Positions 1-64,000 of a stretch of 64,000 bases of DNA are shown here, one piece after another (the stretch's first letter is position 1; each line of letters opens with the position of its first letter). The notes beneath the pieces are model-generated. The model made no database searches. It was not told the origin of the DNA and was given only the letters and a program-made list of their open reading frames with translations. The stretch comes from an uncultured Acidobacteriota bacterium (GTDB lineage: Bacteria > Actinomycetota > Acidimicrobiia > Spongiisociales > ZC4RG35). The DNA lies in contig CAWGJI010000003.1 in assembly GCA_963822895.1 (NCBI GenBank), positions 128,379 to 192,378 of the forward strand, written 5' to 3'. The position numbers were made by a program, and so were the translations under genes.

Positions 1-1
1 G

Positions 2-274
2 GAGGATGAGCTCTACGACGCCCTCCTCCCTCTGGAAGAGCTGCCGGCCGTGGATCACATCCGACGCGGCGTCGGCGCGCTGACCGCCGTCCAGCTCGCC
101 GTGGGCGAGGACGAGACGCTCCCGGCGCGCGCTGCGACGGCATGCCGCGAGGCCGGAGTGCTCACCCGGGCGATGGGAGGCGGAGCATTACAGGTTTCTC
201 CGCCTTTCATCATGACCCCCGACCAGGTCGCCGAGATGGCGTCGCTGTTCCAAGAGGGTCTCTCCAGTCTGTGA
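2..274 (+). CDS. C-terminal fragment of a class-III (omega) aminotransferase (5' truncated by window edge)
   Basis: ORF 50..274 tail LTRAMGGGALQVSPPFIMTPDQVAEMA resembles the C-terminal end of PLP-dependent class III aminotransferases; reading frame is open to the window start. Confidence 0.45.
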   Translation, partial: EDELYDALLPLEELPAVDHIRRGVGALTAVQLAVGEDETLPARAATACREAGVLTRAMGGGALQVSPPFIMTPDQVAEMASLFQEGLSSL

Positions 275-1539
275 AGCAGGTTCCGCTCTGGGTCGACGAA
301 TGTCCGCGCCCCGAGGGATTGACCAGGACCCTGCCGGGCGAGTGTGACTACCTCATCATCGGATCCGGTCTGACCGGCCTGTCCGCGGCGTTGCGTCTTG
401 CCCGCGCCGGAAGGTCCGTGGTGGTGATCGACGCCGGTGAGATCGCATCGGGTGCGTCCTCCATCAACGGGGGGATGGTGTCACCCGACATCAAGGCTGG
501 GATCCGCCACATCTTCGATCGTTATGGGCCCGAGTTGGGCCGCGAGATGTGGCATGCCACGGTCCGATCCGTCGAGATCGTCTCCGACTTGTGTGACAGC
601 GAAGGGATCGATGCCAGGATCGCCAGGGGTGGCATGGCGGCGCTGGGACGGGGAGAGTCCTCCCGTCTCTCTTTCCAGCAGAGTGTCGAGTGGTACGAGA
701 GCAACCTCGGAGTCGACTGGGAGGTCATTGGCGAGGACCGGATCGGGGAGATCGTCGGCGGTGAGTTCTTCACCACTGCGCTGTTCGAGCCCGAGGGCTT
801 TGGCATCCAGCCGGCGAGGTTCGTCTTCGGTCTCGCAACGACGGCATCCGCGGCGGGCGTTGTTCTCGTGGACAACTGCCACGCCATCTCGGCCGAGGCA
901 CGGAGCCCCGGTTTCGATGTCGAGACGGGGCTGGGAACGATTCGGGCCGGCGAGGTGATACAGGCCACCAACGGCTACACCACTGCCGAGCCCACTCCGA
1001 GCCTGGCCAATCGGGTGGTTTCCATCGGGTCTTACATCATCGTCACGGAGCCGCTAGGCAAGCGCGCCGCCTCGGTGTTCCCATCGGGCTCGATGACGTA
1101 CACCAAGAAAAGGCTGCTCAACTACATGCGAAGAACACCCGACGACCGAATTCTCGTCGGTGGTCGTCGGAACTTGCATCCAGGTCTCGACCTCGAGGAG
1201 TCGGCGGCCGACCTGAGACGACAGATGTTGGGATATTTTCCGGATTTGGAGGATTGCGAGATCACCCATGTCTGGGGTGGACGGCTCGGGGTGCCCTTCG
1301 ATCTCGTCCCACACATGGGCCGGATCGACGGGGTTTGGTACGCGATGGGCTACGGCGGCCACGGCGTGGGACTCTCCACCCTGCTCGGGCACGACCTCGC
1401 CGGAATGCTGCTCGGTGAAGACCCGCCCAGCCCGTTCACCAAGGTCCCGCACCCCACCAGGCTCTACTACAACGGCAACCCGTGGTTCCTCGGCCCGGCT
1501 TCGATCCTGTTTCGCACCCTGGATCGGATCGGAAGATAG
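271..1539 (+). CDS. FAD-dependent oxidoreductase (DadA/PuuB-like amine oxidase family)
   Basis: DYLIIGSGLTGLSAALRLA Rossmann FAD motif, PLW...P N-terminal motif as in gamma-glutamylputrescine oxidases, C-terminal GYGGHG; GTG 271 overlaps upstream stop (GTGA); ATG 142 alternative. Confidence 0.75.
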   Translation: MKQVPLWVDECPRPEGLTRTLPGECDYLIIGSGLTGLSAALRLARAGRSVVVIDAGEIASGASSINGGMVSPDIKAGIRHIFDRYGPELGREMWHATVRSVEIVSDLCDSEGIDARIARGGMAALGRGESSRLSFQQSVEWYESNLGVDWEVIGEDRIGEIVGGEFFTTALFEPEGFGIQPARFVFGLATTASAAGVVLVDNCHAISAEARSPGFDVETGLGTIRAGEVIQATNGYTTAEPTPSLANRVVSIGSYIIVTEPLGKRAASVFPSGSMTYTKKRLLNYMRRTPDDRILVGGRRNLHPGLDLEESAADLRRQMLGYFPDLEDCEITHVWGGRLGVPFDLVPHMGRIDGVWYAMGYGGHGVGLSTLLGHDLAGMLLGEDPPSPFTKVPHPTRLYYNGNPWFLGPASILFRTLDRIGR

Positions 1540-1549
1540 GGTCCCCGGG

Positions 1550-1843
1550 ATGAGCTTTCCCGAGTCCCCGGCATATGCCGAGCCAAGTCAGGCATCCACC
1601 GCCCTCGTCCTCGGCATCCTCGGGGTCATCTGCTGTCAGCCACTCGGAATCGCTGCCTGGGTGATGGCGAACAAGGAGCTCGAAGCCATGCGATCAGGCT
1701 TGCGCAACCCGACCAACGAGGGAACGGCGAACGCAGCGCGCATCCTGGGAATCATCGGAACGGTGCTGCTGGCGGTCGGCGTGATCGCCGGAATCCTGTT
1801 CGTAACAGGTGTGCTGGTGACGCGGGTCGACGTCTTCAGATGA
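1550..1843 (+). CDS. DUF4190-like small membrane protein
   Basis: Short protein with two hydrophobic helices (LVLGILGVICC..., ILGIIGTVLLAVGVIAGILFV); ATGA overlap with next gene. Confidence 0.55.
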   Translation: MSFPESPAYAEPSQASTALVLGILGVICCQPLGIAAWVMANKELEAMRSGLRNPTNEGTANAARILGIIGTVLLAVGVIAGILFVTGVLVTRVDVFR

Positions 1844-2226
1844 CCGCGGCATGGCGCGATCGCATGATCGTGGCCGGGCCGGTCATCGGGATCGCCCTCA
1901 TGGCGATGATGGCCCCCTTCGATCATGGTCCCACCACCTGCCCATTCGCCCTGCTCACCGGGGTGGCCTGTCCCGGATGCGGCATGACGAGGGCGGTTTC
2001 CCACCTGCTACACGGAGACATCGCGACTGCGATCACTCTTCACCCTCTTTCGCCAATGATCCTCGTCATGGGTCTCGGAGCGTGGGTGTGGTATCTGCTG
2101 CGTCGATCCGGGCGGGTGCCCCCAATGGGCCGGCGGGTCGTCAACCTGCTTCTACTGTCGAGTGCCTTCCTGCTCCTGGCAACGTGGGTGGTGCGGGTTG
2201 CGATGGGAACGCTGCCACCGGTTTGA
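1840..2226 (+). CDS. DUF2752-like membrane protein
   Basis: CPFALLTGVACPGCGMTRA motif typical of DUF2752; commonly paired with DUF4190. Confidence 0.6.
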   Translation: MTAAWRDRMIVAGPVIGIALMAMMAPFDHGPTTCPFALLTGVACPGCGMTRAVSHLLHGDIATAITLHPLSPMILVMGLGAWVWYLLRRSGRVPPMGRRVVNLLLLSSAFLLLATWVVRVAMGTLPPV

Positions 2227-3040
2227 TCCGGCGCCGGAAGATCCAGAAGAACACAGCGATCGCCATCGCAGCGAGGCCCATGACAGCGGGAACGGTCCAC
2301 TTCGACCCGGTTAGAAGCGAGACCGTCTCTCCTACCGGCGCCCTCCCGCCACGAGGGTCTGTGATCCAGGACCCGATGCGTAGGAATATCGAAAAGGACA
2401 GGGCCCCGAGGGCAAATCTGGTCAAGAGGCTCCTGATGCCCGCCATCCGATCCTCGGTGGCCATCACGTAGACGGCGCCTGCTCCGAGCATGGTCACGAT
2501 CGCAAGGATGGCGGCAGTGCCCAATCGGGTGGCCAGAGGGGAAGCCGGCCCGACCAGGGCTCTCTGGCTTGGCTGTCGGATGACGATGGGGTCGAGCTGT
2601 GCGATGGCAGCCGCCACCTGAGCGTCCGATGCCGGAACCCCGGCCTCATTGAGCGAAACGGTGATCTCACCCGCCACCGGTGTCAGTACCGATGCGACAT
2701 CCACCACCGATCCGGCAGGATCCGTGGATGCCGCCGCCATGACCGCCTGAGCGACGAGATCGGCGAGGATCGGGGTGAGTGTCGGGCTGGCCATGGCCTC
2801 CTGGGTCGAGGTCGCCGCAGTGGCCCTGTCAACCCCGGAGTCGACCAACTCTGTCTCCAGCCAGCCGGCGAACCTGTCGGCCACCAGCCGGCTGGTCGAC
2901 AGCGGGCTCAGCGAGTTGGCTAGCTCGCTGGTGTCATTGACGACGGCCCGGCCCCACACGCCGATGAGGAGAATCGTGGCGGCGAGCCCAAAGAACCACC
3001 CGGCAACACCGGATGCCAGGGCACTTCGCTTTTCGCTCAA
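2141..3040 (-). CDS. hypothetical integral membrane protein
   Basis: 299-aa ORF with N- and C-terminal hydrophobic segments, Ala-rich; 4-bp overlap with apbC stop. Confidence 0.45.
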   Translation of the reverse strand: MSEKRSALASGVAGWFFGLAATILLIGVWGRAVVNDTSELANSLSPLSTSRLVADRFAGWLETELVDSGVDRATAATSTQEAMASPTLTPILADLVAQAVMAAASTDPAGSVVDVASVLTPVAGEITVSLNEAGVPASDAQVAAAIAQLDPIVIRQPSQRALVGPASPLATRLGTAAILAIVTMLGAGAVYVMATEDRMAGIRSLLTRFALGALSFSIFLRIGSWITDPRGGRAPVGETVSLLTGSKWTVPAVMGLAAMAIAVFFWIFRRRIKPVAAFPSQPAPPTLPGAGRHSTVEAG

Positions 3041-4119
3041 TTGATCACCAGAGCAGGGTTCTTCCGGATCCGCGGCCTCTTCTCGATCACCGCCCGGGCC
3101 AGTTTTTCGAACTCGACCTCGGCCTCTGATCCTGGTGCGGCAACCGCAACGGGGTGACCCTGGTCCGCACCACGCCCCATCGCCGGGAGCAGCGGGATTC
3201 GTGCCAAGAGGTCGACACCCAACTCTTCGGCGAGGGCCTCACCTCCCCCGCTGCCGTACAGCTCATAACGCTTCCCATCGTCTCCGGTGAACCACGACAT
3301 GTTCTCCACCACGCCGATCACCTCTTGATCGACCTCGGCGGCCATGAGCGCGGCGCGTCGTGCCACCCGCTGGGCGGTGGGCTGTGGCGTGGTGACCACC
3401 AAAGCCTGTGCCCTGGGGAGGAACTGGGACATCGAAATGGCGATGTCGCCCGTCCCTGGCGGCATGTCGACTATGAGGAAGTCCAGGTCGTCCCAGAACA
3501 CGTCCTTGAGGAACTGCTCGATGGCCCGATGGAGCATCGGCCCTCGCCAGATGACGGCTTTGTCGTCTCCCACGAAGTAGTCCATCGACATCACCTTCAC
3601 ACCGTGAGCGGTCGGCGGGATGATCGCCTGGCCGATCATGGTGGGCGGCTCGGTCACCCCGAGCATTCGCGGGATGGAGAAGCCCCATATATCACCATCG
3701 ACGATTCCGACCATGTTCCCGGCCCCGGCGAGCGAAACGGCGAGGTTGCAACTCACTGACGATTTGCCGACGCCCCCTTTGCCCGAGGAGATCGCCACGA
3801 CCCGGGCTCTCGACCCGGGCTCACCGATCCCGGCACCGATCTCGTCCTTCAGTCCCTCGATCCACGCTGTCGCTGCCGTCTCGGTCATCAGCTCCACATT
3901 GACGTCGGCACCCCGTCCGTGGGGTCGCAACGCATCCTGAAGACGTTCGTTTAGACGGTCCATCGGGGCCTGGGCAGGCATGAGCAGATCGACCCTGATC
4001 TTTCCCGAGACCTTCTTCTCGACCGATTTGACCAGGCCGAGGGCGCCGAGGGTGCGACCCACGAACTGTGGCGATTCGATGGACGCGACGGCTTCGAGCA
4101 CATCGGTGTTGGATGACAT
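3037..4119 (-). CDS. apbC: Fe-S cluster carrier ATPase Mrp/ApbC (DUF59 N-terminal domain plus ParA-type ATPase)
   Basis: VVAISSGKGGVGKSSVSCNLAVSLA deviant Walker A, CxxC-like CNLAV, N-terminal MIP18/DUF59-like region; start at second Met. Confidence 0.85.
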   Translation of the reverse strand: MSSNTDVLEAVASIESPQFVGRTLGALGLVKSVEKKVSGKIRVDLLMPAQAPMDRLNERLQDALRPHGRGADVNVELMTETAATAWIEGLKDEIGAGIGEPGSRARVVAISSGKGGVGKSSVSCNLAVSLAGAGNMVGIVDGDIWGFSIPRMLGVTEPPTMIGQAIIPPTAHGVKVMSMDYFVGDDKAVIWRGPMLHRAIEQFLKDVFWDDLDFLIVDMPPGTGDIAISMSQFLPRAQALVVTTPQPTAQRVARRAALMAAEVDQEVIGVVENMSWFTGDDGKRYELYGSGGGEALAEELGVDLLARIPLLPAMGRGADQGHPVAVAAPGSEAEVEFEKLARAVIEKRPRIRKNPALVIN

Positions 4120-4186
4120 ATTTCCCCTACGGCGACAGTGGTTAGAAGACCGTCTCAACTATAGTTTTGGGCAGTTGATACCCCTC

Positions 4187-4897
4187 ATGGACACCACGAC
4201 ACTCAACGCACGGATCTCCGATCTCACCTCCTCCCTAGGTGATCCGACCAGACGAGCCATCTACATCGCGGTGCGGGAGTCGGCGGAGCCGCTCACCACC
4301 TCCAACGTGGCCGAGCTCTTCGACATCCACCCCAACGTGGCTCGCCACCATCTGGATCGGCTGGCCGACGACGGCTATCTGGAGGTGAGTCATCGTCGCC
4401 CTTCAGGAAAGGGCGGTCCCGGGGCCGGGCGACCGGCGAAGTGCTATCGGACGACGTCGAAGGAAGTGTCGGTGCACTTCGCCCCTAGGCGCTTCGAGAT
4501 GCTGGTCGAGATGCTGATCAGGATCCTCGACGACATCGCCCCCGACAACCTGTCACTTGTCGCAGAACAAGTCGGTCGCGCATACGGACAGGAGATCGCA
4601 GCCGAGATCGGGGCGCCCGACGAGCCTGGCTACGAGGGTGCGGTGCAAGCCGTCGCCACCGCCATGACGGGTCTTGGCTTCTCCGTCGACCCCGACGCCG
4701 AGGGACAACGTCTCCTCACATCACACTGCCCCTTCGGCGAGGCCGCAACGAATCATCCCGAAGTGATCTGCTCGCTCGATCGGGGCATCGTGGCCGGTCT
4801 CTTCGGTGGTCTCTCCTATCTCTGCGATCCTGTGGTCATCCCCCACACCGACCTGGAAGACGACTGCATCACGAGGGTCCCTGTAACGATCGGCTGA
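4187..4897 (+). CDS. ArsR-type winged-helix transcriptional regulator with Cys-containing C-terminal domain
   Basis: N-terminal wHTH ([10 protein letters not shown]...[27 protein letters not shown]); C-terminal Cys residues (HCPFGE, ICSLD, YLCD, DDCI); divergent from apbC. Confidence 0.6.
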
Positions 4898-5051
4898 GAA
4901 GGCAGGCACACCCCGTGCCGGCGAGATCGCGAAATATCGAGCCACTTTGCCGGCCGGCGAAAGGCGGGGCCGGGTAGCGACCCGCTGGGTGCTGGGTGGA
5001 TCACCGGCAGAAGTACCCTTGGTGGAAGACTTCTCAACCGAAAGGCAACCA

Positions 5052-7784
5052 ATGCCTACCGACACATTCGGGTCTCGTGCCACGATCGATACCGCTCTGG
5101 GCCGTCGCCAGATCGCCCGACTCGACGTCATGCCCGGCGCAGACAATCTGCCCTATTCGATCCGGGTCCTCTTGGAGTCGGCACTTCGAAGACTCGATGG
5201 GATCGCGGTCACAGAGGAGGACGTGCGGCGAATCGCCTCTTATGACGCCACCGATGTGGGCGAGCAGGAGATCCCGTTCGTGCCCGGCCGAGTGGTGCTC
5301 CAGGACTTCACCGGGGTTCCTGCCATCGTCGATCTCGCCGCGATGAGGGCGGCAGTGGTGCGGATGACCGGAGATGAGGGTGCTGCCCAGAAGGTGAACC
5401 CTCTGATCCCGGCGGACCTCGTGGTCGACCATTCGGTGCAGGTCGATTCGTTCAACCGGCCCGATGCCCTGATCATCAACTCGCGCAAGGAGTTCGAGAG
5501 AAATCAGGAGCGCTACGAGTTCCTCAAGTGGGGTCAGTCGGCGTTCGCCAACTTCAGCGTGGTCCCGCCGGCCACCGGGATCGTCCATCAAGTCAATCTG
5601 GAGTACCTGGCCAAGGTGGCTTGGGACGACGGAGAGTGGGTCTTTCCCGACAGCCTGGTCGGGACCGACAGCCACACCACGATGATCAATGGCCTCGGTG
5701 TCCTCGGATGGGGTGTGGGCGGCATCGAAGCGGAAGCGGCCATGGTCGGCCAGCCCATCTACATGCTGCTCCCCGAAGTGGTCGGATTCAGGCTCACCGG
5801 CAAGCTACCCGAAGGCTCGACTGCAACAGACCTGGTGCTCCGCGTGACCGAGATGCTCCGAGAGCATGGCGTGGTGGGAAAGTTCGTCGAATTCCACGGG
5901 CCGGGGCTGGCGGACATGCCGATCGCCAATAGGGCCACGATCGCCAACATGGCACCTGAGTACGGCGCCACGGTCGGCTTCTTCCCGGTTGACGACCAGA
6001 CGATCCGCTATCTGCGTCTGACCGGTCGCGACGACAAGCTGATCGACACCGTGGAGCAGTACTACAAGACCCAGGGGATGTGGCGGGACGACAGCCACGA
6101 GATCCAGTACTCGGCCGAGCTCGAGCTGGACATGGGCACCGTCGAGCCCTCGCTGGCAGGTCCCAAGCGCCCCCAGGATCGGATCGCCCTCTCCGGGATG
6201 TCCGCCCAGTGGAAGAGCGACCTGACCAATCTCTTCGGCAAGAACGGGGGATCGAGGTCCTCGACCGTGATCAGCTGGGAGGACGAGGGAGGCTCATCGG
6301 ATGGAGAGGACGTCATGGGCGCCAAGACCGGCGTCCCCGTCGAGTACGAGGGCGCCAGCTTCGAGTTGAACGATGGCGACGTGGTCATCGCCGCCATCAC
6401 CTCGTGCACCAACACTTCCAACCCGGACGTGATGGTGGCCGCCGGCCTCGTCGCCAAGAAGGCTCACGAGCTCGGGCTGGAACGAAAGCCTTGGGTCAAA
6501 TCGTCGCTCGCACCCGGATCGAAGGTGGTCACCGAATACCTGAACTCCGCCGGCTTGCTCGACGATCTCGAATCGCTCGGCTTCTACCTGGTCGGGTACG
6601 GGTGCACGACGTGCATCGGCAACTCGGGCCCGCTGCCGGAGCCAATCTCGGCGGCGATCAATGAGAACGACCTCGTCGCCTCGGCAGTGCTCTCGGGAAA
6701 TCGAAACTTCGAAGGCCGCATATCCCCCGACGTGCGAGCCAACTACCTCGCCTCACCACCTCTCGTCGTGGCCTATGCGATCGCCGGGACGGTCGACTGG
6801 GATCCGGTGGATGATCCCATCGGCCAGGACCGGGATGGGAACGACGTGTACCTGCGGGAGATCTGGCCGTCTCAGGAAGAGATCGCGTCGGTGGTCGCCG
6901 GGAACGTCAACCAGGGCCAGTTCCTCGACAAGTACTCGGACGTCTTCAGCGGGTCGGACGAATGGCGTGCGATCACCACGTCGGGCTCCGACCTCTACGA
7001 ATGGAACGAAGAGTCGACATACATACAGGAGCCGCCCTTCTTCGTGGGGCTGAGCCCTGTGGTGGAGCCGGTCAAGCCCATAACCGGGGCCAGGGCCCTC
7101 GCCAAGTTGGGAGACTCGGTCACCACCGACCACATAAGCCCGGCCGGATCCATCGCCACCGGAACCCCCGCCGGCCAATACCTGATCTCGAAGGGCGTCC
7201 AACCGCCGATGTTCAACTCCTATGGGTCTCGTCGGGGAAACGACCGGGTCATGACCCGGGGCACATTCGCCAATGTGAGAGTTCGTAACCAACTCGCCCC
7301 GGGCACAGAAGGGGGATGGACCACGGACTTCCTCGATGGGACGGTCAAATCCATCTATGACGCAGCTATGCACTACCGCGAGAGCGAGGTGCCCCTCGTC
7401 GTGCTCGGCGGTGTCGACTACGGGATGGGCTCGTCGCGTGACTGGGCAGCCAAGGGGACCTTCCTCCTGGGCGTCAAAGCGGTGATCGCCGCGTCCTTCG
7501 AGCGAATCCATCGCTCCAACCTGGTGATGATGGGTGTGCTGCCCCTCACCTTCAGGCCCGGGGAGGACGCCTCGACCTTGGGTCTCGATGGGACAGAGAC
7601 TTTTGACATCGCCATCGATGACGACCTGACACCGCGTCAGGCGATCGAGGTCACGGCAACGACGACCGCTGGCGACGTCAAGCAATTCGGGACCATCGCC
7701 AGGGTCGACACCCCTATCGAGGTGGAATACCTCCGCAACGGCGGGATCCTCCACTTCGTCCTTCGGAGGATGGCCTCTGGCTGA
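5052..7784 (+). CDS. acnA: aconitate hydratase A
   Basis: Full-length AcnA hallmarks: [50 protein letters not shown]. Confidence 0.92.
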
Positions 7785-7830
7785 GCAGACACCGGACCCG
7801 CTGCCAGGTCGTCGCTTCCTGCTCAGTGGT

Positions 7831-8312
7831 GTGTTCCTGGGCATCATCCTCGTCGGTCTCGCGGTGGCATGGGTCGTCGGAGCCGGTGGGGCCCAGACCG
7901 CCATTGCCGGAAGCCCTGCCCCCGAGTTCACCGTCGATCTATTCGACGGTTCTCGATTCGACCTCGCCCACGCATTTGTCGACAGACGACCGGCCACTGA
8001 TCCTCAACCTGTGGGCATCGTGGTGCTCGCCGTGTCGCGAGGAGATACCCGACCTCTCGGCGTTCGCCGATGCCCATCCCGATTATGCGGTGTTGGGCTG
8101 TGGCGGTGGACGAGCCGCGTGACGACTCTGCGGCCTTCGGCAATCAGCTGGATCCGTCCTATCCCCTCGGCTGGGGGGACGACGCCTTTCGCAATGCTTA
8201 TCAGACCATCGGATTGCCCGGCACCTTCTTCATCGACGAGAAAGGCCAGGTCACCGAGGTATTCAACGGTGTTCTCACACTGGATAAGTTGGAAACCCTC
8301 ACCGCCGGTTGA
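7831..8312 (+). pseudogene. TlpA/ResA-like thiol-disulfide oxidoreductase, disrupted by two frameshifts
   Basis: Thioredoxin-fold sequence is spread over three frames: TM anchor and APEFTVDLFDGS (frame 1), LILNLWASWCSPCREE (frame 2), AVAVDEPRDD...GLPGTFFIDEKGQV (frame 3). Shifts near 7985 and 8090. Confidence 0.55.
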
Positions 8313-9002
8313 TCAGGTCAGCTCGTCGGTTCGCCCCTCGAGAAGCCGCACGTAACCCAGGTTGGGACCGTCGACCAGCTCAGCCCGGATGATCAGCCGC
8401 TGCTTGGCCGAGAACTTCGGGTTGCAGGTGGTGAGGGTCAGCCACCCACCGATCTCGTCCTTCGCCACCCAGACATCCGTCGGTTGCACGACGAATGACG
8501 AGCGCACCTCGTAGACACTGGTGCCGATGGCGGATTCGATCTCGATGTGATCGCCCTCGACGAGCTGGTCGAGATCGAAGAACGGGCGCCCATGGGTGGT
8601 GCGATGGCCAGAGATCACCGCATTCCCCGGCTGTCCGGGCAGCGGAGTGCCGGGCATATGGCCCGGGCCTTGCGCCAGAGTGTCACGGGACACTCCCTGG
8701 AACACGACCACGTCCACGTCGAGCCGCGGGATGCTCAGCCTGGCAAAACCCGACCCCTCCTCGGGCGCGTCCTCCGGGTAGAAGGCCACCGTCGCCTCGG
8801 TGTCGGGCACCTGGAACTCCTGGGTGGGCGCAGGGTTGGCCCTCGCCCTCTCCAGGGTCGTGTCGAGATCGGCCGCCGCCGCCGCCTGAACCCTCGAATT
8901 GAAGAGATCGGTCACGAACAGCTCCCAGCCGAGGTAGCCGAAGATGAGGAGGCTCCCCCAGATGAATGTCCAGCCGAGGATGCGGACCCGTCGCTGCGTC
9001 AT
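8313..9002 (-). CDS. class E-like sortase (transpeptidase)
   Basis: N-terminal TM anchor, catalytic His (VISGHRTTHG), TLTTCNP active-site Cys motif; start at Met 9002 after Arg-rich segment. Confidence 0.75.
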   Translation of the reverse strand: MTQRRVRILGWTFIWGSLLIFGYLGWELFVTDLFNSRVQAAAAADLDTTLERARANPAPTQEFQVPDTEATVAFYPEDAPEEGSGFARLSIPRLDVDVVVFQGVSRDTLAQGPGHMPGTPLPGQPGNAVISGHRTTHGRPFFDLDQLVEGDHIEIESAIGTSVYEVRSSFVVQPTDVWVAKDEIGGWLTLTTCNPKFSAKQRLIIRAELVDGPNLGYVRLLEGRTDELT

Positions 9003-9060
9003 CCGACCGTGCCGTCGGCCACGCCGGTTTGCGCCTCCAACGACATCCTCCGGGGCTCGG

Positions 9061-9831
9061 TCATGACCGTGTCCTCCAATGCGGTGGGCGCTTCTCCTTG
9101 AACGCCGCGATCCCCTCGGCGGCATCCTCGGTCATGGCTGTCACGGTGAGCCCCGCCTGAAGCCGGTCGAGAGCGGTATCGAGATCGAGATCGGCGATCC
9201 CATAGAAGGCATCGCGCCCGATGACCGCCGCGGCCGCACCATGCTGCTTCAGCTTCGAGACGACGTCGGCCACCACGGAATCGAGCTCTGCTCGTGTTAC
9301 CACCCGGGAAACGGCTCCAAGGGCTCTCGCTTCTTCGGGATCGATGATCCGCCCTGTCAGCATCAACTCGAGCGCCGTCTTGCGTGGCATGACCCTGATC
9401 AGGACCGCCGAGATCATCATGGGCCACAGCCCTACGCCGACCTCGGTCATGCCGAGCTTGGCGTCGTCAACGCAAATCGTGATGTCACAGGCGACTGCCA
9501 AGCCGAACCCACCGGCGAGTGCGTGCCCGTTGACCCTGGCGACGGTGGGCTTGCCACCCCCGATCATGACGCGGAATAGATCGGCCAATGCGCCTCGGCC
9601 CCGATGAAGCCCGATGGGATCGTCGACGAACGAGCCGCTGAGATCCCCGCCTGCGCTGAATGCCTTGTCACCGGCTCCCGTGTACACCAGAACCAGAACG
9701 TCTCGATCGGCAAGTGCACTCCTGGTCGCGTCGAGAAGCTCTCTCATCGTCTCCACGGACAGAGGATTTCTCCTCTCGGGGTCGTCGATGGTGATCGTCG
9801 CCACTCCGTCGGCCACTGAATAGTCGACCAT
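9061..9831 (-). CDS. enoyl-CoA hydratase/isomerase (crotonase family)
   Basis: ATITIDDPERRNPLS, AGGDL, ARVNGHALAGGFGLAVACD crotonase motifs. Confidence 0.8.
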   Translation of the reverse strand: MVDYSVADGVATITIDDPERRNPLSVETMRELLDATRSALADRDVLVLVYTGAGDKAFSAGGDLSGSFVDDPIGLHRGRGALADLFRVMIGGGKPTVARVNGHALAGGFGLAVACDITICVDDAKLGMTEVGVGLWPMMISAVLIRVMPRKTALELMLTGRIIDPEEARALGAVSRVVTRAELDSVVADVVSKLKQHGAAAAVIGRDAFYGIADLDLDTALDRLQAGLTVTAMTEDAAEGIAAFKEKRPPHWRTRS

Positions 9832-9875
9832 GCTCCTCTTTCCGGTGTGATGGGCTGGCTATTACCGTCGGCCTC

Positions 9876-10466
9876 ATGCTATGGCTGGCACTCGTATTGT
9901 TCATCGCACTGGCCATGGCGATCTTGCGGGGCGGTCGTCTGGTCAATCTCGGCGACATCGAGCTGCGCTCATGGTGGCTCCTGGTGCTGGCGATCGCCCT
10001 CCAAGGGGGGACCCTTCTCCTCCCCGATCGAGATTGGACAGATGGGTTGGGCCTGGGGATGGTCCTGCTCTCTTTCGTCCTCCTGTTGGGTCTCGTCCTG
10101 CTCAATCGCGACCGGCCGGGGATGTGGCTGGTTGGCATCGGTGTGTTGATGAATCTCACCGTCATATCACTGAACGGTGGGATGCCCGTCCTGTCCGAAG
10201 CGGCCGAGGTGGCCAGCGGCTTCACGATGAGCACCCCTGACCTGACTGGCTCTTTCAAGCACACCATCCTCGACGAGAGCACCCGCATCCCGTTCCTGGC
10301 GGATGTGATCCCGCTCCGACTCGGCGGGCTCGGTCAGGTGATCAGCCTCGGCGACGTCTTCCTCGCAGTCGGTCTCGGCCGCTTCCTCGAGTACGACTTG
10401 AGACGGCCGCGTCGGTATTTCAGACGTGGCGCCCGTGCCCAGCCCGGCTCGGCACGGGAGCCGTGA
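9876..10466 (+). CDS. hypothetical integral membrane protein
   Basis: 4-5 predicted TM helices, no recognisable catalytic motif; abuts HD-domain genes. Confidence 0.45.
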   Translation: MLWLALVLFIALAMAILRGGRLVNLGDIELRSWWLLVLAIALQGGTLLLPDRDWTDGLGLGMVLLSFVLLLGLVLLNRDRPGMWLVGIGVLMNLTVISLNGGMPVLSEAAEVASGFTMSTPDLTGSFKHTILDESTRIPFLADVIPLRLGGLGQVISLGDVFLAVGLGRFLEYDLRRPRRYFRRGARAQPGSAREP

Positions 10467-11711
10467 TCAGACCCGGGTGGGGTTGAGGACCCCTCTGGTT
10501 TCGAGAAGACGTCTCAGCGAAGCCACCACCACAGGGTCGTATTCGTAAGCCGCTCCGGCATGGAGGTTCTCCAGGGCCTGTAGCGGCGACAACCCATCCT
10601 GATGTACCTGCCAGTCGTACGACGCGGCCACTTTGATGATTCGGGAGACCATGGAGATCTCGGGATCGGTCTGTTCGCCGGGTTTGCGATGTGGCTCGTA
10701 TTGCTGGCGTACATGCGTCGCCACGCGATTCAGATATGGCGCTTCGGCGATGATCTCCGAGCTCCACCTGGCGATGTCCTCGTTGCTGTAGCCCATCCGA
10801 ATGATCTGAGGCTCGTTGAGACTCACCCTCCCGATGTCATGCATCAGGCCGGCGTACTCGACGTCCTCGACCTGGACCGGCCCCAGTCCTATCTCCTTGG
10901 CGATGGCGGAGGCGAGCTCGGTTGTCCGGTCGGCATGGCCGTCTATGCCGAGACCGGAGACCTCGGGGATACGGGCCAGGGCCCGTATCGTCTGCTTGTA
11001 GGTGGCCTTGGTCTCCTGGAACCGGCGGAAAGCGCTGTGGGCGAAGGAGTACGGCAGCATTGCGATCGGGACCGCCCACCAGCCGAGCTCGGGCCATAGC
11101 TCGCCAAACAGGGCACCGGTCATGGCCAGCCCGAGAAAGACATTCAGGTCGTGGATCAGGGCCCGGGCCAGATAGGTACGCGAGAGCTCGCGGGTGCCCA
11201 TCACCAGCATCGCCCTGAGGAACACCTCCACCATGATCCAGGCGAGGAGTGCCACGCCAAACGGAAGGAGATCACCCCATTCACCGGACAGTCGGGCAAA
11301 GCCCCCGACGCGCATCGCGGTGTACACGGTGGCGTATGTGACGTACCCGCAGAACCGTCGGACCGTGGTCGGCAGCAGCTCGATGTGACTCTCACCACGT
11401 GAATAGCGGAGCACCCAGACGACGGCCAGCCCGATGCCATAGGTCGAGATCGTGCCGGCGAGGTCGACGGCGGTCCCATCACCGAGGACGAAGGGAAGCG
11501 CCGCCGCCACGGCCAGGCCCGTGGTGAATCGGTTGCCCGAGTTCGACGTGGCGACGCCGAACAAGGAGCCGATCACCAGAGCGGTCGAGGCGACGGCCAG
11601 CTTGAAGGGGTCCGAAGCGGCATGATTACCGGCATAGATGCCGACGGCGACCATGGCGACGCCGGTCACCCAGGAGGCGATGGCGAGAGTCCGGGGATGC
11701 CATCTAGCCAC
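10467..11711 (-). CDS. membrane-anchored HD-domain phosphohydrolase (7TM-HD / HD-GYP-like)
   Basis: N-terminal multi-TM region; GHADRT...AGLMHDIGRV HD motif; overlaps next HD-GYP gene by 8 bp. Confidence 0.65.
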   Translation of the reverse strand: MARWHPRTLAIASWVTGVAMVAVGIYAGNHAASDPFKLAVASTALVIGSLFGVATSNSGNRFTTGLAVAAALPFVLGDGTAVDLAGTISTYGIGLAVVWVLRYSRGESHIELLPTTVRRFCGYVTYATVYTAMRVGGFARLSGEWGDLLPFGVALLAWIMVEVFLRAMLVMGTRELSRTYLARALIHDLNVFLGLAMTGALFGELWPELGWWAVPIAMLPYSFAHSAFRRFQETKATYKQTIRALARIPEVSGLGIDGHADRTTELASAIAKEIGLGPVQVEDVEYAGLMHDIGRVSLNEPQIIRMGYSNEDIARWSSEIIAEAPYLNRVATHVRQQYEPHRKPGEQTDPEISMVSRIIKVAASYDWQVHQDGLSPLQALENLHAGAAYEYDPVVVASLRRLLETRGVLNPTRV

Positions 11712-13098
11712 GGAGGGTCAACTCCGGCTCTTCGGCGAGTCTCCTCGCCATCTCCTCGTCATTCACGTGGGGAGCACCCCATCTCCGTCCGGTCTTGGCG
11801 AGGGCCTGCTCGAACGCATCGACCACCTCGGGATGGAACTGTCCGCCGGAATGGCGGCGTAGCTCGCCGATTGCGTATTGCTGTGACAACGCCATGCGAT
11901 AGGAACGGGCGGAGGTCATGGCGTCGAATGCGTCGGCGACCGCGACTATGCACGCCTCCAGGCTGGGCGGCGATCCCTCGGTGTGCCCACGGCCCCCATA
12001 CCCGCTGCCGTCGTAGTTGCTGTGATGACCCGAGGCGATCTCGACCATCGGTTGCAGGAAGTCGACCTCGGCGAGGATCTCCTCGACGAGATGAGCGTGC
12101 TTCTTCATCTCGGCATATTCCTCATCGTCGAGACGTCCCCTCTTGCGGATCAGCTCGGTGGGGACGGCGAGCTTGCCGAGGTCGTGGATCAGGGCCGCCC
12201 ACCGGACGGTCTCGAGCTGTGTGCCATTGAATCCGAGCTCCTCACCGATCATCTGGCTGAAGACCGCAACCCGCTCGGTGTGGCCACGGGTGTACATGTC
12301 CTTCGCCTCCAGTGTCTTGACGAACCCGCGTATCGATCCGATATGGGACTCCCGCAACTGGGAGAAGGCGTACAGCGACATGTGGCCAAGGGCATAGACA
12401 CCGATGATGAAGACGAGGATGGCGTCGCGGCCGGCAATGAGATAGGCCGCTCCGATGAGACCCCCGAGCAGACCCATCGCCACCTGGCCGGTGAACAGGA
12501 TCGGCATCTGCGACCACGGCTCGAGGTTGTCCCTGCCGAAGACCGTCTTCACCGCCCGTCGGATCAGGATCGCCTGCACCGTCGCATAGGCCAAAGCGGC
12601 CAACGCCGACGAGATCAAGACCCGGGGAAGGACTTCGGTGGTGGGCTTTTCGATGCCGCCGAGGGCGAGATCCAGGATGAGACCGGCGGCCGCTCCCGCG
12701 AGTACGAACTGTCCGAAGTTGGCTATCGGCTGGAACCAGCGTCTCTCCTTGAAATCGAGAGGTGTGAACAGGGCAAAGCCACACATCAGGGCCATCCCGA
12801 ACATGGCGTCCGAGCCCGCTCTCATCGCAAAGATGACACCAGCGGTCATCGCCACCATCACCGACGAGGATTGAAGAAGCCGATCGTTGACCTCGACCGC
12901 AAAGAACTCGAGGAGGACGAAGAGTGCCGTGAATGCAAACCAGGTGGGCCACTCGGGGTTGTCGGAGATCGTTGCGGACAACACGATGGCCCCGAGACCC
13001 GCCACGGAATAGGGCACAGCGATCTTGAGACGCTGCTGCACCGTGGGGCGGAGACGGCCGAACCATCCCCGCAACGGTCTTTTCCTACCTCTTTTCAT
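11704..13098 (-). CDS. membrane-anchored HD-GYP domain protein (putative c-di-GMP phosphodiesterase)
   Basis: N-terminal multi-TM region; HTERVAVF...ALIHDLGKLAVP and GHHSNYDGSGYGG (HD-GYP-like) motifs. Confidence 0.7.
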   Translation of the reverse strand: MKRGRKRPLRGWFGRLRPTVQQRLKIAVPYSVAGLGAIVLSATISDNPEWPTWFAFTALFVLLEFFAVEVNDRLLQSSSVMVAMTAGVIFAMRAGSDAMFGMALMCGFALFTPLDFKERRWFQPIANFGQFVLAGAAAGLILDLALGGIEKPTTEVLPRVLISSALAALAYATVQAILIRRAVKTVFGRDNLEPWSQMPILFTGQVAMGLLGGLIGAAYLIAGRDAILVFIIGVYALGHMSLYAFSQLRESHIGSIRGFVKTLEAKDMYTRGHTERVAVFSQMIGEELGFNGTQLETVRWAALIHDLGKLAVPTELIRKRGRLDDEEYAEMKKHAHLVEEILAEVDFLQPMVEIASGHHSNYDGSGYGGRGHTEGSPPSLEACIVAVADAFDAMTSARSYRMALSQQYAIGELRRHSGGQFHPEVVDAFEQALAKTGRRWGAPHVNDEEMARRLAEEPELTLRG

Positions 13099-13566
13099 GA
13101 GACCCCGTGTGACATGATGCCCGATTTGCGAGGTGAGCCGACGTCATTACATCAGCCGATACGCGAGCTACCGGACAAGTGCTCCAGGCTCGCGGTAGTA
13201 GGGGATACTGGTCGTAGTTACCTGCATCTCAGGACGCTCACCTGTGCCGTCTTTATTCCGTCGGCATTGTGTGCCGGCGGTGACGATCCGCTCCGCTGGG
13301 TTGTGGGCGTGCGATTACAAGGCCGACTAACGACGCCGGTCTCACCTTCCCCCGGCAAATAAATGACGGGGAACCTTTACATGTCAAAGGCCCCTGACTT
13401 CGCCCGCCACGGGCCGAGGCAGGCAGGTCAACGACCTCGGCTGCCCCACGGTTTCCCATGAATAGCTCCAGCACCACGCAATCTAGGGGTTCGCGGGATT
13501 GGGGACAAGAGGAAATGCCGCCGGATCCGCTTAATCACACCCCGGGACGGGTACTGTGGCCACGCG

Positions 13567-14187
13567 ATGGACGTTGTGGCACTCCAGGAGAAAATCCGCC
13601 GGATCGAGGGTGTCGAAGCGGCCCGGATCGTGGCCGGGAACGGGCACATCGAAGAGATACACGTGCTCGCCCGTCGCACCAAGGCGCCAAAACAGCTGGT
13701 CAGAGACGTCCAATCTCTGAGTCAGGCCCTATTTGGCGAAGAGATCGACCGGAGGGTCGTCTCCATCGTCCAACTCGCCGACTCCGATCTCGGGAGTGAG
13801 TTTCGCCCCGCACTCATCGATGTCGCCGAGACTCTCGACGGCTCCAGAGCCGAGGTGACCGTGACCCTGAGATGGAACGATGCCATCCTCTCCGGCAGCG
13901 CGCGCGGTGCTGCCGCCACTTCGACCCGAGCCCGACAGATAGCCGAGGCCACCATCGAAGCCGTCCGCCAGGGCATCAACCCCGGTGCCGCCCTGGGCAT
14001 CAACTCCATGGACGTCCCCCTCCTCGGGAACCGACGGGTGGCGATCGCACAGGTCGTCGTCGTGACCGAGGCGACCGAGCGCAACCTGATCGGCTGCGCA
14101 TACGTCGAAGACGAGGAGTCCCGGGCCGTGGTGCGTGCCGTGCTCGATGCACTCAACCGCTTCCTACCTGACCTGAAGACGTCCTGA
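13567..14187 (+). CDS. hypothetical protein
   Basis: 206-aa ORF downstream of a 468-bp lower-GC divergent intergenic region; no family recognised. Confidence 0.4.
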   Translation: MDVVALQEKIRRIEGVEAARIVAGNGHIEEIHVLARRTKAPKQLVRDVQSLSQALFGEEIDRRVVSIVQLADSDLGSEFRPALIDVAETLDGSRAEVTVTLRWNDAILSGSARGAAATSTRARQIAEATIEAVRQGINPGAALGINSMDVPLLGNRRVAIAQVVVVTEATERNLIGCAYVEDEESRAVVRAVLDALNRFLPDLKTS

Positions 14188-14240
14188 CCAGAGCTGTCGC
14201 CACTCCGCACCGTCTCTCCACCGATGCCGCGATCGCCGTC

Positions 14241-15747
14241 ATGTCGGCAGGGGGGAATGCGGTGGACGCCGCCATCGCCGCCATCGCCACCCAAGGTGTG
14301 GTCGCCCCGGAAACGTGTGGGATCGGAGGAGACCTGTTCGCTTTGGTTCACTACCCGGGTTGGAGCGAGCCAAAGGCCCTCAACTCATCGGGTCGGGCCG
14401 GGTCCCACGCCGATCCGGGCCAACTGCGGGCCATGGGCCACCAGACGATCCCTCGAGACCACCCCATGTCGGTCACGGTGCCGGGGTGTGTGGCGGGTAT
14501 GGAGGCCCTGAACCGGGCTCTGGGATCGATGTCACTCGCCGATTGCCTCGCCCCGGCGATCGAACATGCGACCGTCGGATTCGAGGTATCGGCGGAGCAG
14601 GCTCGCGCCTTCAGCGCCACGGCCGAGTCTGTATCGGCACGACCCGGCCGTCGCCGGGTTCTACCCGGACGGTGAGCCGGTTGCCCAAGGGATGCAAGTG
14701 CAGCGGCCCGAGTTGGCGCGCACCCTGTCGTCCATCGCTTCGGACGGCAGCAGTTCCTTCTACACGGGCACGCCGGCACGGGACATCGTCGAGTCGTTGG
14801 GTGGAGTCATCACCCTGGACGACCTCGCCGCACCGATCGCGGAGTGGGTGGAGCCGATCGGGGCAGAGGTCGCAGGGCTCACCGCCTGGACCATCCCCCC
14901 CAACTCTCAGGGCTATCTAGGCCCAGCCACGTTGGCGGTGTTCGAGATGACCGATCCGCCGGACCACCCGGAGAGCCCCGATTGGTGGCACCTGCTGATC
15001 GAGGCCTACAGATGTGTGGCGTGGGAGCGGGACGACCTGGTCGCAGACCCGGACCATGCCCCACTCCCGCCGACGAAACTGCTCGAGCACGAGCGTCTCC
15101 AGCGGGCGGCGGCAACGATCGATCGCGAGCGTGCCGGTGTCTGGCCCCATCAGGAGGTTGGACCGGACAGCACCGCCTATCTGTGTGCCGTCGACGACTC
15201 AGGCTTGTCGGTCTCCGTCATCCAATCGAACTACAACGGGACCGGCTCGGCCTTCGGCGCCGCACACAGCGGTTTCCTCCTCCAGGATCGGGCCCGGGGC
15301 TTCACCCTCACCCCGGGTCACCCCAATGAGATGCGCCCGGGCAAGCGCCCGTTGCACACCCTGTCACCAACCATCTGGACCGCGGGCAAGGAGACCCGAT
15401 GGGTCCTCGGAACGCGAGGCGGCGGTGTGCAACCCCAGCTCATCGCTCAGATGGCCGCCCGGGTGATGATGGCCGGGCAGCCACTGGATAGTGCACAGGA
15501 GGCGCCCCGGTGGACGGTCCAGGAATTCGGGCCGTTCGCCCACCCAAATCTGTCTACGGAGCCCGGTGTTCCCGAGCCGATCGTGTCAGCCCTGAGGAAG
15601 AAGGGGCATGAGGTGAAAGTCCTCGCCAACCGTCAACCAGGGTGGGGCCCCATCTCGATCATCGGTGTGGATGGGGACGATCGTCAGACCGCCCGTGACC
15701 CCCGCGTCGACACAACCAAAGCTGCCCTGATTGCCGGCCGACTTTGA
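14241..15747 (+). pseudogene. ggt: gamma-glutamyltransferase family protein, apparent +1/-1 frameshift near 14625
   Basis: GGT motifs split across frames: GGNAVDAAIA... (ORF 14241..14675) and HDPAVAGFYPDGEP...GTPARD...TGSAFGAAHSGFLLQDR...TLSPT (ORF 14566..15747). Start may lie upstream of 14241 at a non-ATG codon. Confidence 0.65.
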
Positions 15748-16210
15748 CCGAGACCACCATCACCCCTGAACAGGTTTTACCTTGCCGCGGCCTCACAGTC
15801 TCGGCCAAACAGACGCCGGTCGGCCGGGGCTGCCGCCGCGTGGCCAGATGCTGACGTCGATCAAACAGACGCCGGTCCGCAGCTCTGATTGCCGGCCGAC
15901 TTTGATCGTCTTGGCTCCCGGAAGAAGCCTTGGTCTCGAGCCGGGGACTTCCCTCACCCCCGAAACGCCAGGTCCTGACCTCGATCAAACAGACGCCGGT
16001 CGCCGGGGCTGCCGCCGCGTGGCCAGATGGCGCGTCGATCAAACAGACGCCGGTCGGCGGCTGATTGCCGGCCGACTTTGGACGCCTGGCTCCACTCATC
16101 CGACCGCCCCGCGAGTGCGGGGACCACATCAAGACTTCGCCGAACAAAGGACTGATGCAACGCCCAAACAGACGCCGGTCGGCCGGGGCTGCCGCCGCGT
16201 GATCAGGCCT
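15730..16210. repeat. compound tandem direct repeat (~178-bp unit, ~2.5 copies) built from two alternating core motifs
   Basis: caaacagacgccggtc occurs at 15807, 15862, 15986, 16040, 16165. Extended motif A ...ggccggggctgccgccgcgtggccagatg follows copies 1, 3 and 5 (copy 5 ends in gtgatcagg instead of gtggccagatg). Motif B ctgattgccggccgactttg is at 15734, 15886 and 16060; its first copy is the last codons of the GGT gene. Confidence 0.75.
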
Positions 16211-16229
16211 GGGCTTGCTCCTTCTAGTC

Positions 16230-17246
16230 TCAGCCCCGTAGTTGGCCGATCACTGTTTGCAGGGCGTCGTCGTCCAGACCCATGACCGAGCCGATGGTGT
16301 AGAGGCCGACACGCTGGACGCGATCCCCATAGCGGTCCTTGATCGCCTCGCCCAGACGGGCGATCGGCGCTACCACGGCCACACTCGTGACCGCTTCGTC
16401 GGGCACCACTCCCGGCATCCGGTCCCATTGGCCCCGCTTCGACATCGCACTCAACTCGGCGCCGAAGTCCCAGTCGTTCGCCTCGAGGACGGGGCGATAC
16501 GAAGGCGTGGAGGCATAGAAGGAGATCTGCTGGCGCACCGGCTCCATTGCCTGTTCGATCTCGGCGTCGGTTTCGCCCGTGACTATGAACACCGTGGTGA
16601 CTCTCTCCACATCCGTCATCTCCCTCCCCTGGGACCCGGCTCCCGCCTCGATGGCGGGGAGCACGACCTCATCCAGGTAGCGAATGGTGTGGAAGGGGTG
16701 GACGTGAAACCCCTGGCACTCCTCCCCGGCCAGGCGACTGAGATAGGGGCCGACACCGGCGATGTATACCGGGATCTCCGGAAACTTGATCGGGCCGGGA
16801 TCGAAGAACGGTGTCATCAAAGAGAACTTGTAGAAGTCCCCGGCGAAGTCGAGAGCCTTGGAGTTCTGCCAGCAGTCCCATATCGCCCTCATCGACAAGA
16901 TGTACTCGCGCAGCCTCGGGCCCGGGCTGTCCCACACCGTCGAGAAGCGGCGCACGATGTGCCCCCTCACTTGTGTCCCCAGACCGAGCATGAACTTCCC
17001 GGCCGACATCTGTGCCAGGTCCCACGCCATCATCGCTGTGACCATCGGCGACCGGGGAAAGGCGACAGCGATGGCCGTCCCCAATTCGAGGTCCGGCTCA
17101 GCGTTACCGGCCAGCGCCAGGGGAAGGAACGGATCGTGCTGGGTCTCGGCCGTGAAGAAGCCGTCGTAGCCGAGACGCCGAGCCGTATGAGCTGCTTCGG
17201 GCACCACGGCGAGCTGGCCCGATGGGTAGTAGTAGTCGACCTTCAT
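16230..17246 (-). CDS. LLM-class F420-dependent (luciferase-like) oxidoreductase
   Basis: MKVDYYYPSG...GYDGFFTAETQHDPF...LGTAIAVAFPRSP...GKFMLGLGTQVRGH typical of F420-dependent LLM oxidoreductases. Start at internal ATG 17246; the upstream part of the 674-aa ORF is read-through. Confidence 0.7.
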   Translation of the reverse strand: MKVDYYYPSGQLAVVPEAAHTARRLGYDGFFTAETQHDPFLPLALAGNAEPDLELGTAIAVAFPRSPMVTAMMAWDLAQMSAGKFMLGLGTQVRGHIVRRFSTVWDSPGPRLREYILSMRAIWDCWQNSKALDFAGDFYKFSLMTPFFDPGPIKFPEIPVYIAGVGPYLSRLAGEECQGFHVHPFHTIRYLDEVVLPAIEAGAGSQGREMTDVERVTTVFIVTGETDAEIEQAMEPVRQQISFYASTPSYRPVLEANDWDFGAELSAMSKRGQWDRMPGVVPDEAVTSVAVVAPIARLGEAIKDRYGDRVQRVGLYTIGSVMGLDDDALQTVIGQLRG

Positions 17247-17288
17247 GCGGGCATCGTAGAGCCGGGGCCGATTGGGTACCCTTGCCAC

Positions 17289-17609
17289 ATGAAGAGATTG
17301 GCCAAGGTGATCGGCTTCATCGGCGGCGTCGTCGCCCTGGCGTGGGCGATGCGCGACAGATTCATCTCCGTCGCCGTATCGCGCGAGCCCCAGCCGCCGG
17401 CCTTTCGCAGCCAGGCGGCCGTCCACCATGGCGCCCCGCTCGACGCCATCGAGGGAATCGGGCCGGTATTCGCCGGACGCCTGAAGGCGGCAGGCATCTC
17501 CGATGCCGGCCTGCTGGCTCAGGCTTCGCCGGACAGGGTCGCCGAGAGCGCTTCGGTGAGTGCCGCCAGGGCCAAGACCTGGATCGAGCGGGCCAAATCC
17601 CTCGGCTGA
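17289..17609 (+). CDS. small membrane-anchored helix-hairpin-helix protein (DUF4332-like)
   Basis: N-terminal TM helix then DAIEGIGPVFAGRLKAAGI HhH motif; ends 4 bp before rlmN. Confidence 0.45.
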   Translation: MKRLAKVIGFIGGVVALAWAMRDRFISVAVSREPQPPAFRSQAAVHHGAPLDAIEGIGPVFAGRLKAAGISDAGLLAQASPDRVAESASVSAARAKTWIERAKSLG

Positions 17610-17612
17610 CCG

Positions 17613-18650
17613 TTGCCCTATCTGTGCGCACCTGAGGATCTGACCGAGCTCACCACCGGCGAGCCGGACTTTCGCGCAGATCAGTTGAGGCAATGGCTCT
17701 ATGAGCACCCGGTCCTGGAAGCCGACGACATGACCAACCTCCCGGCGTCCCTCCGCGCCCGTTTGGGCCTGTTGTGGCCGTTCACCGTCGAGCTCGAGCA
17801 AACCGCCGATCGGGGCACAACGCGGAAATGGCTGTTTCGGGCACCCGACGGAGCAGCGATCGAGACTGTCCTGATGGGGTACCCGCGTCGCGCCACGATC
17901 TGCATATCCAGTCAGGCCGGATGCGCCCTGGGCTGCACCTTCTGCGCCACCGGTCAGTTCGGGTTCGAGAGACACCTGGAGCCGGGTGAGATAGTGGCCC
18001 AGGTCGCCTATGCCCAGGCGTTTCTGCGGCAAATCGGGATGCCGGGTGTCCCCGACCACCTCACCAACATCGTCTTCATGGGAATGGGCGAGCCGCTGGC
18101 AAACTACGAACGGGTCAGGGAGGCGCTTCGCAGAATCATCGAGGTGATGGGGGTTTCCGCCCGCTCGGTGACGGTTTCGACGGTTGGGATGGTGCCAGGG
18201 ATACGAAGGCTGGCTGAGGAGCCATGGCCCGTCTATCTGGCCATAAGCCTCCACGCCGCGGATGACGAGTTGCGGAGCAGTCTGGTGCCGATCAATCGCA
18301 GGTATCCCCTAGATGACTTGGAGCGCGCCGCAGCCGCTTATTACCAGGCCAAGCGTCGAAGATTGTCGATCGAGTGGACGATGATGGACGGGGTCAACGA
18401 CACGGACGAACAGGCCGAGAAGCTCTCCGTCATCGCCAAACGCCTGAAGGCCCATGTCAATCTGATCGCCCTCAACCCGACGCCTTTGACCGAGGCGAGG
18501 GCTTCCCAGGAACCGAGAATCCACCAGTTCGCCCGACTGCTCGAACGACGCGGCGTGAACGTCACGGTGCGTGACACTCGCGGGCGCGACATCGACGCGG
18601 CATGTGGCCAACTGCGGGCCGCGGTGGGGCGGCCCGGTCTCAAGCCCTGA
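17613..18650 (+). CDS. rlmN: 23S rRNA (adenine2503-C2)-methyltransferase RlmN (radical SAM)
   Basis: CISSQAGCALGCTFCATG radical-SAM CxxxCxxC motif, conserved N-terminal ADQLRQWLY; length typical. Confidence 0.9.
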   Translation: MPYLCAPEDLTELTTGEPDFRADQLRQWLYEHPVLEADDMTNLPASLRARLGLLWPFTVELEQTADRGTTRKWLFRAPDGAAIETVLMGYPRRATICISSQAGCALGCTFCATGQFGFERHLEPGEIVAQVAYAQAFLRQIGMPGVPDHLTNIVFMGMGEPLANYERVREALRRIIEVMGVSARSVTVSTVGMVPGIRRLAEEPWPVYLAISLHAADDELRSSLVPINRRYPLDDLERAAAAYYQAKRRRLSIEWTMMDGVNDTDEQAEKLSVIAKRLKAHVNLIALNPTPLTEARASQEPRIHQFARLLERRGVNVTVRDTRGRDIDAACGQLRAAVGRPGLKP

Positions 18651-18771
18651 GTGACGGTCTGGTTGGGTCGGGAGCAGCCGTCAGCGATTGCGGCCGAACA
18701 CTGGAAATATGCACAGACCGGGTTAGGCTCGGGGGGCGGAGCGAGTCAGGGGCTGAAGGAGTTGTGCCTTC

Positions 18772-20019
18772 ATGCCTAAACATCGTCGTGCCCGCGCCCG
18801 CTTCAGTGCCCGCGCCGAGGCTCGCCCCGAAGGCCAAGACAAATCTCGCAGCGTGGGCCGCACGAAGGCAATCGCCGTCGGCACGGTCCTTGCCCTGACC
18901 GTGACGTTGTTCTCCGTGGAGTACACGGTCGAGCGCGGTGACACCCTTGGGCGAATCGCCAAGGACAACGGGGTCTCCCTCGCCGACCTCGTCACCCTCA
19001 ACAAGATCGACGATCCGAATCTCATCTATCCGGGCCAGGTCCTGGTCATCCCGGGCGAAGAGGGCGAGCCCGACACGATTCACGTCGTTGCGCGTGGTGA
19101 GACACTGGCACGGATCGCCGGGTCATATGGCGCCAGTGCTCTGGCCCTGGCGCGGGCAAATGGGCTGACCAACCCGAATCTGATCTATCCGGGCCAAAAG
19201 CTCCTGATACCAACCGATGTCTCATCGAACGGGTCCGTCGGGTCCTCCGCTCCCACCAGCGACGGGGAGAGCGAAGGGTCGACCAACAAGACCCCGTCCA
19301 GCTCTCGCTCCGGGAAGTATCACGTGGTCAAGTCCGGCGAGACCCTCGAGTCGATTGCCAAGCAATACTCGGGGGTGTCCGCCAATGATCTCGCCAAGGC
19401 CAATGGCGTGACCAACGGGAAGATCTTCACCGGAACCAGGCTCTTCCTGGACGGTCCTTCCTACACCGCCGGTGGGACCTCGGGCAGTGGGACATACGTG
19501 GTGAAGAGCGGTGACCGCCTGGGCGACATCGCAGCCCGGAACGGGACGACCATCTCGGCCCTCGCCAAGCTCAACAACCTCAGCAACGTGAACCTGATCA
19601 GGACCGGCCAGACTCTCACCGTCCCCGGTGCCGGGAGCTCCTGGGTCTGTCCGGTGAGCTCACCGTCGTATTTCAACGACTGGGGTTTCCCACGGAGCGG
19701 CAACCGTTTTCACGAGGGGAATGACCTGTTCACCAAATACGGGTCGCCGGTCAAGGCACCCGTTTCCGGGACCGTCGAGCTCAAGACGGGCTCACTCGGA
19801 GGGCTGCAGTTCAACCTGCATGGGTCCGACGGCGTCGAATATCTCGGCAGTCACCTCTCCGCCGCCGGTAAGACCGGGAAGGTCGGCGTCGGCGACGTCA
19901 TCGGCTACGTGGGCACGTCCGGGAATGCACAGGGGACAAGCCCACACCTCCACTTCGGTATGTACATCGACGGGTTGGCCATCAACCCCTACCCCACATT
20001 GATCGCCAACAGCTGCTGA
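18772..20019 (+). CDS. secreted LysM-repeat (x4) M23 family peptidoglycan endopeptidase
   Basis: Four YxVxxGDTLxxIA...NLIYPGQxLxIP LysM repeats; C-terminal HEGNDL...HLHFGMY M23 metallopeptidase motifs. Confidence 0.85.
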   Translation: MPKHRRARARFSARAEARPEGQDKSRSVGRTKAIAVGTVLALTVTLFSVEYTVERGDTLGRIAKDNGVSLADLVTLNKIDDPNLIYPGQVLVIPGEEGEPDTIHVVARGETLARIAGSYGASALALARANGLTNPNLIYPGQKLLIPTDVSSNGSVGSSAPTSDGESEGSTNKTPSSSRSGKYHVVKSGETLESIAKQYSGVSANDLAKANGVTNGKIFTGTRLFLDGPSYTAGGTSGSGTYVVKSGDRLGDIAARNGTTISALAKLNNLSNVNLIRTGQTLTVPGAGSSWVCPVSSPSYFNDWGFPRSGNRFHEGNDLFTKYGSPVKAPVSGTVELKTGSLGGLQFNLHGSDGVEYLGSHLSAAGKTGKVGVGDVIGYVGTSGNAQGTSPHLHFGMYIDGLAINPYPTLIANSC

Positions 20020-20026
20020 TCGAACC

Positions 20027-20710
20027 TCAGGCCCGGGGGCGGTCCAACTCGAAACGGTCGCGGGTGGTGACATAGGCGCTTCCCGACAGCCGGCCGACCG
20101 CGTCGAGAACGGCTGGATCGACACGTGTCCCGTCGAGGGCATCCTCACGGACGTGGATGGCGACGACCTCTCCAATGACCATCCGGGTGCCTCTCTCCCC
20201 GCCGAAAGACATTGCCTCCACGACCCGGCACTCCAGGTTCGCCGGTGCCTCGGCCACCATCGGGGCAGAGACAACGGAGCCGATGCAAGGGGTCAGGCCC
20301 GAGATGGCGAACTCATCTTCCGCCGCACTGAACACACCCGATGTGACGTTCATCGACTCGGCCAGGTCGAGAGACACCAGGTTGGCGGTGAACTCACCTC
20401 GTTCCTCGGCGAGAGTTGCTGAATCCTTGGGGCGATCTCGATGATGACCGGCCGAGAAGAGCACCACGGGCGGCGATGTGGACACCACGTTGAAGAAGGA
20501 GAATGGAGCGAGATTGAACGTCCCGTCGTCTCGAACCGTCCCGATCCAACCGATAGGCCTCGGGATGACCAGGCCGGAGAGGAGCTTGTAAGCGTCCTTC
20601 GAGCTCGAGTCGGTCAGATCGAACGTCTTCTTCTTCAAGCCATGGCCTCTCGGAGGTGGTCGAGTCGGATCGCACCCGCCTCCAACAGCCGGCGATGGAA
20701 GTCCTTCCAA
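20027..20710 (-). CDS. flavin reductase-like (FMN-binding split barrel) protein
   Basis: LVIPRPIGWIGTVRDDGTFNLAPFSFFNVVSTSPPVVLF motif. Upstream Met overlaps the next gene by ~75 nt, so the true start is probably an internal TTG near 20640. Confidence 0.65.
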   Translation of the reverse strand: MEGLPSPAVGGGCDPTRPPPRGHGLKKKTFDLTDSSSKDAYKLLSGLVIPRPIGWIGTVRDDGTFNLAPFSFFNVVSTSPPVVLFSAGHHRDRPKDSATLAEERGEFTANLVSLDLAESMNVTSGVFSAAEDEFAISGLTPCIGSVVSAPMVAEAPANLECRVVEAMSFGGERGTRMVIGEVVAIHVREDALDGTRVDPAVLDAVGRLSGSAYVTTRDRFELDRPRA

Positions 20711-22287
20711 TCGAGGTTGCCGTCGGAGTTCTCTCGCGCCTTGGACCTGATGTCGAGTATCTCGCGTTCACCCACCTTGTAGGCGATGGCCTGACCGGCC
20801 CAGCCGAGATATCGCTTGACCTCCGACTCGGCCACGTCGCGGGCCTGAAGGCCAATCTGCTCCATGTAGTCGACCGCCAGGTCGTAATCCCAGGTCTCGC
20901 CGGAGTGCAGCGGGGCATCGGCCGGGATCGTCTTTCCGAGGTGTGTGCCGATGTCGACCACCACCCGGACCGAGCGAAACAACTGGCTTGCCTGCAAGCC
21001 GAGCCGATACTCGGGGTTGTCGAAGTAGCCAAGCTCGTCCATCAGCCGCTCGGCATACAGGGCCCAACCCTCGCCGGCACCGGAGTACCAGATCAACTGA
21101 CGGTGGAACCGGCATAGCTTGTCCCTGGCCAGCTGGGCGAAGCCCACTTGAAGGTGGTGCCCGGGAAACCCTTCGTGGTATGCGGTGCTCACCTCCTGCC
21201 AATACGGAATCCTGGTCCTCTCCCCCGGGGCGTACCAGATGGATCCCGGTCGGGAGAAGTCCTCGGATGGGCCGTGGTACCACGCCCCGAGGCTGCCCCC
21301 CGGTGGTGCGATGTTGACGGTCACCGTGCGAATCTCGTCGGGCACGTCGAAGGCCGTGCCATCGAGTTGCTCCACCGCCTCTTCCTGGATTCGTTGGACG
21401 AATCGGGCGAAGTCCTCATGGTCCTTCGATGACCTGGACGGATCGGTGTCGAGAAGTGTGATGACCTCTTCGATGGAGCGGTCGGGGTCGATCTTCGCGG
21501 CGGTGGAGGCCATCTCGGCCCGGAGACGATGCACCTCGTCCCAACCCCATTGGTAAGTCTCCTCCGGGTCGAGGTCCATCCCGAGGAAATAATCGGCGCC
21601 GATCAGATAGCGATCCCTGCCGACCCCGTCGACCGGAGTGGCACGGGGCAGGTACTCGGTCTCGAGCCAGTCGGCGAACACCGTTGCGCCGGCCCTGGCC
21701 GCATCCACCGCCCTCTTCATCCGCTCTTCATCTCCTCCCCTGCCCGCGGCTCGCTCCGCCAGGTCGTTGAATCGCGAGCCTTCCCCGGCCACCGCTCTCA
21801 CCTGATCGATGACACTGAGGACCTGGCGACGAGCGGCGGTCACCCCATCATCGAGCCCGACACCCAGGCTCGACCTGTAGCCGTCCAATGCATCGCCGAA
21901 GTTCTCGAGACGGCTGGCGATCGCATCCCAGGCGTCGGGTCCCTCGTCGGGGGCTATGTCAAAGGTGTCACGCGCCGCCTGGAACGGGCTGTAGATGTGA
22001 TTGAGGTCCCGTTTCCAGTGCCCCATCTCGTGCCGGGCGATCAGGGTCTTGAAGTACCCGACCATGACCTTGGCGGCATGGGCCTGAACGGGGTCCGGAT
22101 GTCCCAGATGCGGCTCCAGCTCGGCGTTGGCCGACCTCCAGAACGCGGCCTTTGCCGCATGCCCTTCTGGGGAGAGGTCGTCCCATCGATCATCACGACC
22201 TGAGATGCCATACGTCGTGGCCAGGATGGGGGAGAGATCGGCGTACGTCTCGGTCAGCCTGTCGGCGATCTCGAATGGCTCGGTCAA
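20635..22287 (-). CDS. DUF885 family putative metallopeptidase
   Basis: 550 aa with YHEGFPGHHLQ motif and overall DUF885 architecture. Confidence 0.75.
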   Translation of the reverse strand: MTEPFEIADRLTETYADLSPILATTYGISGRDDRWDDLSPEGHAAKAAFWRSANAELEPHLGHPDPVQAHAAKVMVGYFKTLIARHEMGHWKRDLNHIYSPFQAARDTFDIAPDEGPDAWDAIASRLENFGDALDGYRSSLGVGLDDGVTAARRQVLSVIDQVRAVAGEGSRFNDLAERAAGRGGDEERMKRAVDAARAGATVFADWLETEYLPRATPVDGVGRDRYLIGADYFLGMDLDPEETYQWGWDEVHRLRAEMASTAAKIDPDRSIEEVITLLDTDPSRSSKDHEDFARFVQRIQEEAVEQLDGTAFDVPDEIRTVTVNIAPPGGSLGAWYHGPSEDFSRPGSIWYAPGERTRIPYWQEVSTAYHEGFPGHHLQVGFAQLARDKLCRFHRQLIWYSGAGEGWALYAERLMDELGYFDNPEYRLGLQASQLFRSVRVVVDIGTHLGKTIPADAPLHSGETWDYDLAVDYMEQIGLQARDVAESEVKRYLGWAGQAIAYKVGEREILDIRSKARENSDGNLDWKDFHRRLLEAGAIRLDHLREAMA

Positions 22288-22360
22288 AGATGTTCCTCCC
22301 AGTCGGCTGCCTGCGGCAGGCTAGTGCTAGAGCGGATCACGCCCATCTAGCCTTCGACCG

Positions 22361-23416
22361 GTGGACGATCTGATCGCGGTCCGAGCCGATGAAGCATTCG
22401 ACACCGAGAAGCTCTCATTGTGGATGACGGGCATCGAGGGTCTCGATCGCGGCATTCCCCGGGTGCGCCAATTCGCCGGCGGCAAGGCCAATCTGACCTA
22501 TTTGCTCACCTTCACCGACGGGTCGGAATTGGTTCTGCGGCGGCCGCCACTTGGACCTGTGGCGGCCGGCTCACACGATATGGCACGGGAATACAGGGTT
22601 CTCTCCCGGCTGTGGCGATCGTTTCCCAAGGCTCCCCGGGCCTTGGCCCATTGTGATGACGAAAACGTCATCGGAGGCCAATTCCTCTTGATGGAACGCC
22701 GTCGGGGTGTGGTGGTCCGAGATCGCGTGCCGGAGGCCTTCGGCGGAGGTGAAGACGCCAGCGCGAATCGAAAGCTGTCGGAGGTCGTCATCGACACCCT
22801 GGCCGAATTCCACGCAGTCGATCCGGCCGAATGCGGTCTCGACGACCTGGGTCACCCGGACGGCTTTCTCGAGAGACAGGTCGCAGGATGGGCGGTCAGA
22901 TGGGAACGAGCCAAAGACGAGGACTATCCGGTGGCGGATGAGGTCGCGAAATGGCTCGCCGCTTCCATCCCTTCGAATGGTGGTGTGACCCTTCTCCACA
23001 ACGACTGGCGCTTGGACAACATGGCGGTCGACGCCTCGGACCCCGGGATCTGCACAGCCGTGTACGACTGGGACATGGCCACCCGTGGTGATCCCCTGGC
23101 CGACGTCGGGACCCTGATGGCATCCTGGTATGACCCGGGTGAAGAGAGGTCGGTCTTGTCCCCGATGCCTGTGGACGCACCCGGGTGGGCCACCCGCAAG
23201 GAGGCGTTGAAGCGATACGGCGCGGAGTCGGGGATAGCGATGGATGAGATCGGCTGGTACCTCGTCTTCGGGACCTGGAAGCTCGGTGTCGTGCTCCAGC
23301 AGATCTACATACGCTGGCTCCGAGGCCAAACCGAGGATGAGCGCTTTCGCCCTCTGGGCGAGGGGGCAAGAGCCCTGTTCCGCGTCGCCGCCGAGCGCCG
23401 CCACCTGTCCTCCTGA
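22361..23416 (+). CDS. phosphotransferase (APH-like kinase) family protein
   Basis: FAGGKANLTYLL N-terminal motif, catalytic LLHNDWRLDNM, VYDWDMATRGDPLADVG typical of aminoglycoside/choline kinase-like phosphotransferases. Confidence 0.75.
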   Translation: MDDLIAVRADEAFDTEKLSLWMTGIEGLDRGIPRVRQFAGGKANLTYLLTFTDGSELVLRRPPLGPVAAGSHDMAREYRVLSRLWRSFPKAPRALAHCDDENVIGGQFLLMERRRGVVVRDRVPEAFGGGEDASANRKLSEVVIDTLAEFHAVDPAECGLDDLGHPDGFLERQVAGWAVRWERAKDEDYPVADEVAKWLAASIPSNGGVTLLHNDWRLDNMAVDASDPGICTAVYDWDMATRGDPLADVGTLMASWYDPGEERSVLSPMPVDAPGWATRKEALKRYGAESGIAMDEIGWYLVFGTWKLGVVLQQIYIRWLRGQTEDERFRPLGEGARALFRVAAERRHLSS

Positions 23417-23526
23417 ACAAACGGCAGAGCTCGACTTTCCCCCTTCGGCACGAAAAGCGATGGGAATATCGAAGCACCACACCCGTTGTCTCTTTATCCC
23501 GACAGCCAGGTGGACTCGGAGACACG

Positions 23527-24504
23527 ATGAATGCAGTTGAAGCGGTCGACGTCGTCAAGACGTTCGGTGATGTGGAGGCTCTGGGTGGAGTTTCACTCTC
23601 CATCGAGCCAGGCGTAATTTATGGGCTGCTCGGCCCCAATGGGGCTGGCAAGACGACCCTTATAAGGATCCTGGCGACCCTGCTCAAGCCCGACTCCGGC
23701 GAGGCCCGCGTCGCCGGCATCGATGCCCTCCGTCGACCCATTGCGGTCAGGCACAAGATCGGATTGGCCGGTCAGGCCGCCGCGATCGACGAGTTCCTCA
23801 CCGGTCGCGAGAACGTCGAGATGGTTGGAAGGCTCTACAACCTCGGCTCTGCCGAGGCTTCGAGGCGTGCCGAGGAGGTATTGGAGCGAATCCACTTGAT
23901 CGAGGCCGCCGATCGTCAGGTCAAGACCTACTCCGGCGGGATGCGACGCCGACTCGATCTAGCTGCCTCTCTGGTCGGCCGTCCTGAAGTCCTGTTCCTC
24001 GACGAGCCGACCACCGGTGTCGACCCGGGGAGCCGGCTCGATCTGTGGGATCTGATCGAAGAGCTCGTCGAGGGAGGTACCACCCTGCTCCTCACCACGC
24101 AGTATCTAGAGGAGGCCGACCGTCTCGCCGACAGGATCGGCGTCATCGACCTGGGGCAGCTCATAGCCGAGGGGACCTCGGACGAGTTGAAGAGCCAGCT
24201 CGGAGGGGACGTGGTCGAGATCCACGTTCACAGCGACGACATGGCCCAGGCAGTCGAAGCCATGAAACATGTGGCCGGAGAGGACCCTGTCATCGAAGGT
24301 CTCTCCCTCGCAATCCCCGCCCCCCACGGTGCCCAGACGCTGACCGGAGTGGTGCGGGAGCTCGATGAGCGACAGATCACACCCAGGGACATCGCCCTGC
24401 GGAAGCCGACACTCGACGACGTCTTCCTCACACTCACCGGCCGCAAGGCAGCAGCCGAAACCGAGGGCAACGGGCGGCCAAAGAGAAGAAGGAGCCGAGT
24501 ATGA
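23527..24504 (+). CDS. ABC transporter ATP-binding protein (DrrA-like exporter ATPase)
   Basis: GLLGPNGAGKTT Walker A, YSGGMRRRL signature, LFLDEPTTGVD Walker B; 4-bp overlap with permease gene. Confidence 0.85.
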   Translation: MNAVEAVDVVKTFGDVEALGGVSLSIEPGVIYGLLGPNGAGKTTLIRILATLLKPDSGEARVAGIDALRRPIAVRHKIGLAGQAAAIDEFLTGRENVEMVGRLYNLGSAEASRRAEEVLERIHLIEAADRQVKTYSGGMRRRLDLAASLVGRPEVLFLDEPTTGVDPGSRLDLWDLIEELVEGGTTLLLTTQYLEEADRLADRIGVIDLGQLIAEGTSDELKSQLGGDVVEIHVHSDDMAQAVEAMKHVAGEDPVIEGLSLAIPAPHGAQTLTGVVRELDERQITPRDIALRKPTLDDVFLTLTGRKAAAETEGNGRPKRRRSRV

Positions 24505-25340
24505 CGGCGTCAACAGAGACCATCCCGAATCGGATCGGCTTCAGGGCCGGGCTGACCCACACCGGCGTCATCACCAAGCGAAACCTGCTGAGAAACATCC
24601 GACTTCCCCAGCTCGTCGTATTCGCCACCATCCAGCCGGTGATGTTCCTCCTGCTGTTCAACTACGTCTTCGGTGGGGCCCTCACAACCGGAGTCGCCGG
24701 TGCGTCCGGCGACTACATCAACTGGCTCATCCCCGGGATCCTGGTGCAGACGGCCGTATTCGGGGCAGCTCAGACCTCCCTCGGGCTGACCGAGGACCTG
24801 GCCGCCGGGGTCATCGATCGTTTTCGCTCACTGCCCATGGCGCGTTCTGCGGTCCTGACCGGGCGCACATTCGCTGACCTGACGAGAAATGCCTTCGTCA
24901 ACACGCTCATGCTCCTCGTCGGTTTTCTTCTCGGATGGAGATTCGATCAGGGCTTCGCCAAGATGTCTCTGGGAGTGGCACTCGTGCTTCTCTTCGGTTA
25001 CGCCATGTCATGGCTCATGGGGACGATCGGGTTGGCCGTGAAGAACCCCGAGGCGGCCCAGACGGCCGGGTTCCTTCCCATCTTCCCACTCGTGTTTGCA
25101 TCGTCGGTGTTCGTTCCCACCCAGACCATGCCCTCATGGCTGCAGGGATTCGCCGAGAACCAACCCATCACCGTTCTGACCAACGCGGCACGCTCCCTCA
25201 TGATCAATGAGCAGGCCTTGGCACCGCTCGGCCTGTCGGACACGGGGACGCTGATCCTGCAATCTCTGGGCTGGATCGCAGTGTTGCTCCTGATCTTCGT
25301 TCCCCTGGCCATCCGCCAATACCGACGCGCCGTGGGCTGA
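24501..25340 (+). CDS. ABC-2 type exporter permease (DrrB-like)
   Basis: 6 predicted TM helices, ABC-2 family length and position after drrA-like ATPase. Confidence 0.8.
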   Translation: MTASTETIPNRIGFRAGLTHTGVITKRNLLRNIRLPQLVVFATIQPVMFLLLFNYVFGGALTTGVAGASGDYINWLIPGILVQTAVFGAAQTSLGLTEDLAAGVIDRFRSLPMARSAVLTGRTFADLTRNAFVNTLMLLVGFLLGWRFDQGFAKMSLGVALVLLFGYAMSWLMGTIGLAVKNPEAAQTAGFLPIFPLVFASSVFVPTQTMPSWLQGFAENQPITVLTNAARSLMINEQALAPLGLSDTGTLILQSLGWIAVLLLIFVPLAIRQYRRAVG

Positions 25341-25390
25341 GCCGGTCCGTCGGCCGGGGATGTTGGTGGCTTTGGTACTTTGTGGGCTGA

Positions 25391-28381
25391 ATGAGCCCGA
25401 CCGAGCTGCCCACCGGCACGGTGACCTTCCTCTTCACGGACATCGAGGGCTCTACACGCATGCTTCAGGAGCTCGGGGAGGGATTTCGCGAGGTCCTCGA
25501 GCGGCACAACCACATCATCTCCGATAGCGCATCGAGATTTGACGGGCTCATCATCAAGAACGAGGGCGATGGCTTCTTCGTCGTCTTCGGGTCGGCGATC
25601 GATGCCGTCACATCTGCGATGGACGTTCAGAAGAGACTCTTCACCGAGACCTGGCCCACCGCCACCGGGGTTCGAGTCCGCATCGGCCTTCACACCGGTG
25701 AGGGGCGCCTCGGAGGATCCGACTACATCGGCATCGACGTGCATCGGGCCTCGCGGATCGGCAACTGCGGGCACGGTGGCCAGATCCTCCTCTCGAATGC
25801 CACCGCCCTCCTCACCGAATATGCGTTGCCCGAAGGCACGAGGCTCGAAGACCTCGGCTCACATCGTCTTCGGGATCTCGCTCACGAGGAGCATCTCTAC
25901 CAGTTGAGTGTCGACGGACTGGAGACGGTGTTTCCCCCGATCAGGACGATGACCACGAGCAAGGGGAATCTGCCCAATCAACCCTCCGTGTTGGTGGGAA
26001 GAAGCGACGAGCGCACCTCCTTGGCCGCATCCTTGGAAGCGTCGCGCCTGGTGACTCTCACCGGGCCGGGCGGCGTGGGCAAGACCAGTCTCGCCATGGC
26101 CGCCGCGGCAGACATCGCTCTCCGATTCGACGACGGCGTTTGGATGGTGGAAGTCTCTCGTGTGGTCGACGAGAACCTCCTCGCCGCCACGATCGCCGCA
26201 ACGCTTCACATCACGGAGAGCGCTCACGAGTCATTGACCGACACACTCATTGGGCGTCTCTCGCGTGCCAACTCCCTCTTGATCCTCGACGGATGCGAGC
26301 ACATGATCGAGGCTGTGGCTGCTCTGGTAGAGCGCCTGCTGCAGGGCACAAGCCTTCTCAAGATCCTCGTCACCAGTCGTGAATGGCTGTCCCTGCGTGG
26401 TGAGAACCTGATACAGCTGCAACCCCTTTCGGTTCCCAGCCCACACGCCCGCCTCGTCGCCGAGATCTCGGCGTCGGAGTCGGTCCAGCTCTTCGTCAAC
26501 AGGGCGAGACTGGTTCAGCCGTCATTCGAGCTCAACTCGACCAATGCGCACCAAGCGGCCGAGATCTGCCGTCGTCTCGACGGGATCCCACTCGCCATCG
26601 AGCTGGCTGCGGCGAGGTTGAAGGTTCTCTCGATGGATCAGATCCTGGAGCGTTTGGGCCATCAATTCGCCCTGTTGTCGGGGACGGTGAGAGACGTCCT
26701 GCCCCACCAGCAGACATTGGAGACCACGCTCGACTGGAGCTATGACTTCCTCGGTGATGCCGAGAAGGCGCTCTTCTCCCGTCTGTCCGTGTTTGCCGGG
26801 GGCTTCACCCTGGAGGCGGCCGAGAGAGTCTGTTCGGACGATCCCGTGCGACAGGAGGACGTGCTCGACCTTCTGGAGAGGTTGGTTGAGACGTCCCTGG
26901 TGATGACCGGAGGAGCCGGGTCGAGCCACTATCGGCTCTTGGAGCCGATCTCGCATTACGCACGGATGAAGCTCGGGGACAGCCCTCTCGCCTCACGTTT
27001 GAAGGAAAGGCACGCCCGCTTCTATCACGAGTTGGCGGAGGAAGGCGACCGAGAGATCCTCCAAGTCAGCCAAACCGATTGGGTGACCCGTCTCGACCAG
27101 GAGCGCTACAACCTCCGAGCGGCCCTGCGCTGGTTTCTCGAGAATGGGCATCACGAGGAAGCGGCGGAGATGGCCGGCGCACTCAGGTGGTTCTGGGTGA
27201 TCAAGAGGGAGGTCACTGAAGGGTCCAAGTGGCTCGACATGTCACTGGCTGGTGCGGATATCGAGGACGCGACCCGGGCCCGTGCTCTCAACGGCCTGGG
27301 CTTGATGGCCATCAGAAAGCTCGACTTCCCCAAGGTCGCTGCCGCCTGGCACGAGGCACAAGACATCTACAGGCGTCTCGGAGACGAGCGGGGGGAGGCC
27401 CGCCAGACCTATCACCTCGCAACCCTCGCCTGGTTCGAAGACGACCTGGCCGGAGCCCGCCGACTGGTTCGCGAGGCAGAGGAGCAGAGCAGGGAGAACG
27501 AAGACCATTGGGCGCTGGCCTGGTCGATGGCCGTGGGTGGGACCATGGCGAGGATCAGTGGGGATCTTCCAGAGGCCAAACGGCTACTCGACGCGAGTCA
27601 CGTCTTGTTGTTGGAGCATGCAGGCAAACTGGATCAGGGCTGGTCGCATCTCCGACTCGGCGCCCTCGCACGCGATAGCGGCGATTACGCCGAGGCAACG
27701 GAGCGATTCTCGGCCGGCAGGGAGTTGCTCGGCTTCTCCGAGGACGTACAAGGTGTGATTCACGCCAACGCCGGGCTCGGAGCAATGGCTTGGCTCGCCG
27801 GAGACCATCAATACTCCCTGGAGCTCTATCGGAGCGTTCTCGAGGGATTCAGCCTCTCTGAGGAGGCCTCGAACAACCTCTTCGAGCTGAAGACCCTGAT
27901 CCAGGGCCACCTCTCCATCGATGACCTTCGCTCGGTTGTGGAATCCAACCGGGACCGGGCGGAGTGGGAAGGCGACGCCGGACAGCGGGTCGCACTCGCC
28001 GAGTACCTGTACCACATCGGAAAGACGGCCCACTCCCAGGGTGATCTAGAGAGATCTCGCATGGCGTTGGTAGAGAGCCTCTATCTGAGCCGGACCGCCG
28101 ATCACATGCCCATGGTGAGCATCAACCTGGCGGGTCTCGCGGTGACGGCTCTGGACCGCGGCGACGTCGAGATGGCAGCGCGGTTGTTCGGCCTCGCCGA
28201 CTGGTATGCCAGCTCCAACGACGTGACACCGTGGCCGCCTGCCCACGAGCCCGACTACTCCCGGAAGATGGCGGCGGCAAGGACGGCCCTGGGTGGTCAA
28301 GCGTTCGCCAGTCACACGATCCAGGGAGAGGAGCTGAGTCTCGACGATGCGGTCGAGCTACTCGGCGCTAGATCGGTCTGA
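25391..28381 (+). CDS. class III adenylate/guanylate cyclase fused to AAA/NB-ARC-type ATPase and TPR repeats
   Basis: N-terminal TFLFTDIEGST...GLHTGE...DYIGIDVHRASRI cyclase motifs; LTGPGGVGKTSLA P-loop; long helical repeat C-terminus; no obvious LuxR HTH. Confidence 0.8.
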   Translation: MSPTELPTGTVTFLFTDIEGSTRMLQELGEGFREVLERHNHIISDSASRFDGLIIKNEGDGFFVVFGSAIDAVTSAMDVQKRLFTETWPTATGVRVRIGLHTGEGRLGGSDYIGIDVHRASRIGNCGHGGQILLSNATALLTEYALPEGTRLEDLGSHRLRDLAHEEHLYQLSVDGLETVFPPIRTMTTSKGNLPNQPSVLVGRSDERTSLAASLEASRLVTLTGPGGVGKTSLAMAAAADIALRFDDGVWMVEVSRVVDENLLAATIAATLHITESAHESLTDTLIGRLSRANSLLILDGCEHMIEAVAALVERLLQGTSLLKILVTSREWLSLRGENLIQLQPLSVPSPHARLVAEISASESVQLFVNRARLVQPSFELNSTNAHQAAEICRRLDGIPLAIELAAARLKVLSMDQILERLGHQFALLSGTVRDVLPHQQTLETTLDWSYDFLGDAEKALFSRLSVFAGGFTLEAAERVCSDDPVRQEDVLDLLERLVETSLVMTGGAGSSHYRLLEPISHYARMKLGDSPLASRLKERHARFYHELAEEGDREILQVSQTDWVTRLDQERYNLRAALRWFLENGHHEEAAEMAGALRWFWVIKREVTEGSKWLDMSLAGADIEDATRARALNGLGLMAIRKLDFPKVAAAWHEAQDIYRRLGDERGEARQTYHLATLAWFEDDLAGARRLVREAEEQSRENEDHWALAWSMAVGGTMARISGDLPEAKRLLDASHVLLLEHAGKLDQGWSHLRLGALARDSGDYAEATERFSAGRELLGFSEDVQGVIHANAGLGAMAWLAGDHQYSLELYRSVLEGFSLSEEASNNLFELKTLIQGHLSIDDLRSVVESNRDRAEWEGDAGQRVALAEYLYHIGKTAHSQGDLERSRMALVESLYLSRTADHMPMVSINLAGLAVTALDRGDVEMAARLFGLADWYASSNDVTPWPPAHEPDYSRKMAAARTALGGQAFASHTIQGEELSLDDAVELLGARSV

Positions 28382-28387
28382 GCCGGC

Positions 28388-28951
28388 TCAGTAGTCGATG
28401 CCCCTCTTGGCCATGATTCCCCGATCGAATGCGTGTTTGACGTTTCGCATCTCGGTGACCGTGTCGGCGGCCTCGACGATCGCTTCCGGCGCGTCGCGGC
28501 CGGTCAAGATGAGCGAAACCTCGGCCGGTCGAGAATCGATCAACGAGATGACGTCGGCGAGGTCGATCCAGCCCCAATTGATCGGGTAGGTCACCTCGTC
28601 GAGGATCACCAGGTCGTATTCACCCGATCGGATCAAAGAGGCGGCGTGATCCCAGGCTTCGCGCGCTATTGCCTGGGATTCGGTCATGTCGGACGAGTCC
28701 CAGGTGAAGCCATCGCCGAGAGCCCACCAGTCGATCCCCAACTGGCGGCCGATCTTCTCCTCACCGACCTTCCACTCTCCCGACTTGAGGAATTGGATGA
28801 CCGCCACCCTCCAGCCCCGTGCGACGGCCCTGATGGCCGTGCCGAATGCTGCGGTGGACTTGCCCTTCCCTTCACCGGTGTTCACCAGGACCAGCGAGCT
28901 GGCCCGCGTGGTGGCACTCTCCGGTCCCCGAGTTGGTGGCGTGTCAGTCAT
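28388..28951 (-). CDS. cobO: cob(I)yrinic acid a,c-diamide adenosyltransferase
   Basis: VNTGEGKGKSTAAFG P-loop, DLVILDEVTYPI, characteristic ~190-aa CobO/BtuR length; 8-bp overlap with upstream ABC ATPase. Confidence 0.85.
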   Translation of the reverse strand: MTDTPPTRGPESATTRASSLVLVNTGEGKGKSTAAFGTAIRAVARGWRVAVIQFLKSGEWKVGEEKIGRQLGIDWWALGDGFTWDSSDMTESQAIAREAWDHAASLIRSGEYDLVILDEVTYPINWGWIDLADVISLIDSRPAEVSLILTGRDAPEAIVEAADTVTEMRNVKHAFDRGIMAKRGIDY

Positions 28952-29700
28952 TTGCGCTCCTGGTGGGGATCACCGACGGTCCGTTGCCATCACTGATCAC
29001 CCGAATGCCGGCACCGTAGTGCGGGACCAACCGCTCTTCGGTGAGCACCGTCGCCGGCGTCCCATCCGCCACCACCCGCCCATCGGCGAGCATGACGAGG
29101 CGTCGTGCGAAACGGCCGGCCAGCGTCAGGTCGTGGATGGCGGTCACGACCGTGAGACCCATCTGCCGCCGCAGCTGGTCCACCAGCTCCAATACCTCGA
29201 TGGCATGCCCGATGTCGAGACTGGATGTCGGCTCGTCCAGGAGCAGGACCGGCGCCTCCTGGGCCAGGGCACGCGCCAGCACCGCACGCTGGGCCTCGCC
29301 GCCCGAGAGCGTGGCGAGGGGCCTGTCCGCCAACTCGTCGAGACCGAGACGCTCGATCGCGGTGCGGGCGGACCGAATATCCGCCTGGGACTCGGACCCG
29401 AAGTAGGTGACATGGGGAGTCCGACCGAGCATGACGTAGTTGGCCACATTCATCTCATCGGGGAGATGCGGACGCTGGGGCATCCAGGCGATGTCCAATC
29501 CGATGCGGGCCTTCGCCTCACCGAGATGAACCGACCCCGAGTGGGGGACGATCCCTGCCGCCGCTTTCAACATCGTCGACTTACCTGCCCCATTTGGCCC
29601 GATCAGGGCGAGCCATTCCCCGTCGGCCACCTCGATATCGATAGGCCCCAGAACGACACGCTGGCCGAACGACACGCTCACCTCGTGCCAGCCGATCATG
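28944..29700 (-). CDS. btuD: ABC transporter ATP-binding protein (iron-siderophore/cobalamin FecE/BtuD type)
   Basis: GPNGAGKST Walker A, LSGGEAQRAVLARAL signature, LLLDEPTSSLD. Start at internal Met MIGWHEV; the rest of the 631-aa ORF is out-of-gene read-through. Confidence 0.8.
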
Positions 29701-30730
29701 AGCTCCCCCGCATCGTCCTCAGCACCAGCAGAAAGAACGGCGCCCCGAGCAGAGCGGTCACCACACCTATGGGAAGCTCGCCGGGAGCAACCAGGGTTCG
29801 GGCTCCTAGATCTGCGATCACGAGAAACGAAGCGCCGTATAGGAGGGACAGCGGGACGATGACCCGGTAGCTCCAACCGGTGAGGAGGCGAACGGTATGG
29901 GGGACGATTATCCCGACGAACCCGATCAGGCCACTCACCGAGACCGCGGCGGCCGTCGCCAAGGTGGCGGCGAGCACCACCGTGCCTCGCACCCTGGTCA
30001 CATTCACCCCGAGGCCCTCGGCCTCCTCGTCCCCGACAGCCAGGACGTCGAGCAGGCGGCGATGGAGCAGGAGCGTCAAGGAGGCGACCAAGACATAGGG
30101 GACGAGAGACCGGACCTCGTCCCATCCCACCGTCACGAGACGCCCCAGGATCCACGAGTACACCTCGCGCAAAGTGTCGTAATTTCGCTGCAAGAGGAAA
30201 GTCTGGAACGACGTTGCGAAGGCCGCCACCGCCACTCCGGCCAGTATGAGCGAGGTCGTGGTCCGGCCACCGACGGTGCGGCTCAGCAGGTAGGTGGCAC
30301 CCACTGCCGCCAGCCCACCGAAAAAAGCCATCGGGGCGAGCAGGGCCTCGCCCCCTCCGGCACCGATGACCACCGTCGCACCCAGTCCCGCACCAGCAGC
30401 AACACCGAGCAGGTACGGATCGGCCAACGGATTGCGGAAGACCCCCTGGTAGCCGGCGCCGGCAAGGGAGAGCACGCCTCCGACGAGGGCACCCATCACC
30501 ACCCGGGGCAGCCTCAATTCGAATAGAAGACGGTATTCCACATCGTTGAGACCGTGATCGATCGTCACACCCGGCAGCCGGTCGAGGAGAGCACCGATCA
30601 CACCGGCCGGCGAGAGGTGAACCGCTCCCACGAGAGTGGCGGCCAGACTCACTGTGAGGAGGAACAAGACGGCCAGCAGGGCTCGGGCCCAACCGACGCT
30701 CACCGCGCCCGCGCCGGCCTCTCGGCTCAA
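29696..30730 (-). CDS. btuC: FecCD-family ABC permease (cobalamin/iron-siderophore)
   Basis: ~9 TM helices, LRLPRVVMGALVGGVLSLAGAGYQGVFRNPLADPYLLGV FecCD motif. Confidence 0.85.
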   Translation of the reverse strand: MSREAGAGAVSVGWARALLAVLFLLTVSLAATLVGAVHLSPAGVIGALLDRLPGVTIDHGLNDVEYRLLFELRLPRVVMGALVGGVLSLAGAGYQGVFRNPLADPYLLGVAAGAGLGATVVIGAGGGEALLAPMAFFGGLAAVGATYLLSRTVGGRTTTSLILAGVAVAAFATSFQTFLLQRNYDTLREVYSWILGRLVTVGWDEVRSLVPYVLVASLTLLLHRRLLDVLAVGDEEAEGLGVNVTRVRGTVVLAATLATAAAVSVSGLIGFVGIIVPHTVRLLTGWSYRVIVPLSLLYGASFLVIADLGARTLVAPGELPIGVVTALLGAPFFLLVLRTMRGSS

Positions 30731-31719
30731 GAAACGGGGGCCATCTCGGTGACCGAGTCAGCGATCGTCTGCAGCAACTCCACGACGCGGGGGCCCCAAT
30801 TGGATGCCAGGTATGACTCGAGGGGGATGATTGCCCCACTGGCCACCGCCGTCATCTCATCCCAACCCGGCCTTTCGGCCAGGCTCTCGGGCGTGACTCC
30901 GTAGTCGACGTCGGCGAGAAATATCAGATCGGGGTCTTTGCTGACTATGTACTCGGAGGAGAGCTGGGGAAAGCCGATGCCGTCTGGATCAGCCTCGTCG
31001 GCGATGTTCTCCATCTTCAGCAGTGCATACACCTGGCCGAGGAAGCTGGAAGAGGATGCGGAATAGAGGGTCGAGTCCACCTCGTGATAGAAGGTCAGCC
31101 CATCCGACACGGGGGTCTCGGCCAGGATTCGATCGATGTCGGCCTTCATCGCCATTGCCACCAGGTCTGCCTGATCCGAATGACCGGTGGCGACACCAAG
31201 GGAGTGGATCTGGTCATAGGAGTCCTGGAGGGTCAGAGCCGTGGAGAGAAGCATGCTGGGGACGCCCACAGCAGCCAGACCCGTCTGGAGCTCGCCAGGG
31301 TCGAACGAGATCACGACCAGATCTGGCTCATAGCCGAGGATGGCCTCCAGATTGGGGCTGAAGCCGGAGAGGTCCGTGACCGGAGCCTCCTCGGGGTAGG
31401 TGGAGAACTCGTCGACCGCTATCACCTGATCGCCGGCGCCGATTGCGTAGAGCGTCTCTGTCGCCGTCGAGGACAGCGAGATCACCCGTGTCGGCCTGGC
31501 CTCGATCCTGACTTCCCCTCCTGGGAGGGTCACCACAGCGGGAAATTCCGGGTCGGTCGGCTGCGTCGATCCTGTCGTGGCGGTCTCCACCGTGGTGGTG
31601 GTCAGCGGGCCTGAGACGGTTCCAGTGGTACCGCCCGTGGTGCTCGACGAGTCCTGAGCTCCCGGGCTACACGCGCCCACGGCCAGGGCCAGAGCGAGAA
31701 TCGAAATGATCCCTTTCAT
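30727..31719 (-). CDS. btuF: ABC transporter periplasmic substrate-binding lipoprotein (BtuF/FhuD class)
   Basis: Lipobox LALAVGACS, Ser/Thr-rich linker, class III SBP length; AGGAGG RBS 6 nt upstream of ATG. Confidence 0.8.
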   Translation of the reverse strand: MKGIISILALALAVGACSPGAQDSSSTTGGTTGTVSGPLTTTTVETATTGSTQPTDPEFPAVVTLPGGEVRIEARPTRVISLSSTATETLYAIGAGDQVIAVDEFSTYPEEAPVTDLSGFSPNLEAILGYEPDLVVISFDPGELQTGLAAVGVPSMLLSTALTLQDSYDQIHSLGVATGHSDQADLVAMAMKADIDRILAETPVSDGLTFYHEVDSTLYSASSSSFLGQVYALLKMENIADEADPDGIGFPQLSSEYIVSKDPDLIFLADVDYGVTPESLAERPGWDEMTAVASGAIIPLESYLASNWGPRVVELLQTIADSVTEMAPVS

Positions 31720-31721
31720 GA

Positions 31722-31915
31722 AAACATCCTCCTGTCAAGGAGGATGAAGAGGTTGGAGGCTTCCCTGAGCCCACGTTTCCGTCTTCATCCGAGACTTTCA
31801 TCGTGGCCCTGGACGACCAGGCGACCTGGCTCGTCCCCCCGCCAGGGGGGCTTCACAGTTGCGGGACAGCGTCGGGTTCACACCGACTTCGCTGACTCCA
31901 GGGCACCCACCGACA
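31722..31915 (-). ncRNA. cobalamin (AdoCbl) riboswitch with RBS-sequestering expression platform
   Basis: Minus-strand leader contains GGTGTGAACCCGACGCTGTCCCGCAACTGTGAAGCC. This matches the B12-element consensus GGTGnnAAtCC...CCCGCCACTGTGA. A downstream GAGCCAGGTCGCCTGG resembles the AGCCAGGAGACCTGCC region. CATCCTCC...AGGAGGATG can pair to occlude the RBS. Confidence 0.62.
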
Positions 31916-31921
31916 AGTAGT

Positions 31922-31946
31922 GGGCCCGGCCATGATAGCCGGGCCC
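31922..31946 (-). terminator. perfect 9-bp GC hairpin, probable terminator of the HtrA-like gene (or 5' stem of riboswitch leader)
   Basis: gggcccggc-catgata-gccgggccc, 37 nt downstream of the HtrA-like stop; no U-tract. Confidence 0.35.
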
Positions 31947-31983
31947 ACTGGAGGGGGACCTGTCGGATCAAGCCGCCGTGCGG

Positions 31984-33264
31984 CTACCCGAGGTTGGCCG
32001 GCAGGTCACCGAAAGTCACACTCAACGTCGTCTCCTGACCGTTTCTCACCACGGTCATGTCGACGGTGGTGCCGGGGCGATGGGTCCGCACCTGGGCGGC
32101 AAGGCCTTCGATGCCCTGGACCGGGACCCCGTCGAGGGACACCACCAGATCACCAACCTCGATCCCTGCCTGGTCTGCGCCACTGTCCGGTGCGACCTCG
32201 GTGATCATCGCGCCCGCACGACCTGAGTCGACGTCCCGACCGACGACCCCGAGATAGGCGGTGCCGAGGTCCTCGCCATTGATGACGGCCTGGGCGATGT
32301 CATTCGCCACTGAAACCGGCACGGCGAACCCAACGCCGTCGTTGGCACCCGAGGCGCTGAAGATCGACACATTGATCCCGATGAGCCGTCCTTGACGATC
32401 GACGAGCGCACCACCGGAGTTGCCCGGGTTGATGGCAGCGTCGGTCTGCAACAGCGAACGGCAGTTGCCTCCGGGCTGCAGACAGCCGATCGGCTGATTG
32501 ACTGCCGAGACGATCCCCGCCGTCACGGTGCCCTGGAGACCCCACGGGCTGCCGACCGCGATCGCCATCTCCCCCACTCGAGGTGTGCTGTCGAGGGCGA
32601 GCTCCGCCGCCTGGAGATCTGTCCTGTCCACTTTGACCAAGGCGACGTCGGCATCAGACGTCCCTCCGAGCACTGATCCCTGGACTTGCTCCCCGTCATT
32701 CAGAACTACGGTGACAGTGTCATTGCCCGCCACCACGTGGGCGGCGGTGATGATCAGGCCGTCTGAGTTGTAGACCACCCCTGAGCCGACTCCATCGGCG
32801 CTTTGTATCTGCACGACCGAGGGGAGGATCACCTCTGCGGCATCGGCCACCGGCTCTCCACCCGCGACGATCGGTGTGCTGTCCTGGCCCTCATTGGCCG
32901 ATGCCACGGTTGTGGCCGTCGTGGCGGTCTCCTGTCGGGTGGTGAGCAAGTAGGTGATGCCGGCCGAAGAGGCGACCAGCACGACCGCCAACAAAACCAT
33001 GAGCCACGCCGACCTACCCCGTGGCCGCCGAGTGACGGTTGGGGGTGCAACGGGCGGCGGAACCTGGCCGACATGATTCGGCCCCGGCATCGATGGCGTC
33101 GACTCGACGCCAGGCTCGAGGTCGGACACGTCCACCGACTCGGGAGCGGGGTCGACCGCGGGGGCGAACGTTGCCCTGGGATCTTCCTCGATCGGGGTTG
33201 GGTCCGGCTCGGTCAGGACAGAATTCTCCTGTGCCTGATCGGCCGGATCGGTGCTTTCATTCAC
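31984..33264 (-). CDS. pepD: HtrA/DegP-family trypsin-like serine protease with C-terminal PDZ domain (PepD-like)
   Basis: Pro-rich N-terminus plus TM anchor; catalytic triad context TAAHVV, DVALVKV, GNSGGAL; C-terminal PDZ. Confidence 0.85.
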   Translation of the reverse strand: MNESTDPADQAQENSVLTEPDPTPIEEDPRATFAPAVDPAPESVDVSDLEPGVESTPSMPGPNHVGQVPPPVAPPTVTRRPRGRSAWLMVLLAVVLVASSAGITYLLTTRQETATTATTVASANEGQDSTPIVAGGEPVADAAEVILPSVVQIQSADGVGSGVVYNSDGLIITAAHVVAGNDTVTVVLNDGEQVQGSVLGGTSDADVALVKVDRTDLQAAELALDSTPRVGEMAIAVGSPWGLQGTVTAGIVSAVNQPIGCLQPGGNCRSLLQTDAAINPGNSGGALVDRQGRLIGINVSIFSASGANDGVGFAVPVSVANDIAQAVINGEDLGTAYLGVVGRDVDSGRAGAMITEVAPDSGADQAGIEVGDLVVSLDGVPVQGIEGLAAQVRTHRPGTTVDMTVVRNGQETTLSVTFGDLPANLG

Positions 33265-33305
33265 GATTTGAACCTCCTGGTGTGGTCAACGGTACCGACG
33301 GCTCT

Positions 33306-34460
33306 TTAAGGGTTGGTAAAGGGGGAGACAGCCGGATGTGAGTTTTCCGGCTCATCGATTGGCAGCCAGATGATCATGGTGACTCCCTTACCCCCTACAC
33401 CAGGTCGATCAACCAGGACCCCACCGTGTGCCGCGGCAATCTGTTCGACGATGGACAGGCCGAGACCGACCCTGCCTCCGTCGGGCTCATCGGGGAGACC
33501 GGGCCCACTGTCTTGGACCGCCAGCCAGGCCCAATCACCCTCCAAACCACTTCCAACCCGTATCGAGGAACCCTTTGGCGCCACGCGAAGTGCGTTGTCG
33601 ATGAGATTCGTCAGGGCGCGATCGAGAGCGACCTCGACACCCTGGACGACCGCGGGTGATGCCACAGTCTCCATCGTCACGCCCTTCTGGGACACCAGGC
33701 TGGCGAACTCGGCGGCCTTCTCCCTGACGAGGGCGGCCAGATCCAATGTGACAGCCTGGGCCTTGCCAGTCTGGAGGCGAGCCGTGGCCAGCAGCCCGTC
33801 GATCATATGAGACATCTTCTCGACATTTCTCTGGACGATGCCACCGACCTCTTTCCAATCCTCGACTTGAGCGTCCCCGTCACCAGCCACCACTTCAACG
33901 TTGGAGCGGATCACGCTCAGAGGCGTTCGGAGGTCATGACTGGTGTCGGCGAGGAATTGCCTCTGGCTGGAGAATGCCTGATCGAGACGCCCGAGCATCT
34001 CGTCGAATGTGGAGGCGAGACGGGTGAGCTCGTCATCCGGCCCCTCCAGGGCTATGCGACGGCTGAGGTCCGACGCCTGAATGTCCCGCGCCACCTGGGT
34101 TATCTCCTCGACCGGCTTGAGTACCCGGCCCGACATGACCCAGCCCACCACGAGGGAGAGCAGGAAGAGAAGGGCCAGGGCGAAGAGGGTGAACCTGGCC
34201 ACCTCGTTGAGGACGATCTGGTTGTAGATCGACTCGATCATCCTCATCTCGTGGGCCTCCAACGCCGGGATGACCCCTATCTGGACACCATTTTGGAAGA
34301 CGGGACGACCGGTCCACATGAACTGTGTCATGGTCTGGGTCTCCAGCCACCGGCGAAGGGCCAGGTAGACCAACCCGAGCAGAGCACCGCCCAGCCCGAA
34401 GACGACCGCCGAATACTGGACCGAGAGACGGAACCGTATCGAGCGAAAGATCAAAGGCAT
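33306..34460 (-). CDS. mprB: sensor histidine kinase (two TM, HAMP, HisKA, HATPase_c), MprB-like
   Basis: Two TM helices, HAMP, H-box ADTSHDLRTPL, N/G boxes; overlaps response regulator stop. Confidence 0.8.
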   Translation of the reverse strand: MPLIFRSIRFRLSVQYSAVVFGLGGALLGLVYLALRRWLETQTMTQFMWTGRPVFQNGVQIGVIPALEAHEMRMIESIYNQIVLNEVARFTLFALALLFLLSLVVGWVMSGRVLKPVEEITQVARDIQASDLSRRIALEGPDDELTRLASTFDEMLGRLDQAFSSQRQFLADTSHDLRTPLSVIRSNVEVVAGDGDAQVEDWKEVGGIVQRNVEKMSHMIDGLLATARLQTGKAQAVTLDLAALVREKAAEFASLVSQKGVTMETVASPAVVQGVEVALDRALTNLIDNALRVAPKGSSIRVGSGLEGDWAWLAVQDSGPGLPDEPDGGRVGLGLSIVEQIAAAHGGVLVDRPGVGGKGVTMIIWLPIDEPENSHPAVSPFTNP

Positions 34461-35143
34461 CAGTCTTGAAGCCTGTACCCGCGACCGGGCACCGTCGAGA
34501 TCAGAGGGGGCTCACCGAGCTTCTTGCGAAGATTGCTCACCGTCACTCGGACCACATTGGTCAACGGATCCGCCATCTCGTCCCAGACATGCTCGAGGAG
34601 ATGCTCCTGGCTGAGAACCACCCCGGCGTGTGCCATGAAGTAGTGGAGCAGGGAGAACTCCTTCGCAGTGAGATCCAGGGGATCCGAGTCGCGTGTCGCT
34701 TCGAAACGGGCAGCGTCCAGTCGAAGGCCGCCGACCTCGATGACGGGGTCGACCTCGTCCTCTCGCCTCAACAGCGACCGGACCCGGGCCGAGAGCTCGG
34801 CAAAGGCGAAGGGCTTCACCAGATAATCATCCGCTCCGGAGTCCAGTCCCGCCACACGATCCTCGATGTCGTCCCGGGCCGTCAGCATGAGAATGCGCGG
34901 TCGGTTTCCCTCCAGGGTTGGGAGAGAGCCCTCCACGAGTCTTCGGCACAGGCCCAGCCCCGAGCCGTCCGGGAGATTCCAGTCGAGGCACACGAGGTCA
35001 TATCCGGCCGTCCGAAGCTTCACGTCTGCGTCCATCGCGGTCAATGCGACGTCAACGGCGTGGCCATCCCGCCGCAGGCCACGGGCGATGGCGTTGGCCA
35101 GATCCGGCTCGTCTTCGACAACAAGGAGGCGCACTTGGGCCAA
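34460..35143 (-). CDS. mprA: OmpR-family response regulator, MprA-like
   Basis: LLVVEDEPDL receiver with phospho-Asp (LDWNLPDGSG), C-terminal winged-helix (TVSNLRKKL). Confidence 0.85.
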   Translation of the reverse strand: MAQVRLLVVEDEPDLANAIARGLRRDGHAVDVALTAMDADVKLRTAGYDLVCLDWNLPDGSGLGLCRRLVEGSLPTLEGNRPRILMLTARDDIEDRVAGLDSGADDYLVKPFAFAELSARVRSLLRREDEVDPVIEVGGLRLDAARFEATRDSDPLDLTAKEFSLLHYFMAHAGVVLSQEHLLEHVWDEMADPLTNVVRVTVSNLRKKLGEPPLISTVPGRGYRLQD

Positions 35144-35269
35144 AAGCTATCCGAAATCGGGTAAGGATCGAATAAACCTGGCATAAGCGGGTAAAGGGAC
35201 CAGTATGGGCTGTCGGACCTATCAACCTTTTGCAACCAATTGCCGATGAGGTGAGTCGGAGTACTTGAA

Positions 35270-35446
35270 ATGGTCATCACATTCATCACTGAAGACACAA
35301 GCGGGTTTCACACCTACACCGGGCACGTCGTCAGCCGTGGCCCGTCCACGATCGTCCTGATGTTGACCGAGCCGTTCAGCATGGCCGGTCGCTCGGTGCA
35401 GTTCCCCAAGGACACCGTCGTCGAAGAGAAGGTCATCTCAGCCTGA
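35270..35446 (+). CDS. possible small protein (58 aa), unannotated
   Basis: ATG with GGAG 10 nt upstream, 58 codons in a 350-bp intergenic region; below the ORF-track size cutoff; no homology recognised. Confidence 0.25.
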   Translation: MVITFITEDTSGFHTYTGHVVSRGPSTIVLMLTEPFSMAGRSVQFPKDTVVEEKVISA

Positions 35447-35499
35447 CCCGCACCAGGTTGGTGCATCGACACGACGGCAATTCTGCGTAACCTGTACTC

Positions 35500-35763
35500 A
35501 TGTTCCTCGACGCCGGCGTCTGGCAGTCAATCGCGATCGTGGGTGGCGTCGGTGCCCTGGCCGGTCTCATCGGCGGTTTCATCGGCAGCGCCGACAGTCT
35601 CTTCGGCACGCTTCTCATGGGCGCCATCGGGGGCGTGGCCGGTGCCACGATCATGAGAATCGGCGGCGCACCAGGCATATACACGGTCGGTGACGGCTTC
35701 TCCATCATCTGGGCCGCGGCTGGCGGGCTCATCCTCGGGTTCGTGGTCGGAAAGGCCAACTGA
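35500..35763 (+). CDS. GlsB/YeaQ/YmgE family stress-response membrane protein
   Basis: 87 aa, glycine-zipper helices GGVGALAGLIGGFIGS and GAIGGVAGATIM typical of the family. Confidence 0.7.
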   Translation: MFLDAGVWQSIAIVGGVGALAGLIGGFIGSADSLFGTLLMGAIGGVAGATIMRIGGAPGIYTVGDGFSIIWAAAGGLILGFVVGKAN

Positions 35764-35918
35764 GTCCGGGCCGAAGACGAGACCCTCGTCTCGTCACCCT
35801 GGCAAGCCCCAAGTCGGAGCCCTTCGTTTCCGCCCCTCCACTTTCGGGTACTGATTCCTTGTGCGATCGAGCCTTCGAGCTGATCGTCTTTCTGATCAAT
35901 CAACCAAAGGAATCGGTA

Positions 35919-36371
35919 ATGAGACCAAATAAGTTATGGGCGGCACTCACTTGCGTGGCGCTGTTGATCGGCGCCTGTGCCGGCACCGACACGAGCAACA
36001 GCACAACCACCACGGACAGTGGATCGGTCGCGAGCACAACCTCGACGACCAAGGCCACCAATGGCGGGGACATGGGAGCCACCGTCACCGCACTTCAGGA
36101 CGAGGTGAACAGCTTCACCCAGTCGGTTCAGGATTCCCAGGCTTCGGCCGAGATCGGCAGTGCATGGACCGACCTGCAATCCAAGCTGGCCGTCTCGCTG
36201 GCGTCGTTGCAGACCGATGGCACCGTGGACACCGAAGCCCTCCAGAAGGATCTCGATGACTTCGAGGCCGTGCTCAATGATGCCGCCAGCAGCATCGAGC
36301 CCGAGGTTCGCGACTCTTGGGACACGCTCCGCGCACAGTTCGAGGACGTGATGAGTCAGCTCGGCAGCTGA
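35919..36371 (+). CDS. secreted lipoprotein, hypothetical
   Basis: Signal peptide with lipobox LLIGACAG, Ser/Thr-rich linker, acidic helical domain. Confidence 0.5.
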   Translation: MRPNKLWAALTCVALLIGACAGTDTSNSTTTTDSGSVASTTSTTKATNGGDMGATVTALQDEVNSFTQSVQDSQASAEIGSAWTDLQSKLAVSLASLQTDGTVDTEALQKDLDDFEAVLNDAASSIEPEVRDSWDTLRAQFEDVMSQLGS

Positions 36372-36393
36372 CGACCGAGATCGCATCGACGTC

Positions 36394-36428
36394 GAGGGGG
36401 CCCCTTCATATGGGGTCCCCTCCTCTTT
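36394..36428 (+). terminator. intrinsic terminator hairpin (possibly bidirectional)
   Basis: gagggggcccc-ttcatat-ggggtcccctc followed by cTCTTTTG; lies between convergent genes ending at 36371 and 36441. Confidence 0.45.
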
Positions 36429-36440
36429 TGCCGACACGAT

Positions 36441-37946
36441 TCAGCTGGGACGGGCGCCGAACTTGGAGCGGACCGCAAGCCAGGCCAACGTGCCCGCCAC
36501 CAATGCGTAGGCAGAGATCCCAGCGAAGAGGGAGAGCGGGGCCGCCTCACCCCTGAACATGACATCGTCCAGCCCTCTGACACCGTACGTCGCCGGCAGC
36601 AGGTAGGAGAGGGACCTGACAGCGGGCCTCAGCTGCTCCAAGGGGAGGATGAAGCCGCTGAAGAAGATCGAGAACATCAGGATGATCATCGAGTACTGGA
36701 CAGCCTGGCTGTCGGTTGCGGCCACACCCGAGATCGCAAATCCCACACCCAGTGCCGCGAGGAGGACGAGGCCGATGACAGTCGCGTAGGCCCAGATAGG
36801 GCCGGCTATCTGAAGGCCGAGGGCGATCATGGCAATGGTCAGCGCCAACGCGACAGTGCCACCGATGATCAGGAACGCCAGATACTTTCCAACGAGAGAC
36901 TCGCCAACTGAGAGTGGAGATGCGCGGAACACATCGGTTATCCCCAACTCCTTGTCCTTGACCAGCGACAGGGCAGCAAAGGTGATCGCCAGATGCTGCA
37001 AGAGGACGATGAGCACGCCGGGGGCGTAGAACGCCGCGGCGGACGGAGGGCCATCGACCAGAGGACGGACATCGGCGGCGAACGGGCTCACGATCAGCTC
37101 GGGGTCCATCGATCGAACCTGCTCGATTTGTGCGTCGAGATCCTCCAGCGCCTTCTGGGTCTTCTGCGCCTCCTGCAAGGTCATGACAGTGGCGGGATCG
37201 TCCACTCCTACACTTTCGAGTAACCCGCTCGCCCGATCCCTCGGCTCGGAGCCCAGGGCGCTCGCCACGTTGTCATACAGCCGGCCGCCGGCACTTCCGT
37301 CACCATCGACCCCGGCCAGACTGTCGACGAGGTCGGCCTGGTGTCTGGCCGCCGCCGCATGATCACCTTGCTCCAGTGATCGCACCAGGTCTCCCGCATC
37401 CTGTCGAGCCGACTCCACCGCCTGACCGACGTCGGAGGAGTCGGCTTGGAGCTGATCCACCACCCCGGCGAGGACGTGCCGATTTATCTCGTTGACGGAC
37501 AATCGTGACAACAACCTCAGATTGCTGGTCAGGACCGGGTCCACCTCGGAGTGCACGATGGTGATCGAGGCGCGCTCCCCTCGATCCAGGCTCTCCAGTG
37601 CATCGGAGGGTGCGATGATCACGAGGTCGACGTCCCCCCGCTCCAGACGACTCAATGCAGAAGTCGTGTCCGTCGTGGTGCCCTCCAGCTCGATCCCCCC
37701 GCCAAAGGACTGGCTCAGGTCACCCAGGTCGGTGGCGAGGGAAGCCGACTCACTGGGAACCACGACCAGCGTTCGCAATGGGTCCGGTGTCTGGCGGTAT
37801 CCAAGGCCGAACAAGAAGAGGATGAGGAACGGGCCAACGACGAGAGTCAGGAGCAACCTCGGCTGCCGCCACACACTGAGCAGCTCCTTGCGAACGAATG
37901 CAAAGCTACGAATGAAGGGAGAAGTCCACCGACTGCGAACCGGCAT
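36441..37946 (-). CDS. ABC-2 family permease with large extracytoplasmic domain
   Basis: N-terminal TM, ~300-aa soluble insert with coiled-coil, C-terminal 5 TM; stop/start overlap with ATPase gene. Confidence 0.7.
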   Translation of the reverse strand: MPVRSRWTSPFIRSFAFVRKELLSVWRQPRLLLTLVVGPFLILFLFGLGYRQTPDPLRTLVVVPSESASLATDLGDLSQSFGGGIELEGTTTDTTSALSRLERGDVDLVIIAPSDALESLDRGERASITIVHSEVDPVLTSNLRLLSRLSVNEINRHVLAGVVDQLQADSSDVGQAVESARQDAGDLVRSLEQGDHAAAARHQADLVDSLAGVDGDGSAGGRLYDNVASALGSEPRDRASGLLESVGVDDPATVMTLQEAQKTQKALEDLDAQIEQVRSMDPELIVSPFAADVRPLVDGPPSAAAFYAPGVLIVLLQHLAITFAALSLVKDKELGITDVFRASPLSVGESLVGKYLAFLIIGGTVALALTIAMIALGLQIAGPIWAYATVIGLVLLAALGVGFAISGVAATDSQAVQYSMIILMFSIFFSGFILPLEQLRPAVRSLSYLLPATYGVRGLDDVMFRGEAAPLSLFAGISAYALVAGTLAWLAVRSKFGARPS

Positions 37947-38905
37947 CAGACCTGATCCTCATCGGCTGCTTGCCCATCGAGCTGCTCGATGATCTCGACG
38001 AACACGTCGTCGAATGGCGGGGCATACGGGTCCGCCGTCTCGAGCTCCAGTCCGCGGGACGATGCCCACTCGGCGATCCTGGGTGACGCGGCGCCGGCAT
38101 CGGGCACCACGATCCGGAGTGAGCGCTGATCGAGCCAACTCATGTCGGTGACCCAGTCGAGGGCCTCGAGCTCGTCCAATCGCTGCCGCGACGGGCGCAC
38201 GTTGAAGACCAGGTGCAGGATCTCACCGCCGAAGGCGAGCTTTCTCAAGTCGTCCGGGCCTTCGAAGGCGAGGATCCGACCGTCGGCCAGGACTCCGACC
38301 CGATCGCAGTAGGCCGCCTCTCCGACATATTGGGTGGTGACGAGGATGGTGGCTCCTGTGCCCGCAAGCATTTCGAAGTGATCCCAAAACTTGCGACGAA
38401 GCACGGGGTCGACCCCGGCGGTGGGCTCGTCGAGGAAAAGCAGATCCGGTTGATGCAAGAGGGTTGCCGCCAGCGCCATCCGACGCTTCTCACCACCCGA
38501 CGCATTGCGCAGCAGGCGATCGCCCATGTCGGAGAGATCGACCAATCCGAGTGTCTCGTCGAGACGCTTGGACCTGCGGTAGGGAAGCCCGTAGACAGAT
38601 GCGGCGAAGTTGAGATTCTCACGCAGGGTCAGATCGGGATAGAAAAGTGAATCCTGGGCCATGTAGCCGATACGCCCCTTCATCTCGGGTCGAAAGCGGA
38701 GGGGGTCCTGTCCCATCACAACGATCTCGCCGGCGTCCGGCGCCAGGAGCCCGGTGAGCAGACGCACCGTCGTTGTCTTGCCCGAGCCACTCGGCCCGAT
38801 GAGACCGATGATCGAGCCCTTCTCGATCTCGATCTGGAGGTCGAAGACGCCCGCCCCACCCGCATAGCGCTTGGTGAGACCCGAAGTAGAGACGATCGGA
38901 TTCAT
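37946..38905 (-). CDS. ABC transporter ATP-binding protein
   Basis: GLIGPSGSGKTT Walker A, ASGGEKRRMALA signature, LFLDEPTAGVD Walker B. Confidence 0.85.
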   Translation of the reverse strand: MNPIVSTSGLTKRYAGGAGVFDLQIEIEKGSIIGLIGPSGSGKTTTVRLLTGLLAPDAGEIVVMGQDPLRFRPEMKGRIGYMAQDSLFYPDLTLRENLNFAASVYGLPYRRSKRLDETLGLVDLSDMGDRLLRNASGGEKRRMALAATLLHQPDLLFLDEPTAGVDPVLRRKFWDHFEMLAGTGATILVTTQYVGEAAYCDRVGVLADGRILAFEGPDDLRKLAFGGEILHLVFNVRPSRQRLDELEALDWVTDMSWLDQRSLRIVVPDAGAASPRIAEWASSRGLELETADPYAPPFDDVFVEIIEQLDGQAADEDQV

Positions 38906-38993
38906 CAACAGGGGGTACCCGACCTCCCTGATTCTCAATCAGCGAGGGGAGACCCCCGTTTCCGGAGGTCCAGACTCGGGTAACGAGAGTGGA

Positions 38994-39815
38994 ATGGAAC
39001 CTCAGATGGTTGTGACGACGCACCGCCTCTGGCGCCTGAAGGCTATCGGCGTCGTCGCATTGATTGCCTCGGTGCTCGCCGCCGCTCTCGGTTGGGTGCT
39101 CGTCGGTGTGGTGGCGAACGACCTCCGCGAGTCGGTCAGCGTGTCCGATTCGGCCGTGTTCGCCCTTGGCGAGACGGTGGATCTGGTGGAGCGAGTCACC
39201 AACGAGTTGGACACCGGCCTCACAGCGGCCGGAGAAGGCATCAGCGCCGCCTCATCGACGACCGAGATGGCAGCGACCCAATTGTCGGATATCGCAGATT
39301 TCCTGGACGGGCCTTTGCAGAGTGACATAGAGACGCTTCAGGGGACGATGCCGGCAGCAGTGCAGGCAGCTGCGACCGTCGACACGACGATGAGGGCCCT
39401 GTCGCTCTTCGGGGTGGACTATTCGCCGGAAAGGCCCTTCGATGAGTCACTGCGTGCCGTCGAGACCGCCCTGGAGGGGTTGCCGGCGGAGTTGACTCAA
39501 CAGGCCGACGCCATTCGCGCCTTGGTGCCCACTGCATCCCAGTTCTCAGTGGATGCAGCCAATCTGGCCGGCTCCTTCGACTCTCTCACCAGCGAGTTGT
39601 CGAGCACACGCGGAGTGGTCGACTCCTATCGCACGGCGCTGGATCAGGCCGAGTCGGTGGTAATCCAAACCGACGGCGCCGTCACACGCAACACCTGGCT
39701 ACTCCGTGCGTTGATACTGATCTTTGCCTTGCTGGGCTCGGCGCTCTCGATCGGAATGATCAGCGTCGGGCGATTGGCCGACCCCATCCCGGGCCAGAAG
39801 CAGCTTCCCGGTTGA
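38994..39815 (+). CDS. hypothetical membrane protein with coiled-coil extracellular region
   Basis: N- and C-terminal TM helices flanking an Ala/Thr-rich helical region. Confidence 0.45.
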   Translation: MEPQMVVTTHRLWRLKAIGVVALIASVLAAALGWVLVGVVANDLRESVSVSDSAVFALGETVDLVERVTNELDTGLTAAGEGISAASSTTEMAATQLSDIADFLDGPLQSDIETLQGTMPAAVQAAATVDTTMRALSLFGVDYSPERPFDESLRAVETALEGLPAELTQQADAIRALVPTASQFSVDAANLAGSFDSLTSELSSTRGVVDSYRTALDQAESVVIQTDGAVTRNTWLLRALILIFALLGSALSIGMISVGRLADPIPGQKQLPG

Positions 39816-39839
39816 TTGTGATCGAACGCCTACGTCCGC

Positions 39840-41249
39840 TCAGCCGACGGCGCCTGCGGCCGCCATGTTCAGCTCGATCAGGCGGTTCATCTCGACCGCG
39901 TACTCCATGGGAAGCTCCTTGACGATGGGCTCGATGAACCCGGCCACGATCATCGATGTCGCCTGCTCCTCCGTCAGCCCTCGGGACATCAGATAGAACA
40001 ACTGGTCGTCACCGACCTTCGATACGGTCGCCTCGTGACCGATCTCGGCATCGTTCTCCTCGATCTCCATGTACGGGTAGGTGTCGGACCGGCTGTTCTC
40101 GTCGAGGATGAGAGCGTCGCACCTGACAAACGACTTGGCATTCTCGGCCCCGGGCTCCACTCGAACCAGGCCGCGATATCCAGCCCGGCCGCCTCCCTTG
40201 GAAATGGACTTCGAGACGATTGTGGAGGTGGTGTCGGGAGCGACGTGGACCATCTTGGCGCCGGCATCCTGATGCTGGCCCTCACCGGCGAACGCTATCG
40301 ATAGAACCTCGCCGTGGGCTCCCGGCTCCATGAGCCAGACCGCCGGGTACTTCATGGTCAGTCGAGAGCCGAGATTGCCATCGACCCATTCCATGGTGGC
40401 GTTGCGATAGGCGGCGGCCCGCTTCGTCACCAGGTTGAAGACATTGTTGGACCAGTTCTGAATCGTGGTGTACCGGCACCGGCCGCCCTCCTTGACCACG
40501 ATCTCGACGACCGCCGAATGAAGAGAGTCGGTGGTGTAAACGGGTGCGGAACAGCCCTCGACATAGTGCACGTAGGCGCCCTCGTCCACGATGATGAGAG
40601 TGCGCTCGAACTGTCCCATATTCTCCGAGTTGATCCGGAAGTAGGCCTGCAATGGCTGGTCGACGTGGACTCCGGGCGGGACGTATATGAATGACCCGCC
40701 TGACCAAACGGCCGAGTTGAGCGCGGCGAACTTGTTGTCGTTTGGCGGGATGACCGTGCCGAAGTACTCCTTGACGATGTCCGGGTACTCACGCAGCGCC
40801 GTGTCCATGTCGGTGAAGAGGACGCCGAGTTTCTCGAGATCGTCCCTATTGCGGTGGTACACCACCTCCGATTCGTATTGCGCCGTGACCCCGGCCAGGT
40901 ATTTGCGCTCGGCCTCGGGGATGCCCAGCTTCCGATATGTCTCCTTGATGGACTCTGGGACCATGTCCCAGTCTTTCTGCTGCTCCCCGGCAGGCTTCAC
41001 GTAGTAGTAGATGTCGTCGAAGTCGATCGTGTCGAGAGCGCCACCGCCACCCCACTTGGGGATGGGCTTGCGGAGAAACCGCTGATACGCCTTGAGCCTG
41101 AATTGGAGCATCCACTCCGGCTCCTTCTTCATTGCCGACATCTCGCGAATGACGGTCTCATCGAGTCCCTTGCGCGGCGTGAAGGCGTACTCGATCTCGT
41201 CACGCCAACCGAGTTGGTATGCGCCTATGTCTAGGTCGACGGTGGCCAC
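39840..41249 (-). CDS. sufB: Fe-S cluster assembly scaffold protein SufB
   Basis: Full-length SufB hallmarks ([45 protein letters not shown]); no sufC/sufD adjacent. Confidence 0.9.
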
Positions 41250-41434
41250 TTGCTGATCACCTCAAGAATCTTCGTTTGCTTGCTGGCCTGTAATGGGAAA
41301 CAAGAAAGCGCGGTGCTGAATTTCCACTATCCCGATAGTTGAATTGTACCGGACGATCCTTCGTGGCGAAATCCAAGGATCCACCCGCACTCCGCACAGA
41401 CACCCAGGGCCTGGGCCGGCAGCACTATTAGGTT

Positions 41435-41875
41435 TTGGGGATGCCGGTCATCGTCGTCGGAGCCGACACCAGAATCGGGATGGAAGTGATACATGGCCTG
41501 CTCGAGCCGGGACGAGAGGTTCGGGCCTTCGTGTCCGATCCAGAGGTGGCGTCGGGTCTTCGGGCGGCAGGCGTCAAGGTCGCCTTGGGCGATGTCTCCG
41601 ATGACAGCCATATCCAAGGAGCCGCCACCAACTGCTTCTCGGCCGTCCTCGTCACAGAAGCGGCGCGCGACGACCGGGAGAGATCGTTTGCAGCCACCCC
41701 CGACGAGGTCCTCGCCGGTTGGGCCAAGGCAGTCTCTGCCTCGCGGGTGAAGAGGACGATCTGGATCGGCGACGAGGCACCGGATGTAGCGACACCGGAG
41801 AGGGCGATCGTGTCACCATCGATGGAAGGCCTGGTGGAACGGGTCGTCTCCCTGGACAACGCCGCCAAGATCTAG
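41435..41875 (+). CDS. NAD(P)H-binding (NmrA/atypical SDR-like) protein
   Basis: VIVVGADTRIGMEV Rossmann motif, short 146 aa. Confidence 0.55.
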   Translation: MGMPVIVVGADTRIGMEVIHGLLEPGREVRAFVSDPEVASGLRAAGVKVALGDVSDDSHIQGAATNCFSAVLVTEAARDDRERSFAATPDEVLAGWAKAVSASRVKRTIWIGDEAPDVATPERAIVSPSMEGLVERVVSLDNAAKI

Positions 41876-41876
41876 C

Positions 41877-42506
41877 TCAGATCATCGTGTAGATGTCCGA
41901 CTCTCTCGCCAGTTCCCACAGGTCGATGGCGAACATCCCCGCATCGCGGCGATAGGCGTCCTGAAGATAGGGGAACGGATCGATCGCCCGGCCTTCGTAG
42001 GCGAGCTCGAAGTGAGTGTGGGAGCCGGTCCCCTCGGCGTTGCCCGAGTCACCGACCCATGCGATCAACTGGCCCGCCTCCACGCGGCTTCCCTCGACCA
42101 GGCCAGGGGCAACCGTCAAGGACCAACTGGCCTCCCCATCGTCCGTTCCGGGGTTGTCGTTGTTCAGATGTATGTAACGCGTCGTCCAGCCGCCACCATG
42201 ATCGATCTCGATGTAGCGGCCCGCCAGATGCGAGGTTCCGACCACGGTGATGGTCCCGGCGGCAGCAGCAAAGACCTGCGTCAACTTTGGCGCCATCAGA
42301 TCGTTGCCCTCGTGTCGCCTGCCCCCGGATCTCCGGGCGCCAAACGTGGAGGTGAATTGGGTCACCTGAGTCTCCTGGGGGAATCGGAGTGGGAAGGGTG
42401 GGATGGGGGAAGCTGCGGCCGGGAGCATGGGGACGAAGCTCGCCATCGCCATGAGGAGGGTGAGGGCCAAGCCGCGGGCGCGTGCCAGTCTCGATTTGTG
42501 CGACAT
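41877..42506 (-). CDS. secreted M23 family metallopeptidase
   Basis: Signal peptide; HEGNDL, GRYIEIDHGGGWTTRYIHL, GSHTHFE M23 motifs. Confidence 0.75.
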   Translation of the reverse strand: MSHKSRLARARGLALTLLMAMASFVPMLPAAASPIPPFPLRFPQETQVTQFTSTFGARRSGGRRHEGNDLMAPKLTQVFAAAAGTITVVGTSHLAGRYIEIDHGGGWTTRYIHLNNDNPGTDDGEASWSLTVAPGLVEGSRVEAGQLIAWVGDSGNAEGTGSHTHFELAYEGRAIDPFPYLQDAYRRDAGMFAIDLWELARESDIYTMI

Positions 42507-42613
42507 GGGTCATTCTCCGATGGTCGGGAAAAGAGAAAGGGACCCAATCGAGGTCCCTCGTGCCGGTGACGCTATCCGGAGTCGACTTCTATGCAAACCC
42601 CGTCATCTTCCCG

Positions 42614-43072
42614 TCAAGGCTCCGGCCGAGCATCCTCGGGTCTGCGTCGAACCGCGAACCGGAGCCGGGACACCGGCTCGTCATCGACTGAGATCACGAA
42701 CGAATACGAGCCCTCGCCCGAAAACACCAGATTGTTGAATGTGAACGAGCGGATCAGGCCGAAGTCGGTTGCCGACGCAGGCTGCGACCTCGCCGGCAGC
42801 TTGATGTCGTGTGATAGGGGATGGGGCAGTATCGGCGCACCATCGGCGTTTTGCAGCTCCACCGAGAGCTTGAGCATCTCTGCCCCCCATGAGGTCGGCA
42901 CCCGGAGCCGAATACCGATGGCAAGGCTGGGATGACGCGCCGGGAAGTTGCGCACCCAAAGGGTATCCCAGCCTCCCCCGAGGACGAACAGCTTCCCACG
43001 GACCGCCTGTACTGCATCCGCCAGCAGTGCCACGTCGACGGTTGGCCCTATCGAGTCGGGGGCGATGTCCAT
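42614..43072 (-). CDS. hypothetical protein
   Basis: 152-aa ORF, no recognised motif; positional confidence only. Confidence 0.35.
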   Translation of the reverse strand: MDIAPDSIGPTVDVALLADAVQAVRGKLFVLGGGWDTLWVRNFPARHPSLAIGIRLRVPTSWGAEMLKLSVELQNADGAPILPHPLSHDIKLPARSQPASATDFGLIRSFTFNNLVFSGEGSYSFVISVDDEPVSRLRFAVRRRPEDARPEP

Positions 43073-43168
43073 TCAGGAAAGCCTAGGGACCACCGGACAC
43101 CCGAACCGAGGGCTGGATCGTATTCCACTCCAGGACGGCCCTCCCCTATCGTTGTCTCAGGAGGTCCT

Positions 43169-44491
43169 ATGTCTGAAAATTCGCTGCCCGCTCCCGCCAC
43201 GGGAAAGCTGGGTGTCCTCACTCCCGGCATGGGTGCAGTCGCCACGACTTTCTTCTCGGGTGTCCTCGCCTCGCGCAAGGGTTATGCCGTTCCATACGGG
43301 TCTCTGACACAGATGTCGCACATCCGTCTGGGGAGGAGGACGGAGGAGCGCAACCCACTGATCCGGGACTTCGTGCCACTGGCCCGACTCGAAGACCTCG
43401 AATTCGGAGGATGGGACCCCTACTCCGACGATGCATACACCTCGGCGATGAAGGCGGGCGTCCTCGATCCGAGGCATGTCGAGGGGATTGGGGACGAGTT
43501 GAGGGCGATCAGGCCCTATCCGGCGGTGTTCTCGAACCGGTGGGTGAGGAACCTCGACGGGGTCGACCAGGTCAAGGATGGCGCAAGTCACATGGAGCTG
43601 GCCGAAGCCCTGATGGAGGACATCGACCGATTCCGGGCCGACAAGCAGGTCGATCGCCTGGTCATGGTTTGGTGTGGCTCGACGGAGGCCTATGAAGAGC
43701 CCTCCGAGGTGCACGCCGAGTTGGCCACCTTCGAGAAGGGGATGCAGGACAACGACCCGGCTATCACCCCGTCGCAGATCTATGCGTATGCCGCCCTCAA
43801 GATGAAGGTGCCCTTCGCCAACGGCGCACCGAACCTGACCGTGGACATACCAGCCATGATCGAGCTCGCAGCCGAACAAGGTGTCCCCATCGCCGGCAAG
43901 GACTTCAAGACCGGCCAGACGTTGATGAAGACGATGATCGCCCCCGGGCTCAAGGCCAGGATGCTGGGGGTGAAGGGCTGGTTCTCCACCAACATCCTCG
44001 GAAACAGGGACGGCGAGGTCTTGGACGATCCCGAGAGCTTCAGGTCCAAGGAAGTCTCCAAGCTGGGTGTTCTCGAGCAGATCCTCCAGCCTGACGTGTA
44101 CCCCGAGCTCTATGGCGACATCTATCACAAGGTGCGCATCAACTATTACCCGCCACGCGGGGATGACAAAGAGGGTTGGGACAACATCGACATCTTCGGC
44201 TGGCTCGGCTACCCGATGCAGATCAAAATCGACTTCCTGTGCAAGGACTCGATCCTGGCGGCGCCCATCGTCCTCGATCTCGCCCTGTTCATGGACCTGG
44301 CCGCAAGATCGGGCAAGAGTGGGGTCCAGGAGTGGCTCTCCTTCTACTTCAAGAGCCCCCAGGTAGCGGAAGGGCTGTACGCCGAGAACGACCTCTTCAT
44401 CCAGTCCACCAAGCTGAAGAACAACCTTCGCCACATGATGGGCGAGGACTTGATCACCCATCTCGGAACCGAGTACTACGAAGAGACATGA
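43169..44491 (+). CDS. ino1: eukaryotic-type myo-inositol-1-phosphate synthase
   Basis: GKDFKTGQTLMKT, STNILGNRDG, FRSKEVSK, CKDSILAAPIVLDL match the conserved eukaryotic-like MIPS blocks (DFKSGQTKMKS, SYNHLGNNDG, RSKEISK, CEDSLLAAPI); GGAGG RBS. Confidence 0.85.
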   Translation: MSENSLPAPATGKLGVLTPGMGAVATTFFSGVLASRKGYAVPYGSLTQMSHIRLGRRTEERNPLIRDFVPLARLEDLEFGGWDPYSDDAYTSAMKAGVLDPRHVEGIGDELRAIRPYPAVFSNRWVRNLDGVDQVKDGASHMELAEALMEDIDRFRADKQVDRLVMVWCGSTEAYEEPSEVHAELATFEKGMQDNDPAITPSQIYAYAALKMKVPFANGAPNLTVDIPAMIELAAEQGVPIAGKDFKTGQTLMKTMIAPGLKARMLGVKGWFSTNILGNRDGEVLDDPESFRSKEVSKLGVLEQILQPDVYPELYGDIYHKVRINYYPPRGDDKEGWDNIDIFGWLGYPMQIKIDFLCKDSILAAPIVLDLALFMDLAARSGKSGVQEWLSFYFKSPQVAEGLYAENDLFIQSTKLKNNLRHMMGEDLITHLGTEYYEET

Positions 44492-44898
44492 CGTCAGATG
44501 GGATCAAAGTCGGCTCGTGGGTGATCCCCGAGTCGGAGTTGATCGAGAGATTCGAGACCTCAGGCGGCCCGGGCGGCCAGCACGCCAACAAGAACGAGAC
44601 GTCCGTGATTCTTCGGCTCGACCTCGAAGGGTCCTCGCTGCCACCGGACGTTCAATCGAAGCTTCGGGAGAGGATCGGCCCGGTCGTAGAGGTGACCGCC
44701 ACGGACAGTCGATCACAATGGCGCAACAGGGCGCTGGCGAGACGACGGCTGGCGGAGCGGATCGAGACTGCCCTTGCCGACAATCGGCCGCGTAAGGAAA
44801 CGAAGCCCTCGCGGCGCTCGCGTGAGCGTCGTCTCGAGAAGAAGCGATTGCGCTCCGAGTTGAAGAAGAGCCGGAGCACCCCCCGGATCGACGACTGA
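44488..44898 (+). CDS. arfB: alternative ribosome-rescue factor ArfB (peptidyl-tRNA hydrolase, GGQ motif)
   Basis: SGGPGGQHANKNETSV GGQ motif and basic C-terminal tail; ATGA start/stop overlap with ino1. Confidence 0.8.
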   Translation: MTSDGIKVGSWVIPESELIERFETSGGPGGQHANKNETSVILRLDLEGSSLPPDVQSKLRERIGPVVEVTATDSRSQWRNRALARRRLAERIETALADNRPRKETKPSRRSRERRLEKKRLRSELKKSRSTPRIDD

Positions 44899-44933
44899 TC
44901 TCGGAGTCGGCGGGCAGATGTCAACCCGCAGCT

Positions 44934-45575
44934 CTACCAGTGGGAAGCGAGCCAGTCGGCGGCCAGATCGGCCACGCTCTCGAGAGCACCCCGCTCTTCG
45001 AAGAGATGGGTGGCGCCCGGCACCACCTCCAGGAGGCTCGAGGGAGGTAGGTGTTCGAGTGCCTTCCTGTTCAAGTCGAGCACCACGGGGTCGTCACCGC
45101 CGACTATCAGCAACGTTGGACATCGGACCCGGTCCAGGTGAGCACCGGCGAGGTCGGGCCGCCCCCCACGAGATACGACGGTGACGATCTCACCGTCAGT
45201 GACGACAGCGGCGGCCAATGCCGCGGCGGCACCTGTCGACGCTCCGAAATACGCCAATGGCAGCGGGCCGAATCCGCCCAAGGAGCCGACCCAGGCCCTT
45301 GCCTCCTCGAGACGTCGAGCGAGCAGGCCGATATCGAAGACATTGGCCCGAATGGCGGCCTCCGACGGTGACAGGAGGTCGAATAGAAGGGTCCCCATCC
45401 CCCGTTCGTTGAGCGCAGCCGCCACATACCGATTGCGGGGGCTATGCCGGCTACTCCCAGATCCGTGAGCGAATATCACCAGACCGGTCGCCGCCGCCGG
45501 CACCGTCAGGTGGCCGGGCAACACGACGGGGATGATCTCGATGCGGATCTCCTCGTCGAGCAACATGTGGGTCAT
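44934..45575 (-). CDS. dienelactone hydrolase-like alpha/beta hydrolase
   Basis: VIFAHGSGSSRHS, nucleophile elbow GASTGAAAAL, DLH-family length. Confidence 0.7.
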   Translation of the reverse strand: MTHMLLDEEIRIEIIPVVLPGHLTVPAAATGLVIFAHGSGSSRHSPRNRYVAAALNERGMGTLLFDLLSPSEAAIRANVFDIGLLARRLEEARAWVGSLGGFGPLPLAYFGASTGAAAALAAAVVTDGEIVTVVSRGGRPDLAGAHLDRVRCPTLLIVGGDDPVVLDLNRKALEHLPPSSLLEVVPGATHLFEERGALESVADLAADWLASHW

Positions 45576-46204
45576 CCCCGGGAGCTCTCCAAGAGCCGCG
45601 TCACCTCGGTGTCGTTTGTCTGGGTGAAGTCACGATAGAACGACCCGATGGCGAGAAACGGCTCTGGGATGTCCACGACGACCACTTCGTCGGCCACCGA
45701 CTCGAGTGCGGCCAACGTGTCGGCCGGTGCGACCGGCGCGGCGATCACGATCTGTGCCGCTCCCTGTTCCCGGGCTACCTCGGCCGCCGCCCTTATGGTC
45801 GATCCGGTGGCGATCCCGTCGTCGACGATGACGGCGGTGCGACCTTCTAGCGAGATTCGCTGAGCTGCACCCCTGTACAGCGAAACCCTTCGCTCCAACT
45901 CCCGGCGCTCCTTGGCTTCGATTGCCGCCAACTGATGGTCGTTGACTCCGGCAAGGGAAAGCACCCTCGTGTTGAGAATCCGGATGCCACCTTCGCCGAT
46001 GGCGCCCATCGCCAACTCCGGCTGAAAGGGAACACCCAGCTTGCGCACCATGATCACGTCCAACGGGGCAGACAGCCCACGGGCAACTTCGAAGGCAACG
46101 GGAACACCGCCGCGGGGCAATCCGAGCACGACCAGGTCCCCACCACGGAGGTGCTCGAGCCGTTGCGCAAGCGTGCGCCCGGCCTCGGTTCGGTCTCTGA
46201 ACAT
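45572..46204 (-). CDS. phosphoribosyltransferase-fold protein
   Basis: RTEAGRTLAQRL...VVLGLPRGGVPVA and PRPP-binding VIVDDGIATGSTI motif; 4-bp overlap with the hydrolase gene. Confidence 0.75.
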   Translation of the reverse strand: MFRDRTEAGRTLAQRLEHLRGGDLVVLGLPRGGVPVAFEVARGLSAPLDVIMVRKLGVPFQPELAMGAIGEGGIRILNTRVLSLAGVNDHQLAAIEAKERRELERRVSLYRGAAQRISLEGRTAVIVDDGIATGSTIRAAAEVAREQGAAQIVIAAPVAPADTLAALESVADEVVVVDIPEPFLAIGSFYRDFTQTNDTEVTRLLESSRG

Positions 46205-46284
46205 AGGCGCCCTTCATGGCAAGGGTAGGTCGAAGCGCACTTCCCCCCGCGCGGGCCTGAACCATCACCACCTAGTGTCGCGCC

Positions 46285-46932
46285 ATGGAGATGACACCCC
46301 AGCGGTGGGAATACACGAGCCGGTATTCGCAGGAGGTATTCGGGGCGCAGGACGATCACCTGGCCGGTCTCATGACGGAGGCGGTCGCCGAAGGGCTTCC
46401 ACCAATCGCGGTCAGCGCCGACGTCGGTCGGCTCCTCCAGATCCTCACGTCGATGACGTCGGGTCGGCTGGCGATCGAGATCGGGACCCTGGGCGGATTT
46501 TCGGGGATCTGGATCACGAGAGGGCTTCGACCCGACGGTCGGCTCATCACCATCGAGTACGAGCCCCGTCACGCTCGTTTCGCCAGAGATCAGTTCGAGC
46601 GCGCCGGTCTGGGGAGCCAGGTCGAGGTGAGAGTCGGCGCCGCACTCGTTGTCCTTCCCTCACTGATAGGGGAGCTTGAGCCAGGGAGTGTCGATGTGGT
46701 GTTCCTCGACGCAGTGAAGAGCGAATACGCGCAGTACTTCGAGGCAGTGAAACCGCTGGTGGCTGTTGGTGGACTGGTTCTCGCAGACAATGTCTATGGG
46801 ACCGGGGAAGGCTGGATCGACCAGGGGCACGGAACGGATGCGTTCAACCGGCTCATTGCCTCCGACCCTGACTTCGAGGCGGTGGCGGTCCCCCTGAGGG
46901 AGGGTGTCTTGATCGCACTTCGCATCAGTTGA
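46285..46932 (+). CDS. class I SAM-dependent O-methyltransferase (family 3, caffeoyl-CoA OMT-like)
   Basis: LEIGTLGGFSGIWI, VVFLDAVKSEY, LVLADNV motifs. Confidence 0.8.
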   Translation: MEMTPQRWEYTSRYSQEVFGAQDDHLAGLMTEAVAEGLPPIAVSADVGRLLQILTSMTSGRLAIEIGTLGGFSGIWITRGLRPDGRLITIEYEPRHARFARDQFERAGLGSQVEVRVGAALVVLPSLIGELEPGSVDVVFLDAVKSEYAQYFEAVKPLVAVGGLVLADNVYGTGEGWIDQGHGTDAFNRLIASDPDFEAVAVPLREGVLIALRIS

Positions 46933-48124
46933 AGTAGCGCTTGACCCTCTCTCGATCGGGCTTGCCCGGTCCCGCAACCGGGATGTGGTCGACCCCGACC
47001 CACCGTTTGGGGATCATGAACGTCGGCAGTGACCGGCGAAGCTCCGAATCCAGGATGCCGGCATCGACATCACCCACATAGACGCAGCAGACCTCTTCGC
47101 CCCAATCGCCGTGGGCCACCCCGACCACGAGTGCCTCCTCCACCCCCTCCACCCGCTTGAGGGCGGCCTCGACGACCTCAGGCACCACCTTCTCACCCCC
47201 GGTCATGATGACAGTGTCAGCCCTGCCCCAGACGCGTAGCGCCCCGTCAAGATCGAGGGCACCGAGGTCATTGGTGACGAACCATTCCCCACCGCCTCGA
47301 TCGGGCTCACCCAGATAGCCGGGAGACAACATCGGGCAGCGAAGAGCTATCCGGCCGTCGGGCTCGATCCTGAGCTCGACACCGGGGAGGGGGTCGGCCT
47401 TGGCATCGATCACAGACCCCGGCCGCAGAGTCGCAACCTGCCCACAAGTCTCGGTCATCCCGTAGGTGGGCAGTGCCGGGATCCCCGCCGCAGACGCCCG
47501 CTCGAGCAGACCATCCGGGATGGGGCCCCCGCCCACCAAAACGGCGCGCAGCCCGTCATATGGGCCGGGGTCGTGATCGAGCAGCCGGCTCAACATGGTG
47601 GGAACGACCGACGCCATGGTCACGTCTCCACGCAGGGCGGCGGCACAGGTCGAGGGCTCGAACTCGGGAAGGAGCCGGACGGCCCCGCCCGTGTATGCGG
47701 ACCGAACCACGATCGACAGCCCACCAACGTGGTAGAGCGGCATCGCCAGCAGCCAGACGTCGTCACTGTCATTCCCGAGATGTGCCTGGGATGTCTCCGC
47801 CGCCGCCAGCCAGTTCTGGGCACTGTGACGAACCGCCTTCGGGGCGCCTGAGCTCCCTGACGTGAGCACCACCGTGACTGCACTCCCCGGGTCGGCTGTG
47901 GTGGGCATGTCCTGGCCAGGCCCGGAGAGAAGTGCGGTGCCGGTGCTCATCGCCGACGAGATCGCGACGATCGAGCCGAAGTCGAGCGTGGGGGTCAGGT
48001 CCACGACCGATGCGGTCTCTGCCTTCCCCATCCGCCCGAGGGCCTGGCCAAAGGTCAACTCCCCCTCTCCCCCCATCAAGAACACCCGATCGGGGTCATG
48101 ACGCCGTAGCCACTGGTCGAACAT
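46925..48124 (-). CDS. menE: short AMP-dependent ligase, probable o-succinylbenzoate-CoA ligase
   Basis: TSGSSGAPKAV AMP-binding motif, YGMTETCG, ~400-aa MenE-like length; divergent from menB. Confidence 0.7.
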   Translation of the reverse strand: MFDQWLRRHDPDRVFLMGGEGELTFGQALGRMGKAETASVVDLTPTLDFGSIVAISSAMSTGTALLSGPGQDMPTTADPGSAVTVVLTSGSSGAPKAVRHSAQNWLAAAETSQAHLGNDSDDVWLLAMPLYHVGGLSIVVRSAYTGGAVRLLPEFEPSTCAAALRGDVTMASVVPTMLSRLLDHDPGPYDGLRAVLVGGGPIPDGLLERASAAGIPALPTYGMTETCGQVATLRPGSVIDAKADPLPGVELRIEPDGRIALRCPMLSPGYLGEPDRGGGEWFVTNDLGALDLDGALRVWGRADTVIMTGGEKVVPEVVEAALKRVEGVEEALVVGVAHGDWGEEVCCVYVGDVDAGILDSELRRSLPTFMIPKRWVGVDHIPVAGPGKPDRERVKRYFN

Positions 48125-48203
48125 GGCCGCACGGTACGTCTCCGTGAACGCTTTCCGCCGCCGAAGGCGCGAAAGCGTTCACAGAAAGGCCTTATCCTCT
48201 CCC

Positions 48204-49106
48204 ATCGTGGTTTCCGACATCTTCGACCCGAAAGCCTGGGACCAGGTCCCCGGATTCGATTTCACCGATATCACCTATCACCGGGCCAAAGGGCATGGTG
48301 TGGTCAGGGTGGCGTTCGATCGGGCCGAGGTTCGGAACGCCTTCCGCCCCCACACCGTCGACGAGTTGCATGCCGCACTGGAGCACGCCCGTCAGGCCAC
48401 CGACGTCGGTTGCGTCCTCCTCACCGGAAATGGGCCCTCTCCCAAAGACGGGGGTTGGGCATTCTGCTCGGGCGGCGACCAGCGAATACGAGGGAGAGAC
48501 GGCTACAAGTACGCCGAGGGTGAGGCAGCCGACACGGTCGACCAGGGACGGGTCGGCCGTCTCCATATCCTCGAAGTCCAGCGGCTGATTCGATTCATGC
48601 CCAAGGTGGTGATCGCCGTCGTACCCGGCTGGGCGGTCGGTGGTGGGCACTCGTTGCATGTGGTGTGCGACCTGACGCTCGCCTCACGGGAGCACGCCCG
48701 CTTCAAGCAAACAGACTCCGACGTCGCCTCTTATGACGCCGGCTATGGCTCGGCGTATCTGGCGCGCCAGGTCGGTCAGAAGCGCGCCCGCGAGATCTTC
48801 TTCCTCGGCAAGACCTACAACGCCGTCGAGGCCCATGACATGGGGATGGTCAATGCGGTGATACCGCACGAAGACCTGGAACGAGTGGCACTGGAATGGG
48901 GAATCGAGATCACCTCGAAGAGCCCGATGAGCCAGAGGATGCTCAAGTTCGCCTTCAATCTCATCGACGACGGCCTGGTCGGCCAACAGATGTTCGCCGG
49001 AGAGGCAACCCGACTCGGCTACATGACCGAGGAGGCGGAGGAGGGTCGCGATGCCTTTTTGGAGAAACGCGATCCCGACTTCGGCCGATTCCCCTGGCAC
49101 TTCTGA
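48204..49106 (+). CDS. menB: 1,4-dihydroxy-2-naphthoyl-CoA synthase
   Basis: ITYHRAKGHGVVRVAFDRAEVRNAF, GGDQRIRG, crotonase fold and MenB-specific C-terminus; GTG start inferred. Confidence 0.88.
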   Translation: MVVSDIFDPKAWDQVPGFDFTDITYHRAKGHGVVRVAFDRAEVRNAFRPHTVDELHAALEHARQATDVGCVLLTGNGPSPKDGGWAFCSGGDQRIRGRDGYKYAEGEAADTVDQGRVGRLHILEVQRLIRFMPKVVIAVVPGWAVGGGHSLHVVCDLTLASREHARFKQTDSDVASYDAGYGSAYLARQVGQKRAREIFFLGKTYNAVEAHDMGMVNAVIPHEDLERVALEWGIEITSKSPMSQRMLKFAFNLIDDGLVGQQMFAGEATRLGYMTEEAEEGRDAFLEKRDPDFGRFPWHF

Positions 49107-49110
49107 CCGA

Positions 49111-49989
49111 ATGACCACCTTTCAGTCGTGGAAGACCGCCGCCCGCATCCACACCCTTCCGGCGGCGGTGGTCCCCGTTGCCGTGGGCGGGGGCCTGGCC
49201 CGGGGTGATGGAGTCTTCCGCTGGGATGGCTTCCTCCTGGCCCTGATCGCCTCGCTCGCCATCCAGGTGTCCGCCAACTTCGCCAACGACGCCTCGGATG
49301 CCAGGCGGGGTGCCGACACCGACCATCGAATCGGGCCTCCTCGGATGGTGGCCTTGGGCCGTATCACCCCGGGACAGATGTGGGCCGGCGTCGGTCTCAG
49401 CCTTGCAATCGCCCTGGCCGCCGGGATCTGGCTCAGCGTCATCGCCGGGCCTGTGATCCTGGTAGTGGGAATTGTCTCCGTCGTCGCGATGCTCGGATAT
49501 GTCGGCGGCCCATTCCCCTATGGCTATCACGGGCTCGGCGAGGTCTTCGTATTCACCTTCTTTGGAGTTGTGGCGACGGTGGGCAGCCGTTACGTGCACG
49601 ACATGACGGCCCCGGCGGCCGCATGGCTCCTCTCCGTCCCGGTCGGAATGCTGGTAACCGCCATCCTCGTGGCCAACAACCTGCGAGACATCGACACCGA
49701 CCGGGCATCAGGCAAGAGGACACTCGCAGTGATCATGGGCCTCGACCCGACTCGCGTCCTGTTTGCGTCACTGGTCTACGGCGCCTTTCCCCTGATTGCG
49801 GTCTTTGCCTTCCTGGGCTGGACCCCGTTGCCCACTTTGTTCGCCGCACTCCTCGCCCCCTACGCGGTAGGGCCGGTGAAGATCGTCCAACTGAAGAAAG
49901 ACGGGCCGGCATTGATCCGGGCGTTGAAGCTGACCGCACGTCTCCATCTGTGGACCGGCCTCGTCCTGGCGGTGGGTGCGCTGCTCTAG
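49111..49989 (+). CDS. menA: 1,4-dihydroxy-2-naphthoate polyprenyltransferase
   Basis: UbiA-family Asp-rich motifs (NFANDASDARRGADTD, NNLRDIDTDRASGKRTL), 8-9 TM helices. Confidence 0.85.
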   Translation: MTTFQSWKTAARIHTLPAAVVPVAVGGGLARGDGVFRWDGFLLALIASLAIQVSANFANDASDARRGADTDHRIGPPRMVALGRITPGQMWAGVGLSLAIALAAGIWLSVIAGPVILVVGIVSVVAMLGYVGGPFPYGYHGLGEVFVFTFFGVVATVGSRYVHDMTAPAAAWLLSVPVGMLVTAILVANNLRDIDTDRASGKRTLAVIMGLDPTRVLFASLVYGAFPLIAVFAFLGWTPLPTLFAALLAPYAVGPVKIVQLKKDGPALIRALKLTARLHLWTGLVLAVGALL

Positions 49990-50783
49990 TGGTTCGTCGC
50001 TCGAGACTCTGGATTCGACCCCTGGTCCTGACGCTTGCGGCCTTGGTCGCTCTCTCGGCGTGTGGGAGACGTTCCGACTCGGGGGCGTCGCTCGACGGCG
50101 ACTACCGGATGACGTCCGGTGTGGCGGATGGAGAGAGCATCCCACTCCAGGAGGATCATCCCGTCACCCTCACCATCGACGGGGACCACGTCGAGGGCAC
50201 TGCGGCCTGCAACGAGTACGGGGGAACAATCGTGGTGGAGGGCGACCATGTCACCATATCTGACCTGGCCACGACGGAAATGGCCTGTTTTCCCGAGGAG
50301 TCGATGGTCACCGGTCGGATGTTCCTCGCAGCCCTGACCGCCGTGGACACCCTCGAGTCGGACGAGGGCTCGCTGACCCTCATCGGACCAGAAATCCAAC
50401 TTGATCTCCAGCGACAGCCGACCACCCCGACCTCCGGGCTCAATGGGACGGTGTGGGTACTCGACAGTCTGGTGGACGGCGATACCGTTTCCTCCGTCGC
50501 CGGAGCCCGGGCAACGCTGGAGATGTACACGGATGGCTCGATGCTCGGCTCCACCGGTTGTCGCAGCTTTCACGGTGGGTATTCGTTGGACGGCTCCCAG
50601 GTCACGATCAGCGACTTCAAGGCCGAAGGGACATGCGACGCCGTGTCCCGCGACCCCGTGTTACAGCAGGACACCCAGATTGCACAGGTGCTGGGCCACG
50701 ACTTCTCCTATCGGATCGAGGGGAAGACTCTGACCCTCATGTCTCCCGGCGTCTGGGGTCTGATGTACCAGGCGGAGAGCTGA
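49990..50783 (+). CDS. lipoprotein with tandem META (HslJ-like, DUF306) domains
   Basis: GTG start just after menA stop; lipobox LSAC; two repeats of ...DGxY...G...ACNxYGG... / ...TGCRSFHGGYSLDG... META-domain pattern. Confidence 0.6.
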
Positions 50784-50813
50784 ACCGAGGGAGTCCCTCC
50801 GCTCATCCCCCGC

Positions 50814-51578
50814 TCACGCGTCAGAGCTGAACCGCGCGACTCGCACTATGCGCTCAGATAGGAGGTCTGGCTTCTCCATGGGGAGGAAGTGGCCGGTGTC
50901 CTCCACGATCTCGAATCCGCCAAGTGGGAGCCGTTCCGTCTGAGCCCGCACCAGGTCGGGTGTGACGGTGTCGGAGCGGTCGCCGGCCATGATGAGGACC
51001 GGGATCGTCACCTCGTGGAGCCGCTCGAAGGTGTCGTGGGCGTTCGATGCTCGATAGATGTCTGCCTCGACGTCGGGTGTGCAGGCCAGGTGGACAGGGC
51101 CGTCACCGACGAGACCACACTCCACATAACCCTCGAGAGCACTTGGATGCCAGTTGGAGAAAGCCTCTCTGGAAGAGAAGTTGGCCAGGGCCTCCCCCCG
51201 GCTGTCGAACGAGCGCTTCCTTCGAGTGGCGATCTCACTGAGAGGATGATCGATCCGGGCATGGGGTCCGGGAAAGATGATCGGCTCGATCAGTACCAAG
51301 GCCCTGAATCTCGACGGATCGGCCAGCTGAGCCATGACCAGGGCAGCCCCACCCATTGAGTGCCCGACACCGACCCCACCCGGCTTGGTCTCGTCGAGGA
51401 CCTGGCCCCCGAAAACAGACCAGTCGACGGGAAGGTCGATGTCCGGGCCCGCACCGTGCCCGGCGAAGTCCCACACGACGCTTTCGAGCTCACCCAGCGA
51501 ACTGACCACTGGCCGCCAGACCGACCCGCAGAAACTGGTGGCATGAGCGAGATAGACCTTAAAAGGCAGTGATTTCAA
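50814..51578 (-). CDS. alpha/beta-fold hydrolase
   Basis: GHSMGGAAL nucleophile elbow, C-terminal GHFLPMEKP. Start uncertain: TTG at 51578 with upstream G-rich RBS, or ATG at 51719 giving a 47-aa Gly/Arg-rich extension. Confidence 0.65.
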   Translation of the reverse strand: MKSLPFKVYLAHATSFCGSVWRPVVSSLGELESVVWDFAGHGAGPDIDLPVDWSVFGGQVLDETKPGGVGVGHSMGGAALVMAQLADPSRFRALVLIEPIIFPGPHARIDHPLSEIATRRKRSFDSRGEALANFSSREAFSNWHPSALEGYVECGLVGDGPVHLACTPDVEADIYRASNAHDTFERLHEVTIPVLIMAGDRSDTVTPDLVRAQTERLPLGGFEIVEDTGHFLPMEKPDLLSERIVRVARFSSDA

Positions 51579-51807
51579 GGGGGGACGACCCCCCTTGTAT
51601 CCCCCCGCTCGACCGCCGCCAACGCGGCAGACCTGAACTGGGCGAGAAACTCTGGACTCACCGGCATGCCCGGAGCCTAAAGCGGATTCGATACGCACCC
51701 GTCTGACCGGCGAGCCCAAAGACCGGGCGATGTTTCGCCGTTCCTGGTGTTAGCCGGGAGATCACCCGGGTAAGTTCACTATGTAGGAGATCTAGGAGAG
51801 AAGAGTC

Positions 51808-54429
51808 TTGCCGCACTTATACGACTTCTCGGAATCAGATGGGACCGACAAGGACCTGTTGGGTGGGAAAGGAGCCGGTCTCGCTCGCATGACCGGCCTC
51901 GGGCTTCCCGTCCCTCCGGGATTCACCATCACCACGGAGGTTTGCCGATCGGCAATGGAGAACGGGTCCCTTCCGGATGATCTCTGGGATGAAGTCGCCT
52001 CCGCCGTGGATCGTCTCGAGAAGGAGACGGGACGGGCCTTTGGGTCGGGACCGGTGCCTCTGCTGCTCTCGGTCCGATCCGGAGCGAAGATCTCGATGCC
52101 GGGGATGATGGACACGGTCCTCAACCTGGGCATCAACGACACCGTCACCAAGGCACTCACCGAGTGGTCCGGCGACCCCCACTTCGCCTGGGATGCCCAT
52201 CGCAGATTTGTCCAGATGTACGCCAACGTGGTGCTGGCGATCGACGAGCACCGATTCCAGGAGGTCCTCGGCGATCTCAGGTCCAAGAGGGGTACTACGG
52301 ACGACTCGAAATTGACCACCGAGGATCTCGAAGAGGCAACCCGGCGCTTCAGGGAGATCGTCGAGAAGGAAAGGCCCGGGATGCTCCCCGACGAGCCGAT
52401 GGCCCAGTTGAAGGGGGCGATCACCGCAGTCTTCGAATCCTGGAACACGAAACGCGCCGTCGAATACCGTCGCATCAACCGCATACCCGATGACCTCGGG
52501 ACTGCCGCCAACGTGCAGATGATGGTCTTCGGGGATCTCGGAGAGGACTCGGGGACCGGTGTCTGCTTCACACGCGACCCTTCCACCGGAGCGAGAGATC
52601 CCTATGGGGACTATCTCCCTCGGGCCCAAGGGGAAGATGTCGTGGCGGGAATCCGAAACACGATGACCCTGGACGAGCTCGGTGAGATCCACCCCGATTG
52701 CCATCAGCAGCTGCTCGGCATCATGGACGGGCTGGAACAGCACTACCGGGACATGTGCGACATCGAGTTCACCATCGAGAAGGGTGTCCTCTACATCCTC
52801 CAGACCAGGGCGGGGAAGCGCTCCGCAGCGTCGGCGGTGCGGCTCGCCGTGGCAATGGTCAAGGAGGGCCTGATCGACGAGAAGATCGCATTGACCCGAG
52901 TCGAACCGGCCGCTTTGGAGCAATTGCATCGTCCCCGCGTGGCCGACCACGTTGAGCTGTCGTCGGCAATCGGGCGCGGTGTCGCCGCCTCTCCCGGGGC
53001 GGCGACCGGGACCGTCGTCTTCGACTCCGAGACGGCGGTAGCCAAGGCACGCGATGGAGAGGACGTCATCCTGGTCCGCCCTGAGACCACGCCGGACGAC
53101 ATCCACGGCATGGCGGCCTCGATGGGGATCCTCACTAGCCAGGGTGGGAAGACCTCGCATGCGGCGGTGGTCGCCCGGGGGATGGGCAAGCCGGCAGTGA
53201 CCGGGGTGGCCGACCTCCTGGTCGACGTCGAGGCGGGGATTGCACACGCATCCGACCACGATCTCCGAGAAGGCGACTTGATCACCATCGACGGGACGAC
53301 CGGTGCGGTGTATGCGGGCACCGTCGACGTGGTCAACCCGGAGGAGCTCCCGGAGTTGCATGAGCTGCTGCAATGGGCTGATCAGTTCAGGCGTCTCGGG
53401 ATCAGGGCCAATGCCGACACCGCCGAAGATGCCACACTCGCCCGTCACCGGGGAGCGGAGGGCATCGGGCTGGCCCGGACCGAGCACATGTTCCTCGGTG
53501 AGCGTCTGGAGATCGTCCAACGGGTGATTTTGTCCACCGACCCCGAGCAGCGAGCCAAGGCGCTAGACGACTTGGAGCGACAGCAGATCGGCGACTTCGA
53601 GTCGCTGCTCGAGGCAATGGACGGACTGCCTGTGGTGATCCGGCTCCTCGACCCCCCGCTCCATGAGTTCCTTCCCTCCCGTCTCGAGCTCGAGCACCAG
53701 ATGTTGAGACGGGTCCGTGCCGGCAGACCCATCGACGACCTCCAATCGATGTCTGATCAGGTGGCCCGGTGGGAGGAGGACAACCCGATGCTCGGGCTGC
53801 GTGGAGTCCGGCTCGGGCTCATGCTCAAAGATCTCTACCGAATGCAGGCCCGGGCGGCCACCACCGCTTTGACGCGAAGGATTCAGGCCGGGGGCAACCC
53901 CCATCTCGAGATCATGATCCCCCTGGTCGCCACGGCCGAAGAGCTGTTGCGGATGCGTCGAGTGATAGAACAGGAGATCGTCGAATCCGTAGCAGGGTCC
54001 GGTGTCGACCTCGACATCGAGATAGGCACCATGATCGAGCTTCCGCGTGCGGCCCTGACCGCCGGGGAGATCGCTAAGGTCGCCGACTTCTTCTCCTTCG
54101 GGACGAATGACCTCACCCAGATGACCTACGGGCTCAGCCGTGACGATGCCGAGGGCCTCTTTCTCCGGGACTATCTGGAGCAGGGCATCTTGACCTCCGA
54201 CCCGTTCCAGACCATCGACATCGCCGGCGTCGGACGTCTGGTGCGCGTGGCCTCACGTGAGGGCAAGGAGGCAAACCCCGGCCTCACCCTCGGGTTGTGC
54301 GGCGAGCACGGTGGCGATCCCGAAACGATCGCCTTCGTCGATGGGCTCGGCCTCGACTACGTATCGTGCAGCCCGCCGAGAATCGAGGGAGCCCGGCTGG
54401 CGGCGGCGCAGGCGGCCCTGGCCGGCTGA
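51808..54429 (+). CDS. ppdK: pyruvate, phosphate dikinase
   Basis: Full-length PPDK: N-terminal GGKGAGLARM ATP-grasp, central phospho-His GGKTSHAAVVARGMG, C-terminal PEP-utilising TIM barrel GLCGE. Confidence 0.92.
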   Translation: MPHLYDFSESDGTDKDLLGGKGAGLARMTGLGLPVPPGFTITTEVCRSAMENGSLPDDLWDEVASAVDRLEKETGRAFGSGPVPLLLSVRSGAKISMPGMMDTVLNLGINDTVTKALTEWSGDPHFAWDAHRRFVQMYANVVLAIDEHRFQEVLGDLRSKRGTTDDSKLTTEDLEEATRRFREIVEKERPGMLPDEPMAQLKGAITAVFESWNTKRAVEYRRINRIPDDLGTAANVQMMVFGDLGEDSGTGVCFTRDPSTGARDPYGDYLPRAQGEDVVAGIRNTMTLDELGEIHPDCHQQLLGIMDGLEQHYRDMCDIEFTIEKGVLYILQTRAGKRSAASAVRLAVAMVKEGLIDEKIALTRVEPAALEQLHRPRVADHVELSSAIGRGVAASPGAATGTVVFDSETAVAKARDGEDVILVRPETTPDDIHGMAASMGILTSQGGKTSHAAVVARGMGKPAVTGVADLLVDVEAGIAHASDHDLREGDLITIDGTTGAVYAGTVDVVNPEELPELHELLQWADQFRRLGIRANADTAEDATLARHRGAEGIGLARTEHMFLGERLEIVQRVILSTDPEQRAKALDDLERQQIGDFESLLEAMDGLPVVIRLLDPPLHEFLPSRLELEHQMLRRVRAGRPIDDLQSMSDQVARWEEDNPMLGLRGVRLGLMLKDLYRMQARAATTALTRRIQAGGNPHLEIMIPLVATAEELLRMRRVIEQEIVESVAGSGVDLDIEIGTMIELPRAALTAGEIAKVADFFSFGTNDLTQMTYGLSRDDAEGLFLRDYLEQGILTSDPFQTIDIAGVGRLVRVASREGKEANPGLTLGLCGEHGGDPETIAFVDGLGLDYVSCSPPRIEGARLAAAQAALAG

Positions 54430-55140
54430 TCAAACGACCGCATCAACCAGGTCGGCGACACCTTCACCGCTGGTGGCGGTCGTGACCAGGATCGGGGCCT
54501 TTCCCGCGGCCACCGTCTCGGCGAGAGCCCGTTTGACGACATCCACTCCGGGACGATCCCCTTTGTTGATGACGAACACATCCGTGATCTCGGTCACGCC
54601 GGCTTTGTCCGCCTGTATCTGGTCACCCCAACCAGGTGCGAGCACCAGGACCACCTGATCGACCAAGTCCATCACCTCGACCTCGGACTGTCCCACCCCG
54701 ACGGTCTCCACCAGGACCAGGTCGAAACCGGCCCTGGAAAGAAGGCCTATCACGGGTGCGGCTGATTCGGCGAGGCCGCCCAGGTGGCCACGGCTCGCCA
54801 TGGAACGCACATAAACGCCGGGATCATCCACGTGGTCCTGCATCCGTATCCGATCTCCGAGGAGGGCGCCGCCCGTAACAGGACTGCTGGGGTCGACGGC
54901 GAGCACGGCCACCGAGAGCCCGCGCGAGCGCAACCTGGAGATCATCGCGCCTACCAATGTGGACTTGCCGGCGCCCGGGGGCCCGGTGATGCCGACCCGT
55001 CGGGCCGGCTGGATGGTCTCGGGAATCTCGGAGAGCCAGGGCCCGACGGCAGGGTCGCGGTCCTCGATCATCGTGATGAGCCGAGCCAGGGCGCGTCGGT
55101 CCCCCGACAGGGCGCGCTCAACGATCTCGGACCCACTCAT
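54430..55140 (-). CDS. meaB: methylmalonyl-CoA mutase-associated G-protein MeaB/ArgK (short form)
   Basis: GITGPPGAGKSTL P-loop, VETVGVGQSE, NKGD; ends directly after the G domain, abutting the ppdK stop. Confidence 0.72.
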   Translation of the reverse strand: MSGSEIVERALSGDRRALARLITMIEDRDPAVGPWLSEIPETIQPARRVGITGPPGAGKSTLVGAMISRLRSRGLSVAVLAVDPSSPVTGGALLGDRIRMQDHVDDPGVYVRSMASRGHLGGLAESAAPVIGLLSRAGFDLVLVETVGVGQSEVEVMDLVDQVVLVLAPGWGDQIQADKAGVTEITDVFVINKGDRPGVDVVKRALAETVAAGKAPILVTTATSGEGVADLVDAVV

Positions 55141-55171
55141 GTGGACAGGTTAGAAAGGGACCGAGCCCCGC

Positions 55172-55507
55172 TCAGAGGACCGGAAGCTCTATCCCACCGG
55201 GGATCGCGGTGTCATCCATGCCTGGTGCGTCCGCACTGGCATTGACTTCCTCAACACCAGGCACTCGATCCTTGAGGATTCGCTCGATTCCGGCCTTCAA
55301 AGTCATCATCGACAGAGGGCATCCCCCGCAGGCTCCGACCATCTGGATGTTGACCGTGTTCCCCTCGGTCCCCAGCAAGACGAGATCGCCCCCGTCCGCC
55401 TGCACGGCCGGTCGGATGTATTCCAGGGTCTCCCGGAGCTTTGCTTCGTCTATGTCTGTGTCAGTCACCACGCTGCTGGCAATGGTGACCGGTGTTGTCT
55501 CTGGCAT
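55172..55507 (-). CDS. NifU-like (Nfu) Fe-S cluster assembly protein
   Basis: GACGGCPLS CxxC motif in Nfu C-terminal domain context. Confidence 0.75.
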   Translation of the reverse strand: MPETTPVTIASSVVTDTDIDEAKLRETLEYIRPAVQADGGDLVLLGTEGNTVNIQMVGACGGCPLSMMTLKAGIERILKDRVPGVEEVNASADAPGMDDTAIPGGIELPVL

Positions 55508-55582
55508 CTGCTTTGAAAACCCTCGTGATGGCGTGGATGTTCCGAATTCTACGTGATCAGGTGATTACGGCCGAATGAGCGG

Positions 55583-56833
55583 CTACTGGCCCTCGACACG
55601 GGCACCGAGGGCGGAAAGACGGCCGGAGAAGTCCTCATAACCCCTGTCGATGTGCTCGGCATGACTGACCTCGGTAGTGCCCTCGGCGCGAAGCCCGGCC
55701 AGGACCAGGGCGGCGCCGGCCCGGATGTCCGGGGCCAGGACCGGGCATCCCGAGAGTCGATCGACACCACGGATGATGGCATGCTGCGCCTCGGTCGAGA
55801 TGTCCGCCCCCATGCGGGCCAGCTCCCCGATATATCGGAAGCGGGCGTCGTAGAGGTTCTCGGTGATCACCGACGTGCCATTGGCTACCGAGAGCAGGGC
55901 CACCATCTGCGGGTGCATGTCGGTGTGGAATCCCGGGAACGGCAGTGTGGCGAAGTCGACCGGTGCGGGTCTTTCGGGACCGCGAACCCTGAGCCAGCCC
56001 TCGCCACGATCCACCTCGCAACCGGTCTGCTCCAATTTCGCCAACTCCATTCGCAAATGCTCGGTGACACAACCGGTCACCGTCACGTCACCGGCAGTGA
56101 TCGCGGCTGCGGCGGCGAAGGTGCCCGCTTCCAGGCGGTCCGGCAAGACCTGATGTTGGACGGGCTCGAGGCGATCCACCCCCTCAATGGTGATCAAGGA
56201 GCTTCCCGCACCGGTGATCACCGCCCCCATCTCTGTCAGCTGTTTGACCAGATCCTGTATCTCCGGCTCACGTGCGGCATTGACGATCACGGTCTCGCCT
56301 TCGGCCAGCACCCCGGCAAAGAGCAGATTCTCGGTGGCTCCGACCGACGGGAACGGAAGCTCCACCTCGGTCCCCTTGAATCGCCCGTCCACCCGGCCGA
56401 CCAGCTCACCGTGCACCAGATCGAACTCGGCGCCCATGGCCTCGAGGCCATGGAGATGGAAGTCGATGGGCCGGGCCCCGAGGTCGTCGCCGCCGGGAAG
56501 TGCCACCCTCGCCTCGCCGCACCTGGCGAGTAGCGGCCCCAGCACCACGATCGACGCCCTCATCTGACGCACCAGCTCGATGGGCGCCACGGGGTCGAGC
56601 TCGTCGGGCACCACCAGCCAGATCTCGTGATCGACCCGTTCCACATGACAGCCCATGTGCTCGAGGACACGGCACATCAGATCCACATCGAGGATCGAGG
56701 GCACATTGCTGAGACTGTGGCGACCCGGTGCCAGCAATGCCGACACCATTTCCTTGAGGACGGCGTTCTTGGCCCCGAGAACACCGACCGTCCCCTGCAG
56801 CCGCGCTCCTCCCTCGACGATGAGCTTGGACAT
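55583..56833 (-). CDS. murA: UDP-N-acetylglucosamine 1-carboxyvinyltransferase
   Basis: MSKLIVEGGARLQGTV N-terminus, active-site loop region, full EPSP-synthase-like fold length. Confidence 0.9.
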   Translation of the reverse strand: MSKLIVEGGARLQGTVGVLGAKNAVLKEMVSALLAPGRHSLSNVPSILDVDLMCRVLEHMGCHVERVDHEIWLVVPDELDPVAPIELVRQMRASIVVLGPLLARCGEARVALPGGDDLGARPIDFHLHGLEAMGAEFDLVHGELVGRVDGRFKGTEVELPFPSVGATENLLFAGVLAEGETVIVNAAREPEIQDLVKQLTEMGAVITGAGSSLITIEGVDRLEPVQHQVLPDRLEAGTFAAAAAITAGDVTVTGCVTEHLRMELAKLEQTGCEVDRGEGWLRVRGPERPAPVDFATLPFPGFHTDMHPQMVALLSVANGTSVITENLYDARFRYIGELARMGADISTEAQHAIIRGVDRLSGCPVLAPDIRAGAALVLAGLRAEGTTEVSHAEHIDRGYEDFSGRLSALGARVEGQ

Positions 56834-56928
56834 CCAGGCGAATGTAGTGAGGCCCCGGCCCAACGCCGTGTCTCTACCGGGGCCTTCAACTGCGTGTCAC
56901 CAGGCTGCACAGCTACCCTGCCCGCCAG

Positions 56929-57369
56929 ATGAGAATCGCACTCGGAGCAGATCATGCCGGCTTTCCCCTCAAGGAGCACCTCTCCAGCTGGCTCGCCGAG
57001 GCGGGTCATGCCGTCTACGACCTGGGGACCCATTCCACCGACCCGGTCGACTACCCCGACTACGCCGCCGCAGTGGCACAGGCGGTACTCGACGGCCGCG
57101 CCGACCGCGGCATCGTGGTCTGCGGATCCGGGGCAGGCGCCGGAATCGCCGCCAACAAGCTCAACGGGATCCGGGCGTCAGTGGCGCACGACACTTACAC
57201 GGCGCATCAAATGGTCGAGCACGACGATGTCAACATCCTCTGTCTCGGTTCGAGAGTGATTGGCAATGCCCTGGCCGAAGAGCTGGTAACGGTGTTTCTC
57301 GAGGCGCGCTTCACCCGCGAGGAGCGTCACGTGAGACGTCTGGAGAAGATCCGGTCCTTCGAGAGCTGA
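56929..57369 (+). CDS. rpiB: ribose-5-phosphate isomerase B
   Basis: [12 protein letters not shown]..., [15 protein letters not shown], ~146 aa. Confidence 0.9.
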
Positions 57370-57370
57370 G

Positions 57371-58027
57371 TCAGGGGCCGATGCTGGCCTGGGCGATGGC
57401 GGCGAGTGCATTCAGCCCGTCCACCGGAATCTCACCGGACACCCGCTGAAGATTCTGGTTGTTCCCGTCGAGTACCACCCAGAATGGGGTTCCTGCCATC
57501 CCGAAGCTCCCGGCCACGGTCCCGGAGGCATCGTCCATGATCACCGGCGCCGTCCATCCCTCACGCTCCAGCCAATCCTGAGGCGGCCAGTTTGGCCGCA
57601 AAGGATCGGTCGAAGTGGCGACCGAGATCAACTCCACGTTGTCAGGGAGGTTGCCGGCGTCCACCCAACTCTGGACGACCGGGACCTCGGCCTGGCAATG
57701 AGGGCACCAGTGGGCGAGGAAGATCACGATCTTTGGGGTTCCGTCAGGCTCGATCGAAACCGGGTTCCCATTCCAATCTGCCCCGATCGCAGTCGGCGCC
57801 GGCAGACCGATGGCCGGGTCGGCCGCTGCAGAGTTGTAGACGGGCAGGGCGTTCCCGGAGACGCTCGGGGTTCCATAACCGACGCTCTCGTCCAGTGGCT
57901 GCTCGCCTGCGATCGATATGGCCAGCGCCACGATCGCGGCCAGGCCGACGACACCGCCGAGGATCCACCAAAGCGTCGAATACGACCGCTTCGCCGGCCC
58001 GACTCCTGACTTTGCTCGTTGTGTCAT
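57371..58027 (-). CDS. membrane-anchored TlpA-like thioredoxin (WCPHC)
   Basis: N-terminal TM, FLAHWCPHCQAEVP CxxC thioredoxin motif; 4-bp overlap with DsbB-like gene. Confidence 0.75.
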   Translation of the reverse strand: MTQRAKSGVGPAKRSYSTLWWILGGVVGLAAIVALAISIAGEQPLDESVGYGTPSVSGNALPVYNSAAADPAIGLPAPTAIGADWNGNPVSIEPDGTPKIVIFLAHWCPHCQAEVPVVQSWVDAGNLPDNVELISVATSTDPLRPNWPPQDWLEREGWTAPVIMDDASGTVAGSFGMAGTPFWVVLDGNNQNLQRVSGEIPVDGLNALAAIAQASIGP

Positions 58028-58551
58028 CTCTCAGTTTTCGTGTAGAGGGCGAGTAGGACGGAGATCACGATAAACCCGGCGCCGGCCATAAACGGTATGG
58101 AGATGAACCCGAACACCTCGACATACCGGGCCGAACAAGGCACCGTCCCACAGGAACCACCGCCCTCGAGAGCAGGTAAAGCCTGGATCAAATAGTGCCA
58201 AATGGATATGGCCAGACCACCGAGGGCAAGGGGGAGGGCGTAGAACTTGACCTGTCTGTCCCTTCGGATCGCCCCGACCAACAGGATGATCGCCATCGGG
58301 TACATGGCGATCCGCTGAAACCAGCAAAGGCGGCAGGGCTCGAACCCGATCACCTCCGAATAGAACAGGGAGCCCGCCGTCGAGACGAGTGCCACGAGCC
58401 ATGCCAGCCAGATCGCCCGATCCCCGAGAAGGTGAGTCGCGTCTCGGCCCCTCACCAGACGGTATACGAGCAACCCGATCGCAGCCACGAGGGCGACGAG
58501 CGAAAGAATGGCAACCAGGGCGTTGTACTGCCGAATGGCCTGTGATGACAT
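58024..58551 (-). CDS. disulfide bond formation protein B (BdbC/DsbB family)
   Basis: 4 TM helices with two Cys pairs (CRLCW and SCGTVPC) characteristic of actinobacterial/Bacillus-type DsbB; start at Met 58551. Confidence 0.7.
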   Translation of the reverse strand: MSSQAIRQYNALVAILSLVALVAAIGLLVYRLVRGRDATHLLGDRAIWLAWLVALVSTAGSLFYSEVIGFEPCRLCWFQRIAMYPMAIILLVGAIRRDRQVKFYALPLALGGLAISIWHYLIQALPALEGGGSCGTVPCSARYVEVFGFISIPFMAGAGFIVISVLLALYTKTER

Positions 58552-58563
58552 CCGCTTCCTCCG

Positions 58564-58609
58564 TAGTCCCGACCGGATTCGAACCGGCGTTTCCGGCTTG
58601 AAAGGCCGG
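58564..58609 (-). other. tRNA-like 3' fragment (anticodon-arm plus T-arm remnant, UUC/Glu-like), possible integration-site scar
   Basis: Minus strand reads ccggc-CTTTCAA-gccgg aaac gccgg-TTCGAAT-ccggt cgggact-a: a canonical T-loop GGTTCGAATCC and a TTC anticodon stem-loop. No matching D-arm or 5' acceptor strand, so not an intact tRNA. Confidence 0.3.
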
Positions 58610-59289
58610 CCCAGGACGAAACGAAGCCTAACGACGATCAACGCCAATAGCCGAGAAATAGCGGTTGACCACGGCATATGCAAAGAGATGAGTTATCGCT
58701 ACTTCGCGGCGGCTTGCGTCGATTTCCACTCCCATGCGGCCCAGGAGCGGCCCAGCGGCCCAGCGGCCCAAGGGCCAGATTCCGTTTGCCGAGCGACGAC
58801 TTTCGCACGTTGGCAATCGTCGTAAAGGTCGCGGATCATTCCTGTTCGAAGCCCGGTGCAGCATTGGCCAAGCTTGTGAGGCCGTTAGTGAACTACTTGG
58901 AGCGCGAAATCTCTCCCTCGGTGGCTCTTGACCACGCAGTGTGGTGAACGTACAGTCCCAACATCGGGCGAGCTGGAGGATGGAGTCCTTGCAATGGTGC
59001 TCAGCTTGCCTCGAAGGCGAAGGTACTGGAGTTTCGTGCGAAGAAGCTCCTGGCATCTCGCCATCGCCTCTCGTGGTAGGAGTTGGCGATGGTGATCACT
59101 CACGCGACGCTCTTCGAAAGCGAAGTCGCTTTTCGAAGTCGGGACGAGATGCTCCACGACATTGCCGTAGCTCACATCTCGTATCGACTAGGTCGACAGG
59201 AGTTTGGCGGTGGCATCCGCGACCACGGCCAATACCAGACATTGACATCCCACGCTCCCAGGACCCCAGCGTGACTTTGGGAAAAGTAC

Positions 59290-60165
59290 ATGCCTGCGTA
59301 TGGCGGACGGATCGATTGTCAATTAGGACCCACCCCTACAACGGCACTGAAGGAGGTACCAGCAGTGGTGGCTGAGACGCTCGCATCGATTGAAGCAACT
59401 AGGAATTCCCTGGTCGTCCAGATGCTCGACGGAGGGAGCGTCTCCCTTGAGATCCCCTGGACGATAGGCCCTGCAACGGTCACGGGGACCATTCGAATGT
59501 CGTCCGGAGAGGAACGAGCTCTTCTCATGAGCTCACCGCCCACGGCCGAAGACTTAGCACGAGACCCAGTCGTCAGTACGGGCATGGAATTCGTCGAGAG
59601 CTATGGATTGAGCGGTGGCCAACTCCGACTTGGGTCGGGCGGCCAGCCTAAGTCGGCCGAACACGAAGTGTCGTATGAGCGGGCAAGCGACGGAACTGTG
59701 AGGGAAAAGCTCGTTCATATGGCTCTATGGGATGGAGACAGCTTCACTCTCCACACCTTCCAGTATGGCGGCGAAGTCGACAGCCTTCGAAGCTTCTACG
59801 AGGCGATGCGAATAGAGGAATCACCAACCGGCGTACGGGTGGCCCCCCGTACCGCCACCAACCTCGCTTTCGTGCAGGGACCGTGGACGATTGTCGACCT
59901 ACCAGGCATCGGAGCGCTTGAAATAGCACAGATGACAGCCTGGCGGCAAAAAGAGGTGCCTACATACGAGGGCACGCCTGTTGTGTCAGGGGAGCTATAT
60001 GTTTCCCGACGTGATGACGGCTCTCACCGCGCGTACTACGTCATCGTCAACGAGACAACATTCGCCACTTTCGTCCCATACCCTGGGTCAGACGAAACTA
60101 GGGTGGCGGCAGTTCTCGAGACCTCTCAGATCTTCTGGAGCCTAGGTGCTAGGGAAGCTGAATGA
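59290..60165 (+). CDS. hypothetical protein (first gene of lower-GC island)
   Basis: 291-aa ORF with A/T-richer codon third positions than the flanking core; no recognised motif. Confidence 0.4.
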   Translation: MPAYGGRIDCQLGPTPTTALKEVPAVVAETLASIEATRNSLVVQMLDGGSVSLEIPWTIGPATVTGTIRMSSGEERALLMSSPPTAEDLARDPVVSTGMEFVESYGLSGGQLRLGSGGQPKSAEHEVSYERASDGTVREKLVHMALWDGDSFTLHTFQYGGEVDSLRSFYEAMRIEESPTGVRVAPRTATNLAFVQGPWTIVDLPGIGALEIAQMTAWRQKEVPTYEGTPVVSGELYVSRRDDGSHRAYYVIVNETTFATFVPYPGSDETRVAAVLETSQIFWSLGAREAE

Positions 60166-60730
60166 TCGGTCACGAGAGATGAGGGGCGGACTTACAAGCG
60201 CCGGAATCGTGTTCGGAGTGTTGGGCGGTGCTGGCGCTATGCACGCTCGCCGGCTCGAGTCACTCGTGTCGACGCTTGGGGCACACCGCCTATTGACTCG
60301 ACCCCTCGTCCGCCCAGTAGCTGGCTTTGTCGCTCTCACGGAGATTTCGCTCGGGATCTTGGGCCTGGCCGGGCTTGCCTTTGTTGGCGGCCAACTACTT
60401 GCCGTAGCCGCTCTTCTTTCAGCTGCCCTGTACGCGTCCTATACCGTCTATCTCATAGTCCTCGTCAGGATCCGGCCAGGCTCGAACTGTGGTTGCAATC
60501 AGAGCGACCTGCCAGCGAACTGGGCTCATGTCTTGCGCTCAGCAGTCTTGTGCGTTCTGGCCGTGGCGGCGGCACGCTCGATCATTCCAATCTCGAACAC
60601 TGGCTTGGAGACTTCAGAGCTGATTCTCACGTTATGTGTAATAGCAGGCGGAGTGGCTTTGGTGTGGATTAGTCCGGAAGTCGTGGGGTTGAGGAAGACT
60701 ATAAGACAAAGACAAGGAGTACTGCGGTGA
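60146..60730 (+). CDS. MauE/DoxX-family redox-associated membrane protein
   Basis: ~4 TM helices and conserved loop motif RPGSNCGCNQSD, similar to the DIDCGCFG-type CGC motif of MauE family proteins; overlaps the next gene by 4 bp. Confidence 0.55.
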   Translation: MLGKLNDRSREMRGGLTSAGIVFGVLGGAGAMHARRLESLVSTLGAHRLLTRPLVRPVAGFVALTEISLGILGLAGLAFVGGQLLAVAALLSAALYASYTVYLIVLVRIRPGSNCGCNQSDLPANWAHVLRSAVLCVLAVAAARSIIPISNTGLETSELILTLCVIAGGVALVWISPEVVGLRKTIRQRQGVLR

Positions 60731-61224
60731 GCGCTTTGACCGCTGCTGTTGTCCTGGCATGGGTGGCCATTCTTATCCTGGCTTTGGCGATTAGTGGACT
60801 GACGCGGGCGGTGGGTCGCCTGGCTACAGGAGCTGTAGGGGCGCCCGCAGCTCATCCTCTGATTGGTAGCCAGGCACCACCAATCCCGGCCCTTGGGCCC
60901 TGGTCTGAACCGACGGTGATGGTGTTCGTGGATCCCACATGCATCGTATGCCGCGAAAGAATCCAAGACATCAAGGAGATTCACTCAGGTGAGACGAATT
61001 GGATCCTTGTGACCACGGATCCCAGCGAAACCTTCTCAGACTTGGAGTTGAACGGCCTGCGACTCATCCGGGTCGAAAGCCCTTACGTCACCTTTTTTGG
61101 CGCTTACTCGAAGCCATTCGGGGTTGTGATTGACAGCAATGGACTCATTGTCGCGGCCTCGGCCTTAGGAAACAGGAAGATGCTCACCGACCTTGTGCCA
61201 ATGGGTTCTAGAGAAGGTAGCTGA
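60727..61224 (+). CDS. membrane-anchored thioredoxin-like thiol-disulfide oxidoreductase (MauD-like)
   Basis: N-terminal TM anchor, MVFVDPTCIVCRE CxxC active site in a thioredoxin-fold context, ~165 aa. Confidence 0.6.
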   Translation: MSALTAAVVLAWVAILILALAISGLTRAVGRLATGAVGAPAAHPLIGSQAPPIPALGPWSEPTVMVFVDPTCIVCRERIQDIKEIHSGETNWILVTTDPSETFSDLELNGLRLIRVESPYVTFFGAYSKPFGVVIDSNGLIVAASALGNRKMLTDLVPMGSREGS

Positions 61225-61229
61225 ACAGG

Positions 61230-61799
61230 ATGCTTGATCTCGCAACGGTTGTTGACTGGGACGATAAGCCGCACGGCGCCAATCGGCGGAGCCTACACGT
61301 CCACCACCCGCATGAGCCGATGCGGCCCACTCGTCGGATGTTCCTCAAGGGGGCCATGGCCGCTTCCGCCGGGTTCGCCCTTGCTGCGATGGGGGCTTTT
61401 CCCTTCGTCCAACGCGCACGGGCAGACGCCCCGCCCGGTGGCTGGTTGATCTGGACCAATGGAGGAACGAACGACTGCGGCGGTCTGGACTCGTGGGTCA
61501 ATGATGACGAGTGCGATGGCTGCAACAACAAGCTGTGGTGTTGCTGCTCGAGCGGGTACCACAAGGGCCCCGCTTTCGGTTGCAACTACGACTTCCGCCC
61601 CGATCTCTGCAAGTCCGGCGGCTACGACGGGTGGACCTGGAAGATGACCGTTTGCTGCCTGACCGGCGCAACCACCTGTCATAAGAATCGTGTCTGGCGA
61701 TGCTCGGATGGCAAGTACCGGTCGAGTTGTTCGAGCGGATGGACGGATTCGATCTGTCGGTACATTACGTCATCCGGCACCACCTGTTCCGGGTGCTAG
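61230..61799 (+). CDS. TAT-signal secreted Cys/Trp-rich small protein (16 Cys, 8 Trp in ~125-aa mature part), MauA-position gene
   Basis: Twin-arginine motif TRRMFLKGAMAASAGFALAAMGA with AxA cleavage (ARA/DAP); mature region has WCCC, VCC and many spaced Cys/Trp; sits directly after the MauE/MauD-like pair. Confidence 0.6.
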   Translation: MLDLATVVDWDDKPHGANRRSLHVHHPHEPMRPTRRMFLKGAMAASAGFALAAMGAFPFVQRARADAPPGGWLIWTNGGTNDCGGLDSWVNDDECDGCNNKLWCCCSSGYHKGPAFGCNYDFRPDLCKSGGYDGWTWKMTVCCLTGATTCHKNRVWRCSDGKYRSSCSSGWTDSICRYITSSGTTCSGC

Positions 61800-61972
61800 G
61801 GGCGAGGGCGGCCCTCGAGGGAAGGTGGGCTGCAATCTGGGTCGCGATTGGGGCCATCCTTGCTCTATCGCTTCTGTTAGTCGTCCGTGGATGGGGCTCC
61901 ACCCTTGTCGCCCCTCTAGTGCTTTTCACGGCAGGTGCGGGCGCCGGGGTGTCCCTGTCAGGTTCGACCTGA
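61793..61972 (+). CDS. possible small two-TM membrane protein
   Basis: GTG start just before the stop of the Cys-rich gene; hydrophobic IWVAIGAILALSLLLVV and LVAPLVLFTAGAGAGV; the longer ATG 61700 version would overlap the previous gene by 100 nt. Confidence 0.25.
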   Translation: MLGARAALEGRWAAIWVAIGAILALSLLLVVRGWGSTLVAPLVLFTAGAGAGVSLSGST

Positions 61973-62041
61973 ACTTACAACAGCGCTGTAGCGCTAATCC
62001 CGGCCGGGAGCCGTGGGTCGAGACCGAGGCGTAACGCAGCG

Positions 62042-62554
62042 TTGTATCTCGTCGGGTCGGTCGTTGGGGCTGTGATCATACAAATCGCTTTGCAGGGCGT
62101 GAGCATGCTCAGTGTTTGGGTTTCAAGGGACCTGAGGGCCGGAGCCTTTCTGGCGATCGGAGTGTCCGCACTGCTGGTGGATACCGGTGTCGCTCCGTGG
62201 CCCATTCCGAGCCCAAGACGGCAGGTACCTCCCCATATTTTCAGCGCCGGGCATCGACGGGCCGGCTTCCTCTTCGGACTGCAGATGGGTGCAGGTATGG
62301 TGACCTACATCACGGCCGCAGCTCCGTACACCATTTGGGTGGCCACAGGATTGGGGCTGACTTCTTTAACGAATTCGTTGGCTCTTGGCATTGGGTTTGG
62401 TTTTGGTCGTGGGCTGCTTCCGTTTGCACGCCTCGGATTGCATCGCGATGACGGTTGGATGGAGGCTCTCGAGGTTTTTGCGGCCCGAGCCCGATGGGCC
62501 GGGTCTAGCTTCGCACTCGTGGGCACAACGGTTGCTGTCTTATTGATCGGTTAG
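62042..62554 (+). CDS. hypothetical integral membrane protein
   Basis: 170 aa, ~5 hydrophobic helices, no Cys, no recognised motif. Confidence 0.45.
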   Translation: MYLVGSVVGAVIIQIALQGVSMLSVWVSRDLRAGAFLAIGVSALLVDTGVAPWPIPSPRRQVPPHIFSAGHRRAGFLFGLQMGAGMVTYITAAAPYTIWVATGLGLTSLTNSLALGIGFGFGRGLLPFARLGLHRDDGWMEALEVFAARARWAGSSFALVGTTVAVLLIG

Positions 62555-63595
62555 CGCGGCGACATCTTGATTGGCAACAGCAATGCTCCGAGCCACCGCC
62601 GAGGCGGAGCCATAGGTCGTGTCATGTATGGACACATCGACGCGTCTTGCAGATTCGTCAATACACTTGACCACGTATGTTCCACCAGCAGACTCGCTTT
62701 CTGCAGCCATATCTTGGCAGCCGGCCGGGAAAAGCGTGAGGGTGAAGCCGGGATGCGAGACCTCGATGCTCATCGGCGGGAACTCGCTCGGAAAGGCAAG
62801 GCGTAACGGGGAAGCGACGTCGATCGTTGGCCATCCCGACGGGTCTTCTGAGACATTGACACTTTCGAGCCAAGAAGTCACCTGGTCCCGGGAGAAGGTC
62901 TGCGGTGTGTAAAGCCACATGAGCCAGCCGTCGGTCTCAAAGACCAAGTAGCTGCCAGCCGGCGAAGTTCTCTTAACATAGATCCAAGCTGTCTTAATGC
63001 CGTCTGACACCGTATCCATGAGCTCCGACTCATCAAACCACGTGGTCGGTTCCCCTTGTACGAACACGAAGTCGCTCCCAAGAGACGCCCGATCTGGAGG
63101 AGCGACGATCCAACCCTGCAGCTTCGCGGTGCTGTCTTCAATCGGCAACTCCATCGGAAGACTCCAGGTGATTACTTCATCATCCAGATAGCGAACGGTC
63201 AGTAGATTCGAACCAGTACCCTGTGATGTGGCGAACTCCAACGTTGGTGGTTGCTCCCGGGGCCATAGTGAGCCCTGAGAACTCACCCCAGAATCTAAGG
63301 ATATCTCGTTTGAAATACCATCGTCTAATGGGCCTCGATTGGTCAAAAGTGCGGGCAGGGCTCCGAGCACCAATACGAGTACGGCTGAAGCAACTGCCAC
63401 CGTCCACCCAGCAGTGGGCCTCCATCGTGGAGCTGCGGGAGCCGGACTCCTAAGTGATGAATCGTCCAGATCGAGATGGAGACCTATTTGCTCAGACACA
63501 CGGGTGAAGGTTGCAGCGCCTTCTGCGCCATATCTCCATCGATTCGCCTCTTTTGTGGATACAGGGTTTTGGTTCCGTAAGTCACGCAATGTCAT
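62540..63595 (-). CDS. putative anti-sigma factor (cytoplasmic N-term, single TM, extracytoplasmic domain)
   Basis: Lies 26 nt downstream of the ECF sigma gene on the same strand; N-terminal ~70 aa then TM helix WTVAVASAVLVLVLGALPALL then a ~270-aa extracellular domain. Start at ATG 63595 (the longer ORF to 63730 would overlap the sigma gene). Confidence 0.5.
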   Translation of the reverse strand: MTLRDLRNQNPVSTKEANRWRYGAEGAATFTRVSEQIGLHLDLDDSSLRSPAPAAPRWRPTAGWTVAVASAVLVLVLGALPALLTNRGPLDDGISNEISLDSGVSSQGSLWPREQPPTLEFATSQGTGSNLLTVRYLDDEVITWSLPMELPIEDSTAKLQGWIVAPPDRASLGSDFVFVQGEPTTWFDESELMDTVSDGIKTAWIYVKRTSPAGSYLVFETDGWLMWLYTPQTFSRDQVTSWLESVNVSEDPSGWPTIDVASPLRLAFPSEFPPMSIEVSHPGFTLTLFPAGCQDMAAESESAGGTYVVKCIDESARRVDVSIHDTTYGSASAVARSIAVANQDVAALTDQ

Positions 63596-63620
63596 TCCTC
63601 GCTCCCTATCTCCTGCTTCT

Positions 63621-64000
63621 TCAGGATCTCCTCGAATCGCCTTTAGCCCTTGATAAACGCATACGGGCGGCGGAAGGCGTGGTGCCGAGCACGTCGGCCA
63701 CTTCACGACGGGTAAGGCCCTCCCATCCAACCAGAAGGAGGATCTCGCGCTCCTCCGAATCCATTACTGCTAGAGCGTCTCTAAATTCGAGTGATAGCTC
63801 ATTCTCCGACGAAGCAACGGCGCTTGGGGTCTCGGCACCGATGCGCTCCAGCAGCCTTCGCCAGCGATCGTCGTTCCGGTAGCTTTGTCGCACGACATTG
63901 CCGGCGACCCCGTACAGCCATGGCAACGCTTTGTCTGGGACGTCGTCGCGACGCCTCCAGGCAACCAAGAAGGTGTCCGCTACGACATCTTCGACACAAC
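63621..64000 (-). CDS. ECF-subfamily RNA polymerase sigma-70 factor (5' end beyond window)
   Basis: Region 2.4-like PWLYGVAGNVVRQ and region 4 HTH LLVGWEGLTRREVADVLGTTPSAARMRLSRA; N-terminal region 2 lies past position 64000. Confidence 0.75.
   Translation of the reverse strand, partial: CVEDVVADTFLVAWRRRDDVPDKALPWLYGVAGNVVRQSYRNDDRWRRLLERIGAETPSAVASSENELSLEFRDALAVMDSEEREILLLVGWEGLTRREVADVLGTTPSAARMRLSRAKGDSRRS

Follow-up and report, generated by a model that had tools for sequence, protein, structure and literature searches.

Why does a stretch of lower GC content begin directly beside the dsbB-tlpA gene pair of an uncultured Acidimicrobiia MAG, and why does its border coincide with a tRNA-like fragment? 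The stretch lies at the end of the 64,000 nucleotides analysed here (the window), and the first-pass annotation had read it as a horizontally acquired island whose border is the scar of an element that integrated at a tRNA 3' end. Our analysis indicates that the region from 58565 to 64000 and beyond very probably belongs to an integrative element in tRNA-Glu(UUC) and forms the part nearest dsbB; the element, probably ~10-12 kb in size, is likely an integrative mobilizable element (IME). The features of the locus are listed in Table 1.

Table 1. Host flank, attachment scar and element genes at the right end of the window
Feature	Position	Strand	Basis or remark
Host tlpA-like thiol:disulfide oxidoreductase (WCPHC), core gene outside the element	57371..58027	-	Pfam Redoxin/AhpC-TSA
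Host dsbB (BdbC-type disulfide oxidoreductase), flanking core gene	58024..58551	-	Pfam DsbB 1.6e-14; NCBIfam PRK03113 6.5e-43
tRNA-Glu(UUC) displaced 3' fragment, positions 27-72	58565..58610	-	Identical to relatives' tRNA-Glu
Terminal arm conserved in the element family (~190 nt)	58611..58800	.	Aligned element ends in six loci
Hypothetical protein, 266 aa from GTG, first cargo-operon gene	59365..60165	+	GC3 0.62
MauE-family membrane protein, CGC motif	60146..60730	+	Pfam MauE 5.1e-14; GC3 0.61
MauD-like membrane-anchored thioredoxin-fold protein (CIVC)	60727..61224	+	TIGR02661 MauD 1.7e-7
Cys-rich secreted protein (16 Cys), twin-arginine signal RRMFLKG (RRxFLK)	61230..61799	+	Sequence
Polytopic membrane protein, 170 aa, no Cys	62042..62554	+	No family match
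Single-pass membrane protein, putative anti-sigma	62540..63595	-	Directly downstream of sigma gene
ECF sigma factor, incomplete at the window end (172 aa in L084)	63621..64000	-	Sigma70_r4_2 2.2e-11; ORF open to the edge

The compositional shift was evaluated quantitatively. The GC content was 58.4% at positions 58611-64000 of the window and 63.8% in the core (positions 1-58563), and all 1064 of 1064 core windows of the same size were higher in GC than the island (core minimum, 61.6%; z = -6.2). The difference was also observed in 500-nt bins (Mann-Whitney p = 5e-7). The drop thus lies where it had been annotated and runs in the annotated direction, but the values of 48-58% given earlier, which came from 60-nt samples, exaggerate it. 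GC3 was 0.57-0.64 in five of the six complete island genes as well as in the partial sigma gene, compared with 0.75 +/- 0.065 in the core, the exception being the Cys-rich gene (0.75), so that the shift at third codon positions is also real. Note that the island combines atypical composition with a patchy distribution (see below), as the Islander criterion for genomic islands describes.

The 46-nt fragment at the border consists of the anticodon arm, variable loop, T arm and 3' acceptor strand of tRNA-Glu(UUC), has neither a D arm nor a CCA end, and is identical to the corresponding part of the tRNA-Glu(UUC) genes of relatives. No tRNA gene was called by ARAGORN anywhere in the window. The Rfam tRNA model matched positions 58564-58623 with 35.5 bits (gathering score 29) and with the D arm deleted, a match that depends on 6-of-7 acceptor pairing with the flank, and the similarity between this flank and a tRNA 5' half was not above chance (p ~ 0.23). 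Given that there is no complete cloverleaf, that ARAGORN was negative and that the D arm is deleted in the Rfam alignment, a functional tRNA gene is ruled out here, and the annotated remnant without a D arm is indeed a remnant, spanning tRNA positions 27-72. Its orientation is the same as that of the tRNA in relatives, as is the case for displaced fragments in Islander. Positions 58565-58610 constitute the att core of the element's end nearest dsbB.

A complete tRNA-Glu gene lies 7-16 nt (~13 nt) upstream of dsbB-tlpA in at least 24 related Acidimicrobiia genomes, and in the window the ATG of dsbB is 13 nt from the end of the remnant; judged from these relatives, the ancestral state is tRNA-Glu, ~13 nt, and then dsbB. 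The tlpA-like gene adjoins dsbB in 79 of the 81 related loci. The host oxidative-folding pair is therefore found at the island edge because the attachment site adjoins it, and the position, although correctly noted before, is no evidence of a functional coupling between dsbB/tlpA and the island.

The gap between tRNA-Glu and dsbB is occupied by complete elements in two relatives, namely a 7.7 kb element in L023 with a perfect 52-nt direct repeat of the tRNA and a 5.6 kb element in L063 with a perfect 47-nt repeat, and in both of them a tyrosine integrase gene (Phage_integrase/phrog_1) overlaps the intact tRNA at one end, the repeat lying at the other. Further bounded elements were found in L016, L096, L103, L117 and L118, so that the intact tRNA at the other end is seen in L023, L063, L016, L096, L103 and L117/L118. 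The direct repeats and the intact tRNA that the first-pass annotation had proposed to look for are thus present in relatives, and these bounded elements together with the empty sites support its reading of the remnant as the scar of an integrative element. Reduced GC relative to the flanks is likewise seen for the elements of L023, L063, L016 and L002. Cargo in the family is modular: the window carries a MauE cassette, L002 an ABC exporter, and L063 BNR and HTH_66 proteins. Degenerate scar remnants, representing old, decayed insertions, remain in L013, L015 and L030. As for the window's own species, neither an excised circle nor an empty site was seen.

Adjacent to the scar, the terminal arm of the window aligns with element ends in L002, L003, L018, L023, L058 and L063. 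It contains four tandem GCGGCCCA(G/A) repeats at positions 58736-58776, which are candidate arm-type binding sites for the integrase or Xis. In the complete elements of L023 and L063, GGGCCGC-N4-GGGCCGC is found near both ends.

The history of the element was most clearly seen in the comparison with L003. Over 58611-61903 (3.3 kb; the L003 contig stops inside the island at window position 61903), the two sequences were ~99.9% identical at the nucleotide level, whereas the core flanks were 74-84% identical. The switch in identity occurs inside the scar, between the anticodon arm and the T stem, and L003 keeps its own T-stem variant. Such near-identity of the island between diverged flanks, with the switch within the scar, is a signature of recent horizontal transfer; from this pattern, the element appears to have passed recently between two Acidimicrobiia species. 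In the closest host, L002 (93% DsbB identity), the scar and arm are the same but are joined to ABC-transporter cargo, and the window island is missing. Indeed, the island genes occur in only one of the 81 related dsbB loci, that of L003, and this lack of conserved synteny, together with the L003 comparison, supports the horizontal acquisition suggested previously.

As predicted, the island runs past 64 kb. A short contig, L084, matches the window end at 99.6% identity and reaches 2 kb further; it contains two excisionase-type HTH_17 genes (one HTH_17 match, 36.5 bits) and encodes the last 137 residues of a relaxase. Specifically, the ORF at L084:1-414 shares 61% identity with the C-terminus of a 1051-aa TrwC+AAA_30 relaxase in L088 and 68% with an ORF beside the L023 integrase, the L023 homologue being truncated. 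The backbone of L088 is syntenic and has the order relaxase, Xis, Int and tRNA-Glu. Furthermore, the integrase P0029 is encoded on a 353,259-bp contig that also bears sigma and anti-sigma genes 98-99% identical to those of the island, and its C-terminus, QSRPDSNRRFRLERPAS, is an antisense translation of tRNA-Glu. The HTH_17 genes and the relaxase C-terminus in L084, together with the L088 order, indicate that the element is probably an IME, which would be mobilised by a helper conjugation system.

On this basis, we propose that a tyrosine integrase would recombine the host tRNA with attP, a sequence that duplicates the tRNA from its anticodon stem through its 3' end, and that the crossover would fall within tRNA positions 27-52, from the first position of the anticodon stem up to the T stem. 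An intact tRNA would thereby be restored outside the window, at the distal end of the element, leaving the original 3' part of the host gene (58565-58610) stranded beside dsbB. Outward from dsbB, the order would be the tRNA scar, the terminal arm with its GCGGCCCA repeats, and a cargo operon for the hypothetical protein, MauE, the MauD-like protein, the 16-Cys protein with the Tat signal and the membrane protein, followed by the anti-sigma-like protein and the ECF sigma factor. Beyond the window, two HTH_17 genes, small ORFs, a TrwC-type relaxase/helicase, Xis, Int and the intact tRNA-Glu would follow, the integrase and intact tRNA of the window's own copy being predicted from relatives.

This arrangement resembles that of the tDNA islands collected in Islander, in which a tRNA gene is split by a tyrosine integrase and made whole again by the island, whose ends are recognised by the regenerated tRNA and, in direct orientation to it, the displaced 3' fragment (Hudson, Lau & Williams 2015, PMC4383910). 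The displaced fragment of the window begins at the anticodon stem, as in the class with an anticodon-centred attP (class A; 2083 Islander islands, PMC4383910). On the other hand, only the displaced-fragment end lies in the window, the integrase and the intact tRNA being predicted from relatives, and the host is an uncultured Acidimicrobiia MAG. The small size, the predicted integration/excision module of its own, the putative relaxase without mating-pore genes and the modular cargo would be shared with IMEs (Guedon et al. 2017, PMC5704250). The relaxase, however, is seen only as a 137-aa C-terminal fragment on a near-identical contig; no oriT was identified, and no helper element is known. [quoted passage not shown] 2008, PMC2440964), whereas the element family described here has a TrwC (MOBF) relaxase and no Rep or FtsK/SpoIIIE-type TraB was found.

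These likenesses raise the question of whether the element is a self-transmissible AICE or T4SS-type ICE, not merely a mobilizable one. Its actinobacterial host, tRNA integration, int/xis-type module and size near that of pSAM2 (10.9 kb; PMC2440964) would fit such an element. We nevertheless consider it unlikely, since no FtsK/SpoIIIE-type Tra, Rep, T4SS or coupling-protein domain was found in the proteins tested (the window part, L084, L088, L023 and L063), a search that leaves ~4 kb of the window's own copy outside the sequence seen, and since the L088 counterpart of that stretch is wholly taken up by relaxase, Xis and Int. That backbone also bears on a prophage remnant or phage satellite, for which the phrog_1 matches of the integrases, the HTH_17/excisionase-type genes and the small size could be cited; with a TrwC relaxase as backbone gene, no other PHROG match among the island proteins, and no capsid, terminase or primase genes, the probability of a phage origin is minimal.

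The remaining alternatives concern the border itself. A vertically inherited, lineage-specific region beside a decayed tRNA pseudogene, involving no recent transfer, would account for the degenerate remnants in L013, L015 and L030 and the frameshift in the window's sigma gene, but is contradicted by the L003 comparison, by the lack of the island in its closest host and by the shifted composition, and is thus very unlikely. We give equally little credence to an assembly or binning artefact that joined the island of one organism to the dsbB of another through shared tRNA sequence: the L003 contig does stop within the island, the Logan contig L001 is broken within the scar and just 25 nt are common across the junction, yet the arm-scar-dsbB junction recurs in seven independent assemblies from different hosts, the switch sits exactly where site-specific recombination predicts, and a 25-nt overlap should be too short to fool assemblers with k of 99-141 or long reads. 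Finally, the 60 nt at 58564-58623 might specify a functional tRNA-like RNA lacking the D arm, such as a processing signal within the dsbB leader. The Rfam score and acceptor pairing could suggest this, and the location would allow it: the dsbB start is 12 nt away, and relatives carry a genuine, presumably co-transcribed tRNA at that place. Such an RNA is extremely improbable given the negative ARAGORN result, a tRNA similarity of the 5' flank that does not exceed chance and is absent from the L023, L063 and L058 arms, and the decay of remnants in the older insertions. An integrative element at tRNA-Glu(UUC), probably an IME, thus remains the preferred explanation.

The kind of element is a textbook one, and its cargo is an uncharacterised disulfide-bond cassette. 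The gene content had been described correctly by the first-pass annotation, from DsbB and the TlpA-like protein to MauE, the MauD-like, Cys-rich and membrane proteins and the ECF sigma/anti-sigma pair, the anti-sigma role being suggested by position. The operon opens with the hypothetical gene, whose GTG start is preceded by AAGGAGG; its product had no Pfam, NCBIfam or PHROG match, and the exact 266-aa protein is on record in three contigs. MauE is a DsbB-like oxidase with a CXC motif as its active site (bioRxiv 10.64898/2026.03.05.709764). The assignment of the MauD-like protein is weak (TIGR02661, 30.9 bits where the cutoff is 188.6; Thioredoxin_2 at no better than E = 0.27), and its CxxC motif is visible in the sequence. 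As for the Cys-rich protein, no Pfam match was obtained, just 56 representatives were found among 1.84 billion clusters, and its AF2 model (pLDDT 80.5) had no Foldseek match in the PDB; the RR and Cys columns are invariant among its relatives.

The CGC-containing MauE beside a CxxC thioredoxin-fold protein and a Cys-rich twin-arginine protein is reminiscent of mauE/mauD in mau clusters (bioRxiv 10.64898/2026.03.05.709764), and the cassette parallels the maturation of the disulfide-rich MauA subunit by MauE/MauD. The Cys-rich protein is thus presumably the client of MauE and the MauD-like protein, and we infer that the cargo functions as an oxidative-folding module for it. A mau cluster proper was rejected, since only MauE exceeded its Pfam cutoff and no MauA/MauB match was obtained even at E <= 5; the cassette also differs in its MauD match far below the equivalog cutoff, in a Cys-rich protein without a Pfam or PDB fold match, and in being borne by a mobile element.

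Downstream, the putative anti-sigma protein had no family match and has cluster relatives on three other contigs; in L084, the stop of the sigma gene overlaps the start of this gene. Compared with L084 and L085, the sigma gene of the window has lost 1 nt near 63644, which alters the final ~10 residues, and the window scar is 2 nt shorter than that of L003; because of these two changes, the window copy may already be decaying. The L023 element carries a divergent form of the cassette: besides MauE and a CxxC protein, it encodes a Cys-rich Tat protein (E = 3.5e-5) and a membrane protein (L023:5968-6567) that is 29% identical to the polytopic protein of the window (E = 4.6e-12).

No tRNA gene was called by ARAGORN within the 64-kb window. 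The start codon of dsbB is preceded by a 12-nt leader, which includes GGAGG, and by one base at the discriminator position (58564), beyond which lie the 3′ acceptor strand, T arm, variable loop and anticodon arm (anticodon UUC) of a tRNA-Glu, hereafter called the scar. The segment 58564-58623 scored 35.5 bits against the Rfam tRNA model (gathering score 29), and this score required deletion of the D arm and pairing of the 3′ acceptor strand with the flanking CGUUUCG. The 5′ flank resembled the 5′ half of a tRNA no more than expected by chance (p ~ 0.23), and a tRNA-like 5′ flank was absent at the equivalent flanks of related elements; because of these two results, the first-pass annotation was accurate in describing a 46-nt remnant without a D arm. 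We therefore rejected the 60-nt Rfam stretch both as a full D-arm-less tRNA and as the relic of a whole tRNA copy.

Features around the junction between the island and the host dsbB gene, in window coordinates
Feature	Position	Strand	Details
dsbB start	58551	-	
tRNA-Glu remnant (scar)	58565-58610	-	GCCGGCCTTTCAAGCCGGAAACGCCGGTTCGAATCCGGTCGGGACT
Cargo operon	59365-62554	+	five proteins

The loci of relatives were collected by a scan with the DsbB protein, taking one genome per species, which gave 80 loci, all from Acidimicrobiia-like MAGs; a total of 81 loci were compared. The tlpA gene directly follows dsbB in 79 of the 81, and rpiB, murA and nifU lie downstream in most. At least 24 loci (e.g., L025:9912-10003, L028, L037 and L054) have an intact tRNA-Glu(UUC) in the same orientation as dsbB, ending 7-16 nt ahead of its start codon, with the Shine-Dalgarno sequence inside this spacer, and such an arrangement is the ancestral, empty site. 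Elsewhere, the tRNA is 2-8 kb from dsbB. The intervening DNA in L023 and L063 has perfect direct repeats at both ends (52 and 47 nt, respectively); in each pair, one repeat is the 3′ part within the intact tRNA and the other lies 15-18 nt from dsbB. Both also encode a tyrosine recombinase (Pfam Phage_integrase, 6e-18 and 2e-20; phrog_1), the gene of which overlaps the intact tRNA with its 3′ end on the opposite strand. Displaced fragments starting at tRNA position 22-32 were found in L002, L003, L016, L018, L047, L058, L059, L065 and L067, and displaced fragments were also present in the metagenome loci L096, L103 and L117/L118. Decayed remnants, seen in L013, L015 and L030, indicate older insertions. 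One integrase family has repeatedly targeted the tRNA-Glu(UUC)-dsbB site, and these loci document both the insertion hot spot and a tRNA-Glu-specific integrase family with swappable cargo. The dsbB and tlpA genes are core genes, and they adjoin the island because the attachment site lies there.

The DNA beyond the scar had been described as a lower-GC island, and this compositional shift was borne out. The GC content was 58.4% at 58611-64000 versus 63.8% in the rest of the window, lower than that of every one of 1064 same-size core windows (z = -6.2). Of the six complete island genes, five had GC3 values of 0.57-0.64, as did the partial sigma gene, compared with 0.75 ± 0.065 in the core; unlike its neighbours, the gene for a Cys-rich protein (61230-61799) showed a core-like GC3 of 0.75. 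Note that three core ORFs (45630-46271, 28433-30839 and 49380-50783), chosen with a crude longest-ORF rule, likewise had low GC3 (0.50-0.65); they are isolated, and some may be in the wrong frame.

An indication of recent transfer came from L003, a MAG whose DsbB is 87% identical to that of the window. The alignment covers 51765-61903, up to the end of the L003 contig, and in 250-nt bins the core was 74-84% identical, whereas identity at 58750-61749 was 99.6-100%, with about 4 mismatches in 3.3 kb of the island. The switch in identity is located inside the scar: the sequence is shared through GCCGGCCTTTCAAGCCGGAAACGCC, and beyond it L003 keeps its own T stem, in which CCAG/CTGG stands for CCGG/CCGG as a compensated pair, and its own 3′ trailer. 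This pattern is as expected from one element recombining with two different host tRNAs and crossing over at a point between anticodon stem and T stem; such a location matches class A, the anticodon-centred class, of Islander (PMC4383910). A chimeric assembly as the origin of the junction is unlikely, because seven independent assemblies show the arm-scar-dsbB junction, the arm being the island end next to the scar, and the stretch common to both sequences across the L003 junction is just 25 nt. The near-identity of the islands between divergent flanks, together with the switch inside the scar, thus supports the horizontal acquisition that had been proposed from the window alone, and documents an essentially zero-divergence transfer between species-level-distinct, uncultured soil Acidimicrobiia. 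The island genes were absent from the 78 loci compared other than L002 and L003. Mobile elements of Acidimicrobiia appear to have been little described.

In the closest host, L002 (93% DsbB identity), the scar and arm are conserved (138 of 145 nt identical), and the sequence diverges beyond 58754, where a HlyD/ABC/FtsX (MacAB-like) exporter cargo (L002:3446-6493) takes the place of the island genes. The cargo of L002 is swapped immediately inside GGGCCGC repeats. About 190 nt at the scar-proximal end of the island (58611-58800) could be aligned with the element ends of L002, L003, L018, L023, L058 and L063, and the alignment contains an invariant block, TGGGCCGC-N4-TGGGCCGC. In the window, the block falls within a run of four tandem GCGGCCCA repeats (58736-58776), and the same motif occurs about 60 nt inside the tRNA-proximal end of the complete L023 and L063 elements. 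The window island belongs to this family of tRNA-Glu-site elements, and the arm repeats are candidate binding sites for an arm-type recombinase or Xis.

The part of the element past the window end was approached through two contigs. L084, a short Logan contig reached via the sigma protein P0147, overlaps 63249-64000 at 99.6% identity and continues for 2078 nt beyond the window end (GC 59%). It encodes the complete ECF sigma (172 aa), an HTH_17/MerR-type protein of 77 aa with an excisionase-type fold (36.5 bits), a 140-aa protein with a weaker HTH_17 match, two small ORFs and, at its end, the last 137 codons of a longer ORF. This ORF shares 68% identity with the one next to the L023 integrase and 61% with the C-terminal end of a 1051-aa protein of L088. 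The latter, a metagenome contig found with the integrase P0029, has the same backbone in the same order: ECF sigma, HTH_17 protein (84% identical), HTH_17-like protein (72%), orf70 (91%) and orf80 (89%), followed by the 1051-aa protein, a 69-aa HTH_17 Xis-like protein, the integrase, and a tRNA-Glu(UUC) overlapping the integrase gene end. The 1051-aa protein combines a TrwC relaxase (3e-68) and an AAA_30/UvrD-type helicase (8e-43) in one fusion. The 80-aa ORF (L088:3563-3808 and L084:427-669; 89% identical) is divergent from the relaxase gene and has a weak MqsA-antitoxin-like match (E = 0.0016), and it may encode a small backbone regulator or antitoxin.

Compared with L084 and a further near-identical contig, L085, the window has one base fewer near 63644 (63640-63650), either a sequencing indel or a real inactivating mutation. 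Because of this missing base, the window ECF sigma ends in RLSRAKGDSRRS before the stop, versus RLSRARRRFEEILKKQEIGSEE in L084/L085, and the stop codon of its gene no longer overlaps the start of the gene downstream. Scanning metagenomes with the anti-sigma gave no match. The gene for P0029 lies on a contig of 353,259 bp, together with genes for sigma and anti-sigma proteins that share 98-99% identity with those of the window.

The last 17 residues of P0029, QSRPDSNRRFRLERPAS, are an antisense translation of tRNA-Glu, from the acceptor end to a TAG in the D arm. Such read-through was seen for the integrases P0026, P0028, P0029, P0030 and P0146, and at L063:4230-4360 and L088:8599-8655; the tRNA-encoded tail extends up to about 58 residues where the D arm is without TAG. 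The integration site can therefore be read from the protein C-terminus alone. The integrase adjoins tRNA-Glu in nearly all of the 20 metagenome loci tested. Distant integrases (67-70% identity) adjoin tRNA-Glu(CUC)-tRNA-Gln(CUG), not tRNA-Glu(UUC) (L094:9270-9436 and L098:950-1118), which suggests a shift of target within the family.

Extrapolation from L088 puts the far end of the window element near 68-70.5 kb, for a total length of about 10-12 kb. None of the family members showed a Rep, FtsK-type Tra, T4SS or phage structural domain, and the readings as AICE, prophage or satellite were rejected on domain content. Because no such domain was seen, the best label is probably integrative mobilizable element (as defined in PMC5704250), and the relaxase of the window copy may be truncated, as in L023. 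The island reading is thus upheld in a sharper form: the element is integrative and probably mobilizable, its integrase family is specific for tRNA-Glu(UUC), and it was recently passed from species to species; its mechanism is textbook, and the island is a further case of a well-known kind.

The cargo operon encodes, in this order, a 266-aa protein for which no family match was obtained, MauE (Pfam 5e-14, CGC motif), a membrane-anchored, thioredoxin-like CIVC protein with weak resemblance to MauD, a 189-aa Cys-rich protein with a twin-arginine signal (RRMFLKG) and 16 cysteines, and, as the last product, a 170-aa polytopic membrane protein. A CXC motif is the active site of MauE, and MauE can substitute for DsbB in E. 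coli (bioRxiv 10.64898/2026.03.05.709764). Relatives of the Cys-rich protein are rare: 1.84 billion clusters yielded 56 representatives, each about 170-200 aa in length, and the RR, Cys, YDGWxW and WRCHDG positions of this uncharacterised family are invariant. The confident AlphaFold model of the Cys-rich protein (pLDDT 80.5; > 87 in the mature part) had no Foldseek match in the PDB. The element of L023, whose host DsbB is only 65% identical, contains a divergent version of the cassette, comprising MauE, a CSSC protein, a Tat protein with 12 Cys (28% identity, E = 3.5e-5) and the membrane protein (E = 4.6e-12), indicating that the cassette is a recurrent cargo of the element family. The MauE/MauD-like/Cys-rich cassette, regarded at first pass as a candidate system, is to be read as accessory, recently transferred DNA, not as core oxidative-folding machinery.

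By analogy with the mau paradigm, the most economical reading is that the cassette would supply a portable oxidative-folding pair for the Cys-rich protein as client. A wider proposal, which we consider possible but rather doubtful, is a self-contained mobile "foldase plus client" module, in which the MauE-type quinone-linked oxidase and the CxxC partner would mature the Tat-exported 16-Cys protein, the module would be switched on by its own ECF sigma/anti-sigma pair and spread among Acidimicrobiia on tRNA-Glu-specific mobilizable elements, and the Cys-rich protein would be a new kind of secreted effector (toxin, metal-binding or redox protein). If so, the activity of the effector would depend on a portable disulfide pathway. 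A search for an ECF-type bipartite promoter shared between the regions upstream of the sigma gene and of the cassette yielded 34 shared bipartite words versus 32.8 expected, giving no evidence of a promoter motif that ties the ECF sigma to the cassette.

Since a promoter would not fit into the tRNA-dsbB gap of the empty sites, the tRNA and dsbB-tlpA are presumably co-transcribed there, with the mRNA processed from the tRNA precursor, and insertion would place the whole element between dsbB-tlpA and the tRNA-side promoter. No sigma-70-type promoter for dsbB was found on the - strand inside the arm. Several loci share a conserved GTCGTTAG(G/T)CT about 80 nt ahead of dsbB. The motif GTCGTTAG(G/T)CTCCGT recurs about 45-80 nt upstream of dsbB in L013, L015, L024, L030 and L035, and was seen with fresh scars as well as with decayed or no recognisable scars. 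GTCGTTAG(G/T)CT may be a candidate outward-facing -10 region supplied by the element end.

Follow-up and report, generated by a model that had tools for sequence, protein, structure and literature searches.

What homologues of methylamine dehydrogenase maturation proteins might serve beside a small Cys-rich protein, at a locus without the dehydrogenase, was asked for one stretch of 64,000 nucleotides (the window). With a probability of about 0.7, we favor reading the locus as a Mau-type maturation cassette of soil Actinomycetota that is self-contained: it would produce a small secreted protein belonging to a new family (the client), export it, and fold it oxidatively. The three genes at 60146 to 61799 are part of a conserved six-gene actinobacterial cassette in the order orfX, MauE, MauD, Cys-rich client, and MauF-like gene, to which an ECF sigma/anti-sigma pair is usually added (Table 1).

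Table 1 Features of the cassette and its surroundings in the window
Feature	Position	Strand	Description	Basis
orfX	59290–60165	+	First cassette gene; conserved predicted cytoplasmic protein; longest ORF 291 aa	
MauE-family membrane protein	60146–60730	+	CGC motif	PF07291 match
MauD-like protein	60727–61224	+	Membrane-anchored, thioredoxin fold (CIVC)	hhalign to MauD
Cys-rich TAT-signal client	61230–61799	+	Precursor 189 aa, mature ~124 aa	
MauF-like polytopic membrane protein	61793–62554	+	UGA read-through, predicted selenoprotein of 253 aa	hhalign to MauF
In-frame TGA	61970–61972	+	Predicted Sec codon, motif GVSLSGST-U-TYNS	Conserved TGA
SECIS-like element	61981–62018	+	Hairpins H1 and H2, immediately 3' of the UGA	Folds and covariation
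H1 hairpin	61982–61995	+		Per-sequence folds
H2 hairpin	61997–62018	+	Apical loop CGGGA; relatives mostly AGGUU or GGUCN	
Putative anti-sigma factor	62540–63598	-	Single TM segment and extracytoplasmic domain without assigned fold	
ECF-type sigma factor gene	63621–64000	-	Truncated by window end	tblastn with L013 sigma

Conservation of the cassette was analyzed in the first-round loci together with 80 metagenome loci picked from 254 relatives. The gene order was kept in every related locus with enough flanking sequence, so the arrangement is not due to chance. Among the 28 metagenome loci that contain the client gene with 2.3 kb or more of upstream sequence, orfX was present in 28, MauD in 27, and MauE in 23. 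Thermomonospora cellulosilytica is one cultured organism that carries the cassette. Client homologues adjoin a thioredoxin gene. MauE is truly missing from the cassettes of L002 and L090/L099, where it is dispensable; MauD and the MauF-like gene are retained there, and the linkage of the client to both partners, on which the sequence-only reading had leaned, thus holds in these loci for the thioredoxin and not for MauE. That reading had described an orphan triad at 60146 to 61972, made up of a MauE-family protein bearing a CGC motif, a MauD-type CxxC protein anchored in the membrane, and a small TAT-signal protein whose mature part contains 16 Cys and 8 Trp, with no mauB or mauG in the window. 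All these features were found again and the gene order recurs, but the triad is not an orphan, as orfX, the MauF-like gene with its in-frame UGA, and the ECF pair had been overlooked, and position 61972 is not the end of a triad gene, being the in-frame TGA of the next one.

The MauE-like ORF matched the Pfam model PF07291 (MauE) with 53.1 bits (cut-off 27) and Paracoccus MauE in hhalign (Prob 96.3%, E = 1.6e-9). Its CGC motif lies in the segment PGSNCGCNQSD, and C115-G116-C117, H33, E66, and R131 are invariant among six cassette MauEs. A DsbB-like function and a CXC active site of MauE have been shown experimentally in a 2026 preprint (10.64898/2026.03.05.709764), and the cassette protein is a putative quinone-linked, DsbB-like thiol oxidase. 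The MauD-like ORF carries an N-terminal TM anchor, the motif DPTCIVCRE, and the cis-Pro motif KPFGV (family consensus TPFG), with C72, C75, and P130 (cis-Pro) invariant in the family. The family alignment A7 matched Paracoccus MauD along its full length, with the TM anchor among the 159 aligned columns (hhalign Prob 98.7%, E = 2.1e-16), though the score against NCBIfam TIGR02661 (MauD) was 30.9 bits, far under the equivalog cut-off of 188.6; on these comparisons, the protein is truly homologous to MauD, if only distantly.

The first gene, orfX, starts at about 59365 in public gene calls, giving 266 aa. The predicted protein has neither a signal peptide nor a TM segment, showed no match in Pfam, NCBIfam, PADLOC, or PDB, and is unrelated to MauJ (hhalign Prob 0.1%). 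Since its invariant residues are Gly, Pro, and Val only (alignment A4), we speculate that it might be a cytoplasmic chaperone or escort of the client precursor, which is likelier than an enzyme.

The client begins with a twin-arginine signal (PTRRMFLKG...RARA/DAPP) with predicted cleavage after ARA at residue 65, and the clusters LWCCCSSGY and TVCC are among the Cys and Trp of the mature part. The RR motif is nearly invariant in the family, and the Pfam TAT_signal model was matched by 18 of 38 members. No similarity to MauA was found in sequence or in predicted fold (AF2 model of moderate quality), and the resemblance of the leaders is a generic TAT similarity; the client is a member of a new family and no relative of the methylamine dehydrogenase light chain, in line with the earlier suspicion of an at most vague likeness. 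The Cys count is even in 38/38 members, with 10 to 18 mature Cys, which has a probability of ~2^-38 if parity is free, and Cys columns come and go pairwise, e.g., C118 with C167. Such strictly even counts support pairing of all 10 to 18 Cys into 5 to 9 disulfides, and they fit the second of two readings offered earlier, a disulfide-knotted secreted protein with a dedicated folding relay.

The ordered steps of the proposed mechanism start with the client precursor, whose long twin-arginine leader would direct Tat export, followed by cleavage after the AxA motif. Outside the membrane, the MauD-like protein would act as the disulfide donor to the client until all of its Cys are paired, and the CGC loop of MauE would reoxidize the MauD-like protein and pass electrons to the quinone pool, as judged from homology and from the activity of other MauEs. 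As Tat cargo is normally folded, Tat export of a client needing 8 disulfides is not straightforward; small hydrophilic unfolded chains can pass, and MauA is a precedent for the Tat export of a protein needing disulfides.

As for what the folded client does, a secreted antimicrobial or competition factor, bacteriocin-like or RiPP-like, with orfX and/or the membrane protein conferring immunity and the ECF pair controlling production, is unlikely; this reading bears on client function and can hold alongside the proposed maturation. The client evolves fast (mean column identity 28%) and is a small, secreted protein with very many Cys, the taxonomic distribution of the cassette is patchy, and the cassette lies within a lower-GC stretch (0.58 to 0.59 versus 0.64) adjoining a tRNA-like remnant. 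The SviE/SviF pair of the sviceucin lasso-peptide cluster is an example of a MauE/DoxX protein together with a thiol-disulfide oxidoreductase. Actinobacterial MauE/DoxX-type proteins, sometimes with MauD, were found by decRiPPter beside products with at least 8 Cys, for which disulfide formation was proposed, and mauE/mauD clusters of Streptomyces whose precursors have 8 or more Cys were flagged as candidate RiPP clusters (PMC7794033). Those products are short leader-cleaved peptides, whereas the cassette client is a folded domain of ~125 aa with a Tat signal, and unlike those clusters the cassette has no RiPP tailoring enzymes and contains orfX and the MauF-like gene with its predicted Sec. 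Against an antimicrobial role, a dedicated exporter and a leader protease are lacking from the cassette, as is any known immunity family. The downstream membrane protein, being homologous to MauF and having a predicted Sec of redox type, is unlike an immunity protein, and the client matched no known toxin and nothing in PADLOC.

The start codon GTG of the MauF-like gene overlaps the stop codon of the client gene (GTGCTAG), which points to translational coupling of the two. Public annotations split the MauF-like gene into two ORFs, of ~55 aa and ~150 to 190 aa. The read-through family A12 aligned unbroken with true MauF (A8) over 173 columns (hhalign Prob 97.0%, E = 1.1e-10), the C-terminal part alone matched MauF with Prob 96.1%, and a relative, P0067, passed the Pfam DsbD_2 gathering score. 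Within the DsbD_2/CcdA superfamily of transmembrane thiol-disulfide electron carriers, the MauF-like proteins form a divergent branch. The in-frame UGA falls on Cys79 of MauF, an invariant residue within LSTWSPCGYSS, and a Cys-form homologue, P0071, reads GTWLPCGFS. The codon at 61970 was TGA in 78/78 informative loci with 70 distinct sequence contexts, and never TAA, TAG, or a Cys codon, compared to 46 TGA, 20 TAG, and 8 TAA among the true terminators of the same genes; 25 to 38% of the real stops in these loci are TAG or TAA, and 62 to 75% TGA. By these data and those on hairpins and selA/selB given below, the MauF-like gene most likely represents a new selenoprotein family that gene callers split.

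That the TGA is an ordinary stop, separating a two-TM peptide of ~59 aa from a membrane protein of ~170 aa with no selenoprotein involved, is quite improbable. The uniform splitting in public gene calls and an in-frame TTG at 62042 agree with a stop, and among actinobacterial stop codons UGA is the most frequent (PMC13449736). No sel genes were found in the window, and Sec machinery and tRNA-Sec were detected neither there nor beside selA in the relatives. Yet in every locus the two ORFs are in frame with each other and a single stop separates them, peptide conservation extends through the stop (N63 and S64 are invariant), and the ~24 codons from the stop to the first possible restart are conserved as protein ([TS]xNSAxxLxSPGWR). 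In addition, selA/selB adjoin the cassette in several relatives (L002-4, L015/16, L041, L043, and L090/99).

A conserved, covarying pair of hairpins 3' of the codon likewise argues for a Sec codon. In 71 distinct sequences, 88% of the cells in the hairpins were paired, compared to 31 to 57% in slid controls, and double changes occurred at seven pairs. On four of five measures, the covariation score among them, none of 500 shuffles attained the observed value, and on the fifth 2/500 did; H2 with its covariation was recovered independently by RNAalifold. The element had no Rfam match. Its main G-rich loop lies 36 to 40 nt 3' of the UGA, the far end of the known UGA-loop spacing for bacterial SECIS.

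Like catalogued prokaryotic selenoproteins, the MauF-like gene has a hairpin directly after its UGA as well as Cys-form homologues, and as in TsoB (rhodanese/DsbD fusion-like), YeeE/YedE, and the SO_0444 transporter, Sec is predicted to replace a redox or ligand Cys of a membrane protein. It differs in being actinobacterial and in having no counterpart among the NCBIfam selenoprotein models or the 119 prokaryotic selenoprotein families in Table 1 of PMC13188914, where neither a MauF-like entry nor the motif SGSxU[TS]xNS occurs. For mycobacteria, formate dehydrogenase is reported as the sole selenoprotein (PMC13449736). Because the MauF-like proteins branch from the DsbD_2/CcdA electron carriers, the Sec form is proposed with low to moderate confidence as a reducing or isomerizing arm, which would correct mispairing among the very numerous possible disulfide isomers of the client. 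The single redox residue, compared to two Cys in CcdA/DsbD, and the placement of Sec at the cytoplasmic end of TM2 by the positive-inside rule make this arm a proposal rather than a result.

The cassette shares homologues of MauE, MauD, and MauF with the mau/aau maturation genes (mauFBEDACJGMN in Paracoccus denitrificans), and the adjacency and order of MauE, MauD, and client are those of mau/aau clusters, among them the B-E-D-A clusters of Novosphingobium and Pseudomonas. MauA and the client are alike in size (~125 to 130 aa), long TAT-type leader, and many disulfides. These likenesses, the invariant W135 and W137, the nearly invariant H111, and the conserved D133 and D160 of the client speak for a small quinoprotein or crosslinked redox protein, in which one or two invariant Trp would form a TTQ- or CTQ-like cofactor with MauE, MauD, and MauF in their mau roles. 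A Trp-Trp cofactor is compatible with the even Cys count, whereas CTQ (Cys-Trp) would give an odd count, never seen in the 38 members. Nothing positive was found for this quinone-cofactor reading, the first of the two offered earlier, and it is very improbable: in tblastn searches with Paracoccus MauB, MauG, MauJ, MauA, amicyanin, and MauM as queries, neither the window nor any of 96 related loci (together 652 kb) gave a match. At loci with gene calls, those in or adjoining the cassette included no conserved large-subunit candidate, haem protein, radical-SAM, FAD enzyme, or other flavoprotein; orfX lacks conserved catalytic-type residues, and the client is unlike MauA. The cassette further differs from mau, a system of Pseudomonadota, in lacking MauM/N, in having MauF downstream of the client instead of at the head of the operon, with predicted Sec for the invariant Cys, and in the additional orfX and ECF pair. 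Least probable of all is a metalloprotein loaded with Zn, Cu, or Fe-S in the cytoplasm with Cys as metal ligands, which would account for the Tat signal, cofactor-containing proteins being typical Tat cargo, and to which H111 and a marginal MYND zinc finger match of residues 95 to 111 (CxGC...CC...H; E = 0.0095, high compositional bias) lend some support, but strictly even Cys numbers changing by twos are expected of disulfides and not of metal sites, an extracytoplasmic MauE/MauD oxidase pair would be pointless or harmful to a thiolate-ligated cofactor, and the client has no ferredoxin or HiPIP motif and no Pfam metal-binding family.

The maturation cassette also resembles the DsbB-DsbA and DsbD/CcdA-DsbC/ResA systems in its logic: a quinone-linked membrane oxidase is combined with a carrier of thioredoxin fold and with a membrane protein of the DsbD_2 superfamily, which could carry reducing equivalents. 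In contrast to these general systems, it is operon-encoded for a single client and not housekeeping, its DsbD_2-like component has one redox residue, predicted to be Sec, and there is no separate isomerase such as DsbC. In the window, a housekeeping DsbB (58024 to 58683) adjoins the cassette; together with a TlpA-like protein it forms a separate pair at 57371 to 58683.

Given its steady linkage to the ECF sigma/anti-sigma pair, the client may act at the cell envelope. Residues 29 to 149 of the L013 sigma factor aligned to 63992 to 63639 in tblastn, and an ECF sigma gene adjoins the cassette in L001, L002, L007, L011, L013, L015/16, and ~11 metagenome loci. The putative anti-sigma gene lies directly downstream of the sigma gene and runs toward the MauF-like gene, the 3' end of which it overlaps. 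Its product had no Pfam match and shares 33% identity with the protein that occupies this place in L002-L004; equivalents at other loci carry Kelch/PQQ propeller or glyoxalase domains.

The genes of the cassette form a tight run on the forward strand, and the coordinates of this run and of the adjoining genes are collected in the table below. The sequence-only reading had described the three central genes as a mauE-mauD-mauA-like triad, and its description was right in all details checked. The run continues upstream into orfX and downstream into two short ORFs that share one reading frame. The 3' ends of the mauF-like and anti-sigma-like genes are convergent and overlap by ~15 nt (62540-62554).

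Cassette genes and adjoining genes in the window
Feature	Coordinates	Strand	Remarks
DsbB, housekeeping-type, and TlpA/redoxin-like CxxC protein	57371-58683	-	DsbB: NCBIfam PRK03113, 145 bits; adjoin the cassette
Gene run	59290-62554	+	ends overlapping or nearly touching
orfX	59290-60165	+	
MauE-family membrane protein	60146-60730	+	...PGSNCGCNQ...
Thioredoxin-fold protein	60727-61224	+	N-terminal membrane anchor; DPTCIVC
Cys-rich client	61230-61799	+	189 aa; PTRRMFLKG...RARA/DAPP; mature part with 16 Cys and 8 Trp
Two short ORFs, one frame	61793-61972 and 62042-62554	+	
Anti-sigma-like gene	62540-63598	-	
ECF sigma gene	63621 to window end	-	cut by the window end at 64000

The two short ORFs were compared with MauF from the Paracoccus denitrificans PD1222 plasmid mau cluster and with three further MauF sequences. 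The family of the second one, a membrane ORF of ~175 aa, aligned with the last 160 residues of MauF (hhalign Prob 96.1%, E 3.4e-9), and the invariant motif LSTWSPCGYSS of the N-terminal part of MauF seemed to be missing from the cassette ORF alone. The small ORF and the membrane ORF lie in the same frame with exactly one stop codon between them in every locus; in the window, the junction reads ...GAGAGVSLSGST, stop, TYNSAVALIPAGSRGSRPRR..., with the TGA at 61970-61972. With the stop translated as Cys, the read-through family matched the four MauF sequences over 173 columns (hhalign Prob 97.0%, E 1.1e-10), and the invariant Cys79 of MauF aligned exactly with the cassette stop codon, a UGA for which selenocysteine (Sec), not Cys, is predicted.

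The identity of this codon was conserved throughout. TGA was found in all nine distinct first-round loci and, by a first motif search, in 73/80 metagenome loci; the others were truncated or slightly variant, and those with the site sequence also had an in-frame stop. A stricter search returned TGA in 78/78 loci with 70 distinct sequence contexts. The real terminators in the same loci were TGA in 62-75% of cases (TGA 46, TAG 20 and TAA 8 for the MauF-like gene; TGA 46, TAG 8 and TAA 7 for the client). The peptide is conserved on both flanks of the UGA, with N63 and S64 invariant in the stretch between it and the first possible restart. Homologues with Cys at this position exist as well, namely proteobacterial MauF and P0071, a 294-aa metagenomic protein with the motif GTWLPCGFS.

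Two hairpins directly 3' of the UGA are a candidate SECIS element. The first, H1, occupies alignment columns 12-17/22-27 and is typically CAGCGC-nnnn-GCGCUG, and the second, H2, occupies columns 29-35/41-47, most often as CCUCGCC-AGGUU-GGCGGGG. The H2 loop is rich in G (for example GGUCG, AGGUU or CGGGA), and two loci have a GGUC-loop hairpin farther 5', at 17-34. Among 71 distinct sequences, 88% of the hairpin cells were paired, compared to 31-57% when the partners were slid, and compensatory double changes were present at seven hairpin pairs. None of 500 shuffles attained the value of the real alignment on four of the five measures, one of which was the covariation score, and two did so on the fifth. 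RNAalifold independently recovered H2, and the hairpins had no match among the Rfam SECIS families (E up to 10). The distance from the UGA to the H2 loop is 36-40 nt, at the long end of the known bacterial SECIS spacing.

The gene selA, often together with selB, adjoins the cassette in the related loci L002-L004, L015/L016, L041, L043 and L090/L099. L002, with a client 76% identical to that of the window, is the closest relative with flanking sequence, and selA is located beside its cassette. No sel genes were detected in the 64-kb window or in the flanks that could be read, and no tRNA-Sec in the window, in the flanks or near selA. In L043, a metagenome contig, selA and the cassette are preceded by a CRISPR array of 14 repeats (72-1065, reverse strand) that match Rfam CRISPR-DR20 weakly.

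Taken as sequence features, the UGA, the alignment around it, the putative hairpins, the selA/selB neighbours and the Cys forms are together the features by which bacterial selenoprotein genes are usually recognised, and Sec is probably inserted at the UGA of the MauF-like gene. No MauF-like entry or matching motif was present among the 119 prokaryotic selenoprotein families of a May 2026 inventory (PMC13188914), a full-text literature search for MauF together with selenocysteine returned nothing relevant, and the predicted replacement of the MauF Cys by Sec appears to be new. For mycobacteria, formate dehydrogenase was reported as the only selenoprotein (PMC13449736). Public gene calls, including the RefSeq "hypothetical proteins" of Thermomonospora and Actinomadura, cover only the C-terminal fragment of 149-196 aa. 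The apparent selenoprotein family is systematically misannotated as two ORFs in public genomes, cultured members of these two genera included, and, if the prediction is true, it would be new among the selenoproteins of Actinomycetota.

No Pfam or NCBIfam model matched MauF or the read-through protein, and the Pfam DsbD_2 model PF13386 matched neither the window protein nor true MauF. A relative of the family, protein match P0067 (E 7e-14 to the alignment of the read-through family), scored 29.9 against the PF13386 cut-off of 24.9 over profile positions 29-168. Since P0067 passes this cut-off, MauF and the MauF-like proteins probably form a diverged lineage within the CcdA/DsbD_2 superfamily of transmembrane thiol-disulfide carriers, a link that is transitive only. 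The DsbD_2/CcdA carriers have two membrane-embedded redox cysteines, whereas the read-through alignment has a single conserved redox position, Sec60. From the positive-inside rule, read by eye, the predicted Sec would be located at the cytoplasmic end of the second transmembrane helix, with a Gly/Ser-rich stretch before it and an Arg-rich loop after it. P0067 and P0068 represent a sister subfamily; these MauF-like fragments start with MLGSINPLGERGR... and carry PGPRRQVN. Their N-termini resemble the cassette sequence after the predicted Sec codon, and their gene calls, too, may lack a part encoded upstream of an in-frame UGA. In locus L001 (10752-11343), the MauF-like read-through departs after ~130 codons from the frame of the gene called at 11065-11343. 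This points to a frameshift, which would reflect either misassembly or a pseudogene.

The assignment of the first central protein to the MauE family was borne out by Pfam PF07291 (53.1 bits against a gathering threshold of 27, residues 18-142) and by comparison with Paracoccus MauE (hhalign Prob 96.3%). Its CGC motif was likewise found to be kept: C115-G116-C117, in the loop before the last transmembrane helix, is invariant in six cassette MauEs, as are H33, E66 and R131. A 2026 preprint reports that MauE from two other phyla can replace Escherichia coli DsbB, that this replacement depends on the CXC motif, that the motif is usually followed by Phe-Gly, and that MauA is present in only ~10% of MauE-bearing species (10.64898/2026.03.05.709764). 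The window MauE has Asn-Gln in place of Phe-Gly, and by analogy with the two MauEs of other phyla, the cassette MauE would have DsbB-like thiol oxidase activity.

The second protein is a distant homologue of MauD and not its equivalog, since it scored 30.9 bits against the NCBIfam TIGR02661 equivalog cut-off of 188.6. A profile of eight cassette homologues aligned with Paracoccus MauD over 159 columns, the anchor included (hhalign Prob 98.7%, E 2.1e-16), and C72 and C75 of the CxxC motif and the cis-Pro P130 are invariant in the cassette MauD-like proteins.

The cassette is conserved as a unit. The order orfX, MauE, MauD-like protein, client, small ORF and ~175-aa membrane ORF, often followed by the ECF sigma/anti-sigma pair, was shared by the first relatives retrieved. 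These relatives included a MAG of an "uncultured Actinomycetes bacterium" that is essentially identical to the window, a Catenuloplanes MAG and Thermomonospora cellulosilytica (JACJII01; cassette at L013). With the downstream membrane protein as query, 254 relatives were obtained from metagenomes, and 80 loci were retrieved; in those with a client and at least 2.3 kb of upstream sequence, orfX was present in 28/28, MauD in 27/28 and MauE in 23/28. The expectation that client homologues keep both MauE and thioredoxin neighbours held for MauD in L002 and L090/L099, but MauE is truly missing there, with a gap between orfX and MauD of 88 nt in L002 and ~107 nt in L090/L099. These MauE-less stretches (L002 6680-8107; L090 and L099 3516-4701) retain MauD, the client and the MauF-like gene with its predicted Sec codon, and selA/selB are also adjacent in them. 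The DsbB and TlpA/redoxin-like pair adjoining the cassette in the window points to a second disulfide system in the organism, which may be the reason why some cassettes can lose MauE.

Actinobacterial MauE/MauD genes beside small Cys-rich products were noted earlier by decRiPPter (PMC7794033). The six-gene cassette with a putatively Tat-exported client of five to nine predicted disulfides and no recognisable fold appears to be new, as does the presence of a MauF homologue in it. In Novosphingobium aromaticivorans plasmid pNL2 (L103, 1708-4516), a cluster of the aromatic-amine-dehydrogenase type comprises the large subunit, MauE, MauD and the light chain and lacks both MauF and MauG within 4 kb, and this gene content indicates that the order MauE-MauD-client is a conserved core even among true quinoprotein clusters.

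Relatives of the client are rare: five were found among 5.8 billion proteins in a word-indexed search, and 43 matches, nearly all of 170-207 aa, among 1.84 billion cluster representatives scanned in full by HMMER with a profile of the mature domain. In an alignment of 38 sequences, the core consists of ten Cys, R35 and R36 are nearly invariant, W135, W137, D160 and G161 are invariant, and the motifs GY-HK, LRPNxC, YDGWxW, WRC(H/S)DG and SICR recur. The leader has a twin-arginine motif, an h-region and an AxA cleavage site, from which Tat export of the client is probable. Pfam TAT_signal, the only consistent Pfam match of the family, was found in 18/38 members, and the window client is below the TIGR01409 threshold (13.1 against 16.7). 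Ahead of the twin arginines, nearly all 38 members keep a segment M.L.L.D[IV].P followed by a basic stretch, which places the start of the client at 61230 and not at an inner ATG. This segment (client residues 1-30, window 61230-61320) is unusual for a Tat signal and might serve in the docking of orfX or of some other escort protein.

The client failed every test of membership in the MauA family that could be run. No kinship with the MauA light chain emerged: none of the 38 members matched PF02975 at E up to 1, PDB sequence searches gave TAT signals and a marginal MYND finger only, with no MauA, and hhalign of the client with MauA aligned only the signal peptide. The AF2 model of the client, usable with the 38-sequence alignment (a 6-sequence alignment gave a pLDDT of 35.6), did not appear to match the MauA light-chain fold. 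The client is a new protein family without a recognisable fold. It is a candidate for structure determination, and it may have a part in the biology of the envelope or in competition between microbes. The "LRLDDV" of the client leader resembles the "FRFDDM" of MauA; against a profile of the client leaders, seven MauA/AauA leaders had hhalign scores of 13-27, no better than the 19-30 of ten unrelated TAT signals. A MauA-specific leader was therefore rejected, and the likeness is generic.

The sequence-only reading had left two alternatives for the client, a disulfide-knotted protein or a quinone-cofactor protein with modified Trp/Cys residues. The number of mature Cys is even in 38/38 members (10, 12, 14, 16 or 18), the leaders are free of Cys except for one stray residue, and variable Cys columns, such as C118 and C167, tend to be gained or lost together. 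Even counts and paired column changes are the pattern predicted by a fully disulfide-bonded protein, and neither metal sites nor a Cys-Trp crosslink would be expected to give even parity. The disulfide alternative fits this parity, and all Cys of the mature client are probably engaged in disulfides. A new Trp-derived cofactor on the client would be the more radical but weaker variant, and we regard it as very unlikely. The even parity is compatible with a Trp-Trp cofactor; Paracoccus queries for MauB, MauG, MauJ, MauA, amicyanin and MauM gave no tblastn match in the window and 96 related loci (652 kb), leaving the quinone alternative without its MauB and MauG partners nearby, and no haem, radical-SAM or flavin enzyme was conserved in the neighbourhoods with gene calls. 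The likeness of the client to a MYND zinc finger (E 0.0095, with strong Cys bias) was rejected because of the Cys parity.

With the client read as a disulfide protein, the cassette would be a selenium-dependent oxidative-folding machine for a new class of Tat-exported proteins with up to nine disulfides in ~125 residues, a tentative reading to which we give a probability of roughly 0.3. MauE would act as the oxidase and MauD as the carrier, and an oxidation relay from MauE to MauD is probable. The predicted membrane-embedded Sec of the MauF-like protein would be the catalytic nucleophile for reshuffling or reducing incorrect disulfides, and the protein, possibly as a dimer, would pass reducing equivalents across the membrane and so keep MauD able to isomerise such disulfides. 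This role of the putative MauF-like selenoprotein as a reducing or isomerising arm is only a suggestion, and orfX might conceivably serve as a cytoplasmic escort. The cassette would resemble a private version of the DsbB-DsbA and DsbD pathway, working like the MauF/E/D part of methylamine dehydrogenase biogenesis, yet it is not a mau cluster.

The MauF/MauE/MauD trio had been regarded as dedicated to methylamine dehydrogenase. In this cassette, it would constitute a portable maturation module for an unrelated, very disulfide-dense Tat client. If true, the reading of the cassette as a selenium-dependent folding machine would provide the first biochemical role for MauF, unexplained in methylamine dehydrogenase biogenesis since the 1990s. 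The predicted exchange of Cys for Sec marks the single conserved Cys of MauF as a functional residue and, together with the DsbD_2 link, makes MauF function directly testable. The cassette also fits and extends the proposal of 2026 that MauE is a general DsbB-like enzyme (10.64898/2026.03.05.709764).

No match for orfX was found in Pfam, NCBIfam, PADLOC or the PDB, its homologue search returned cassette members only, and its invariant residues are Gly, Pro and Val only. An identity of orfX with MauJ was rejected (hhalign Prob 0.1%). Upstream of orfX, inspection by eye revealed sigma-70-like TTGACA...TAnnnT sequences and no shared GGAAC...CGT motif. The sensor domain of the anti-sigma protein differs from locus to locus, and the adjacent ECF sigma factor could perhaps control the cassette.

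From ~58 kb onward, the GC content of the window is lower, 0.58-0.59 compared to ~0.64. A tRNA-like element on the reverse strand (58564-58623; Rfam tRNA 35.5 bits, E 4.5e-6) has intact anticodon and T arms and an almost missing D arm, and ARAGORN makes no call for it. It lies just upstream of the DsbB gene, exactly where the GC content falls from ~0.64 to ~0.58, and could be the remnant of an attachment site, which would mark the cassette region as acquired. At 31799-31939 on the reverse strand lies a cobalamin riboswitch (Rfam RF00174, 35.7 bits against a gathering threshold of 31.5), unrelated to the cassette.
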